Assembly: GCA_030704615.1 (NCBI GenBank)
Contig: CM060732.1
Coordinates: 56,916,001 to 56,980,000, forward strand
Direction of reading: 5' to 3'
DNA: 64,000 nucleotides
Origin: Takakia lepidozioides
Lineage: Eukaryota > Plantae > Bryophyta
The position numbers were made by a program, and so were the translations under genes. The notes below the pieces were generated by a model. It did no database searches. It saw only the letters and a list, made by a program, of their open reading frames with translations, and was not told the origin of the DNA. Position 1 is the stretch's first letter. Every line of letters starts with the position of its first letter. Positions 1-64,000 of the stretch are shown here, piece by piece.

Positions 1-1872
1 GGCATCGGCCCATGCACGGACCTCAGGCCCCCTGGGTGGCCCCGCCGCGACCCATGACCTGGGCCCGGGTGGGTTTGCTGCGAAACTCGGCTTGGTGGGT
101 CTGTCGCGAGGATGGGTCTGCGGCGAGGTAGGGTCTGCTGCAAGGTAGGGTCCGCAGGCCCTGACCCTAGGCGGCATTGGGGCTGACTGTGGCTGTTTTC
201 TTAACAGATAAAAAAAAATGATGGGGTAGTAGCAAGAAGCGGGTAGTGTGATGGTTATATTGAGTAGTATTTATGAGGTTGTCAACTTTGGCTGCGCCAA
301 ATGTGCGTTAATGATGGTTCCGGCTGGCGCTGCATGTGTATTAATGACCCCATTTTTTATGGGCGAGTTTTCCCGCAAAAAATTCTAAGTCTCGCGGGAC
401 GGGCTGCGGCGCAACGAGCAGACCATTCAGTTCGACCCAAGACCCGCGAGCAGACCCGACCTACCAGCTGGGAGCAGACCCTACCCTGAGTGAGCAAACC
501 CGGACCTGCCGGGTGGTCGCGGGGGCGCTCGACGTCCTTGCATGGGGCCGCTGCCTGGTGCACATGAGCCTTAAACTCCCAATTATATTTTTAAAATGAG
601 AGGCGAAGACAATAGCAATAATGAATCAATTGATGCATCTGAGTGACGATTTGTATTCTGGTTGGAATTGGGCAGTGTCGTCTCCTTTGGCATGCCCTTG
701 TCAAATCCTCCCCACCCCCTATAACCTAGGAGTCATTATTGAATGTTTTAGAATGCTCATGACTGAGTAGTATGCTGATAACGTGATGGTGTTTGTAGCT
801 ATGAGATTTAGGATTCGATTTTTGTTGGATTGCTAGTCACCCTGGTCCATGTCCTCCCATATGATGTCACCCCGTTCAGTGTAACTTTGGTGTCACTTTA
901 TTTTTATACTTTTTATATTTAGTCAAATTTCATGACACCAAGTGGGAGATAGGCCGATTGGAGGGAAACTTCCATCCGCACCACTTCAGTGTCACTCCAA
1001 CCACTAGTGTCACGCTCATAATGTCACCCCATCCCATGTCAATCCTGTGTATGGTGTCATTTGCTTTTAGTGCACTCCAATCTGTGGCACTCTTGAGAGG
1101 GGGAAGGGAAGATTTGACATGCCAAAATCCGGCATATCGCGCTCTCAGAGATGGCCCCCTTGCATTAAGTTCTTCATCTTATTGCTACTATTTGTGGCAT
1201 GTGCGATTGAGCGCATATTAGAGTTATCCGTAAAGGGTCCAAAACTCGGCACGAGAACCCTGAGGTTGGCCAAAACTGGGCATGAAACTCAAAACTTAGG
1301 ACGTGAGGGTAAGAAGACACGGGACCAAACTGCCAGGACATAGGGAAATGGTCGTGGCGTACCAAACTTAGGCTCACTTTACAAATAACTCTATTGTACC
1401 ATCGTTTTACTGAGTATATACATACTTACATTTATGACATGTGTACCAAAAGACAATTGAAGGGCCAATATGCCAAAAAAAAAACTCAATTTGCTATTTT
1501 TCATGAATTTTAAGCGACAGAAAATACTTGAATGTCCAAATATGAAACCACCTCAATGCATCCCTACTTAATGAGGGCTTTCCAGCATCAAGACTACAAG
1601 CACTCTCTGGGGGATCTGAACGATGCTATAAAACAAAACAAACTACATTGCTTAGTAGGTAGATTACTTTCCGGAAATCTTTATTTTCAGTTTTTATTTT
1701 TTTCAAATCATGTGTTGATTTATTTAGTGTTGAAATGGATTTGGATATATATTTTTTAATTAAGAGGGAACAGGGCCCTCAAAATTTTATTGGATAACTA
1801 TGACATGAAGAGGAGTAAATCATCAAAATGAGGTACGCGACACATTGTATTAAAGCTTAAAGTTGAATACAT

Positions 1873-2237
1873 TGTCATGGTTTTAGTCATGGTTATCTAG
1901 AATTACCTACTTCTAGTTAACTAGGACATTTTAGATAATTATATTTATATTTTGTGTGTTGGGACTTCATTTGGTCTCACATACCAAGTGAGGTGTCGAG
2001 CCTCACTTGGGACATGGGGATAGGTTTTCCCCTTGTGAGGATGGAGGAGGCTCATCTTCTTGTAGTTGAGCCTCCATGAGCCTCTCCCACCTCCATAGCT
2101 CTAGGTATTGAGAGGTAGTGTGTTGAGGGCTTTGTAGGGTGGATTTCCTTAGCAAGGGTGCCATTGGCTTGACTTAGCTTATGTGATTGAGTGGATTCAT
2201 GAGTGGAGCGTTTTCATTATGTTCACTTTCATTATCA
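1873..2237 (+). repeat. Terminal repeat segment B1 of copy A
   Basis: Direct repeat of 17186-17548 (about 15 substitutions plus one 2-bp indel by eye). Contains TATA-like TATATTTATA at ~1940 and hairpins at 1984-2011 and 2047-2076. Confidence 0.9.
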
Positions 2238-2249
2238 CTACAAGAAGAT
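2238..2249 (+). promoter_or_regulatory. Putative self-priming primer-binding site of copy A
   Basis: CTACAAGAAGAT directly after B1 is the exact reverse complement of ATCTTCTTGTAG (2054-2065), a hairpin loop in B. No TGG tRNA-type PBS. Confidence 0.7.
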
Positions 2250-3629
2250 CACCTTATGCTTGTGAATGCAGAATGTAGGGGTTAGTTTAGCACTTGTGTG
2301 TTGAAGAGCTTGAGAGCTTGTCAAGAGAACGTGGTAGATAGCTCTTGTGTCGCAGGTGTTGCAAAGGAAAATCCTTGTGGCGTGAAGAACATGGATGTTA
2401 GGGTTTGAGAAGCATTACTTTGTTCTATAGAGGTGGAGCGCTTAAGGAGAAAGCTCTCACATCACAAAGCTTGCATGGTCTTGCAAGGGAGAGTGCTTGT
2501 ATATGCACTAAGGGTTTGAGAGCTTGGAAAAGAGCTCTTGCATCACAAGAGAAACATCTTGTATGTGGAGAAGATATGCACTAGGGTTTCAAAAGCAAGC
2601 TCTAGTTGTTCATGGTGTGAAAGAGAAGCTAAAGAGCGGCACATGCTTGGGTTGGAAACACCATAGAAGGAGTACAACAAGGGTAGCTTGAGGAGCATTG
2701 AGTAGTTCAAGAGAAGCTAAGAAGTGGTTGTTCTATCCATGGTGAAATGAAGCCAAGTGGGGTTTCATTTGGTTGACAAACAAGCAAGCTAAGGCGCTAG
2801 AAGGGAGTGCTTTTGCTAGTTCTATGAGTTCTTGGATTGCTCTTGGTGAAGCAAGTGGTTGACCAAGCAAGTGGCGCATGTGTGGAGCATGTTTTCCAAG
2901 TGTGGCTTCCAACTTCAAGCTTGAGGAGAGCTAGAAGGTGAAGTAAGCAAGTTCATTCCTTTGTGTATGAGGTGGTGCATGTGTGGAGCATGTTTTTGGC
3001 TTAAGCTTTGTCTTTTCAAACTTGAGAGGAATGGCTCTTGAGCTAGCAAATGAAAGGAGCTTGAATCACCAAAACTCAAGAGGAGCTCAAGTGGTGGACT
3101 CAAATGTCATACATGGACAAAGACTGGAACTAGTAAGTAAAGAGTTGAAAACTCCTCTTTTGCATAAAGTGGCAATGTGTTGGTTCTTGTTACCATAAAT
3201 GAGAGCAACAACTTGAAGCTAAGAGGTGTACTATGCATGTGAATGGCCAAGGAAGAGCGCATGTAGGAGTGTAAACTAGAGCCAAAAGGGAGCAATGCTT
3301 TGATGCTTGCCAATGGGGAAGAATGTCTTGTTTGAGTTCATATGAACAAGAGAACTTGTTTTGTAGCAAATGCATTGCTATGTGAATTGGAACCAAGCTT
3401 GGTTGTAGCTTGAGGTGAAGAAGAGCAAGGGAGTTTGCTTTGGTATCTCATAGAAGTCATGGATGCTTGAGGAGATCAAGCATGAAGCTCAATGAAGCAC
3501 AAATCCTAGCTTGGGATGCACAAACCCTAGCATGAGATGCACATGAAACCCTAGGTGCATGGGAACAGTCACCGAATTGTGGGAACGGTCACTATAGGCT
3601 AGGAACATAGTGACATATAAAGACAATAT

Positions 3630-4100
3630 AAGGTTTTTTGGAGGATTGTTTGGGGGATCTTTGGGGTCCTTTGAGGAGCTGTTGGAAGACACTTTGAGGA
3701 CTTTTTGTAAGCCACTTTGAAGAACTCTTGAAGAGGTATTTGGATGACTGTTTGGAGGACTATTTGCGGTTTTTGAAGGCCAAGTTTTGGCAAGTTTTTT
3801 GAGCTTTTGGAGGGCTATGTAGAGGACCATTTGGGATCTTTAAAGGCCAATATTTGGCAAGTTTTTGGAGCCTTTGGAAGGCTGTTTGGGGTCCTTGGAG
3901 GCCGATATTTAGCAAGCTTGAGGAGTCTTTGGCGACTTGTTGAAGGACTATTTGGGGTCCTTGAGGGCTGAGATTTGGCAAGCTCTTGGGGCCTTGGTAA
4001 CTGTTTGGAGTACCATTGTGCAAGCTTTGGGAGCCTTAGTGAGATTGTTTGAGGGACATCTTGAGGGCTCTTAGAGAGTTATTTGAGAGATCCTTGAAAG
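3630..4100 (+). repeat. Degenerate G/T-rich short tandem repeat array in the leader of copy A
   Basis: Recurrent ~11-bp units such as TTTGGAGGAC, TTTGGGGATC and TTTGGCAAG. Confidence 0.5.
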
Positions 4101-4699
4101 GTCTTGTCTATTGCTTAAGCAAGAGAGTGTGGAAATAGGGTAGTGGGATGAGAGCATGTTGTGATAGGAATTGCTTTAGTCTCTCTTCCTTGTAGTCTTC
4201 CACCCTCTCTATAGGCCAAAACCTTTCTATATGTGGAGGTAAGAGTTAATCCGGGTTTGGGCTGGGGTGTCTTGCAAGAGCGACACTGTAGAGTGTTTTT
4301 GGTGTGGGGGAGTTACTGTTTTGATTTTCTTGTGCTTGGATCCCCTCCACACCTGCATGCTTGACTGTGCGCCATGTTAGTTTTGTGTGGGCGTTTGTTT
4401 TCATAGGAGGTTGGTCCAGATTTGATCACCTGTCAATCCTAGAGCATGTTGTCAGTGGTGAGGCTGGGATGATGACCAGTCAGACCATCATTGTTCTCTT
4501 ATGGTGAGGTTGGGTTGATGACCAACATACCATAGGAGTGTTTGCAGTGGATGCAAGTGCAGGTGCAGGTTTATGTTATGAGCCTAGTAGTCTAAGCCAT
4601 TAGCTGCAACAAGTTCTCTATCCGGTTACCTTGTGGAAAAGGGGATTAGACACAAGTTTACAACAGGTGTGGTTGTGAGTTTTCATCACGGAGGTGCCA

Positions 4700-6240
4700 T
4701 TGTTATGGCTTGCATCCTGAGCTATGGCCAGACTAGTTCCAAAGGAATAATGGTGGCCGAGGACGAGGCAATGTAGTTCAGAGAGTTAGAGGAGGCAGAG
4801 GTCGGGATGGAGGTTGTAACCAAAACCAAGGAGCACAGGGTCAGGGTCAAGGTCATAACCAGGGCATGGTGGATAGACTTGCCCAGCTAGAGCAACATCT
4901 TGCTGCCATGGCCACTACTCATGTTGCGCCAGCTCCAAGGCTTGAGGTTCAAGCCCCACCTGCACAACCTCTTATGCCTAGGGAAGACCAGATTGGTATG
5001 GGCTTCATATGTGGAGCCGCACTTGCAGGGCCATTGCATGTATTGGACTCTGCTGCTGCTGTCACTCGAGCAGCAACACGTGCTCTTGAGCCAAGATGAG
5101 CGGATGTGGATTTTGATCCACAAAGGGGGGAAGAGAGTCGTCAGACAAGGCTTCCACAGTCCTTTACATTGGCTGAGACAGTGTCACCTCCTCCATCAAT
5201 GGCACCCGCTCGCCCAAGTGTGTTTAGAGATAGAGCCACGAGTACCATTGGCGAGAGTTGGTGTGGCTCGGGAAATGTCAGTTGGTGGTGCTGCAAAGCA
5301 ATGTGCAACCAGTACATTGTTGGGGACGGCTACGACGGTTTACCAAACTCCATGTTTTTTGCAATGACCATTGCAATGCTGGGGATTTGGCCAGCTGCTG
5401 TATTCAGACTAGCAGCTAGACTCTCTGAGAGTGGTGATGCATCGACACTATCTGCAGAGATAGCAGATAAGGTACAGACTATGGATGCTTTGGATTCGAG
5501 GGTGAAGTCAGCTACAGCTGCGTCATGGCAAGTGGTGCAGGAGTTGTCAGCTAGGCCAGCCATTGAGCGCAGCATAATGACTCCTGAACTAGTCCTGGTG
5601 GACAATCAGGATGGAGTGTTTCAGTTGGGTGGTCCAACAGGGAGGAGGTATAGGCCACTACGGGTCTTGTTTGACTCGGGAGTACAGCCTTTGATGTTGG
5701 GGAGAGCAGTAATTGCAGGCTTGGGCCTTACAGAGGCGGACTTGGAGTCTTGCCCTTTCCAAATTCAAACATCTTTGGGTGGTTCAGAGAAGACGCGAGA
5801 GATTACACGCCATGAGCTCTTCATTCAATTGCAGCCGGATCATCCTACGGACGGCTCAGTCATGAGAGCTAAAGCCATCGTTACGAATGCGATGTCATAT
5901 GTGCTTGTTGGTGGGGCTGTGTTGTACCCCATGGGATTTATTCTGGACTTTTGGGAGGAAACGGCATCCTACAGGCCGGAGTGGCAGTCAGGGGATGGCC
6001 GACGTGCACTGCTCTCAGTGTGGTTTATTGGGAATGTAGCGGTGGCTCATAGGAACATGATGCCAACATTGGCTGCATTCTCAGGTGTGTTGGCTTGGTG
6101 TGGTGAGCTTTTGGAGGGCAATAGTCATGCAGATGATAGGCCACCACCTGATGAGGACAAGCAATTGGCATACAAGGCTGAGTTGCTTTCTCATGTTCCT
6201 GTGCATAACTCACTGTGGGGTACAGTTGGGGATTTGTAGC
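4700..6240 (+). pseudogene. Copy A: Gag C-terminal remnant plus aspartic protease
   Basis: ORFs 4866-5099 and 5106-6239 (RVLFDSGVQPLMLG), homologous to 59200-60700 of copy C. Most of gag is deleted. Confidence 0.8.
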
Positions 6241-6383
6241 GAGTGTCAAGCCAGTGTGTGCAACAAGCATGGCAATAGGCCTTTCCATCGGTAGGTGAGG
6301 GGAGTTTAGTGACATCACCTGGACCTCCTCAGTTAGCTTCATTGGACACAGTGCCTATTATCTGGTAACAACCTGATTCAGGC

Positions 6384-7330
6384 ATTTGTTTGCTAGACAT
6401 GTTTGGAGGCATGAGCACTGGGCTTGCAGGAGTATTGCAAGCATGAATCAAAGTACACAAGTACTTGTATGTGGAGAAGGATGAGATTGCTCGGCGTGTT
6501 TTCATGCGCCATGTTGTCTTGCTCACACATCAGTATCCTGAGTTGTTGCCTCTCTCAGCAATTCAAGGGTACCAAAAGGCCTTGCCAGCAGACATTATCA
6601 TGCTGGGGGCGGAGGATTTGGATCGACATGATCCCATTGACTTGGTGATATGAAGGTGGCTTTGTCAAGGACATTCTCCCGCAGATCATGATAATGATTT
6701 GCATGATGCACGATCGCATCTGTTTTGGGAGATGCTGCGAGTATTGCGTGACTTGCAGGTGAGGCAAGTGCAACCTCCAGCTTACATCCTGGAGAATGTT
6801 CCTCTCATGGGGGATTCTCGGGCCAGGGTTATGGCCAGTGTACATCAGATCCGGTCATGGATTGGACCAGCTGTATTGTTGGATGCAGCTGCAGCGGGTT
6901 CACGGGCACATAGGCCTAGGTTGTGGTGAATCAATCTTGCACCACCAGAGTTATTCAAGAGAGCCTATGATTCCATTCAATGGCCACCCAACCTCACGGT
7001 TGAGGGCATTTTGGACCAAGGGAGACAACCACAAGGAGTGCGACATGATGATCGTCCACATTTGGCGGTGATCAATCGAGTGGGGCAACCACGTGCGGCC
7101 TAGCCTACACTCATGAGTTTTCCTTCGTCTCATGTTTTTTGAGACAATGGTCCAGGGTTGATTTGGGACAATGTGTTACAACAATTGGTGGAGCCTAGAG
7201 CGGATGAGCAAGAGCGGGCAATGGGGTTTGCCACGGGCACTGCAACTGTGTCATCTCTGTCAGAAGCATCACGACGTCAGATGTTGGGTCGGGCAATGGA
7301 TCTCAATTGCTTGATATGGGTCATTGACTT
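6384..7330 (+). pseudogene. Copy A: DNMT3-like C5 cytosine methyltransferase domain (in-frame stops)
   Basis: Motif I LLDMFGGMSTG; IV DLVI*RWLCQG (PC mutated to LC); VI YILENVP; VIII LDAAAAGSRAHRPRLW; IX EQERAMGF; X LGRAMDL. Confidence 0.9.
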
Positions 7331-7577
7331 GTGCATGACTGAGCAACGGAGATTGCAAGCATTGGTGGCTACTTCTGCACTTCCATTGGTATTGCACCAT
7401 CTTTGCTAACCGGGACGGTGGAGGCAGTGAGTGGGGGCGAGCACAGGATCATGGGGTGCAAATACCCATGGCAGATGTGGGATGAGATGCGCAAAGAGAG
7501 AGTTATTGGATATCTTAAGCAGCAGTATGAGAAGTGGGGAGAGCCATACATTGAGGATCAGTTGGAGCCCAAGATGG

Positions 7578-8015
7578 TGTAACAAGGTAGAATCTAGAAG
7601 GTTCTAGATGGAGGAGGAAAGTTCCCTAGAAGTTTCCAGAATAACTAGGAAGGATCCTAAGAAGTTTGACGTAAGGAAGTTTGACTTGAGGCTCTCAAGT
7701 CAAACCTCTAAGATATTCATATTATGGAGAGTAGGTCAAATCTTTGATAAAGTCATATTATAGAGAATATGTCAAACCTATGAAGGTTGACTTTAGCAAG
7801 TATCTTTGATGAAGTCGTATTGTGGAAAATATGTCAAACCTAGGAAGGTTGACTTTAGGAAGCTTTGACTTGAGGCTCTCAAGTCAAAACCTTTAAAATA
7901 ATCATATTGTGAAGGGTATATAAACCTGCAATGAAAGCCTAGAAGGCATCGAGTTGTTTTGGGAAAAAGTTGAAAAGTACTTCTATTCTAGTTTGTGTAG
8001 ATCCTGGGTGTTACA
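7578..8015 (+). repeat. 5' LTR of chromovirus B
   Basis: Direct repeat of 13202-13639; TGTAACA...TGTTACA. Confidence 0.95.
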
Positions 8016-8016
8016 A

Positions 8017-8029
8017 TGGTATCAGAGCC
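8017..8029 (+). promoter_or_regulatory. PBS complementary to initiator tRNA-Met
   Basis: TGGTATCAGAGCC one base after the LTR end. Confidence 0.9.
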
Positions 8030-8666
8030 TAGTCATTCTTAAAGTTGGGAGTGAATACCTTCTTTAGGAGGATTTGATTAAGATGTTTTTTTTTTGGGAA
8101 ATTTTTGTTGTTAATATTTTTAAGTGTTGAATAGATAGTAGTGATGGTGCGCCATAATGATAGTATAAAAATTTTATGGACTTAAATCAACCCCATTTCC
8201 GTGATTTTCCTTCGGAGTGTGAGTTTAAAATTATATGTCGTCGTAAAGCAGAAATTAGAGATATGATAGTACAAAGATTTGGAGAGGAACAATATCAAGA
8301 AGTGTTACAAAACCCACGACCTGTCGTTTTTCCTATAATTAGAAATTGGAAGGTATACATATGTGTATATACATAGCTCATGGATCGAGGTAGACATTTT
8401 TCACCTAATTCTCCAACGCCAAATGTATTTAATATCAATGTGCGCGCCATCGACAAGCATCATCTTGTGAGATTTTTAGTTGCAGAATTTGGGTTGAATT
8501 CATAAATCTTGTCATGAGTTCAAACGTCCATTTTGTATTACCAATAGTCACGTACGAGATGGTTTGGGATTGCACTATTTACATATTGTATTAGGATAAG
8601 AAAATAGAAATAGTATACATTAATTTTAGAAGACAAACACCACGAAGGAAGGAGTAGTGGAGCAAG

Positions 8667-11600
8667 ATGACGGACAATGAAGAAATGGTGGACAACGCAC
8701 ACACTACTCATCAAGCCAATGATCAGACGGTGTGGATAATGGAGCGCTTACACGAATTGCAGAATGCTCTTGTCACGACCCAACAACAAAACAACGTGTT
8801 GATGAAGGAGCTTAAACAAGTGAGACAATCAACCGCATCGGGACTGATTGCTGATGGGTCGGATACGTTGCTGCAAAAGATGACCAAGACATGTAAGGTC
8901 GAGCAGTATAAAGGAAGTCGCGCAATGGGAGTACTAGAAGGATGGATTTATCGAATGGAGGTACATCTGTCATATTTCCCTACATCAAGTGATTTGGACC
9001 ACAGAATGTTCATACGATCTTTTCTACTCGACAATGCTTCAACATGGTTACAGACATGGGAGAGAAGACAGATTGCAAAAGGAGAACTTTTACTATGAAG
9101 CACCTTGAAAGCGGGACTGCTTCAACAATTCAAAGCAGTAGATGCTGTTACAACTACTCGAATGAAATTATGGAACTTGGAACAACGCGGGAGTGTGCAA
9201 AATTACATTGAAGATTTTTAGAATCTTCAGGTCCAAATCGAAGATATAAGTCATGCAGAAGCTTTAGACAACTTCAAAAAATGATTGAAGAAGAAAATTC
9301 AACGAGAGATAATTTTACGCAACCCGGTTGATGGCCATGAAAAAATTTCATTGGCCCAAAAGATTGAAGGGACGCTACCAAACTACGACGAACGTATACA
9401 CGTTCCATTGAACCAATACGGACCAACGCCTATGGAGCTTGGAAATCTTCGAAGACGGGATAACTTTCAATACTCTCAAAGAAATAGGCCAGGAATCAGA
9501 TATGGGGAAGATAACACACAGCGGCGAATGAAATTGAATGACAAGGATGTGACCTCCTCAACATTCTCACGAAGAGAAGAACAAAAGAAAACTCGACAAT
9601 ATTACAACTGTGGAAAATTCGGACATCTTGCAGTCAACTGCCGAAGTGGAAGGTACAATCGACAAACTTATCGAAAACCTCTTAATAGTTTAAGGAGAGA
9701 AGAAGATAACGAATATCATAATGAGCAGGAAAACGAGAACAACCAGTAAGTAGACCTCGCGGTCTTACTGGTTCTACAAAGAAGAGGAGAGGCGAGGGGC
9801 CCTACAAGGAGAAGAGACAAATCAGTCATGCGGGCAAGAAAAAGGCGCAGTTAATTGTGACAGATGGAACCTTGGAAGGTATTCATGTGAGAGTGTTAAT
9901 AGACCCTGGGGCAACAGAAAACTTCTTATTTAGAAAGGCTGCCTTGAAACTAGGACTCCCCTTAGAAAAGGATAAAAGAGAGGAAGTAGAAATGTCAAAT
10001 GGACATACAGAGGTCATTCAGACACTACCTAAAAACATAGAGTTGTCGATTGGTAAATATAGAGAAACCTTAGAATGACGAGTGGTCAGACTGGCTCGAT
10101 ATGACGTAATATTAGGCATGTCTTGGATGGAATCTCACAACCCTGATGTTGATTGGCGTAGAAAGTTAGTCAAAACCCAGAATTGGAAAATATGGGGAGA
10201 TCGAGTGAGGACACCATATCGAAACCTACCATCATTTGTTATAGGTACTACATCTATATGTAAGAAAGACTTATTATTTGTAGGTTTAATAAGAGACGTG
10301 GAAAATCCGAAAAAATACATGAGTGAGGTCCCTATAGAATTACAGAGTGTATTGAAAGAGTTCAAAGATGTCTTTCCAGATGACCTACAAGCACGGCTTC
10401 CACCAAAGAGAAGAGTAGATCATAAGATTGAGGTTGTTCCAAGTAAAACTCTTTCTTGTAAAGTCCCTTATCGATTAGCACCAAACGAGTTGGAAGAATG
10501 TAAGGCTCAAATCGAGGACCTACTATCAAAAGGCTTTATAAGACCAAGTGTATCCCCGTATCGAACGCCGGTGTTGTTTGTAAAGAAAAAAGACGGAGCA
10601 ATGCGCATGTGCATTGATTATCGAGCACTCAACCAGCAGACAGTGAAGAACAAGTACCTGTTCCCACGCATGGACGATCTATTTGACGAACTTCGAGGAG
10701 CAAAATACTTTACGAAGCTTGATCTGAGGAGTGGATACAACCAAATTCGAGTCGTTGATGAAGATGTATATAAGACCGCTTTCCGCACTAGATATGGACA
10801 TTTTGAATACATGATTATGTCATTTGGTCTCACCAATGCCCCAGCCGAATTCATGGGCCTCATGAATGATATCTTTCGCCTATTCTTAGATAGATTTGTG
10901 ATAGTCTTTTAGATGATATTCTTATCTATAGTAATAGCCTTGTCGAGCATAGAAATCACCTCAAACAAGTATTACAAGTTCTCCGTGAGAATCAGCCATA
11001 TGCCAAAGCATTTAAATGTGAGTTTGGAAAACAAGAAGTAGATTATCTTGGGCATCGCATGAGTAGGAAGGGAATTGAGGTAATGAGTGAGAAAATGGAA
11101 GCTATTCAGCAGTGGATAGCTCCTGAAGACATTACCCAATTAAGGAGTTTTCTTAGCCTTACCGGATTCTACAAACGATTTGTACGGGCATTCTCAAAGA
11201 TTGCCCAACCATTGACAAATCTTTTGGGCAAAAGAATTAAATGGAAGTGGGGTACAGAAGAGGAGTTAGCATTTCAGGCCTTGAAGGATGCGTTGTTTCA
11301 TGCCCCGATCTTGAAATGGTATGATCCGACAAGACTAATCAAGCTCTCGGTAGATGTGTCAGGCTCAGCAGTGGGTGGGGTATTACAACAAGAATGGGAA
11401 GACGGATGGCACCCAGTGGCATATTTTTCTCGCAAATTGTTACCTGCGGAACAAAATTACCATACAACTGAACGAGAAGAATTGACCATTATTTTGGGTA
11501 CAAACATTGGAAGCACTATCTTGGAGACAAAGAGTTCATAGTGGAGACAGACCATAAACCGTTGGTGTACTTGGCGACACAAAAAGATCTATTGAAGAGA

Positions 11601-13188
11601 CAGATTCGTTGGGCGGAGTGACGACAACAATTTAATATGAAGATCGTCTATGTGGAGGGAAAACGACAATTAGCAGATGCAATGACAAGGATGCCGCGCA
11701 TGAACACATTGACAGAAATCAACATTCAACCCGATTGGTGGAACAAGATAGCGACGGCTTCTAAAGATGATGGAGAGATCGTGGACGCTAAAAAGAAGGG
11801 CAAAGTGACAGAAGTTTGAGGGTTGGTATTCAAGGAATGTAAACTTTGGATTCCTGATGAACCTGCATTGAAGACAAAAGTCTTGTTTGAAGCTCATGAT
11901 TGGCGATAGCATGACATGTTGGAGTTGAAAAAACATTCGAACAACTAAAACGAACATTTTATTGGCCGCGGATGCGTGACGAGGTGAAGGCGTACGTTCG
12001 AAGTTGCATGAGATGTCAACAAAACATGTCAACAAACCGCAAGCCAGCAGGTCTTTTACAACCACTACCAGTACCAAACAGACGTTGGGAACATATGAGC
12101 ATGGATGTAGTTTGTGAGTTCCCTCAAACCTCACCGGGATATGACACTATAGTGGTCTTTGTAGACAAATTGAGTAAGATGATACACATCCGTCCCACTA
12201 GAAAAACCGTCACTGCACCTGAACTAGCTCGACTATATTTGGAAGCGGTCTATTCTCATCATGGGCTATCTAAAGTTCTTATTACTGACAGGGGTACCCA
12301 ATTTACTAGCTTGTTTTGGAAAAGCTTATTTTGTTTTTTTAAAACCAAATTAGCTATGTCAACAGCCTATCATCCGGAGTCAGATGGACAGACAGAGCGA
12401 GCAAATTGTACAATTGAAGACATGTTGCGGGCCTTTACATTAGAAGAACAAGAAGAGTGAGATTGGTTATTACCATTGGTAGAATTTTGATACAATAACT
12501 CGGTCAATGCGTCAACGAAAGATTTTTTATTTTTATTTTTTTTTATGTATGGTGACCACCCAAATGTGCCAACTCTTACGAAGTTCAATTTACCAAAAGA
12601 GGAGTTATCCAAGGTAGCCGCGACTAACGCATTTGTGCAACAAAATCGACGGGGAGTACATCAAGCTAAAGAGAAGCTGATGGTTGCCCAAAATCGCCAA
12701 AAGCAGTATGCAAATGTACGTCGATGGGATCAGGAGTTTGCAGTTGGGGATCAAGTGTGGTTGTCTACAACCAATTTACACGTCATTGGATCACGAAAAC
12801 TAGGGGCACGGTTCTTGGTCATTTTTCGATCATTAAACGCATTGGAGCAGTAACATACAAGCTGGAGTTACCACCACTTATGAAGATCCACCCGGTGTTT
12901 CACGTTTCTCTATTACGTCGTTACGAACCTCGACCATCAATATTCAAAGATAATCAAGAACCACAACCTTTACCAGAGTTGATAGACGGAAATGAAGAGT
13001 GGGAGGTCGACCATGTTCTGAAAAAACGCACATATAAACGAGGGCGACATGAGGTGTTGGAGTATTTGGTTTTATGGAAAGGATTTCCATTATATGAAGC
13101 TACCTGGGAACCGGTGCAAAATCTCGCAAATGCTCAATTGGCAATTCAAGCTTTTGAAAATTCGAACAACGAGGACGTTGCTTCTTGA
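8667..13188 (+). pseudogene. Chromovirus B gag-pol with chromodomain (stops and frameshifts)
   Basis: Degenerate zinc knuckle YYNCGKFGHLAVNC; protease LIDPGA; RT LDLRSGY and F*DD; integrase core with HPVFHVSLL; chromodomain EWEVDHVL..EYLVLWKGF..ATWEP. Confidence 0.92.
9728..9773 (+). promoter_or_regulatory. -1 ribosomal frameshift signal of chromovirus B
   Basis: G GAA AAC in gag frame, 6-nt spacer, stem AACCAGTAAG/CTTACTGGTT. Pol frame is -1 and open from this point. Confidence 0.75.
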
Positions 13189-13201
13189 AAGAGAGGAGGA
13201 T

Positions 13202-13639
13202 TGTAACAAGGTAGAATCTAGAAGGTTCTAGATGGAGGAGGAAAGTTCCCTAGAAGTTTCCAGAATAACTAGGAAGGATCCTAAGAAGTTTGACGTAAGG
13301 AAGTTTGACTTGAGGCTCTCAAGTCAAACCTCTAAGATATTCATATTATGGAGAGTAGGTCAAATCTTTGATAAAGTCATATTGTAGAGAATATGTCAAA
13401 CCTATGAAGGTTGACTTTAGCAAGTATATTTGATAAAGTCGTATTGTGGAGAATATGTCAAACCTAGGAAGGTTGACTTTATGAAGCTTTGACTTGAGGC
13501 TCTCAAGTCAAAACCTTTAAAATAATCATATTGTGAAGGGTATATAAACCTGCAATGAAAGCCTAGAAGGCATCGAGTTGTTTTGGGAAAAAGTTGAAAA
13601 GTACTTCTATTCTAGTTTGTGTAGATCCTGGGTGTTACA
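13202..13639 (+). repeat. 3' LTR of chromovirus B
   Basis: Direct repeat of 7578-8015, preceded by a polypurine tract. Confidence 0.95.
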
Positions 13640-13644
13640 AGTGG

Positions 13645-16600
13645 CTAAGGTTTTTGAAGAGGTTGAGAATGTTTCTTGCTCAAATGATGTTCTTAAGGTG
13701 GCTATGTCGGAGCAAGTGGAGGTTACGCCACAGTCAGGGTGGGCGGACAAGGCCCAAGTGGTTGCTATCTAGCAACCAAAGGATGCGTCTCCTACCTCCA
13801 AGCCCGTTGTACCCAAGGTTGTAGTCACTGAGGACAATTGGGAACCATCTGTTGGACCTACAGTCACCGGAGGAGAGAGACGGAGGATCCAGCAATTTCT
13901 AAGGGCTTATAGAAATTGCTTTGCCTTCGGTTTGAAGGATTTGGGCAGTTTGAAGGGCCAGGAGATTCGTATTGATTTGGCAAGTGATACGCCAATTTTC
14001 GAAGGCCTTATAGGTATAGTGACATGAAGAGGTCTTTGATCCAGTCACGGACTGTTCGAAGCTGGATTGATGGAGTTATCAGGCGGGGAGTATGCCTCGG
14101 CAACAGTGATGTCAGCTAAGAATGATATCTATGGCAACTGGACAGAAAAAAGGATGTGTGGGGACTATCGTCCTATGAACCATCAAACTAAGTCCGATAG
14201 ATATGCCATGCCAATTCCAGAGGAAATCTTTGATGTCATTGGGCATGCACAGTTGCCAATCATTAGACTTACGATCGGGTTATCACCAGTTGCCAATCAA
14301 AGAGGCTGACAAGCAAAAGACGATATTCTGGGGGATTGACCAGCATGGGAAGGATTGTTTGTACCAATGGCGCTTCCTACCATTTGGGTTGAATAATGCT
14401 CCTGCAGAGTTTCAGAGGGTTATGGATAGGATTCTTGCAGGGCTAGACTTCGTCCGGTGCTACATTGATGATATCATCATATTTAGTGCCACGGTTGAGA
14501 AGCATGAGAGACACCTTCAAGTGATGTTTGAGCATTTGAGGACGTATGGATTGAAACTGCACCTTGGAAAGTGCAAGTTCTTCCACGATTAGACTGAGTA
14601 TCTGGGCCACATGATATACCCTGGAGGATTGGGTGTTCAACAGACAAAAGTGGAGGCCATTGCATGCATTCTACGCCCCATAGATGTAAGCAGAGTTCGT
14701 GCTTTCATGGGGTTGGCAAACTACTATCGACGGTTTGTCAAAGGATTTAGTAGCATTGCAAAGGTTCTTATCAATTTGACCAAGGTGGGTCAGGAGTGGC
14801 AGTGGGAGGATGAGCAGGAAGAAGCCTTTGAGGAACTCAAGGCTCGATTGACTTCTACGCCTATTCGGGGGCGGCCTTTCCAGCCGCATACGGATTGGAG
14901 TATGCTGGGGATTGGAGCAGTGCTCATACATGTGGATGATGATGGAAGAGAGTTCGTAGTGGCATATGCTAATTGCTCAAACAATGATGCCGAAGTGAAG
15001 TATAGTTCCTATGAAGCAGTATGGGCAATGACACATTTTAGATGCTACCTCTATGGCAATCTCTTCACCCTTGTCATGGATCACCAACCATTGAAGTGGT
15101 TGATGGAGTCAGATAAGCTTACAGAGGGGCTTGCACGGTGGACACTTATGCTTCAAGAGTACGACTTCCAGGTGGTGTATCGAGCCGGAATAGTCAACCG
15201 GGATGCGGATGGATTGATGATACATGAGCTCATTGGCATGGTGAGACGGATGAGGAGATAGTGCCAGGATGACACGCATCTGCCTTTTTGTGCATTCTAG
15301 CAATGGGAGCTCAAGCTGGTCCATCCCATGTGATTGGTCATAGAGATAGTGTGCATGACAATCCAGAGATCAGTGATGAGCTTGGTGGTGCTAAGGATGT
15401 ACATGAAGATGCAGTAGTGTTGGCCTACCTTCGTACTGAAGAGACAACAGCCAGTGTGATTGCTAAAGGAGAGAGATCGGATCCTACAACGAGCCAAGAG
15501 GTTCAAGTGGGAAGGACTCACCTACTCCGAGTATGGGAGGATGGACGAGTGATGATTGTGCCTCATCCAACACAACGAGCGCGATTGGTACGCCATGCCC
15601 ATGAGGAGTTGAGACATTTTGGATTGTGGCGCACTTATAGTTTGCTGCAATGACAGTATTGGTGGCGGGGCATGCACACGGATGTGCAACAGTTAGTGAC
15701 AAGGTGCATGGTGTATGATAGAATGTGGGCTTCTTTCAATGCACCTACTCCACAATTGCATTCTTTACCCATTATAGGTTTGGGCTATCGTTGGAGTCTT
15801 GACTTCGCAGGCCCATTGCCACTAACGATTTGCCATAACAAGTATGTGTTGGTGATGGTGGAACATTTCTCCAAGTGGATTGAACTGGTGGCATTGCCTG
15901 ACAAGGCAAATGAGGGGGCTGCGTATGCATTCTTAGATTGAGTGCTTAGCCAATTTGGTGCTCCAGCCGAGGTACTCACGGACCAGGGGAGAGAGTTCTT
16001 GGGGGAGTTTTCAGGCTTTGTGTGAGCAAGCCTTGATAGATCACCGCACTACTTCTTAGGATCATCCCGAGGCTGATGGCTTGGCAGAGAGGGTTGTGCA
16101 AACAGTCAAGCGAGGCTTGCGTAAGTATGGCTTGCAGAAGAGACACTTGGGAGATTGGGACCTTCAGCTACATTGGTTGGCCATGGGCTACAGGTTTAGC
16201 AAGCAAACATCACTTGCCTCGTTCTCGCCTTATTTTCTTTTCTTTGGCCGAGAGCCAGATTTGCCTCCATCTATTCGCAGGGAGACTGCAGTAGTCCTAA
16301 ACCTTGATAATCCGGATGTGTGGACGCAAGCATGTGCCCAGCAGACAGAGTTGTTCAAGAGAGTCATGCCTATGACTTTTGAGAACCTTGCTATTGCCCC
16401 AACACCAAGATACATTGAGGTACACTATACGTGGAGGGGGGTATCGACCAGGTGCTTGACATTTCCATCCTGGGAACTATGTGTATCTACAGCAGACAAC
16501 ACTTACGACCTTGGATGTCACAGAAAATCGTGTGATTCTAAAGGTCCGAGAGGTGTTGCCTTCAGGAGTGTTGATTCTGGAGGGGCGAGATGACATGGTA

Positions 16601-16841
16601 TGGAAGGACCATGTGCGCAATTGTATGTCATGTCACCTTCCACATGTGGATGGGAGATCCCAACCTTGCAGTGGTACCTGCAGGGTTGCGTTGCATGCTA
16701 TGTGGGCATGCTGGTGGTGCCGCGACCATGTTGGTGTGTGATAAATGCTCAAGGGGGTGACACATGGGATGCTTGATACCGTCGCTTGAGGAGGTTCCTA
16801 GTGGAGAATGGTTGTGTCCATGATGCCTTGGACAGAGGTAG
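13645..16841 (+). pseudogene. Copy A: RT-RNaseH-integrase-PHD finger (decayed)
   Basis: MCGDYRP, LDLRSGYHQ, CYIDDIIIF, HTDWS, HEELRHFG, SLDFAGPLP, AERVVQTVK; terminal PHD at 16692-16827. Confidence 0.9.
16692..16827 (+). other. PHD finger (C4HC3) coding segment at the integrase C-terminus
   Basis: CMLCGHAGGAATMLVCDKCSRG*HMGCLIPSLEEVPSGEWLCP*C. Confidence 0.9.
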
Positions 16842-17087
16842 TGGGGCATGATAGTGGCGAGATTGACAAGTGATCGAAGGTCTAGCTAACCGGATTTCAA
16901 TGCCATGGACACCCAATTGAAGCTATGGATTGCAGGAAGGCGAGTAACGATGGGGCTCCTTTTGCACCCGGCCTCTTGATCTATTGACTTCAGATACTGG
17001 GACTTGGGCGATTGATGACCAAACGATGATCTTATTGGGATGGATACTTGTCAGCTATCTGGTGTTAGAGGGACCTAATCATCAGCT

Positions 17088-17097
17088 AGGGGGACGA
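17088..17097 (+). promoter_or_regulatory. Polypurine tract of copy A
   Basis: AGGGGGACGA immediately before repeat segment A1 (T-TGTGGT). Confidence 0.6.
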
Positions 17098-17098
17098 T

Positions 17099-17634
17099 TG
17101 TGGTATAGCTTTCTAGGATTGTGTGTTTTAATTATGTGGTGGACATCGATGTATGTTGTGGCACAATGCTTAGGTGCACGACAGCTGTCATGATTTTAGT
17201 CATGGTTATCTAGAATTACCTACTTCTAGTTAACTATGATATTTTAGACATTTATATTTATATTTTGTGTGTTGGGACTTCATTTGGTCTCACATGCCAA
17301 GTGAGGTGTCGAGCCTCACTTGGGATATGGGGATAGGTTTTCCCCTTGTGAGGATGGAGGAGGCTCATCTTCTTGTAGTTGAGCCTCCATGAGCCTCTCC
17401 CATCTCCATAGCTCTAGGTATTGAGAGGGAGTGTGTTGAGGGCTTTGTAGGGTGGATTCCCTTAGCAAGGGTGCCCTTGGCTTGACTTAGTTTGTGATTG
17501 AGTGGATTCATGAGTGGAGTGTTTCCATTGTGTTCACTTTCATTATCATTGTGGTATAACTTTCTAGGATTGTGTGCTTCGATTGTGTGGTGGACAACGA
17601 TGTATGTTGTGGCACGATGCTTAGGTGCACGACA
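17099..17634 (+). repeat. 3' repeat block of copy A: A1 (17099-17183), GC, B2 (17186-17548), T, A2 (17550-17634)
   Basis: A1 and A2 are 85-bp direct repeats (7 mismatches). B2 repeats 1873-2237. The A1/B2 junction is the palindrome GACAGCTGTC. Confidence 0.9.
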
Positions 17635-17638
17635 ACAT

Positions 17639-18060
17639 GATCGTCCTGAGATCGCCTTGCCAGATTCCAGACTAACGAATAGCCCAAAAGTTGATGAACC
17701 TAATGAGCTCCTAGTGAGCTTGGTGGAGCAACGCGACGCCGGAGTAGCAAGATGAAAGAGAAGAATATCTCTTGGAGGGTGATGCTGCCCAAGATCAAGA
17801 GCCACCTCAGGAATCGGAGCCCAAAGGTACCCGGACCGCCTTCGGACCATCCAATATTCCAATTGTCACTGGAATTTTGGGAAAAATTGTTGGCTCAATT
17901 CGGTGGGACTCTAAATGATGTGGTGAAGGCTGCCAATGCCACTTCCACAACAATAAATTTTAAGGTAAAGCCAAAGGAACCCGACACCTTCGAGGGTATC
18001 AGAAGACGCTCAATATTTGGCTCCTAGAGTTGGAGCAGTATTTCTAGGCAGCTAAGTTGA
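17639..18060 (+). pseudogene. Gag fragment of an older Gypsy element, the apparent target of copy A
   Basis: KVKPKEPDTFEG followed by WL*ELEQYF, resembling the capsid start of chromovirus Gag (compare MPEKFDG in D/E). Confidence 0.55.
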
Positions 18061-18078
18061 GTGACTTGTAGAATAAAG

Positions 18079-18300
18079 TTTGTTTATTTAACATCCAATG
18101 AATTTATAGAGCCTATTGCTCAACAGCCTAGCTCTCATGTAAGTATGACGCCTCCCGAAGGGCTAACTAGTGTCACTTGACCCCGAAGGGCTACTGCCTT
18201 CCAGCAGGAAGGTGGACACCTTCATGACACACTAGACGGTGGTTTGAACCCACAGTCACATCCAACGTGGTATATGCCCATGACCACTCTACATGTTGGG
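18079..18300 (-). mobile_element. tRNA-derived SINE-like element
   Basis: Minus strand: A-box-like TGTAGAGTGG, B box GGTTCAAACC (18241-18250), A-rich tail TAAATAAACAAA. Confidence 0.5.
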
Positions 18301-20341
18301 TTGTCGCTCTCATGTACATAGAGAGAAACTTTGCATCATGTTGAAGTCAACGAAAAAAATATGGTCAAAGGACCATGTGTGGTGCTCAGTCATGCTTCCT
18401 AGGCTTACCTTCCTCTTAGGGCCTTGCCGCTCGCGAGTTCCGGTGACATGGACTTCCGTGGCTAGGACTGTACCATAGTGATGTTATGGAGAGGAGGCCA
18501 AAGTCAGCAAAAACAAAACAACGCTACCACATGAATAACAGTCGGGCACGGGAATAGATAGTTTGAGAAACAAAAATGAATGAGGAGATGAGCTCCTCCG
18601 CGGGAAGGAGCGGACCACGACAAAGAAGTTCCCTAAATTTTCCGATTTCCAGGCAATAGTCCCTAGAAACCTACTGTGGAGAGGCTCCACATGAGCACCA
18701 TGTCACATTGCCCTTTCCTTGCTGATCCTCTTGTGTGGTAGGTGAGGGTGTGAGCTTACGATCCATCAACCAATCACCAGGTTGCGTTTGTTTCCACCGC
18801 CGCTCGTGTGGTAGCGCCTGAATGAGTTTTTAGAAAACAAAACTTACCTTGGTGACCGGAAGATCCGGTAAGACATTTGCCGCGCTTTTGGCTCGCTTTC
18901 GCGCGCTAAGCCGCCACAGGCTAACTTAGCAACGGTGGAGAGGAAGAGAGAACTGGAGTGATGAGTTTGCCAAACGGAGCTGGAGGGAAATGGTGTATCC
19001 AGCTTCTGGTATGACGTACTTGCTTTCAAAGTTGAGGATGTGTGATGGGTTTCGAGTTGTTCTGGAAGCCGGGAACGGGGTTGCTTGGACTGGACCCGGC
19101 TGGTACGAGGTTAGTCGGTTTGATAGTTCAGAAAGTGTGATGGGTTTCAACTTGTTTTGGCAATGGGGAAGTGGGTTTGTGAATTGATGTGGGGCGTTTG
19201 GAGCCGGGTTGAACCTGAAACGCCTCTGATCATCGAAATCACTAATACTGACCTGTGGTTTTCTCTGACTCGGTCTTGGCGTTCATGGGAAGTGCTTCAA
19301 TGCTACTGACTCTTTGTCTTCTCTCGTTTCCTGCCAGAATGCACTGAATGTAGCGCTCCTCGAGTTGATTCTACGTATGGGCTACCCTTACGGCACCGAA
19401 GGTTAGCTGCAAAATGTCGACATTGATAAGATTGAAGAGCGAAGAAGTTCACTTGTTAGTTAGGAACAAAATATAGGAAATGTGAAGCTGGAATTAAATT
19501 ATGGAATGCTTCCTACCTCCGTTTGTATTCTCACTCTTGGACAGCTGTAATGGTTTTGTCCAGTGGGGGACGTGTGTCTCAGTTGTAGAAAAGGAGCTTA
19601 CTGTAACTCTGAACGCTCTAGCCATCTACAGGGCGGATCAATAGGGAATATGGTCTGTTTAGCCAATGTGAAACGTTTCCATTGAACACCATCTCCCAAA
19701 AACTGTTCATTGCTCGAGGAAATCGATTGAACCTGGTTGGCAGTTTGATGCCAGAAAGCAAACATCTCCTTACAAGCTCACCGTAGACATTTTTTTGCCA
19801 GTAAAGCTAACACTTTCTTTAGTGCAACTCTGTCTCTAAAAATTGCATCTGTCTACTGGCAAGCAGGGGATACATAATTATATGCATGTGCATGGCATGC
19901 CTTCCCTTGAATTGAGTGTGGGTCTCAGCGATAGGAGCCACGCCCGGCCTTTCTCCTCGAACCCAATGGAGTGAAGGTCAACAAATAGTATCTGGTAGCT
20001 ATTGATGACATGGCGGCCAGATGCATCTGATGAGAATTGAGGTCTGCCTTGGATCTTCTCACCAATTTGATAGACAAATTAGCTTCCAATATTTGGGCCA
20101 AATAGGTCACTGAAACTCTGTACAGCCTCTGGTATATGAGGACATACTTTGGGACGCTCCCGTGAAGATATTGGCGACATTCTGGGGACCAACCATTAAA
20201 ATCCAGAAAGGTTTCAGCAGAAGGGAAAGTGAGGGAGGAAAAAGCATTGATGGCTACAGCAGAGAAGATTAAACTTCAGGAAATAGGCCATAAACTGAGG
20301 AAGTGAGAAGCACGGTTGATTCTTATGCAAGCACATCAAGG

Positions 20342-23300
20342 ATGGGAAGTAGGGATGAAGAATATTTTGCCAACTGGGTCAAGGGGTTTGATATTCTTAA
20401 TGATGAGCCCAAGTCTGAAGTGAGCAATGAAGGTCTGGTAGTGTCAATGCAAGCGCAGGCAACGTCTCGGACAGTAGAAACTCAACAAAGCAGCTTGGCC
20501 AGCAGTTCAGGGATGGGTGAAGATTTAAAGGAGGGTAGAACGTTCATGACTATGTTGTCTAGCACTGTCAGTGAAATTGAATGTGAAAAGGGTGGTCTGA
20601 GCAACAACAAGAGGCTTAGGGAGTCGGCATGGCCTGTGGATGGGTGTCAGGGTCAAAAGTCAAACATCTCAACTTCAACAGAGAGTGCTGTGCCAGAATC
20701 AGCCATCCTTCCCAAGGTAGGCCCACGGACACAGAGAGAGCTCGCACACAACCCATGGGAGGAATCCCAAGAAGCTGCCAACCAGCAATGGGATTGGATT
20801 GACTTCAGTGACTTCGGTCTTAGCAATGTGTCTCCAGAGGTAGACAAGTCCAGGGGAGATGGTGCTTGGAAGTCAACTACCTTCGACTGGAGCCAGTCCA
20901 GTATGTCTACGCAGCCAAATTCTGTTGTCATGAAGTCTCCATTCAGTGGAGAAGATGAGGGAGAATTTGAACTAGGCGTGATTTCAAATGCATTCTTTCG
21001 AAAAGATATGGTGCTTGACAAGTGTTTATCAAAAGAAGAAGCTGGGTGGGATCTTGCACTGGAGGAATTTTTAGAAGAGGCCTCCCAGCCAGAAAGTTGG
21101 AGGCCAAGCAAAACAACGACATTTCCTTATATGTTTGCTAAAACAGACATGGATGTTAAGGACTCACTATTGAGTGGACAAGAAGAGTGGCAATTGGAAA
21201 TAAGCCCAGGGGAGCTATCTCAGGCAGATATCAGTCAGCCAGGGAAGTCATGTACCACTGAAGTAATAGAGAATTGCCTGCTAGGAACAGCCACCCTTCC
21301 TAATGTGGCCTCAGAGTCGCAGTTGGACCCTAGGTTCTCCTGTAACAGAAAAGAAGATAGGGCCAGTGGGATTAATGCTATGCAACCGACCTTGAACGTG
21401 CGGCCCCACATTGACAAAGTGTTGTTGCATGAGCAAGTGGGGAGTGAGATCAAGAAGAAAATGTGGAAGAGGTCAGAGGATCCCTTGGATAAACACTCCG
21501 GTTATTCATGTACTGACTTGTCTTTTTTCAGCCACATTAGCAACAGGGAGACTGGTTGTGGGAGAAGCAAGAGCAGGGCCTTACTGTTTAGGGATCCCAT
21601 AATCTGCGTTGACAAATCCTTCCGCGAAGTTGCAGAGGATGAGAAAGCATCTGGTGCAAAGAGAGTGGCTGGCAGTGACAAAACCAGTGCAAAGGGAGGG
21701 GTTATTGACCTGACTGGATTGTCGTCTGATAAGGTAGAGGTAATCGATCTTTCGGAGAACTCGTCGAAGGTGTGGGTATGGCCAAAAGCTAAGAAGCACT
21801 GTCCTCAACAAAGTGGCTGGAAAGGTAAATTTTTTGAAACTGTGAAAGGAACACAAGAGAGGGAAAACTTTCAAGTGAGGAGTGCGAACAACTGTGACGA
21901 GGTCAGAGGTGAGGTGATTGATTTGACTAATTCGTTGACTGATGAACTGGAGTTAATCGATCTTTCAGTGTCTTCATCCAGTGAGTTGGAAGGAACGAAA
22001 GATGGCGATGACTTGTTAGATGGTTCTCAGTCTCTGTTCGGCACTGCATCCAAGAAAAGAAAAGCTTATGGTGGCCAAATTGGATTTCAAAGAATTGCGA
22101 AGAAGCTCGGTCCTGCTGTTGAGTGCTCAACTGTTCCCCCTGATTTGGATGGTGATATTTCGGTGGGGAAAGAGATGGAACAGTGTGTTTTGGCTTCCAA
22201 GAGTGATGGTGTGACCACAATCCAGGAGGATCCAAACCAGCGTGTGCCTCTTGAAGACGCCACTTTCGTGCTGAAAGAGAAAAGGAGAAACCTGGGCTTG
22301 GCTGAAACAATGCCTTGTGATATTCTTGACAATGTCACAGAACAGCACATTATCACTACAGGGCTGCCTGAACTGGCTGCAGACCTATCTGATGTGATAC
22401 CAGAGCAATCTGGCACTGCTAACCTGCCTGTGTTTTCTTCACAGCTGCCGGATTCTGCCCTCAAGGACTTCAAAGAGGTAGGGGAACTTTTTCCATGTAT
22501 CTGTGGCACCAGTTCACTTTCTGCTTTCACAGATTCAAGAGAAGTGTTTCACTTTTCAGATGAGGATGGTGGGTTCTCAATGGATGCCAAAGCTGAATCA
22601 GCGATTTCAGCAGCAGAGTCTGATCGAGCTGAAGAAAGCACCAGTTCTGTGGAGCAAATCCAGGAAGAAAAAGCGACCCCTCTGGCAAAATCTCTATCTG
22701 TGGACCCTTCGATGAGAGGGAATGAGAATTTTTCTGGTGGAAGAACACTTGGCACAGAAAAGCCCCCAAAGACAGTCTTTCCAAGGAATGCAGAAGCTGT
22801 CTGCTTCGTGGAGGTAGACAGTACATCGAAGCAAGTTGGCATACTGGCAGCTGGGATGGCAGCTCTTGGTCCTGTATTAATGCCTAAGATATCTGAGTCA
22901 TGTTGCATGAGTACCAGAGCTGAAGAGGCAAAAAGAACATCACAGATAGATGGAGCAGTAGAGAGGCATAGTGCAGAGGAGCGAAAGCAAGCACCAGAGC
23001 CGGAAAGCTTGAATAGTGACATAGAGGATGTAGATGACATTGTGGACAGTGATGGAAGGGTGGACACAGCAGGGGCCCATGAATTGGCACAGACAAATAA
23101 AAGGGATGGGACACATTGCAGGGAAGATACATCACTCTATGCTGGTGAGCCCTCCGACAGGGGATCAAGCGAGCTAGAGAGAGAGATATGTGATTTACTG
23201 GCCATGAAACTGCTCTCTGAAAACCTTGAAGATGACACCCGATATGAGACTGATTACCTATTGGAGGGGCCTGTCAAGTTGCCCTGCAAGCGAAAAGTGA

Positions 23301-26300
23301 GGATTCATTAATCTCCTGTTTCTGTTCATCATCTGATGCAGTAATAGGAATTTACTTCATTGTAGATTAAGCCATCACACTCTAGACATTGTTCCTAACC
23401 AGGCATGCATCTCTGCTGAGTCCACTGATTGCATCTTAGTTAACAAGATGGATTTATGTGCTTGGATGCACTCCTGGTCCGGACATGGTTTGATGTTTTC
23501 TGAAGTGGTTTCTTGTTGTTCTACTTTCGCCAATGGGCTCTCCGTGGACATCATGTAGTTTCTAGTTCTAGTTTCTTTCGGACATTATAAAGTACCAGTT
23601 CAATTCATTTCTTCCATTTGTCTCCTTTCATTTTCCTTTCTACATATAACTCATGTGTTTTTTGCTGCAGACTATATCTCCCTGGGCACAGTTAGAGCTA
23701 CTACAGGCATCCCATCCTGATAGTTTTCAACTGCAAATGCCTCAACCCTTTCTGTCAAAGAACCATTCAAGTGAGTACTTCAGCTCCATCTCACTTCTGT
23801 AGTAACTGTTGGTCGGATGTCCAGTGTGTCAAAATCCGATAGCATTACTTGGTTCCCTGAATAAACTTATTTGGATGTAGCAGACTTTATTTCTCTAGGA
23901 ATGTGTCATGTGATGCTTATGTGTCCACTCTACAGATGACCACAACAGAGGTAGCTGTTACCAAAGTCCAAGCAGGACAGCTGCTGCAAGTCGGCTGAAG
24001 GTGCAGTCGGGCAAACATGATGATGCTGACACCCTACCTTCAAACCCAATCCCACCAACTCTAGAAGATGAAGGTCAAGGGGACAGTCATCCTAGCTTAC
24101 TGGAGGAGTCCACTCAAACTTCACTTCTCTCCCATTCCGAAGATAAACAGGCTTTGCACTCCAGCGTATGTCTACCCGTTTTGAGATCACCTTCTCCACC
24201 TCTGCAAGATAGGTTGGCAACTGGCTACTGTGAGCCACCTCCAAAAACTTCCCCTGGCACCTATGCCTCTGGCAGCAAGCATTCCAGGTGGGCTTCCCCA
24301 GAGAACAATAAAGAAACGTGCTTGCAAGAGCAACAACCAGGATTGCAGGAGCCGCATTTACTACACAGTCGGGATACTCCTCTGGGTCGAATTCCCCATG
24401 GGTCACATAGTAGTATGTGCAGCCCAGAGACCTCTAATAGATTGATTGCGTCAACCCCTAAGGGCATCCTCAAAACAAACTCCAGGCGTTGTCAGGCACA
24501 GAGTGAGTGCCCCAGGTGTGCTGCATTGTGTCAGCAGGCAAAAACTACTTCAGAATTTGTCAGCTCACAAATGCAGTACATTGAGAAAATCGCAAGACGA
24601 TTGATAGGACAGTTGCGTGGTATGTGCACGTCGGTACAGGAAGAGCTCCTTCCAGGCCCAGGATCAGGGTCTTTGGTGCCACTTCGTGCATCACCCCAGA
24701 AGGTGATTTTCCAGTTCTTTAGACTTCTATTATATTATTCAGAAATTATATACAGATGTCTCTGTAACAATGTACAAAATTTGGAACATATGGTCCAGTG
24801 TGGCCCAAGAGTTTAGTATGTACACTGTCCTTTCCGAGAAGTTATAGTCGTTGACAAACAGTTAGGAAATGGCAGTTCCTTGTTGCAGCCTTGGGCTTCT
24901 GCTTGATAGAGATCACAAAACAAGTCGTAAAAAATTTCTTTTGTTCATTCTTGGTGCTGCAGGTAAGGGCTGCATCTGCCAGTGCGGCAAAAGTGGAGGT
25001 ATGGGCACAAAAGCAGCTTGTGAAAATGGCACGTGACTGTCGACGCGTTTGTCACTTAATGGTATACTTGCTTATCCCTCAACCAATCTTTGGTGTCAGC
25101 TGCCTCTTTGTAATGCATTCGATTGCTTCAAGATCCACAGAAAGCAGGGTAAGATACTCAAGAGGCTTGTTGTGGCCTTGAAAAGTGCAGGCTCATTTTG
25201 GACGGACATGTATAATGCTTGAATGTCAGTGCAGTCACCATGGGTCAATACCTTACTTCTGGGAAATGAAATGAAATGAACTGGTACTTTGTAAACGTCC
25301 GCTGGAAGCTCAAAGAGCTCATGGGATAAGAGGAAGAAAGAAACAAGAAAGAGAGAGGGGCCACAAACAGCCCAAAAGCAACTACAGTTCAAGGGATTCT
25401 AAGAGTCACTGCTTCATTCAGGTAACCTGCCAAGCATTTCTTATCCTCGTAATGGAAGACCTCTGTGAGAGATTGGGTATCCCGGAATAGACGGTTGAAT
25501 CTCCCCTGGATCTCACAGTATGAAGGGCAGTGAAAGAAGAATTGTTCTTCACTTACCAATTTCCCTGTAGTTCCCCGCGCAAGGGGGCCGTAGTCGGTCG
25601 TCACGTTTCAGATTTACCCACCTACCAGTCTCTCTGCAGACTGTGGGAGCCCACCCTGAACCTCCCAGAGCTGCAGACAGGTAATTAGGTCACAAGATCC
25701 TACCGCCACGAAGAACCAAGAAAGTCATAGAATTGCAGTTTTGTTGTTCGAGTGGCTGATTTCCGTGTGTGCCTGACATGCAGTTCCACAAGTTCTCTAA
25801 TGCATCTATTGCAATCCGCAAAATCCACCCCCTTTTCCCAGATCATCCAACTCCTTGTAGCTGGTTGCATGATAGAATAGACAGACACAATTGCAATATC
25901 ACAAAACAAATAAGCTAGCACTGTTTCAGGGCCTTGTTTGCACAAGGGATATGAACTCAAACTGTGGATGACAGATTTGGAGGCTGAGTTGAGAGGGATG
26001 GTGGCTGTAAGTCGCATGTTGGGTTGTCCATCATCTTTTGGGAACTTTCTCTTGGTTGTATGTTGTGTAGTCGGGTGATACTGAAGAGCACTGGATGCAA
26101 CCTCAGCTTATTTTGAGAAGTATAATTATTTAATCCACAACTTTGCACACTTATGCAGGACACAGGGCCCAGGAGGATCAGATTTGCAGACGAGGTGGGG
26201 GGGCGGCTTTGCCATGTCAAGTACTTCCATGAACCTCCGAAAACTAAGACATCCATTGCCACAACGGCAAATTGTGTCTCAGAAGAGGAAGAAAGTCTTA

Positions 26301-26359
26301 CAGGAGAAAGTCTTACAGGAGAGGAAGGGATCATTAAGTCGGATGGTCGGCCTGGCTAA
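20342..26359 (+). CDS. Uncharacterised, largely disordered protein (~1373 aa) with SUMO-interacting-like motifs and GILK/RVxF PP1-docking-like motifs; exons 20342-23296, 23671-23770, 23936-24702, 24963-25061, 26159-26359
   Basis: Long ORFs joined by GT-AG introns with consistent phases. Motifs VIDLT/VIDLS/LIDLS, PKGILK, a Cys-containing helical domain and RRIRFADEVGGRLCHVKYF. Confidence 0.75.
25263..25690 (-). mobile_element. 5'-truncated LINE 3' end (RTEX-like C-terminal CCHC region) in intron 4
   Basis: Minus strand encodes FRVGSHSLQ.ETGRW..FFFHCPSYCEI with a (TTCAT)n tail; homologous to 35022-35390. Confidence 0.7.
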
Positions 26360-26749
26360 CGTGAAAAGAGAAGAGGACATGTTCCAAATGTAATGCTATC
26401 CACCAATCAATATTTGTCTTAGATTGTAGTTTTCCCACGAGCAACATAATGCAGATTTTTTCTTGTCATGCATATTATCTGGAGAGGATATGTTCTGTTC
26501 ATTTGGCCTTGAATATTCGCAGGATCGCAACAAATGCACAGGATGCAACTTCAAGTCAGGCGAATATGGAAACCAGCCAATCATGGAACAAAACTCCAGT
26601 TCTAACACAAGACATTCTTTGTCCTCCAACATGACAGTGTCTTGCTCCCAATTAACTGTCTGCAGCTCTATCTCCCTCTCTTCTAAGGGCATTGGGGAGG
26701 GTTAGGGCGCCACACTCTGCGCATTGACGCTTTTGGTGACCTGCTTGCC

Positions 26750-27142
26750 CTGGAATGTCCTCTCTACTATGAGATCCATGGAGATTCTATTGTCTATTCC
26801 AATATATCCAATCTCTCACAGACGCCTTCCATTATGAGGATGAGAGGTGTTGACTCTTTGACAATCCCTTGAACAGTAGTTGTTGGGCTGCTTTGTGAGT
26901 GTCCCTCTCTCATTCTTGTTTCATACTTTCGACTATCTCCTGTCTTATCATCTTTCTCTTTCACTGAAGTCTTCCACTATGAGGATCAGAAATGCATGGC
27001 AGCATACCTGCACGAGGCCTTCACCCTTAGACAATCACTCGAACAATAGTTCTTCTTGGCTTTGGTTTCGTTTCCTCTCATGTTTTCTTCCATTTTGTCC
27101 CATAAGCTCTATGAGCCGTTGTAAAGCACCATTTCATTCATT
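26750..27142 (+). mobile_element. Two fragments of the same LINE 3' end
   Basis: 26750-26845 and 26955-27142 match 35140-35390 (CACTGAAGTCTTCCACTATGAGGATCAGAAATG; CATTTCATTCATTT tail). Confidence 0.7.
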
Positions 27143-29495
27143 TCTGTATCAACCCTGAAAGACGGCAGTAGCCGCAAGGCTAAGTGGCTCTTAGTTATGG
27201 CGGCTTTGGCCAGAGACTTCTCTCCTCTGCATCCTTTCAAAGGCCTCAATAACATTATTCGTGGAACAAATCATTGCCAGAGCTACCACCTTCTGCCCAC
27301 GCTTGTGGCAGGCATCCATGTTTTGAAGCAGAAGACTAGAATCTCCCTTGAAACTTGAGAGATTAGCCTCATATATGTTCTAGCATTAATGGTCTGAGAA
27401 GAAGACAAGTGGGCTTTGTCTGAGTTGTTAACAGCTCAAGGATGCCTTCTAAGAAGGCTGAACATGGATTTCAGGAGTTCAAGGATGTTTCCTACTTCGA
27501 GAGGTGAATACTCTTTGAATGTGTACTCTTTGAGGGTAGTGCAATTAATTTCTTATGCTTCAAAAATAGGGTTAGTTGACGTTTTTCCTATTGCTGTGGA
27601 ATGTTCATGAAGAAAACCATGGGAGCCACCTGTCGTTGCATTGCCGAGGTGAAAAGTGTGAAGGAATTTCTGTAGGTACCATGTAATTGCAGACTTAACA
27701 CACTGTGCTGCATCACATTCATAAGCTGTTGTCAAACAAATATGATCCAAACAAGCCTTTCGGCAGCTGTGTTATTGTGATCTTGACTCTTTTAGGTGAG
27801 CTGCAAATAGGTATGTGCTTGAATGAAGACCTGCAAGGAAAAGAACAACATTAGACAATTTGTGGCCTTGGGGCCAAGGGTAACGCTGCAAGAGAGATAG
27901 GTCTCCACCAATTTACTCTTCCCGTTGGTGCAAAAGCATGAATCAACAAAGACTGTCGATCAAGGGCATCATTGTGTAGCGGAGAGACGAGAATTGCTGA
28001 AGCTATACTTGCATCAAATCAGCCGTTGTCCTTGACTACCCAACAGGTCTCTCTTTCAGTTTGTCTCTTTTGTCCTTTCTATTTTCTCTCTCCCTCCATC
28101 ACTGGCCACAAGAAACAGTCTGCAATGAGGACATGTATGGTTTTTCAACATCACGTTCCATTTCTTTGACCCTCCAGGTCTCCATGGAGTCATAAATTAT
28201 TTTCTTTCTTTCCTTCTTGCTCTCAACACCTCCAAACTCCAAACCCAGTTTCCAAAGAGAAACTCAGATGACCATATGAAGTCGCTGATGCAAATGGAAG
28301 GTATATAGCTCGTGATGAAACCAAGCTGATATAATTGCAAAGATTCGGGGTTGTGCTAAGCAGCTTTGTTTCGTGCACATTACTAGACATATTATCGAGC
28401 ACTCATTCAATTACCTTTCAGGCAAACAAGACTCAAGACCCGGACAGTGCGCCCCAATACCCCAGTATATACTGCCCTCCCATTGAACATCGGAAGCCGT
28501 CTCTCTAAGGGCTGCGCAATGTGAGCAACAGCGAGTTTCCAGTAGCTTGTTTCATTCATTCCTCTGTGCACGCGAGCGTCAATGCGTGCCCATAGGAACC
28601 TTGGAGCACCACTCCACTAATATAGTACTCCTGTCAGACATATTACGAAGCTGTCTCTAGACTCTGATAGAACTCTCTACTACTTTACAACCCAGCTGGA
28701 CACTGTACACAGGAGCCCACACATGGTACCTAAACTCCACTCCAGAGGAATCCAGACCTCAACATGTTGCCGATTCTCCGTCCTTAACCTGCACAGTAAC
28801 GAGCCCTCTACGACTTATTTGATTCCTCTTCCCAGATGGGTATCAGAACCCGGACTGGTCAGACTCCTGCCCATCAGAAACACTCACTCCAGTTTACCAT
28901 AATCCCTTGCATGGAACTAGCTATTTCCACACCACTTATTCTGGAAGCTGTCTACGACAAGGCCCGCATAATAATGAATAGGAGGTACTGTAGTGTGCCA
29001 GAATGCCAGCTATGGTGCCTTCTCTCTTATTGCGCACAGCTGTGTATTATTGCCGTCTCCTTGGCCCACCTTGTCATTCACCTTTTCCAAATTCCCCCCT
29101 CTCCCTCCTCTCCCTGCATCATTTGCGTGCATGCAACACTGAGTCCCCTTTCATCGAAACCTTCCACCCTCCTCCCCACACACCTCCACACTCTCATCTC
29201 TCTCTCATTGTCTCCTGATCTTCCTCCCGGACGCTTTTTGTGGGATTATTGGGGAAAAGAAGTGTCTGGGGAGTTTTACTTTGATTTCCATTTAAGTATT
29301 TATTGTTCTGGGCGGCAATTCATTCCATGGAACGCACTGCACGTCCGAGGAACTATCGAACATTTTCGTTACAGAATATTCTTGATCGTTGGCTGAAAAT
29401 ATTCCAGTACCGTCACCTTGTTTACTTTTCTTGGAACAGGAATCTGTGCCTCAAGTGTCAATGTAATATTCCCATCCCAACCATTTTTCCCAACA

Positions 29496-29731
29496 TTTTT
29501 TTTTTTTTAAAGGAAACACCTGGGAGCGACAGCTCACAAATCAGGCCCCTTGATAGTGAGAGGAGAAAATAACCTCTTTCACGGTAACCGTGCCATGGAG
29601 GCTGAGAAATGGGACAACGCCCAGGGAAGAGGGGGAAGAGTATACCACACCCAGCAAGTAGCAGGATTTGACCCCAGAATCATCTGGGTGGCACTCAGTA
29701 GACTAACCAACTGAGCTACTCACTGTTGGTC
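29496..29731 (-). mobile_element. tRNA-derived SINE
   Basis: Minus strand: A box TAGCTCAGTTGG (29707-29718), B box GGTCAAATCC (29664-29673), poly(A) tail (T run at 29496-29508). Confidence 0.7.
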
Positions 29732-30070
29732 TAACAATTAACCACTGAATTTTCAATAAATACTTCCCACCCCCCATAAAGGTACAATGACCCCTATATA
29801 AACCGGGTTAAACAGGGAGAGGAGGCGCAGCATAATTCCCTACTTATGGCTATTGACTTTTTGACGCTGTAATTTCTTGGGTTCCGATGTTGGGAACTTC
29901 CGGGGGAACATGTCCTTAATAGGGAAAAAAAAGAAAATTAACGTTTTTTAAATAAATTTTAAAAAAAGAAAAAGGAAAAGGGGGGGCCTAATACAGGCAG
30001 CGCGTTGATAGGCCTGCACTGCACTCATTGTGCCTGCGCTGTGGCCCCCGCCATCACACTCATCGCTGCT

Positions 30071-30076
<6 letters not shown>

Positions 30077-30128
<52 letters not shown>
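30077..30128 (+). repeat. (CT)n(CA)n microsatellite at the probable CSI1 5' end
   Basis: About 21 CT units followed by about 5 CA units. Confidence 0.95.
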
Positions 30129-30129
<1 letters not shown>

Positions 30130-31614
30130 TCTCATGCACGCACAACGTCTTGCTTGCCAGGCTTCTGTCAGGACATGACAGTGCTGGTGGACTATTCTCG
30201 GAGAGTTGGGTTGCTGTTCTGTTTCCGTTTGGAGATTGGCTGAAGCTTGGGTAGTGTGGAAGGGGCTGCCAGAGAGAGAAAGAACGGAGGAAGGTGGTGG
30301 CCGTATGCTGGTAGCAGAGAGGAGAGGGCGGTGGTTTCAGGGGAGGAGGCCCATGAAGGGCTGGGGACGGGGGTCGTCTGTCCTGTGGAAGGCTCCATTT
30401 CTGGTACCTGTAGTTGTCTGATCCCTCCTTCCTCCCTGCCAGTTGTAGCTTTTGGGTTTAAAAAAACTTGTTTTCCGTTCCGTCGCCCCGAACTCCCTCG
30501 TCCTTCTACAGCAAGATTGATTTTTTCCGTTCTGTATGAAGGGTCCTCGGTCAGTTCCCTGCAAGAAGGGGGTTCCTTTTGCGGGGCATTGAATAGAAAG
30601 AGGGCAAGACTTGATCTTTTTGTTTTCATTGTATCTTGGGCATTGTCTCATGACGATGGGGTGTTCATCATTACTTGTCTCCAGACTGCAAATGAATGTG
30701 GTCTTGTGGGCTGATGGTTCGAAGAAAGGGATATGATCAGAGGTCTTATTGGGAGAAACTGGCAGTTACCTCCTGGAGGTGGAACTTGTGTACGTACTCT
30801 CTGGAGCCCCTGTTCCTGACTGAGATCGTATGTGTTGGGTTGTTCACAGAATGTGGCATGATGAAGCAGTGAGCACGACGTCACACTTGAAGCTAAGAAG
30901 AGGTATTTGCAGGGCAGCTCGCCTTTGTATTGTGTGCAATTGACTTCATTTGTGGACAATGTGGGTTGGAATGTAAAACTTGTGTAAGAATGAAGAGCAC
31001 GTATTCGCCAGCCGTATCGGGCATCATCGGCATTTGTTTATCCTCTTAGCCGGTAGGGAAGAAATGTGAATGTTTTTTTGCCACAATTCAAGTGTCTCGA
31101 GGACATGCGGGCCTGTAAGGTCATGTACGCATCCTTGTGCAAGCGTGGCTGGTGTCACATGGAAGCAAGTTTGTGCGCGGAACCAGGATGTTATAGTAAT
31201 GAGCGAGAAAGACAGCACGCAGTAAAGAACGATCAACAATCTTCAGAGTTTGAGTCATGTGGCAATGGCAGTACGAAGACAGCTCTTTGGTTTCAGAGAG
31301 GCCCACTTTCCTGTTAGTGTGAGGTTTTTGATAAGATATATCTCCCCTTTGAGTCTGCTTGTTGTCCAGTCTCAGCCAAAGGTTCAAGTAGGATAATGCA
31401 GCAGGAATGTACTATCTCACACAGTGAGCTTTGACATGACGTTGTTACTGAACTAAGGAACTCACCAACACTTCATGCTTCACATTTTGCGCTAACCATC
31501 TGATCTTGATATGGGACTTCGGAATTGTGAATGTTTGGCAAGAACAGGGTTTGCATGTGAACAAATGTCGTGCAGAGACTAGTCTGAGAAGGGGCAGTGG
31601 GATTGGGGCAGAAA

Positions 31615-34600
31615 ATGGTAGAAGATCACAGGCCACGGTCACCAATGCAGACTCCCAGGACTCCCCGCACTCCCCAGTCTTCTATAGCTCATCGCATGAG
31701 GTACTTGCCTTCCACTCGGTACACCTCTTACTCATTTTACTCAGTCTGGCTTCCTCCCCAGTCACCAGGGCGAAATCAAAGTGACAGAGGGCACTGAGAT
31801 TCAGGTTTAGCTGCAATTTTCAAAAGTAAATATCAGCTGCTGGGCTTGTACATCCTGACAAACTGATACACAATCTGTTTGTTTCTGGCAGGGATTGGGC
31901 TGGTGTAGGGGGTATGGAGGATCCAGATGGTGTCCTGGCGAGTGTGGCTCAGTGTATTGAGCAACTCCGGACCGGCAACTCACCAGCACATGAGAAGGAG
32001 CGTGTGTCAAGGCAACTTTACGAACTGGCAAATTCACGCGAGGATGCTATAACTGCAGTTGGTTCCCACTCACAAGCAATACCATTGTTAGTAGCATTGC
32101 TTAGATCAGGAACACTGGTTGCCAAGATCAATGCAGCTGCTACCCTTGGGGTATTGTGCAAAGAGGAAGATCTGCGGGTCAAAGTGCTGTTGGGTGGTTG
32201 TATCCCACCATTATTGGCTCTCTTGAAGTCAGGGTCAGCTGATGCACAGATGGCAGCAGCAACGGCTGTAAATGCTGTATCCCAAGGGGGTGCCAGGGAC
32301 CATGTGGGCTCGAAGATCTTTTCCACTGAGGGTGTTGTGCCCAACCTGTGGGAACAGCTCCAGCCTGTGCATAAATTGGAGAAGTCAGTGGCAGGTCTTC
32401 TGACAGGGGCACTGCGCAATCTGTGTAGCAGCACTGAAGGCTTCTGGCCTGCCACCCTGGAGGCTAGTGGTGTTGAAATTCTGGTAGGGCTTCTGCTAGC
32501 TGGTAGTCCAGTCGCTCAAGCAAATGCAGCATCTCTGTTAGCTAGTTTGATGACAGCAGTGGAGAAAAGCAGTGAGCGCGTGCTGGTTTCTGGGGCTATT
32601 GAGCCCCTTCTCAAGCTCTTGGCACTTGGCAATGATGTCTCAGTTCGTGCGGAAGCTGCAGGAGCTCTGCGTGCTCTCTCATCTCGCCTTCAGGATGCTA
32701 GGCAGTCCATCAGAGCAGCAGGGGGCATGAGCAAGTTGATAAGTGCGACTGTGGCTCCTTCCAAGGAGTTCATGCAAGGGGAGTTTGCCCTAGCTTTACA
32801 GGAGAATGCCATGGGCGCGCTTGCTAACATTTCAGGTGGTATGCCTGCAGTTGTACTCAGCCTTGCAGAGAGAATCAAGTCCAGCCGATCAGAAGCTGAG
32901 ATTGCTGATACAATTGGAGCTCTTGCATATGCACTGATGGTCTTGGATGGAACGGAAGCGTCTGCTGTATCTGTGGATCCAGCTCTCATTGAGTTGGTCT
33001 TGGTGAAGCAGATTGGTCCCTACACATCACAATTGATACAGGAGCGTGCCGTGGAAGGCCTAGCTAGCTTGTATGGCAATGCTTATTTGGCAAAGGGGTT
33101 AGAGCATGCTGAAGGCAAGAAAATGCTAGTTGGGTTAGTCACCATGGCAAATATTGAGGCCCAAGAAGAGTTGATGAGATCACTGACAGATATATGTAGC
33201 GGTGAGACAGATTTATGGCAAGCAATTCGAGGGCGAGAGGGAGTACAGCTTTTGATTTCTTTGCTGGGTCTCTCCAGTGAACAACAGCAAGAATATGCAG
33301 CTGCTCTGCTTTCAATCTTGTCCCAAGAAATAGATGAAAGCAAGTGGGCCATAACAGCAGCAGGAGGGATCCCTCCATTGGTGCAACTGCTTGAAACTGG
33401 ATCAGCAAAGGCAAAAGAGGATTCAGCTGTTGTGTTAGGCAACCTTTGCAGCCACAGTGAGGATATCCGTGCATGTGTAGAGACAGCAGAGGCTGTACCT
33501 GCCCTTTTATGGCTGCTGAAGAATGCTGGCTTGGAGGGTCAAGAAATTGCAGCAAGAGCACTGACCCAGCTGGTGCGTGAGTCAGACACAAGCACAATTA
33601 GCCAATTGACTGCGCTTCTCACTGGTGACCTGCCAGAGTCCAAGGCTCATGTGCTGCATGTGGTGGGCTGCCTGCTCAAGGTGGCCTCACAGGATGACAT
33701 CAGTCATGAGGGAGCAGCTGCTAATGAGGCTCTTCAGACCGTGATACAGCTCCTCAATTCACACAATAAGGAGAGTCAGGAGAATGCCGCTTCAGTACTG
33801 GCAGGAATCTTTGTTTCAAGACAAGATTTGTGTGACAGCCCAACCATTGTAAAAGGTATTGCTCCCTTGATAAAGCTGGTGAGTGCAGGGAGTGAGCAGA
33901 TTGCAATGCAGGCAGCTCGTGCACTGGCGGCACTCTTTTGTTCCATTGAACAAAATCGAAAAGTTGCTCATGTAGCAAAGGATGCAATCTTGCCTCTCAT
34001 TGGACTGGCCAAGTCATCCAGCATAGCAGTCGCAGAAGTTGCAACGACTGCATTGGCCAAACTCTTGTTGGATGTGGAGGTGGCAGAAGAGGCTCCTGCA
34101 GAGGACATCATACTACCACTCACCCGGGTCTTGCGTGAAGGTACCTCTGAGGGTAAGGAGCATGCAGCTGGCGCCCTTGCTCGCTTGCTGCGATCTCGAC
34201 CCGTTGATGACGTGCTTGCTGAAAGTATTCACCATTGTGGGACTGTCCTTGCCTTGGTGGCCCTCCTGTCTAACACCCAGTTGGAACATAGTGCTACCTC
34301 TGAAGCTCTGGAAGCACTTGCATCACTAGCAAGGGCTAAACGGGGTGGTGCATTCAGTCGGCCACCATGGGCAGTGCTGGCAGAAGTGCCCTTCAGCATG
34401 GGACCATTGGTGACGTGTTTGGCAGTTGGTGTGCCTTCACTGCAGGAGAAGGCAATTGAGGTGCTTTCAAGGCTCTGCCGGGATCAACCTGTGGCTTTAG
34501 GGGATTTGATTGCTGGGACTCAAAAGTGCATTGCAGCTCTGGCGGATCGAATCATCAATTCTCCTAGCCTGGAAGTGAAAGTGGGAGGTACTGCTCTTCT

Positions 34601-37600
34601 CATTTGTGCAGCGAAAGAACATCGTCAGGTAGCTATGGAGGCTCTGAATGAAGCTGGTTCTTTTTTGGGGCTTATCCAGTCCCTGGTTGATATGCTTGGG
34701 TTCAAGTCCAGTGAAGATACATCCGATAGCATCTCCGAGAGTGAAGAAGTTGGGGCTTCCAGAAGAAAGGAAGCTGACTTAGAGGGAACTGATGGTGATG
34801 TGTTTCTGGAGCATGACCCTGCAGCCATCTTGGGAGGAACAGTTGCTCTGTGGTTATTGTCTGTGATTGCATCCCATGATAGCAAGAGCAAAGTGGCAGT
34901 CATGGAAGCTGGTGCCATTGAAGTTCTGACTGAAAAACTTGCAATCTTTGCACCCAATGCTCGGCAGGTAAGAATAATATTATTCTTTTTATCTGTATGT
35001 CTTTCCTCTATGGATGTTGTTCACAACCTACAGATAGAGACTGGCAGCTGGGAAAACCTGCAACGGGAGGACCGCCTATGTCCAGCTTGCACAGGGCGCA
35101 ACCGGGAAATTGAAACTGAAGAACACTTCTTCTTCTATTGCCCTCTATACTACGAGATCCGTGGGAGATTCCACTGTCTATTCCGCGGAACCCAATCTCT
35201 CACTGAAGTCTTCCACTATGAGGATCAGAAATGCTTGGCAGCCTGCACGAGGCCCCTTCACCCTTAGACAATCACTCCACCAATAGTTTTTATTCTTCGC
35301 TCTGGTATTTTGTTTCCTCTCATGTTCTCTTCCATTTTGTCCCATAAGCTGTATGAGCTTTCCGCGGACGTTATAAATTCATTTCATTTTCTTTCTTCTT
35401 TCTCTGTCCTCTTGGGATGCACAGATTGTAGTGCATCCTAATCAACTAACATAGATGTTAAAGCCATAAACCTTTCATTTACTAAGGACAATGGTTTAAC
35501 CAGTCATGTGATGAGAGTACTGCACAATGCAACCTATGTTGGTCAAATGGTTGATTTCGACCATCGAACACAAGTAGTAGCCTTGTGGCCGTCGGTCCTC
35601 ATGAGTGATGTACCCTTTTTTATCCTTACATTTGTGAGCTTGTAAGCTTTGTTCTGCCAAGCTATTTTTTGGCACTCTTTTTTATTTCTGACATTGACCT
35701 TGGCAGCATATGTGTTGTGTCAATCATTTTGGGTGCAAGTAAAACCGCTTTGCGTCATTCTTTCCCATGCCTTTGGTCGGAACAGTTAGTGTGTTGGTAA
35801 TTGTGCTGTGAACATCTACTGCTTGAGCTAAACAATTTGTAATTGATGAGCTAGGCTGAAGTGGAGGACAATGGAAGTACATGGGTGAGTGCCTTGCTGC
35901 TGGCAATTCTGTTTCAAGACCGGGATGTGACACGTGCACCTGCAACAATGAGAGCCATACCATCTTTGGCAACTCTCCTGAAATCACAAGAGGCAATTGA
36001 TCGTTATTTTGCAGCACAAGCATTAGCAAGTCTTGTGTGCAATGGCAGCCGTGGCACACTCCTGGCAGTAGCCAACTCGGGTGCTGCAGGCGGCCTCATT
36101 CCACTTCTGGGCAGTGTGGAGTCAGACATCAGCAATTTGGTGGCTTTATCAGAGGAGTTTGAACTAGTACCAAATCCTGACCAGGTGGCATTGGAGCGGC
36201 TCTTCCGAGTGGATGACATTCGGGTGGGGGCCACTGCACGGAAAGCTATCCCAGCGTTGGTGGATTTGTTGAAGCCGCTTCCTGATCATCCTGGGGCTCC
36301 TCCACTTGCCCTTAGTCTCTTGACTCAGGTGGCCAAGGGCAACAATGCTAACAAGCTAGTTATGGCAGAGGCTGGGGCACTTGATGCATTGACCAAATAC
36401 CTCTCCCTTGGCCCTCAAGATGCCATTGAAGAAGCCACAGCAGATCTATTGAGGATCTTATTTAGTAGTGCAGATCTGCGACGCCATGAATCAGCGGTGG
36501 GTGCTGTGGAGCAGTTGGTGGCTGTATTGCGATTGGGCACTCGGGGTGCACGTTACAGTGCTGCAAGGGCACTTCAGGGGCTATTTGCTGCTGAGAACAT
36601 TAAGGTTGGGGATGCTGCTGGGCAAGCAGTGCCCCCCTTGGTAGAAATGTTGAGTTCTGGGTCAGAGAAAGAGCAGCGTGCTGCAATTGGTGCTCTAATT
36701 AAGCTTTCTGCAGACAATCCACCGAAGGCTTTGGCCATTGCAGATTCAGAAGCAAATGCAGTGGAAGGATTGTGCAGGGTGTTGCTGTCGGAATGCTCCC
36801 TTGAACTGAAAGAGGACACTGCAGAATTGTGCCGAATTCTGTTCAGCAATTCACGGGTGCGCTCCACTCCTGCTGCAACCTGCTGCATTCCACCCCTGGT
36901 TGCTCTGCTAGATGCAGACTCAAGCACCGCGCAGTATGCTGGTGCTCGTGCACTGGACAACCTTTTGGATGACGAGCAGCAGGCTGAGGCTGTTGCAGCC
37001 AATGGGGCAGTTGTGCCCCTTGTAAAACTGGTCAGTGGATCCAACTATACACTACATGAGGCGGCAGTAAGTGGGCTTATCAAACTGGCAAAGGATCGTC
37101 CCCTGTGCAAGCTGGATATGGTGAAAGCTGGGGTGATTGATAACGTTCTTGAGGTTCTGCCAGTTGCACCAGATTCACTTTGTGGGCTTAGCGCTGAGCT
37201 GCTACGTATATTGACTAACAACAGCAGCATTGCCAAAGGAGTTGCTGCAGCCAAGGTGGTGGAGCCACTGTTCTTGGCTCTCACGCGTGCTGAATTGAGC
37301 ACCTCTGGGCAGCACAGTGCAATGCAGGTGTTGGTTAATATTCTGGAAAAGCCCCAGCGCCTTGCCAGTCAAAACCTAACTCCCATGCAGGCTATTGAAC
37401 CACTTGTCCTGCTACTTGACTCTCCATCACAGCCCGTCCAACAACTCGCCGCAGAGCTACTCTCCCATCTTCTGGCACAAGAGCATTTTCAGAGGGATAT
37501 TGTAACTCAACAAGCAGTGGTTCCCCTTGTACGGCTGGTCGGAGTTGGCGTGCAGAGCTTACAGAAGGAAGCACTGAAGGCCCTGGAGAGTGCATCAAAT

Positions 37601-39655
37601 AGTTGGCCCAATGCAGTGGCGGATGCAGGGGGCATAGTGGAGCTTTCCGCCCTCATTCTGCAAGTGGATCCTCAGCCTCCACATGCCCTTTTGGAAGCAG
37701 CAGCACTGGTGCTTTCCAATGTGCTCCGTTTCAGCTCACAGTATTATCTCAAAGTACCAGTGGCGGTGCTTGTGAAGTTGCTGCGCTCAACCTGTGAGGC
37801 AACAGTGGTGGTGGCACTGAGTGCACTGCTAGTTCTGGAGAGGGATGATGCATCTAGTGCTGAAGGCATGGCTGAGACAGGTGCAGTGGAGGCACTGTTG
37901 GAGCTACTACGGTGCCATCAGTGCGAGGAAACTGCGGCACGCCTTGTGGAGGCCTTGTTCAACAACGTCAAAGTTCGTGACATGAAGGTGGCCAAACTTG
38001 CCATTGCACCTTTGTCACAGTACTTGCTCGACCCACAGACACGAATGCAGCCAGCAAGGCTGTTGGCAGCATTGGCATTAGGGGATCTGTTTCAGCATGA
38101 GGGCCTGTCTCGCAGTAGTGATGCAGTGTCAGCCTGCCGTGCTTTGGTGAGCTTGTTGGAGGATCAACCAACTGAAGAAATGAAGATGGTGGCTGTGTGC
38201 GCGCTGCAGAACTTGGTGTGCAACAGCCGCTCCAACAAGCGTGCAGTGGCTGAGGCTGGTGGTATTCAGGTGGTGCAAGAGCTCCTGGCCTCAAGCAATT
38301 CGGAAACTGCAGGGCAAGCTGCTGCATTGATCAAGCTTGTCTTTTCAAACCATACCATTCAAGAGTATGCCTCGAGTGAAATTATTCGGGCTCTGGCAGG
38401 TAAAGCACTTGCAGACCTTCCCCGGTATTGGTATAACCTTGTAAGCTTGATTAGTAGTGTCATTCTGATTGGCTGATTGTGTATTGTGTGGTACAGCTGC
38501 CCTTGAGAAGGATTTGTGGGCAACAGCATCAGTGAATGAGGATGTTGTGAAGGCCATGACAGTAATGCTTGGAAACTTTGGCCGGTTGCGCTGCACGGAT
38601 GCTGCCACACACAGTATCGCGCAGCTGGTGGGTGCACTAAAGGCTGGCAATGAAGGAGCACAGGAAGCAGCACTAGAGGCTTTGTTCCTACTACGTCAAG
38701 CCTGGTCCTCCAGTCCTGCGGAGGTGGGAAAAGCACAAGCCATGGCAGCGGCAGAAGCCATTCCTGTGCTGCAACTGTTGATGAGGACAGGCCCCCCACG
38801 CTTTCAGGACAAGGCAGACAGCCTGCTGCAGTGCCTGCCAGGAAGCTTGGTGGTTACTGTTAAGGGAGGCGAGAATCTCAAGCAATCCATGGGCAGTACA
38901 AATGCCTTTTGTAAGCTCACACTTGGAAGTGGTCCTCCTCGACAAACCAAGGTGTGTTTCACTATCTTGCTCCAAAGTGGTGATCAGGAACTAGTTTATC
39001 CTTCCTGTTTATATGTGGTTAATCTACTAGTTATGATTTGAGTCGTCAGCCAAAATGATGGGTAGTACTACAATACACTTAAAATCTCTATGGAAGGGGA
39101 GGCCCTAGTTGAACTGCACACCTCTCCTTTGTAGGCTGCGAGATGCATGCTGGATGTTGATGCCATGATGATCTAATAATGGTGATCGGATTGTTTCATG
39201 GTGATACAGGTTGTGAATCACAGTACGACCCCAGAGTGGAAGCAGGGTTTTGCATGGGCATTTGATACCCCTCCGAAAGGCCAAAAGCTTCATATTTCAT
39301 GCAAGAGCAAGAATGCATTTGGCAAGGTTCGTGGTCCCACTGCGCGTCTCCTTTTTCCCTAGGTGTTATCTACTTGTTTCTTATCATGGGCCTGCCAGAT
39401 CCTTGTACTCTTTGTCTTGGACTGTTACATGGGGGCTGGCTCGATTGTAAACAAGGGAAAACAAAGAGCACACAATGTCTGCTGTTGAAGTGGTGTCTAA
39501 ATGGGTTGCAGGGATCACTCGGAAAGGTTACCATTCAAATTGACCGAGTGGTGATGCTGGGAACAATAAGTGGACAGTATACGCTGCTGCCTGACTCCAA
39601 CCGGGATGGCTCATCTCGAACCCTGGAAATTGAGTTCCAGTGGTCTAATCGTTGA
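31615..39655 (+). CDS. CSI1: CELLULOSE SYNTHASE INTERACTIVE 1-like (armadillo repeats + C-terminal C2 domain), ~2140 aa; exons 31615-31700, 31892-34967, 35855-38399, 38497-38951, 39210-39326, 39512-39655
   Basis: [37 protein letters not shown] and [21 protein letters not shown]; C-terminus [20 protein letters not shown] introns in consistent phase. Confidence 0.95.
35022..35390 (+). mobile_element. 5'-truncated LINE 3' end in a CSI1 intron
   Basis: [38 protein letters not shown] (LINE ORF2 C-terminal CCHC) followed by a TTCATTTCATTT tail. Confidence 0.75.
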
Positions 39656-40658
39656 ATCTGTGAGTCGGAAGACATGGTACATTGTAGTGGATGGGTTAGT
39701 TAGGCAGCCATTATTTGAATTTTGTATGATGATGTAGAGGTGGCATTAATATGGTGTCTTCTCAGACTGTCGAATTGGCAACCTCTAGGACAATTGTTCG
39801 GAGGTCCATGTACATGGCAAAGGGTCTGAACATGAAGTGCACTGCGTAATTGTTGAAATGTGGGAGATGACAAGATTGTAGGCCTTTGATCTTCCTGAGG
39901 GGCAAGTCTTCACCTGCACTACGTCCACATGTAGGCTGAAAAATGGGTCCAACCCATCTGGCAGGGATTTTATGCCTTCTTTTATTTGGCACTGATCTTT
40001 AAAGTAGAGTAGTCATATATCTCACGTTGTGGCTCTTTTTTGCCTGCCATTGTGGCTTTGTCCAGTAAAACATAGGTCCAAGGGGATGACTATTCATCCA
40101 AATCAAGCTGCTCAGCATTTTTGGGATTTCCATATCCTTCAAACCCGATATTGTAACCAATTAGAGATAAGAGGCCAGACTTTTCCCCAGTTGTTATTCC
40201 TCCTTTGTATATAGGAAGGATTCCAGCAAGTAGTTGAGCTTGTCTAGGTGATTGTTGAGCTTTAGTAGTCAATAAAGTATTTGAGACCTTCGGACTGGTT
40301 CAAAGTGCGAAATGCTACACAGGATTGTTATGGTTAGCATCTGCATTCCCTAAGGAGCAGGTCTTGCAGAGGTTGTGGCACCACAATAGGAGTTGATCTT
40401 GAATGTTGATTGTATCATAGGACACCACTTCACAGTTCAGGTTGATGTAGTGCGTGTTTTTTCTGCCTCTTGCCTCTCTGACCTTTGACATGGCGTTGTT
40501 CTGCAATGGGATTGCCCATTTAAGTCATCATGGAACCACTCTATTGAGGAAGGAGAGCGATCCCTCAAGCCATTTGAATTTACAGCAATTCTTCTTAGAT
40601 TTTGCTGTGTGCCTTTGTGATGTTGGGGATACTGACGCAGCTAAAGCTGGAAAGGGAC

Positions 40659-43164
40659 TCAGCCCACTAAGTATGAGACTGAAGTGCTTGCATGAGCATG
40701 TTCCCCTCCATGTGCATTCTGGGCAACTATGTGCAAACCACGCCTACTTCCTAGCTCTGAGAAATCAATACTTCCTCCAGTCCTTTGACGTGGCACCCTC
40801 TCCTGAGAATTTCTTTCAGAGTGTATCTCTTTGAAGTCGACCTGTTCTGATGAAATCAAGGAGGCCACAAGACCACCTCCCTTAAGCTTCTGAGGAACAG
40901 ATTTTAAACCCTCATTTGCAGCTTGTAGTTCTAGTTCCGAATCTGATTCTGTGTCAGGCTCAGAAAGGCGATCCTCATTGTCTGGCACTGGTACTGGAGT
41001 TGGAAATGACAGTGTAGAGTGATGAACCCGTCCACCTGACCTCACCAAGAACATCTCCAGATCCTTTCTGGGCTGGTGCTGATTAATATCGGGAGCTGGT
41101 TCTGCCTCTGGATTGATCATGTAGCCGCATGAGGCGGACTGTAAGGAACTAAATATGGGATTTACAAAGGCATTATCACGAATTCCATTTCCAACTTTAT
41201 GGGAAGCGAGAATTTGAAGGTTCTTTTGGGACTTCATGAGGGAGAATTCTGAAGAAGCAGCGCACACATTCAGGAGGAGCTCAACAGTCCGCAAATCGTC
41301 CTTTATACCCTTCACTTCGTATTCAAGTTCTTTCCGATCTGGTTCAATAGCCAGCAGCCCCTTCACTTTGAACAACGCCTCCTCAATCAGCCTTTTCTTA
41401 TTTGTCAGAGAAGCCTGGTAGTTGAGATTACAATATTGTTAGCAGTCTTCTAAGCCTTCGTAGACAGGCTTATACTATACACACTATCAAGCTCCTATCA
41501 AATAGGGCTGGAACCTGCCACAGTATTTGATACAATGAAGCATTTCATGCTCTTACAGAAGGTGATGACTGTCTAAAAGATGATTCGGAGTCCCAGCCTA
41601 AAGGCAGGGCCATCATAATGTAGGCAATTAGCTTCATCTTTTGGATTTATCCCTTCCCTTGTAGACCTATGCATTGCATGAATAGTCCTACGCCTTCACC
41701 TCTTTGGAATTGTTGTTCTTGTTGCTAAAACCAATTGCTAGAAGCTCTCCACCTTTAGATCGAAGAGCTGTTACAAACCCGGTATGTGATATCCCGCGCA
41801 CGTTTGACTTGAGGTTGTCCACCACAAAGCCGGGGTGTATCCAAAGGATGTTTGCGCCAATACCTTATGCACATCCAAACACATATGGTCATCCCAGCCA
41901 AGAATCCACCGACTATGGGCATACTGATCGTGAAGCTTACTATGTTGTTATCATGGATATCTGCACATATTTGACAATGAAAATGTCATGAGTTCACGAC
42001 TTGGTTCATTATCGATCAAGTCAAGAATAAGCATTTCTGTTACAGGACCAGTCTGTAAGTGCTCTCACTGCCTAGTGCCAAGGACTACTGCAACATGATA
42101 CAACATGATTACAAGAGGGGAGCTAGATAACAGAGCTCTAGAAAGAGAGACACACTTGTAAGATGACGGTGATGAGTGAGGATAAATGGCGCTCTCGAGC
42201 AGCACACCGGTGAATTCCACATCGCAAAGTAAAAATATACGAGAAAACCAAGAAACTTCATAGCTTTGGACCCCATGCCGTCAACAACAATGAAGAGCAA
42301 GTACACCTTGGATCTTCAATTTGAGGCAATTACAACAGGTCTGGGCAGCATCAGCTTTTCCTTTGCTCCGAGCACACCAATGTCGGGATGATCCCAGGAA
42401 AATTTCTGTAAGAAAGTCCTTTAGATGTGGGCTGCCTGAAGCCACCCTCTCTGGACTACAATATGGACTGTAGCTCTGAGCTTAAGGACAGATGTTATTG
42501 AAAAGGTTATGTGAAGGATAACACTGGAGAGTATACAGTTGCCAAAAAGTTAAGTCTGAGCATTTCAGGGCACTTCCATGCAATATGGTTTAAAAGCAAG
42601 CGGTTAGCCATGAAACAACTTTTTCTCTCTTGCCATCTTTTCAACATCTTAGTGAGAGAGCAACACAGTCCAAATTCTGCCCTATTACACAAAGACTCCT
42701 GCAATTTCAGGAACAGTGAACAATCCATCTATGTTTTCCTCTTTGACCAGACTTTGAATGGGTCATTATCATGATAGACCATCACACTTAGACCCAAGTG
42801 CTACAAATAATGAGGTGTTCCAGAACTTAAGAGAATGCAGATATCCTCCATGTCCTTCATTTACAAATTATGAAGGAACGAGATCCACATGTATTTAATC
42901 TCCCACTATTCCATGTGGTCATTCATGAATATCTCCCACCTTACACTGATCACATGTGTGATAGTTTCAAGCTTGAACAGAAAAGTATATGAGGTGCCTT
43001 CCACCTCCAGTTACAAAACCATTGTGTCTTCCCCTACTTTCCGAAAAATTGTGGGCGTTCCGCCATTCATGAATGCTGCACTCGGATGAGCGTTTGAGAT
43101 TGGAAGAGGCACAGGAAATTCTAATGATCAAGATCAAAAAGTTCTCTCTCATCCTCGCACGCAT
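40659..43164 (-). CDS. Tentative uncharacterised protein (~392 aa); exons 43164-43005, 42405-42307, 41863-41700, 41414-40659
   Basis: 238-aa ORF extended by three upstream GT-AG exons with matching phases. No recognised domain; convergent with CSI1. Confidence 0.45.
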
Positions 43165-44476
43165 TTGGCATCAAACTAATAAACAATTGGATGGTTCAAA
43201 TCGCCCTTTAAACTGAAATGATATACCAACACTTGCCCTTCACATGCTTGGAAACAAAATCTTAAGCAACATATGGCCCTTCACAAATGAATTTACGGTG
43301 AATTTCTGCAGAGTCGCTGAACTAGGGTTACGTGACGAGGTGAGACACCCACATGGTTGCCTTTCCTACATTCAGAGAAGCAAAGAACAGCTTGTAATGT
43401 CTGCTGAGACGAGTTCACATGCACCTTTGCTTGTGGGGCCATAGTGAATCCACAAATCGATGAATCGTTCTGCTTATTTTAATCGAGGATTGTGGTGGCT
43501 CAAAATCTTCCCGTTCCCAGTGAGATTTGCCGATGACTCCTGGAACAATCTGAACTAAATTCTAAGAATTATTTCAACAATTCAGCCTCACTGAATGAAC
43601 CCGTTTTGGGAGGGCGTATAGATTTGTAAAACCCAACAGACCTCTCACCCGCCCAACATTGGAATGAACTGAGCTTGCATGAGTCAACGTCCGTGGCCAC
43701 ACCTTATGATTGATGCTCAAACCATGGAGACTTGTGAAGACTGAATTAGTGGGGATTCGGCACCACACAGATAACACCATCGGCTGTCAAACATTAGAAC
43801 ACTAGAGAGATTCCGATGCATACCCGTAGTTTCGGAACAGTTGAGATGAAGGATCGCTGCCTTGGTAACCAGCACAGAGCGTGCCAGATAGGGTGCCAGA
43901 TAGCACAACGGTCTGGCTGTCACTACTAGATGTGAACTGAATACTTGCCATACTTTTATGAATCGATAGTGAAGACTTCAACCCTGCGGAGATCCCTGCA
44001 CTTCACCGGTAGCTGAGCCATATAGGCGTGTTAGAATTGATAGCAACAAAGACTAAAGTGTAAGCTCTCCACTCAACCATAGAAACCACTATCGTACTCT
44101 CTCTTGACAATAGATTAACGTACCTGCGCTGTCCCATAATAATTAAATCCAAAAAAAGGCTGCCAAAAAATCTGAAATTATTACCCTTCCAGGGCCGAAT
44201 GTCAAGCAAATTTGACCCCAAGACCTGCCCTGTCAAAATTTCCTATATTACCATTACACTAGGCATGCACAAAAGCAAATTTGCTGAGTTTTTATTATTT
44301 ATAATAATCACTGCCGGAATTGCAGAAATTCCAAAAAAGCCTGTCGGACCCCTTCTTCAAGAAAAATTAAATAGTCCGGCAGGGTCCTGACGATTAATAT
44401 AGGCAAGTACGGTAGTGGCTTCACCCGAGCTTATTCATGAACATCTTAGAGAGTTTAGATCTCTATGATCTATTTA

Positions 44477-44788
44477 GAGCCACTTTACACTAGGGACCAA
44501 GACCAAGACCAAGCGGAAATGGAGCATTCTTATTGGCCGAGGGCCGAAAATTGGTCCCAAAGGCTTTACACTAGGGACCAAGCCCAAAAGACCAAAGCGG
44601 GCCAATATGCTTACGTGGCACCTACTTTTGGCGCGAACTTCTTGGTCCACACCAAGGAAAAGGAACCCTCCTGATAGCTGGGCCCAACTATTTGCCTCCG
44701 GACCAAGACATCGGACCAAGACCAGCCCAAGAGTGGCACTTCTCGGTCCCACGCTTTCTTGGTCTTGGTCCCTAGTGTAAAGTGGCCC
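44477..44788. mobile_element. PIF/Harbinger (Tourist-like) MITE
   Basis: ~32-bp TIR G(A/G)GCCACTTTACACTAGGGACCAAGACCAAGA, TTA TSD on both sides, internal GACCAA repeats. Confidence 0.9.
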
Positions 44789-44959
44789 TTAGTCACTTCC
44801 ATTGCGTACTATTGTTACCATTCTAACCATTCACCTTCTAGTAGTGAGTTCAATGGTGGTCTCTTAGTCTTCTAGATATTTGGCCTTCTCGAGGAAATGT
44901 TTAACTGCTTCCAACACTCCCATTTAGTTAAATCGTATCAAACTACTTTTTCATTTGTC

Positions 44960-45765
44960 TTTGGAGAAACCACTTCCAAAAGTGGGTAAGTGGGTTTTTT
45001 TTTTTTTTCCACTTGTGATGTGTTTTGTTCATAGTAGACTCTTCATCAAAATAACTGCAATCATATCTCTTATAGCACAATGGATCACCTTAATATCTCA
45101 TTTACATACATCTTCCCGTATGTAGTGATGGTGAACTTCAATGTGTTTGGACCTCGAATGATACTTCGGATTCTAGCTTAGTGCAATCCTACTTTGATTG
45201 TCACAAAAGAGAGTTGTAGGTGATGCCTAGATAGGACCCAAATCTCCAAGCAACTTCCATAACCAAATAGTCTTTTATTTTGTTTGTATAATTGACATGT
45301 ACTTAGCCTCTGTTGATGATAATGTTGTTGCAACTTGTCGTTTGCTAGACCAAGCTACGGCTCCACCTGTTACTAGAAAACAATAGCTTGAAGTTGATTT
45401 TCTACAATCAACATCTTCTGCCCAGTCAGCATCAACAAACCCCAATTAAATTGGATTCTCCACTTTCTCCTAGGAGTAAACCAGATGTTGATGTTCCTTT
45501 TAGATATTGAAATATCTTCTTCACCGCTTTCCAATGGGTTTGTCTGGATCTACAAGAAATTGTGAGACCACTCCCACTGTCTGACCTAAACCATGCAGTA
45601 CATTAAACTGCCAATTGCACTTTGATAGGGAGTCTTCTTCATCTCCTCCTTCTATTTTTGAGTCTTAGGTGCCATGTCTTTTGTGAGTTTTAAACCAACT
45701 TCGAGAGGAGTTGATGTTGGCTTACTCATCTCCAACTTGAACCTTTTCAAAATGGTCTCAACAAT
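44960..45765 (-). pseudogene. Ty1/Copia RT-RNaseH fragment
   Basis: Minus strand: PYQSAIGSLMY, GFVDADWAEDVDCRKSTS, WSSKRQ..LSSTEAKY. Confidence 0.85.
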
Positions 45766-46915
45766 AGTCAACCATGGGGTCATCTTCCCTTCAAGTTATG
45801 TGCAAGATTTGACTAAGGTGTCTATTAATAAGTAATGCAAAAGTTACCTCTATAGAATATCAATTTAAAGATGTCATCTGTCAAACTCAGGCTTCCCTGC
45901 TATCTACTTTACACTCTACCTAGTCACCACCATCAGATTCTACCAACTACACCTCCAGTTCCTCCCCATCTACCACATCCTCGATTGTAATGATCCAGGT
46001 TAAAAGACACTCAGCCAAACCCCCATCCGGCTATGTATGGACCAAATCCCTGCTTCCAACTGATCGTAGGGTCAAATTCTTCTTCATTCTAAACAAGCCA
46101 TCAATAGAGGGCAACGCCCTCAACCTGCCCTTCCCGCCTAATGCTTATTAAGCTTTCTTCCTAGAACGTAAGGGGACTGGGCCCTGATCCCGCCTCACCT
46201 AAACAAGTCAGCTCAAATCTTGGGTAGCTCCCCTTCTCACACATGACTCTATCACCCTTATGCAAGAACATAAACTTGATCATACCAAAATTGCTCATCT
46301 ATCTGGCCACCTCTGGCCTGCTAACTTAGCCCTATGGAAACCCACTTCCAAGGGCACAAGAGGGGGGGGAGGACAATAATTCTCCCTTCCCTCTCTCTTC
46401 ACCCACTCATTCGTAACATCCTGGGCCCCATATAGAATTCATTAATTTTGTGCTTTGAACCTCTCCAACAATACAGATCCATTAGGCGTAGACTATAGTC
46501 AACATTTACGCTCCAAAACACCCCAGCACAAAGAGAGGATCTCTGGAGTTTGATGAATCGTAAAATGCAATCTGAAAGGTCCTATAGATAGTTGGTTACT
46601 AGCTAGCGACTCAACGTGGTAGAATCTTAGGAGGATAGAAGAGACACTAGCTCCTTTGTTCCAAACATTGACGAAGTCAACCAATGGCTTCACCTCTGTC
46701 AAACCCACAATTTGATTGAAACCGTCCCTACCACTCGAGAAATATCTCTGGTCCCAACCACCCTTCTTCACATAGATCAACAACCATGACGTCCTCAGCC
46801 TTCAGATGGTAAGATTAAACAGAGTATAGACCTCACTGAACCTTGTTCAATGCATTAAACAAGAACCCCATTAACCAATCCCCCAAGGTTTTGACCAGGC
46901 AGTAGTCTCAGCTCT

Positions 46916-48587
46916 TGTCACGGATATAGCCCAGAAGAACTTACCAAGAATAAATACCAGAAGTTACCAAGTTACCATGTTACTGAAAATTACAGTGAAT
47001 CACCATGATCTACCATGATTTATCATAAGTTACCATTAGTTACCAAGTTATCGAGAATTTATCAAATTACCTAGAGTAACTTGGGAAACTGCTCAGGAAG
47101 CTTCCTTTGGAGGAAACTTCTCCATCAAGATACCTCCTTTGTTTAAGGAAACTTCTCCATCAAGAAACCTCCTTTGGGGAAGCCTCTTAGGGAACCCCTA
47201 GTAGCCAGTATATATAGGAGGCGAGACTGGGCACTCTTCAGTCTCGCCAACACAACTTCAAGCTACTCTTGTTTCCAGTCCTAGTACTTCAGTCCAGCTT
47301 CCAGTACTTTAGTCCAGTTTCCAGTATCGTACTTCATTCCAGTTTCCAGTATCCAAGTCAAGTTCCAGTATCTTGTACTCTTGTCCATTTTTATAAAGAT
47401 CATCGTGATTCATGTCTACCCATCATGCATTTGGCCACGCCAACCTTGACTTATTGTATAGTCTTGTACCTCTAGTCTGATCTCTTGTTTGTGTTCAGTC
47501 ATGTTCTTGTCCTTGACAGTTTGGCGAGACTAAAGTTTGTTCCTTAGTTAGTTAAGATGGAAGACACATTTGCGGAAATGGTCGCCACATTGCAGAGTCT
47601 TCAGCTCTAGATGCAAGAACATCATACCTCTACCGCCCAATTACAAGCTGATCAGTCTCAAGATCTTGGCAACACTCTCCACAATTTGCAACAACAAATT
47701 TCAGAGTTAAAGGAGTCGAACAATGGATCTTCAACCATACGAGTCTCTACTGCAACAGCTTCTATTGCAACAGTTCCTCTTCAACAGATTACGAGAGAAC
47801 CAAAGATCAGCATGCCCGAGAAATTTGATGGGACAAGATCAAGATTTCGCGATTTTGTTCAACAAATACGACCGTTCCTACGACTACATCCACAATGTTA
47901 TCCCGATGAAAGTATTCAAGTGGGATTCGTGGGCACCCATCTATCAGGCACTTCCCTATCTTGGTTTGCACCGCTATTAGAAAAATAAAAATAAAAATAA
48001 AAAATAAAAAAATAAAAAAAAATCGCATTTACTATACAATTTTGAAGCATTTATGTCCGAGTTCACTGCAACGTTTGGAGAAAATGATAGGGAGAAAGTT
48101 GCAGAGACAAAGATGTGAAATCTTCGACAAGAAGCACGTCATGCTTCCGTTTATGCCGCCGAATTTCGACAATTTGCGTGTGACCTCGACTGGAATGTGA
48201 AGAGCTTCATTAGTCAGTTTCGATGTGGGCTAAATGAGGATGTAAAAGATTTGTTGCTGACAATGCCAAACGTGAGCACACTGAACGAATTCATCACCCA
48301 AATCATTGCATACGATAATCGTTTGTTCGAAAGAGTCAAGAGAAACGATCTGGATGGTCGACGACGCATCATACCGCTGCTACTACGGCACCAAACACAA
48401 TGATCCATCACACATCTGGTAGTGATTCTATGCAGATTGATGTTGTCCGATTCAAGCCATTGACGCCACAAGAAAAACAAAGACGGCGCTCAAATGGATT
48501 ATGTCTCTATTGCGGAGAAGAAGATCACATAGCATTAAACTGCCCCAACAAGAGAAGATTCAAAGCTGGGGGCGCAGCTCAAGTGTT
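46916..48587 (+). mobile_element. Chromovirus E (same family as D): 5' LTR 46916-47518 and gag, interrupted by copy C; remainder not in the window
   Basis: LTR homologous to 49111-49742; gag MPEKFDG and CLYCGEEDHIALNC. Homology to D breaks exactly at CTCAAGTGTT|TGTCA. Confidence 0.9.
47521..47531 (+). promoter_or_regulatory. Self-priming PBS (Tf1 type) of chromovirus E
   Basis: TTGGCGAGACT is the reverse complement of AGTCTCGCCAA (47240-47250), which lies 31 nt after the TATA box at 47209. Confidence 0.85.
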
Positions 48588-49780
48588 TGTCAAGTTATTC
48601 TACCACTAGTGTGAAACTAGCTAGGAAATAGCTAGCTTTTACATATTGACATTTGGGATTGGCCCAAGTGTTAATCCAAGGGTCAAGGCAGATTTAGGCC
48701 CTAGAGTGGTTATCTTCACGGCAAGCGCGGGAGGCTCATCTTTTTCGAGTTGAGCCTCACCGCGCCTAGCCTTGGCGCCGTAGTGTGGATTCCCCATGGC
48801 GTGGGGTGCATTTGGCTTGACTTGTATTTGAGTGATGAGGTTATATATGCATGAGTTTATGCTTCAGCTTTGTGAGCTCGCATGAGCTTCTGCTTGTATT
48901 CTTCTTCTTTATCACTCAAGAAAGATGAGCTCGTATCTGTGAGTGCCAGATACGAGTTAGTTGTAGCACTTGTGGTTTTTGCTTGAGGATGAGAGAAACC
49001 AGGTTGTTATGCAAGGAGCACCGTGGAGCCCTTGATTATTAGAAGCGGAGGCGATGTGGGTTACGAGGTGGTACACCTTGGCATTCAATCTTCAGCTTCA
49101 GAGATGAAAGTGTCACGGACATAGCCCAGAGGAACTTACCAGGAGTAAATACCAGAAGTTATCAAGTTACCATGTTACCGAAAGTTACCATGACTTATCG
49201 TGATTTACCATGATCTACCATGATTTATCATTACTTACGAAGTTACCTGGAGTTTACCAAATTACCAAGAGTAACTTGGGAAACTACTCAGAAAACTTCT
49301 TTTAGAGGAAACTTCTCCATCAAGATACCTCATTTGTTTAAGGAAACTTCTCCATCAAGAAACCTTTGTTTAATCTTGGAAACTTCTCCAGCAAGCAACA
49401 TCCATAGGGAAAGCTTCTTAGGGAAGCTTCTTAGTAACCAGTATATATAGGAGGCGAGACTGGACACTCTTCAGTCTCGCCAACACCAGTTCAAGCTACT
49501 CTTGTTTCCAGTTCCCAGTACCCTAGCCCAGTTTCCAGTAGTTGGTACTCCAGTCCAGTTTCCAACATTCCAGTATTCAAGTCGTGTTCCAATATCTTGT
49601 ACTCTTGTTCATTGTTATAAAGATCGTCTTAATTCTTATTTACTCATCGTGCATTCGGCCACGCCAACCTCGACTTTTTGTCTAGCCTTGTATCTCTAGT
49701 TTTATCTCTTGTTTGTGTTTAGTCATGTTCTCGTCCTTGACAGTTTGGCGAAACTAAAGTTTGTTCTTTAGTTAGTTAAG

Positions 49781-52700
49781 ATGGAAGGCACATTTGTGAT
49801 TGCAGAGTCTTCAGCTCCAGATGCAAGAACTTCGTGCCTCTATTGCCCAACTACAAGCTGATCAGTCTCAAGACCTTGGCAATGCTCTCAACAATTTGCA
49901 ACAATAAATTTCAGAGTTGAAGGAGTCGAACAATGGATCTTCAACCTTACGAGTCCCTACTACAACAAATCATACTACAACGGTTCCTTCAAATCTTCAA
50001 CAGATTATGAGATAACCAAAGATCAGCATGCCCGAGAAATTTGATGGGACGAGATCAAGATTTCGCGGTTTTGTTCAACAAGTACGATTGTTCCTACGAC
50101 TACATCCACAACGCTACTCTGATGAAGGTATTCAAGTGGGATTCGTGGGCACCCTTCTATCAAGCACTGCCCTATCTTGGTTTGCACCGCTATTAGAGAA
50201 AATTTCGCATTTACTATACAATTTTGAAGCGTTCATGTCCGAGTTCACTGCAACGTTTGGAGAGAATGATAGAGAGAGAGTTGCAAAGACAAAGATGCGA
50301 AATCTTAGACAAGGAGCACGTCGAACTTCCGTTTATGTTGCCAAATTTCGACAACTTGCGTGCGACCTTGACTGGAATGAGAAGAGCCTCATTAGTCAAT
50401 TTCGATGTGGCCTAAAAGATGATGTTAATGATTTGTTGCTGACAATGCCAAACGTGAGTACATTGAACGAATTCCTCACCCAAGTCATTGCATGCGATAA
50501 TCGTTTGTTTGAAAAACGTCAAGAGAAGCGATCTGGATGGTCGACGACACACCATGCTGCTGCTACTACGGCACCAAATACAACGATCCATCAGACATCC
50601 GGTAATGATCCTATGCAGATTGATGCTATCCGATTCAAGCCATTGACACCACATGAAAAACAAAGATAGATTATGCCTTTATTGCGGAGAAAATGATCAC
50701 ATGACATTAAACTGCCCCAACAAGAGAAGATTCAAAGCTCGGGGCACCACTCAAGTGTTCAATACGAGGAGGTCGGAAAACGAAGATGTCCAGCCACAGT
50801 AGGGACCATGCGGCTAGACACCCCAAATTCCTCACCAAAAAAATGTCTTTTTCTACCTCCAGACCCTATATCTTGTTCCACAGTTCCAGTAAAGATCAGG
50901 ATGCAAAATCGAGATATCTCCATAGAAGCACTTTTGGACTCGGGCGCTTCAGCGTGTTTTATTGACAAAGACTTTGCGAAGCAACACAATTTAACGCTCG
51001 TAAGAAAGAAATTATCGGCCCATGTTGAAGTTATCGATGGACAACCGTTAGCATCAGGAAATGTTGATCATGAAACTCGACCCCTTCAAGTGAAGCTTAA
51101 AAATCAAGCATCACAGATTGTTTTCAATGTCATCCAGTCTCCAACGAATCCTGTGATCCTTGGACTTCCCTGGTTTGTACTTCATAATCCTAACATCGAC
51201 TGGCAATCACGAAAAATTTCGGCAAGACAAAAATGCAAAAGTACCAAAGGTATTCAACCCCTGTTTCTTGGAGCTAGAGCCTTCATGAGAGCTACCAAAA
51301 AGGAGGCGGCATTTGCACTTTATGCGACTCCGATCAAAACCACAACAGATAAATGTACTTCAACATTACCCGCTCAATATCAAGATTTCAAAGATGTCTT
51401 CGAGAAGAAAAATGCAGACATATTGCCAGAACATCGATCTTATGACTGTGCAATTGAGTTACAAGAAGGAGCCCAACCACCATTCGGCCCAATCTATAAC
51501 TTATCACAGACGGAGTTGGCTGCATTACGCGAATACATTGATGAAAATTTGTCAAAGCACTTCATCCGACATTCCAAATCACCCGCGGGGGCGCCTATCT
51601 TGTTTGTGAAAAAGAATGACGGATCATTACGCATGTGTGTCGACTATCGCGGTCTCAACAAAGTCAAAATCAAGAATCGTTATCCGTTGCCGCTGATTTC
51701 TGGGCTTCTTGACCAGCTGGGACGAGCGAAGATTTTCACCAAAATCGACTTGAGAGGAGCTTATAACCTTGTACGGATAAAAGAAGAAAACGAATGGAAA
51801 ACAGCTTTTCGAACAAGGTATGGACATTTTGAATACAGTATTATGCCTTTCGGTCTTACAAATGCTCCAGCAATTTTCCAACATATGATGAATGACATCT
51901 TTCGAGAATTTTTAGATGACTTTGTAGTCATCTATTTGGACGACATTTTGATATTTTCACAGAACGAAGAAAAACATGGCCGCCATGTACGCCTTGTCCT
52001 TGATAAATTAAGAGAAAGATGACTATATGTCAAGTTGGAGAAATATCTTTTCCATCAATCTGAGGTCGAATTTTTGGGCTACATTATTTCCGACAAAGGC
52101 GTCTTTATAGATCAAAAGAAAATACAAACCATCATCGAGTGGATTAAACCAACTTCAGTCCGAGATGTACAATGTTTTCTGGGTTTTGCAAATTTCTATA
52201 GAATCTTCATCAATGACTACTCCAAAATTGCTGCACCATTGACACGACTCACAGGGAAGGACAAATTTGTATGGGACGTGAAGACTGACCATGCATTTGA
52301 AAAGCTGAAGTAGACATTTACAACGGCTCCAATACTTGTACATGCAAACCCATCTAAACCATTCTTCTTAGAAGCAGATGCATCGGACTTTGCACTTGGC
52401 GCGATATTCTCACAATACGGTACAGATGGGCGACTCCACCCTGTTGGTTTTCGTTCTCGCAAATTTTCCGTTGCGGAGATCAATTATGAAATCCATGACA
52501 AAGAACTTCTAGCGATTATCGATGTTTTTGAGGAGTGACGTCATCTATTGGAGGGAGCTAAACATCAGGTCACTGTCTATACCGATCACAAAAACCTCGA
52601 ATATTTTATGAGTGCTCGTGTTTTGAATCAACGTCAAGCGAGATCGAGTATGTCACTAGCAAGGTTTGATTTTGTTATTACCTACCGTCTCAGACATCTT

Positions 52701-54286
52701 CAAGAAAAACCAGATGCTCTTTCTCGACGATCGTATCTTGCGCCAAAGGAAGGGAATGCAGCTTTTGACCAACAGAAATCCATCATCTTGAAACCAGCAA
52801 ATCTCCAATTGAATATGTTATCCATGTCCACCTATGACGATGCCGAGATCATAAAGGAGATTCAGGAAGCACTGAAGAGCGACCAATTCGCTATGACACT
52901 ACAAAGTCAACTAAATCGACCTCGAGACAACCCACATGTTACAAACGACTTTGAATTCAAAGATGACTTACTTTCTTTCAAGGGACTTCTCTATGTACCT
53001 CCAGGACCTACACGACTTCGAATTCTTCAAACTTGTCATGATCTTCCGGCTGCAGGACATTTCGGCTTCAACAAAACAATGGAATTGATATCCAGGGACT
53101 ATAGAAACTCGTGAAAGAATTTATAAAATCTTGCGACACGTGTGCTAGAGCGAAGGGACCACGACATCGACCTTACGGCCTTCTTCAACCATTATCCATT
53201 CCCAAGGGTCCATGGTCGTCCGTGTCTATGGACTTGATTACGGACCTTCCAATCTCCAAGACCATTGATTCAATCCTTGTTATTGTAGATTGTTTTACGA
53301 AGATGACACATTTTATTCCATGTAATAAGACAATTACCGGCGAGGAAACTGCAAGACTCTTCCTCAATAATATCTACCGCATTCATGGACTCCCGAAGGA
53401 CATCGTATCTGATCGAGGACCACAGTTCATATCAAATTTCTGGAGGGGATTATTTCACATATTGGATACTAAGATCAACCTTTCTACAGCTAATCATCCA
53501 CAGACTGGTGGTCAAACCGAACGTGTAAACCAGATTTTGGAGCAGTATCTTCGCTGTACGATAAATTATCACCAAGATAATTGGACGGACCTTCTGTCAT
53601 TGGCTGAGTTTGCCTACAACAACACTATACATTCTTCGACCGAACAAACTCCATTTTTCTCCAATTATGGTCATCATCCTCGAGCAAACCCTTTCCACAT
53701 GAAGACTGTTGGAAGCCCTGTTGTAAAAAACCTTGCTACTCATCTTGCTACGATTCACAAAGAGCTTACATTCCACCTCATAGAAGCTCAAAAACAATAC
53801 AAGGAGTATGCCGATCAACGTCGCCAACTCCAACCCCAGTTCAAGGTCAGAGATCGTGTGTGGCTTCTTCAACGGGACTTACAAACCTCGCGACCATCAA
53901 GGAAGTTGGATTATCAACGCCTGGGCCCATTCAAAATTATTCGACAAATAAATCCGGTCAGTTTTCGGCTTGAACTCCCACGAAGTATGCGCATCCATCC
54001 AGTCTTTCATGTTTCATTATTGGAGTTGTATTATCCATCCAATATTCCAGGGAGAGTCTCCGTACCACCTCCACCAATCGAAGTTAATCAGGAAATTGAG
54101 TATGAAGTCGACGAAGTCCTAGACTCACGTATCAAGTATAAACGTCTTGAGTATTTCGTACATTGGAAAGGCTACGACATCAGTGAACGAACGTGGGAAC
54201 CTTCATCCAACCTCGCCAATGCATCTGACAAAGTCCAAGAGTTTCATCAACGATATCGAGCTAAGCCCCGAGCTACACGTCAATAA
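49781..54286 (+). pseudogene. Chromovirus D gag-pol with chromodomain (stops and frameshifts)
   Basis: [71 protein letters not shown] plus hairpin at 50775-50820. Confidence 0.93.
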
Positions 54287-54432
54287 AATGTTACAACGAT
54301 GATGTCAGCCAAGTTAGCTTCAAGGTGAAGACTCCGCATTCAATGTACCTGATACACGCTAAGGAGGGAGGAGCACCACACATCAGTATATATAGCTACA
54401 CTTCCAGCACTCTTGCATCTTCTATTGGCAGT

Positions 54433-54834
54433 ATGGAGTCGCAGGAACCAGATACATGAGAGTTGTCGCTTACCCAGCTACCAGATCAGCCGTTCCGACT
54501 CTTACGACCTTCAACATCACGCCGACGCTCTCGAGACGATGGGCCACCAATGCGACGCATACTTCCTCGTCTGGACCCCGTACGACGGCAAGTGGAGCCT
54601 ACTTGAAGTCTGATAATTCTGTTGGAGATTGAGGCTTTGGACCCAGAGGGCAACGAAATCATGTTTGAAGGCAGTTTCAAAAATCAGAATGCTCAAATCA
54701 CTGCGTGGTCCCAAGTTCAAGGTATTGGACATTATCGATGGTTGCATGGACCTATAAATCATTTGAGTCAAGAACGAAGAGCCGAATACTTGACAAGTAC
54801 CATTCGTCGGATTTTGGATTTTCTCCAACTCTAA
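54433..54834 (+). pseudogene. Accessory ORF (~133 codons, two internal TGA) between pol and PPT of chromovirus D
   Basis: ATG 54433 is in frame with ORF 54622-54834; TATATATA at ~54387. Confidence 0.5.
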
Positions 54835-56771
54835 GCAAGTCCAAGATTTTACCGCTCCTCGAGGAACTCGGCTAGAGGAGGGGGTGATGTCACGGACATA
54901 GCCCAAAGAAACTTACCAAGAGTAAATACCAGAAGTTACCAAGTTACCATGTTACCGAAAGTTACCATGACTTACCGTGATTTATCATGATCTACCATGA
55001 TTTACCATTACTTATCAAGTTATCGGGAGTTTACCAAATTACCAAGAGTAACTTGGGAAACTACTCAGGAAGCTTCCTTTGGAGGAAACTTCTCCATCAA
55101 GATACCTCATTTGTTTAAGGAAGCTTCTCCATCAAGAAATCTTTGTTTAATCTTGGAAACTTCTCCAGCAAGCAACCTCCATAGGGAAAGCTCCTTAGGG
55201 AAGCTTCTTAGTAACCAGTATATATAGGAGGCGAGACTGGACACTCTTCAGTCTCGCCAACACCAGTTCAAGCTACTCTTGTTTCCAGTTCCCAGTACCC
55301 TAGCCCAATTTCCAGTAGCTGGTACTCCAGGCCAGTTTCCAACATTCCAGTATTCAAATCGTGTTCCAATATCTTGTACTCTTGTTCATTGTTATAAATA
55401 TTGTCTTGATTCCTATTTACTCATCGTGCATTCGGCCACGCCGACCTTGACTTTTTGTCTAGCCTTATATCTCTAGTCTTATCTCTTGTTTGTGTTCAGT
55501 CATGTTCTCGTCTTTGATAGAAAGCACCATGCTGTAGGTAATTCCAGAGCACCTTGATGGTTTCAGATTGTGTACATGCATGAGCAAGCACGATTGGGAA
55601 GATGACCAGTCAAGAGCAGGTTATAGTGGCTTTGGTGACAAAGCTGAGAACTGGACTTGGGAATGCGAGCTTTCATTGTGTGAAGGATTGCAAGACCAAG
55701 CGAAAGGGCTGATTTGGCTTGGGGCAAATCAGTGCACTTTGTGGAGTATGTTGAGATTGGGTTTCAATCTCGAGCTTCAGCATTGAGAGGGCTTTTGTCA
55801 TGGCAAGAGCAGGGCTGGAACAGGAGCTAAGAGGTGCGGCAAGGCCATGGAATGTGCACCTAGGGTTTCAGAGCTTGGAAGAAGAGCTCTTGCACCACAA
55901 GAGGAGTGTCTTGTGGCTGGAAATGTAAGCCTTAGGGTTTCAGGAGCTTGGCAAAGGCTGTGGAGTGCTTAGTCTTGTCTTAGAGAGCATCAAGGAGCCA
56001 ATGAGCCAAGATAGGGGGCTGATATTACCTCTTATGCGAAGAGGATGCATGTGTGGAGCATGCATGCAGCCCATTGAAGCTTCCATCTTCAAGCTTGGAG
56101 GACAAGCAAGGAAGAGGGAAGGGCTGACTTCTCTTATGTGAGGGCAACGCATGTGTGGAGCATGCTTTCAGCCCGTTGAAGGCTTGCATTTTCAGGTTTG
56201 GGAGTGCAAGAAATGAATGAAGGAGTTGGTTTCCCTGTAGGGGCATGTGTGGAGCATGCATTCAGCCTAGTTAGGCCTCCATCTTTAAGCTTTGGAGAGC
56301 TAGAAGAGAAGGTAAGGGGCTGATCTGCTTTTATATGACAGTCTGACACTTGTAGAACATGTTCTGAGTTGGGGTTTCAACTACAAGCCTAGATAGAGCA
56401 TGGCTCTTGAAGTGGCAGGTGTAGGGGGCTGGAATAGGCTCTAAGACACATTCTATGGCCAAGGAGAGCGCATGAATAAGTGCCTACAAGGGCTAGAAGT
56501 CAGCCATGTTTGGTTAGTCGCCATAGGGATCAATGGCGCTGTTTTGTGAGTTAAAAGGAAGTTTGTGCACTTAGTTTCGGTTGCAAACATCTTCCTTTGG
56601 AATTAGAGCTACTATTGGTGGTGTGTGGGGGCCACAAAGAGCAAGAATACCTTGCTGATTTCCTCACAACCGCCATAGCTCGGTGCAAAGAAGCCTAGAG
56701 TCCAAGAGACACAAACCCTAGCTTGGCGTGGCTAAACCCCTTGGAGAAATGGCTAAACTATCATGAGTGGC

Positions 56772-57262
56772 TTGTGGGGCTGTGACGGGCTGTGATGGGC
56801 TGTGATGGGCTGTGGCAGGCTATGACAGGCTATGCCCTGTGGCCTGTGGGGTTGTGACGGGTTGTGACAGGCTGTGCCCTGTGGCCTGTGGGGTTGTGAT
56901 GGGCTGTGAGGGGCTGTGACAGGCTGTGGCCTTTGGGGCTGTGACCCATGTGACCTGTGTAGGGCTGTGACAGGCTGTGCCTGTGGCCTTTGGGGCTGTG
57001 AGGGGCTGTGACTGGCTGTGACCTGTGGCCCGTGGGGCTGTGATGGACTGTGACATGTGGCCTTTGGGGCCGTGAGGGGTTGTGACAGGCTGTGCCATGT
57101 GGCCTTTGGGGTTGTGACGGGCTGTGACCTGTGGCCTTGGGGGCTGTGACAGACTGTGATGGGCTGTGAGGGGCTGTGATAAGTTGTGACCTATAGCCTG
57201 TGGGGGGTTGTGACGGTTGTGACCAGCGATCTGTGTGGGCCTGTGCTGGTCTGTGGTGGCCC
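56772..57262 (+). repeat. Minisatellite of ~10-bp GGGCTGTGA(C/T) units in the leader of copy C
   Basis: Dozens of GCTGTGA/CCTGTGG variants in tandem. Confidence 0.9.
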
Positions 57263-58039
57263 GTGTTGACATGTGGAAGGCCTATGCTAACTCGTGGAGG
57301 CACTGGTGGACTGCTTGAGGACTAGCATGCGGTCTTGAAGGCCAAATTTTGAAGCTCGTGGAGGGCAGTTTGAGGAGTATCTTCATGATATTCCATGGTC
57401 ATGCAAGTGAGGGAAGAGAGGAGAAAAAGAGTGTTGGGATGAGGGCATGCTGGGGTTAGGCATTGCTTTAGCTTCTCTTCCTCATAGTTTTCCACCCTAT
57501 CATTAGGCCAAGACCTTTCCGTAGGTGGAGGCAAGAGTCAGTCCGGGTTTGGGCTGGGGTGTCCTTGCAGGAGCAAGGTGTGGGGGAGTTGTCGTTCTGA
57601 TTTCTTGTGTTTGAATCCCCTCCATACCTGCATGCTTGACTGTGCGCCATGTTAGTTTTGTGTGGGCGTTTGTTTTTATAGGTGATTGGTCCGGACCTGA
57701 TCATCGGCCAGTCCTAGAGCATGCTGTCGATGGTGAGGCTGGGGTGATGACCAGTCAGACCATCATTGTTTCTCCTGTGGTGAGGCTGGAGGTGATTACC
57801 AGCCAACCATAGGAGTGTTTGCGGTGGATGCAGGTGCAGGTGCAGGTGTAGGCTATGTTAGGAACCTAGTATTCCAAACCATAAGCCGCAACAGGTTCTC
57901 TACCCGGTTACCTTGTGGAGAGGGGGTTAGGGACATGTTCATGACCGGTTGAGTGACAGTTTGTCAACACAGAGATGCCACTAGTTGCTGGGGACAGTGT
58001 CGGTTTGAGCACTAGCGATACTAGTGCACGAGACGAGGT

Positions 58040-60866
58040 GTGCAGTTTAGGCCACCTTCACCTCCTGTGTCTTCTACGGAAGGTTCTGATTCGGATTGTG
58101 AATCAGGAGGACTCACACCGGCAGTGCAAGTTGTCTCCTTGTCATTGTTGTGGGACATAATGGAGGAGATGTATGGAGCTACCAAGGGGCCACGAAGGTA
58201 CTCTGGGGTGGTGGGCACCATCGAGTTGGATGATTTTATCCAAGAGTTTGATGGTTGGTGTGATTTGCAGCAAATGCGCAATCCACAACTATTTACGCCT
58301 TTCATGGCATGGAAGGGGCTGTTTCAGCACCTTGAGGGGCTGCCTATGGATGATTACCATGAGTTCAGGCGGGGGCATGAGGTTGAGATCGAGGAGTGGA
58401 GGATGTACCGGTCACCCGACTATGTCTCCATCACTAGGGGCACTAGAGCCATGAGGGCAGTGGCTACACCTGCCGCTGCACCGGCAGCTTCAGCAAGCAG
58501 CAATGGGACTGGTGGGACTGGTGGTACTGTAGCTACGACGTCCACCCAAGCCACTACCGCACCAGCACCAGTACCCGTGCCTGCCTTCAACCCTGTTGTG
58601 GAGTTCTTCGAAGAGTTGAGAAGGAACTACCAAGGGGTGAGGACAGAGAAGTTGCGGAGCTTGCAAGAGTTCCAATGGAAGCCTACTGAGAGCTTGAGGG
58701 AGGCTTTCACTCGCATGAGGCGCTTGAAAAATGTAACCCAAGGGGTTAGGAAGCTCAGGCAGTCCAATTCTGGTATGGGATATTCGACAAGGAGCTGAGG
58801 AGAAGGGTGTGGGATGCAACTCTCCTACAAGCAGCCCAACCCACTTTAGCAAATGTGTTTTTGCTGGCAGAGCAGATAGAGCTCAACATGGTGGAGGAAC
58901 GAGTGGTCATGGTGGGATTTGCTAAGGAGACACCACGGGATAGTGGTGCTCCTAGCCAACCACTACCTCAACGTGCTCAAGACAACAAGGGGGCCCAGGT
59001 GAAGCCCAGGGAAGGACAGAGAGGACCTCAGATGCAGGGGTCTCTCCCTTCATTTGCAGGCCAACAACGGGCAAAGGTGGTGTGTTGGACATGTGGAGGA
59101 CCCCATGTAAAGAAGGATTGCCCAGAGGGAGGCAAAGGTCCAGCATATGCACAGCCTGCACAGTTGCAGTGTGGGCATTCTGGCAAGCATGGGCATGGAG
59201 AGGCCCACTGTTATGGTTTGCATCCTAAGTTGCGCCCAGACCAGTTCCAAGGAAACAATGGTGGCCGGGGGCGAGGTGGGGCAGCCCAGAGAGGACGAGG
59301 TGGCCAGGCACGAGGTGTAGGCCAAGGGCAAGCTCAACATGGCCAAGGACGCAGAGGTCAGGATGTTGACCAAGGCATGGCCAACCGGCTTCAGCAGCTA
59401 GAGCAGAGGCTCGTTGCCATGGCCACAGCTTAGGTGGTACTGGCTCCAAGGCCGGATGGTCCACCTCCTGCTTCTGAGGGAGGAGATATGGGAGGCATGG
59501 GATTCATGTGCGGAGCAGCACTACCACTAGTGCAGGTGGAGTCTGTTGCAGCCGTGACTCGAGGAGCAGCACGAGTTCCTGAGCCACGAGGTGCAGAGGT
59601 GGAGTTGGATCAACAGCGTGGGGAGGCAAGCCGTCAGGCTAGGCTTCCTCAGTCATTCACATTGGCGGAGACAGTGTCGACGCCATCCATGGCACCTAGT
59701 TCTCGCCCGACTGTTACCGATGCGAAGGTTACTATGCCATTGGGGAGAGCTACACGGGTAGCACCACTACCTAGTGTTGCCAAGGCTACGGCAGCTAGTG
59801 TGCTGCTAGGAGCGGCCACATCTATGTGTCAGGCTCCATTGTTCTCGGCTACCATGATTATGACGCTGAGGTCTTCAGGCTGGCAGCTACACTCTGTGAG
59901 AGTGGGGAGGTTACTTCATCTTCTGCAGAGATAGTGGGAGGTGTAGTGCCGGAGGGATCCTCGGATTTGAGGGTCAAGACTGTCACGGCGGCGCCATGGC
60001 AAGCTGTAGTTGCCAGGTTGATGGAGCTGCCAACTAGGCCAGCCATTGAGCGTGCCATGGTGACACCTGGAGTTGTCATGTTAGACAACCAGGATGACAT
60101 TTTCTGTTTGAGTGGACCGGCAGGCAAGAGGTACCGGCCATTGCGGGTCTTGTTGGACTCGGGAGCTCAGCCATTGATGCTGGGCAGAGCTGCTATTGCA
60201 AGCTTGGGCCTCACGGAGGCGGATATGGAGCCTTGTCCTTTCCAGATACAGACATCTCTGGGAGGATCGAAGCAGGCTTGGGGCATAACACGACGTGAGT
60301 TGGCTATCAGACTATGGCCGGATCACCCTACAGATGGCTCAGTGATGCGAGCCAAGGCCATTGTGACAGACGCGGTCTCGTACAATGTCTTGGTTGGTGG
60401 GGCAGTGTTGTACCTCATGGGCTTCACCCTGGATTTTTGGGAGGATTTTGCTTCCTATAGGCCTGGATGGCAGTCAGGGGAGGGCCGGCATGTGCAGCTC
60501 CCTGTGACATTCATAGGAGGAGTTGCAGTTGCCCAGCGAGGCAAGATGCCGACACTAATAGCATTCATAGCTGTAGTGAGTTGGCTTGGAGAGTTGCTTG
60601 AGGGCAACGCTTATTCAGAGGATGTGTCACCTCCGGGAGAGCAGGATGACATGCATGGTATAGCAGAGTTGTCTGCCATGATTGCGACTCCATTGTGGGG
60701 CACGAGCAAGGATTTGCAACAGGTTGCTGATCGACGGGTGCAACAAGCCTGGGTAGAGGCTTTTGTACCATCAGGAGAGGAAGAGAGTGCGGGGATTGCA
60801 CCAGGACCACCTCAATTGTCTCCATTGGACTCCACACCTATTGTGTGGCAAAATTTGGATGAAGGC
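58040..60866 (+). pseudogene. Copy C: gag (two zinc-knuckle-like motifs, RG-rich tract) and protease
   Basis: ORFs 58040-58798, 58807-59433 (CWTCGGPHVKKDC; CGHSGKHGHGEAHC), 59434-59934 and 59826-60920 (LLDSGAQ). Confidence 0.85.
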
Positions 60867-61820
60867 ATTTGTCTTCTGGACTTGTTTGGCGGGATCACCA
60901 CCGGATTGGCTGCTGTGTAACAGGCAGGTGTACGAGTTCGGCGTTACCTGTATTGTAAAAGGGATGAGACTGCATGACACGTTTCACTTCGCCATGTTGC
61001 TCAGTTGGTGCAGTAGTACCCTAAGTTGTTGTCGATGTCTGCAGTTCGTGGATATCAGCAGGCCTTGCCAGCAGACATTTCGTTGCTGGGGGCGCAGGAT
61101 TTGGAGCGGGTTGGCTCCATTGATCTGGTAGTGGCAGGTTGGCCCTGCCAAGGGCATTCATCAGCCGGGCATGGCAATGGATTGCGAGACTTGAGGTCGG
61201 GTCTGTTTTGGGAGATGGTGCGGGTTTTGCGCCACTTGCAAAGTTCATCAAACTGTATCTCCAGCATACATCTTGGAGAATGTGCCACTGATGGGCGATT
61301 CTCGGGCCAGGGTGATGGCCAGTGTGCATCAAGTCCGGTCGTGGCTTGGGTCAGCAGTGTTGCTAGATGCAGCTACAGTGGGGTCACGGGCTCATCGTCC
61401 ACGGCTATGGTGGACTAACTTGATGCCACCTGCACTGCTCAAGCGTGCAATTGACGGGGTGCAGCGGTCAGCACACCTCACAGTGGATAGCATTTTGGAC
61501 ACAGGGAGGCAGTCTCAGCGTGTGAGACACGATGACCGTTTGCCTTTGGCGGTGGTCAACAAGGTGAGTCAACCACGAGCAGCATTACCTACACTGCTCA
61601 GCTTCCCAGGATCGCATGCTTTCCGAGATAGTGGACCTGGCCTCTTGTGGGATGCTCAGTTGCAGCAGTTAGTGGAGCCTAATGCTGACGAGCGTGAGCG
61701 GGCAATGGGTTTTACCACTAGTACCACGGCGGTGCCGTCTCTTTCTGAGGCATCACGTCATCAGGTGTTGGGGCAAGCAATGGATCTCAATTGCTTGACC
61801 TGGATTATCAGCTTGGCTAT
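60867..61820 (+). pseudogene. Copy C: DNMT3-like C5 cytosine methyltransferase domain
   Basis: LLDLFGGITTGL, IDLVVAGWPCQGHSSAG (catalytic PC intact), LENVP, LDAATVGSRAHRPRLWWTNL, ERERAMGF, LGQAMDL. In-frame stops and one frameshift. Confidence 0.93.
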
Positions 61821-62119
61821 GGCTAAGCAACGCAGAGTGCGGAGTACACTTCCCTTGATGGTCTATCTGCCTACCGAGACAGTATAGGCAGTGAGTGGGG
61901 GCCAGCATGAGAGGACCACGGGGTGCAGGCATCCATGGCACACGTGGGAGGTGCTCGAGGTTCAGAGGGAGTTGGCAGCCAGGGCGGCGGTGATGGATGA
62001 GGTTGGGGATTTTTCTCGGGTAGGAAGTCCTCGAGGATGAGATGATGGGGCAGGATGAGGCCTTGTCATTGACTGAGCAGGCAGGGAGTATTGCTCAAGA
62101 GGTTGCAACATAGTAACCA

Positions 62120-64000
62120 ATGGACGCGTCATCTACATCTAAGCCCACTGGACTTAAGGTTGCAGTTACGGAGGACAATTGGGAGCCTGACATTGGACCC
62201 ATTGTCACCGGAGGAGAGAGACGACATATACGGCGGTTCCTGAGGGCTTACAGGAATTGCTTTGCCTTCAGTTTGAAGGACTTGGGAGCACTGAAGGGTC
62301 AAGAGATTCGTATTGAGTGGGCCACTGACACGCCAATCTTTCGGAGACCCTATAGATACAGTGACATGGAGAGGTCTTTGATTCAGATGAGGACTCAAGA
62401 TCTTTGGGAGGCTGGTTTGGTGGAGCTCTCTGGTGGAGAGTATGCTTTAGCCACAGTGATGCCAGCCAAGAAGGATGTCTATGACAATTGGACGGAGAGA
62501 CGTATGTGCGGTGATTACCGGCCTGTAAATTGTCAGACCAAGTCCGATAAGTATGCCATGCCAACACCAAAGGAGATCTTTGATGCCATCGGGCATGCTA
62601 AGGTCTTTAGCACTTTGAATTTACGATCCGGATATCACTAGTTGCCAATCAAGGAGGCGGACAAGCAAAAGACGACATTCTAGGGTATCAATGAGCACGG
62701 CAAGGATTGCCTATATCAGTGGCGGTTCTTACCATTTGGGCTTAAGAATGCTCCTGCAGAGTTTCAGAGAATCATGGATAGGATTCTAGCAGGGGTGGAC
62801 TTTGCTCGGTGCAACATAGATGACATCATCATCTTTAGTGTTACGGTGGAGGAGCATGAGAGACACCTTCAGGTGGTATTGGAGCGCTTGAGAGCACATG
62901 GATTGAAGTTGCATCCGGGGAAGTGCAAGTTTTTCCACAATCAGATTGAGTATCTAGGTCACATGATATATCCTGGAGGATTGGGGGGTTACAACAGACT
63001 AAGGTAGATGCCATTGCATAAATTCCACGCCCCATGCATGTGAGCCGAGTTCGAGCTTTCATGGGATTAGCAAACTATTATAGACGGTTTATCAAGGGAT
63101 TTAGTGCCTTTGCAAAGGCTCTAACCAAGCTGACCAAGGTGGCCAGAAGTGGCAGTGGGAAGATGAGCAGGAACAAACTTTTCAAAAGCTCAAAACGAGG
63201 TTGACCTCGGCGCCTATCCTGAGACGACCTATCAGGGGGTATCCCTTTCAGCTGCATACGGATTGGAGCATGCTGGGGCTTGGAGCGGTGCTCACACATG
63301 TGGATGATGAGGGAAGAGAGTTCGTAGTGGCTTATGCTAGCCGCTCGAACAACGCTGCAGAGGCTAAGTACAGCTCATATGAGGGAGAGTGCTTAGCTGC
63401 AGTATGGGACGTGGCACATTTCAGGTGCTATCTATACGACAATCTCTTCACCCTTGTCATGGATCACCAACCACTCAAGTGGTTGATGGAGTCAGACAAG
63501 CTTATAGGGAAGCTTGCACGGTGGGCACTCATACTCCAGGAGTACGACTTTCAAGTTGTGCATCGACCGGGTTTGGTCAATCGGGATGCGGATGGATTGA
63601 GTCGCAATCCATGCACGAGCCAACAAGATAACACTGGAGCTCAGTGGCATGGTGAGACGGACAAGGAGATGGTGTCGGGATGGCATGCATCTGCATTTTT
63701 GTGTATCTTGGCATCGGGAGGTCAGGTTGGACCTACAACAGGGATGATTGTAGACATAGTGTCTGAGGACCTTGAGGCTAGTGATGAGCCAGGTGGTACC
63801 CGAAATATACATGAGGATTCGGCTGTGTTGGACTACCTCCGTACTGGAGACACGGCAGCCACTGTGACTGCCAAGGAGAGGGATCGGATCCTGCAACGAG
63901 CCAAGAGGTTCAAGTGGGAGAGGATACATATGCTCCGAGTATGGGAGGATAGTCAGGTGAGGATTGTGCCTCACCCCACACAGCGTGCACGGTTAGTACG
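62120..64000 (+). pseudogene. Copy C: RT and RNaseH, truncated by the window end before the integrase core
   Basis: MCGDYRPVN, LNLRSGYH, CNIDDIIIF, LHTDWS, VAYASR, DADGLSR. Confidence 0.9.

Follow-up and report, generated by a model that had tools for sequence, protein, structure and literature searches.

A likely self-primed, Dnmt3-carrying Ty3/gypsy retrotransposon with split repeats and a palindrome at its b/a junction

Results

A nest of retrotransposons holds two split-repeat elements

The 64,000-nt stretch of DNA analyzed here (the window, whose positions serve as coordinates throughout; all stranded features lie on the + strand) is a nest of retrotransposons. Element A is flanked by a 4-bp target-site duplication (ACAT at 1869–1872, and the same 4 nt at 17635–17638) and starts with the 365-nt repeat a1 (1873–2237), the opening bases of which are the right half of a palindrome found inside the element. 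Within a1 lie an AT-rich TATA-like box (1940–1949), a G-run with ATAG (2016–2024), and a hairpin formed by an upstream arm (2047–2054), a loop (2055–2066) and a downstream arm (2067–2074, or 2066–2074 when its first flanking base is included) whose TTGAGCC motif is kept in A, in a second element C and in family M (see below). A 12-nt putative self-primer (2054–2065) is the perfect complement of the putative primer-binding site that follows the repeat (2238–2249), and an 11-nt motif of uncertain role (2164–2174), present in A, C and M, can pair with 2064–2072 (two G-U pairs).

The coding remnants of A are decayed. They comprise the end of gag, a protease and a Dnmt3-like methyltransferase (4697–7482, interrupted by stops, with ∼1.2 kb of the gag present in C missing) and a reverse transcriptase (RT), RNase H, DDE integrase and PHD finger (13640–16850, interrupted by stops and frameshifts; the PHD match at 16686–16757 is weak). 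Between them is a nested chromovirus-like element (7578–13640) with LTRs 98.9% identical and a primer site that begins TGGTATCAGAG, which we take to be a tRNA-Met site. Downstream of a polypurine tract (17084–17097, conserved in family M), the order is b1 (17098–17183), GC, a2 (17186–17548), b2 (17549–17634), and then ACAT. Repeat a2 is a recurrence of a1 (95% identity) with a primer copy at 17367–17378; b1 and b2 are 92% identical, and b2 abuts the end of a2 directly. Around a 2-nt GC centre, b1 and a2 meet in a near-palindrome (17177–17192), a putative integrase site whose halves are the outer ends of the element. The leader of A contains a tandem array of ∼67-nt units (3739–3993), which is unrelated to the array of 10-, 32- and 42-nt units at the matching place in the leader of C (56776–57215).

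Element C starts at 48588, leaves the window, and shares 68–80% DNA identity with A over the aligned internal segments. Its repeat a1 (48588–48914) is strongly structured (z −8.3 over 48640–48980), and it has a hairpin with arms at 48731–48738 and 48751–48758 and a loop at 48739–48750, a putative self-primer of 12–16 nt (48734–48749) and a putative primer-binding site (48915–48930). Its gag, protease, Dnmt3-like, RT and RNase H regions (57981–64000) extend beyond the window. C was inserted in the gag of one chromovirus copy (46916–48587), and a second copy (49111–55520) was inserted in the leader of C. Both chromovirus copies have a Tf1/Tcn1-type self-primer, preceded by a TATA box at −31 and by an arm that mimics the site. 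The LTR of the first copy (46916–47518) was used as an in-window control (47209–47531: TATA at 47209, upstream arm, 11-nt primer at 47240–47250, site at 47521–47531); the Chromo match was found in its sister copy. Elsewhere in the window, two long ORFs with armadillo repeats (31830–35267 and 35855–38476) are probably host genes, and a 1,005-aa open frame (20294–23311) is without a Pfam match at E 0.01.

The repeat and the site that follows it are complementary in A and C

The original prediction had the 12 nt after repeat a of element A pairing perfectly with a hairpin loop, and the site of C changed correspondingly. Both observations hold. In A, 2238–2249 pairs perfectly with 2054–2065, or over 13 bp if A2237:T2066 is counted, and when the dinucleotides of repeat a were shuffled, a match of that length arose once in 20,000 trials. 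For C, 15 of the 16 nt at 48915–48930 find a partner in 48734–48749 (one mismatch, one G-U), a result equalled in 7 of 3,000 shuffles, and the pairing in a third locus, L071, was equalled in 8 of 20,000. When 16 nt were scored with G-U allowed, A was weaker (14/16, 35 of 3,000 shuffles) because its match stops at 12. The pairing in A, C and L071 is far beyond chance. Between A and C, two pairs are changed on both sides, one has turned G-U and one is broken.

The predicted stem-loop was accurate for the arms and loop of A. In C, however, the duplex includes 5 nt of the 5′ arm of the stem, and it therefore competes with the hairpin and is not confined to the loop. The 3′ end of the primer pairs flush at the repeat end in A, C and M.

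Among 1,528 contigs of run X1 aligned to 2005–2275, primer and site were without a variant at 2% or more, and the upstream arm was nearly invariant in A's family; positions 2040, 2041, 2043, 2082 and 2087 varied in at least one-third of the depth. A single C-to-T substitution at 2059 would yield a G-U pair, and a change at 2250 (∼28% of X1 depth) would add one pair. The summed X1 contig depth on repeat a (1873–2237) exceeded the leader depth ∼10-fold and the flank depth by a factor of thousands; depth is not copy number, yet the excess suggests that the family has very many copies, many of them solo or short.

Independence from tRNA, also part of the original prediction, is borne out by sequence: no site starts with TGG in A, in C or in 15 of 15 distinct family-M copies, and the site of A has no complementarity to the tRNA CCA end. 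ARAGORN scans of the window and of 19 of the 80 loci described below detected no tRNA. Rfam gave nothing above noise on either repeat, and therefore no known ribozyme. Neither the hairpin pattern nor a relative was found in viral contigs, and no relative in genome contigs.

Primer and site covary among three related families

A metagenome scan with the methyltransferase alignment retained 80 of 97 loci. The majority are members of a single family, M; in the RT tree, it falls with proteins from Marchantia and Calypogeia. In 24 rows, the end of repeat a could be located: it is followed by the primer site in 19 (15 distinct insertions), by repeat b in 4, and by other DNA in 1. The M primer site reads exactly CTCAAAGAACT in 6 of the 15 distinct insertions and is altered in the others. 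Its complement is an 11-mer in repeat a directly 5′ of TTGAGCC, as in A and C. The upstream arm of M is a copy of the primer site itself, and therefore can only compete with the site.

As predicted, the pairing covaries: three families have three distinct sites, each matched by its own repeat. When the A, C and M duplexes were anchored at the repeat end, 5 of 11 positions (3, 4, 7, 10 and 11) changed on both sides. In alignment A3 (MAFFT; A, C and 10 M copies), 3 of 10 scorable pairs changed on both sides and 95% of cells pair; none of 500 shuffles reached 3 double changes, and slid partners gave 0–2. This covariation covers three related families. Self-priming is the plain reading of such a site, and is likely on these sequence grounds.

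Two further groups of loci were noted. A fourth family (L065 5860–6362, L070; L080 1860–2220) has a b-a-b layout, a TATA box, a hairpin and a weak duplex (−14.9 kcal/mol) with the presumed site; it is too decayed and was left out as covariation evidence. L074 is a distant relative (RT 42% to P0067, methyltransferase after RT) known from a single copy. It has the same type of palindrome and a hairpin arm that mimics a site ∼355 nt downstream, with a 14-nt perfect match to the site (features at 5862, 6164 and 6519).

TATA spacing and folding point to a primer at the RNA 5′ end

A TATA-like box ∼110 nt before the primer had been proposed. It exists in A (1940–1949, at −114/−112, that is, 112–114 nt upstream of the primer), but C lacks it, as do all 5 of the M copies scanned. 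In M, the TATA box measured from the first base of the 11-mer is at −31 in 10 rows (TATAAA in 9) and at −29 in 6, of 16 rows matched by a pattern that permitted only offsets from −24 to −36; the copies missed are changed there. With a strict 8-mer and one mismatch allowed, TATA was found at −31 in just 1 of 5 M copies. TATA at −31 is absent in A and C: A has TATA-like sites solely at −114/−112, and C is without any upstream. The G-run and ATAG of A (2016–2024) occupy the location of the family-M TATA box, with which they are presumably homologous, and A has no canonical TATA. In the control chromovirus, TATA at −31 is followed by the site-mimicking arm and then by the 11-nt primer, the complement of 47521–47531. 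This layout is the Tf1/Tcn1 pattern, with a hairpin of the same logic.

The duplex was then folded from different starts with a program that cannot model pseudoknots. In A, its probability was 0.93–0.96 for starts from 0 to −6 and 0.00–0.12 for starts from −8 to −110, with 0.03 once the upstream arm was included. The chromovirus duplex reached 0.94 from the primer start, and C no higher than 0.55–0.59; the duplexes of C, L071 and the chromovirus fell at starts from −16 to −20. From the primer start, 7 of 13 M copies gave 0.69 or more. Addition of U3 lowered the value in 5 of those 7 and raised it in 4 of the other 6, which are mutated copies.

A helix joining the conserved downstream motif (2164–2174) to the bases that follow the primer had a probability above 0.5 in 3 of 15 units; it was predicted in C and not in A. 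The helix bases are invariant across A, C and M, and we treat this helix as a lead only. In the printed folds, a U5 helix reaching the repeat end was predicted in C, and none was predicted between the LTR and the bases after the site. Contigs of X5 and X6 (presumed RNA) begin at 1954, which is likely an assembly branch point rather than a transcription start.

The proposal of a new fold with an internal, loop-presented primer finds no support in the M TATA spacing (−29/−31), the chromovirus layout or the collapse of the duplex with the upstream arm. Taken with the folding predictions, the evidence points to a Tf1-like primer at the predicted RNA 5′ end, which we rate about four times as likely as an internal primer. 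The hairpin seen in the original prediction is probably the U3-R hairpin of the 3′ copy; its upstream arm is predicted to lie mostly upstream of the transcription start.

The integrated ends are the halves of the b/a palindrome

The b1/a2 near-palindrome, whose halves are the outer ends of A, recurs in family M, in the distant L074 and at the loose ends of 24 X1 contigs. The elements have a TG-type start and a CA end, and the 4-bp duplication is exact in 7 of 10 full copies and matches at 3 of 4 bases in the other 3. Two symmetric nicks, one after each CA of the palindrome, would leave the CA recessed behind a 2-nt overhang, as in the usual processed substrate of an integrase. Retroviral integrases can cut palindromic 2-LTR junctions, as reported in PMC1905944 and PMC1180852.

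Two integrated forms were observed, a-internal-b-a-b and a-internal-b. The longer form is complete in A, L041, L058 and L062. Seventeen distinct M insertions show the tract, b1 and its continuation: 7 run into repeat a (one via a small deletion) and 10 straight into flanking DNA; two further M insertions show b and flank without the tract. Both ends are visible in 5 of the 10 straight-to-flank copies, and all 5 have duplications (4 exact, 1 with one mismatch). The mirror form a-b-a-internal-b, which could arise if a 2-LTR circle can be opened at either site, did not occur among the 80 loci. The b1/b2 and a1/a2 divergences are alike (88–96%).

At the a2/b2 join, the last base before the primer site abuts the first base after the tract. 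The join is flush in A, L007, L041, L052 and L062. In L058 it carries filler DNA (10838–10857), partly copied from the nearby repeat a, which looks like end-joining. A flush join is what end-joining of a cDNA with an LTR of b + GC + a would leave. Separately, the CAGCTG centre of the b1/a2 junction reads CAATTG or CAATTA in L052, L058 and L062, the change expected if methylated CHG decays on both strands. The end structure fits an integrase that would open LTR circles at an internal site. Recombination of b1 with b2, or a collapse in the assembly, could also account for the shorter a-internal-b form.

The element is a Ty3/gypsy retrotransposon outside the chromoviruses

The element is a Ty3/gypsy retrotransposon with Dnmt3-like and PHD domains and split repeats, of the KnitGypsy-Dnmt3 type. 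The intact relatives P0067 and P0061 have the Ty3/gypsy order protease-RT-RNase H-integrase with a DDE integrase. Their domain search returned rve and H2C2 integrase domains and no match to a tyrosine recombinase, and they end in a PHD and no Chromo domain. An RNase H domain is present in the element. For the methyltransferase part of C, 65 relatives were found, the best from Calypogeia and Marchantia (63–70%); PF00145 was detected on most relatives, the window copies of the methyltransferase being broken, and the PDB matches of relative P0009, 29 in all, are without exception DNMT3A/B/C. A quick RT tree, built without an outgroup and without a Tf1 sequence, places A, C and their relatives in a group of 43 rows (SH-aLRT 99) apart from 8 chromovirus-like rows. 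The Tf1-type trait found here is an LTR-internal stretch of 11–12 nt that complements the site, its 3′ end meeting the end of the LTR, whereas the chromovirus trait of a 5-bp duplication with ordinary LTRs is replaced by a 4-bp duplication and split repeats. The element probably works like Tf1, but it is not a Tf1/sushi member.

Discussion

We consider it probable that the site following repeat a is the primer-binding site of a Dnmt3-carrying, split-repeat Ty3/gypsy element that primes itself in the manner of Tf1. Transcription is predicted to begin at the 11–16-nt primer or a little upstream of it. The 5′ end of the RNA would fold back onto the site, and the element's own RNase H would cut after the primer. 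The upstream hairpin arm would lie in U3 and be absent from the RNA 5′ end; the hairpin would be restricted to the 3′ copy of repeat a and may there hide the second copy of the primer. The product of reverse transcription would be a linear cDNA with an LTR of b + GC + a, and the integrase may act on the palindrome within the LTR, not on the cDNA ends. Opening of a 2-LTR circle at the palindrome would give a-internal-b-a-b, and opening of a 1-LTR circle, or cutting of a linear cDNA at both sites, would give a-internal-b; without a 3′ R repeat, this form would be a dead end.

Other sources of the primer were weighed. Under the original prediction, transcription would start ∼30 nt after the box at 1940 and the primer would stay in a loop inside the RNA, to be used through a pseudoknot or refolding and an internal cut. 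That the only TATA-like matches in A's repeat are at −114/−112, that the hairpin is conserved while its extension differs in sequence between A and C, and that the upstream arm is nearly invariant in A's family would all be accommodated by such a primer, and a pseudoknot would escape the folding program. We nevertheless judge it unlikely: neither C nor any of 5 M copies has the −110 box, TATA lies at −29/−31 in M and in the in-window chromovirus, and hairpin and duplex are mutually exclusive, since the C duplex needs 5 nt of the arm and the M arm is a site copy. Moreover, a 12-bp duplex threaded through a closed loop of 12 nt is sterically unlikely. Priming by a host RNA (a tRNA half or another small RNA), with the internal pairing serving RNA folding, packaging or strand transfer, would agree with the use of tRNAs by all non-chromovirus Ty3/gypsy groups of REXdb and with the half-tRNA priming known in copia groups, both as tabulated in PMC6317226. 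We regard it as very improbable, because no site starts with TGG and three families have three sites, each tracked by its own repeat in the geometry of a primer. Least probable in our estimate, and only slightly behind a host RNA, is use of the 3′ primer copy, in which an RNA that ends or is cut at the primer in a2 primes at the site with its own 3′ end. The primer does occur in both copies of a, and the repeat layout resembles that of DIRS-like elements as described in PMC5890265; at that place, however, the upstream arm is present and predicted to block pairing, and the TATA spacing of M indicates a 5′ start at the primer.

Self-priming could be real and the split repeats still not derive from an internally cut circle. 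Repeat b2 would then come from read-through RNA or a template switch, and the a-internal-b copies from later deletions. We give this reading somewhat less than an even chance, an estimate that concerns the integration step only and is not to be added to those for the other primer sources. The similar divergences of b1/b2 and a1/a2 (88–96%) are compatible with any model in which both are renewed, direct repeats that lie close together readily recombine, and the mirror permutation was not seen in 80 loci. The conserved palindrome at the b/a junction, with its halves as the integrated ends, speaks against it, as do the 4-bp duplications of the a-internal-b copies (n = 5; 4 exact, 1 with one mismatch) and the filler DNA in one a2/b2 join. 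Our tentative proposal, to which we likewise give rather less than an even chance, is that a DDE integrase gave up the cDNA ends for an LTR-internal palindrome, in a self-primed, obligately circle-integrating lineage in which only a-internal-b-a-b copies would transpose again and which would be the third, non-chromovirus, case of self-priming in plants.

If true, these data would mean that (i) a self-priming non-chromovirus gypsy element stands as a third plant case beside Tcn1 and TAR, the two named in the table of PMC6317226, which bears on how often tRNA-free priming arose; (ii) an upstream arm, found here and in an unrelated neighbouring chromovirus, suggests a general way to silence the 3′ self-primer copy; and (iii) the integrated DNA keeps an apparent end-to-end join and ends in palindrome halves, and so offers a short, defined substrate for the integrase. 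We consider the end structure more novel and weightier than the priming. Whether LTR circles are true integration intermediates is an old question of retrovirology. Searches of open-licence PMC and bioRxiv texts found neither self-priming nor an internal integrase site described for this lineage, and 10.64898/2026.05.21.726589 and PMC12344493 mention the Dnmt3 elements no more than in passing.

The nearest described system is KnitGypsy-Dnmt3 of Klebsormidium nitens, which has Gypsy domains, a Dnmt3-like methyltransferase in the polyprotein and DIRS-like A-coding-B-A-B repeats (PMC5890265); the likeness is one of description, and no protein named from Klebsormidium was among the matches of the relative searches. 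As far as it bears on the element, that source says nothing of a primer, a palindrome, a target duplication or a route of integration, and it places KnitGypsy-Dnmt3 in a charophyte only, whereas the close relatives found here are from Marchantia, Calypogeia and Sphagnum. A circle route would explain the DIRS-like layout that was noted there without a mechanism.

Tf1 primes with its first 11 bases and makes use of RNase H cleavage (PMC7175516). According to PMC7175516, 10.1101/2022.12.06.519325 and PMC4600332, Tf1/Tf2 and the Tf1/sushi group share with our element a short LTR-internal self-primer, a site right after the LTR and, by prediction, a start at the primer. Tf1/sushi elements are chromoviruses with ordinary LTRs, in contrast to the absence of a chromodomain, the PHD and Dnmt3-like domains and the RT outside the chromovirus group seen here, and the three-duplex "pretzel" fold of Tf1 is only partly seen in this element. 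In plants, self-priming is predicted for Tcn1 (gypsy, 83% of elements) and TAR (copia, 89%), and the table of PMC6317226 lists it for these two only, with no self-priming non-chromovirus gypsy. Tcn1, however, has a chromodomain and 5-bp duplications, and TAR is a copia element. Phygy and Selgy are, by description in the same source, non-chromovirus gypsy elements of seed-free plants with 4-bp duplications, and Phygy is of similar size, but they have tRNA-Trp or tRNA-Ala sites and no extra domain is listed for them. The sites found here start with CT, and none of 10 duplications reads NCGN, the target preferred by Phygy, although CG decay could hide some.

Split direct repeats also occur in the DIRS-like PAT, Ngaro and TOC1, which use a tyrosine recombinase. 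SymbioDIRS-Dnmt3 shares the A-coding-B-A-B layout, but it is described with a tyrosine recombinase (PMC5890265), in contrast to the DDE integrase and 4-bp duplications found here. Closest in the proposed integration step are the foamy virus and HIV-1 integrases, for which cutting of a palindrome made of two abutted att ends is described in PMC1180852 and PMC1905944. In those viruses the palindrome arises when the cDNA ends are joined, whereas in this element it is part of the LTR and the integrated copy retains the end-to-end join.
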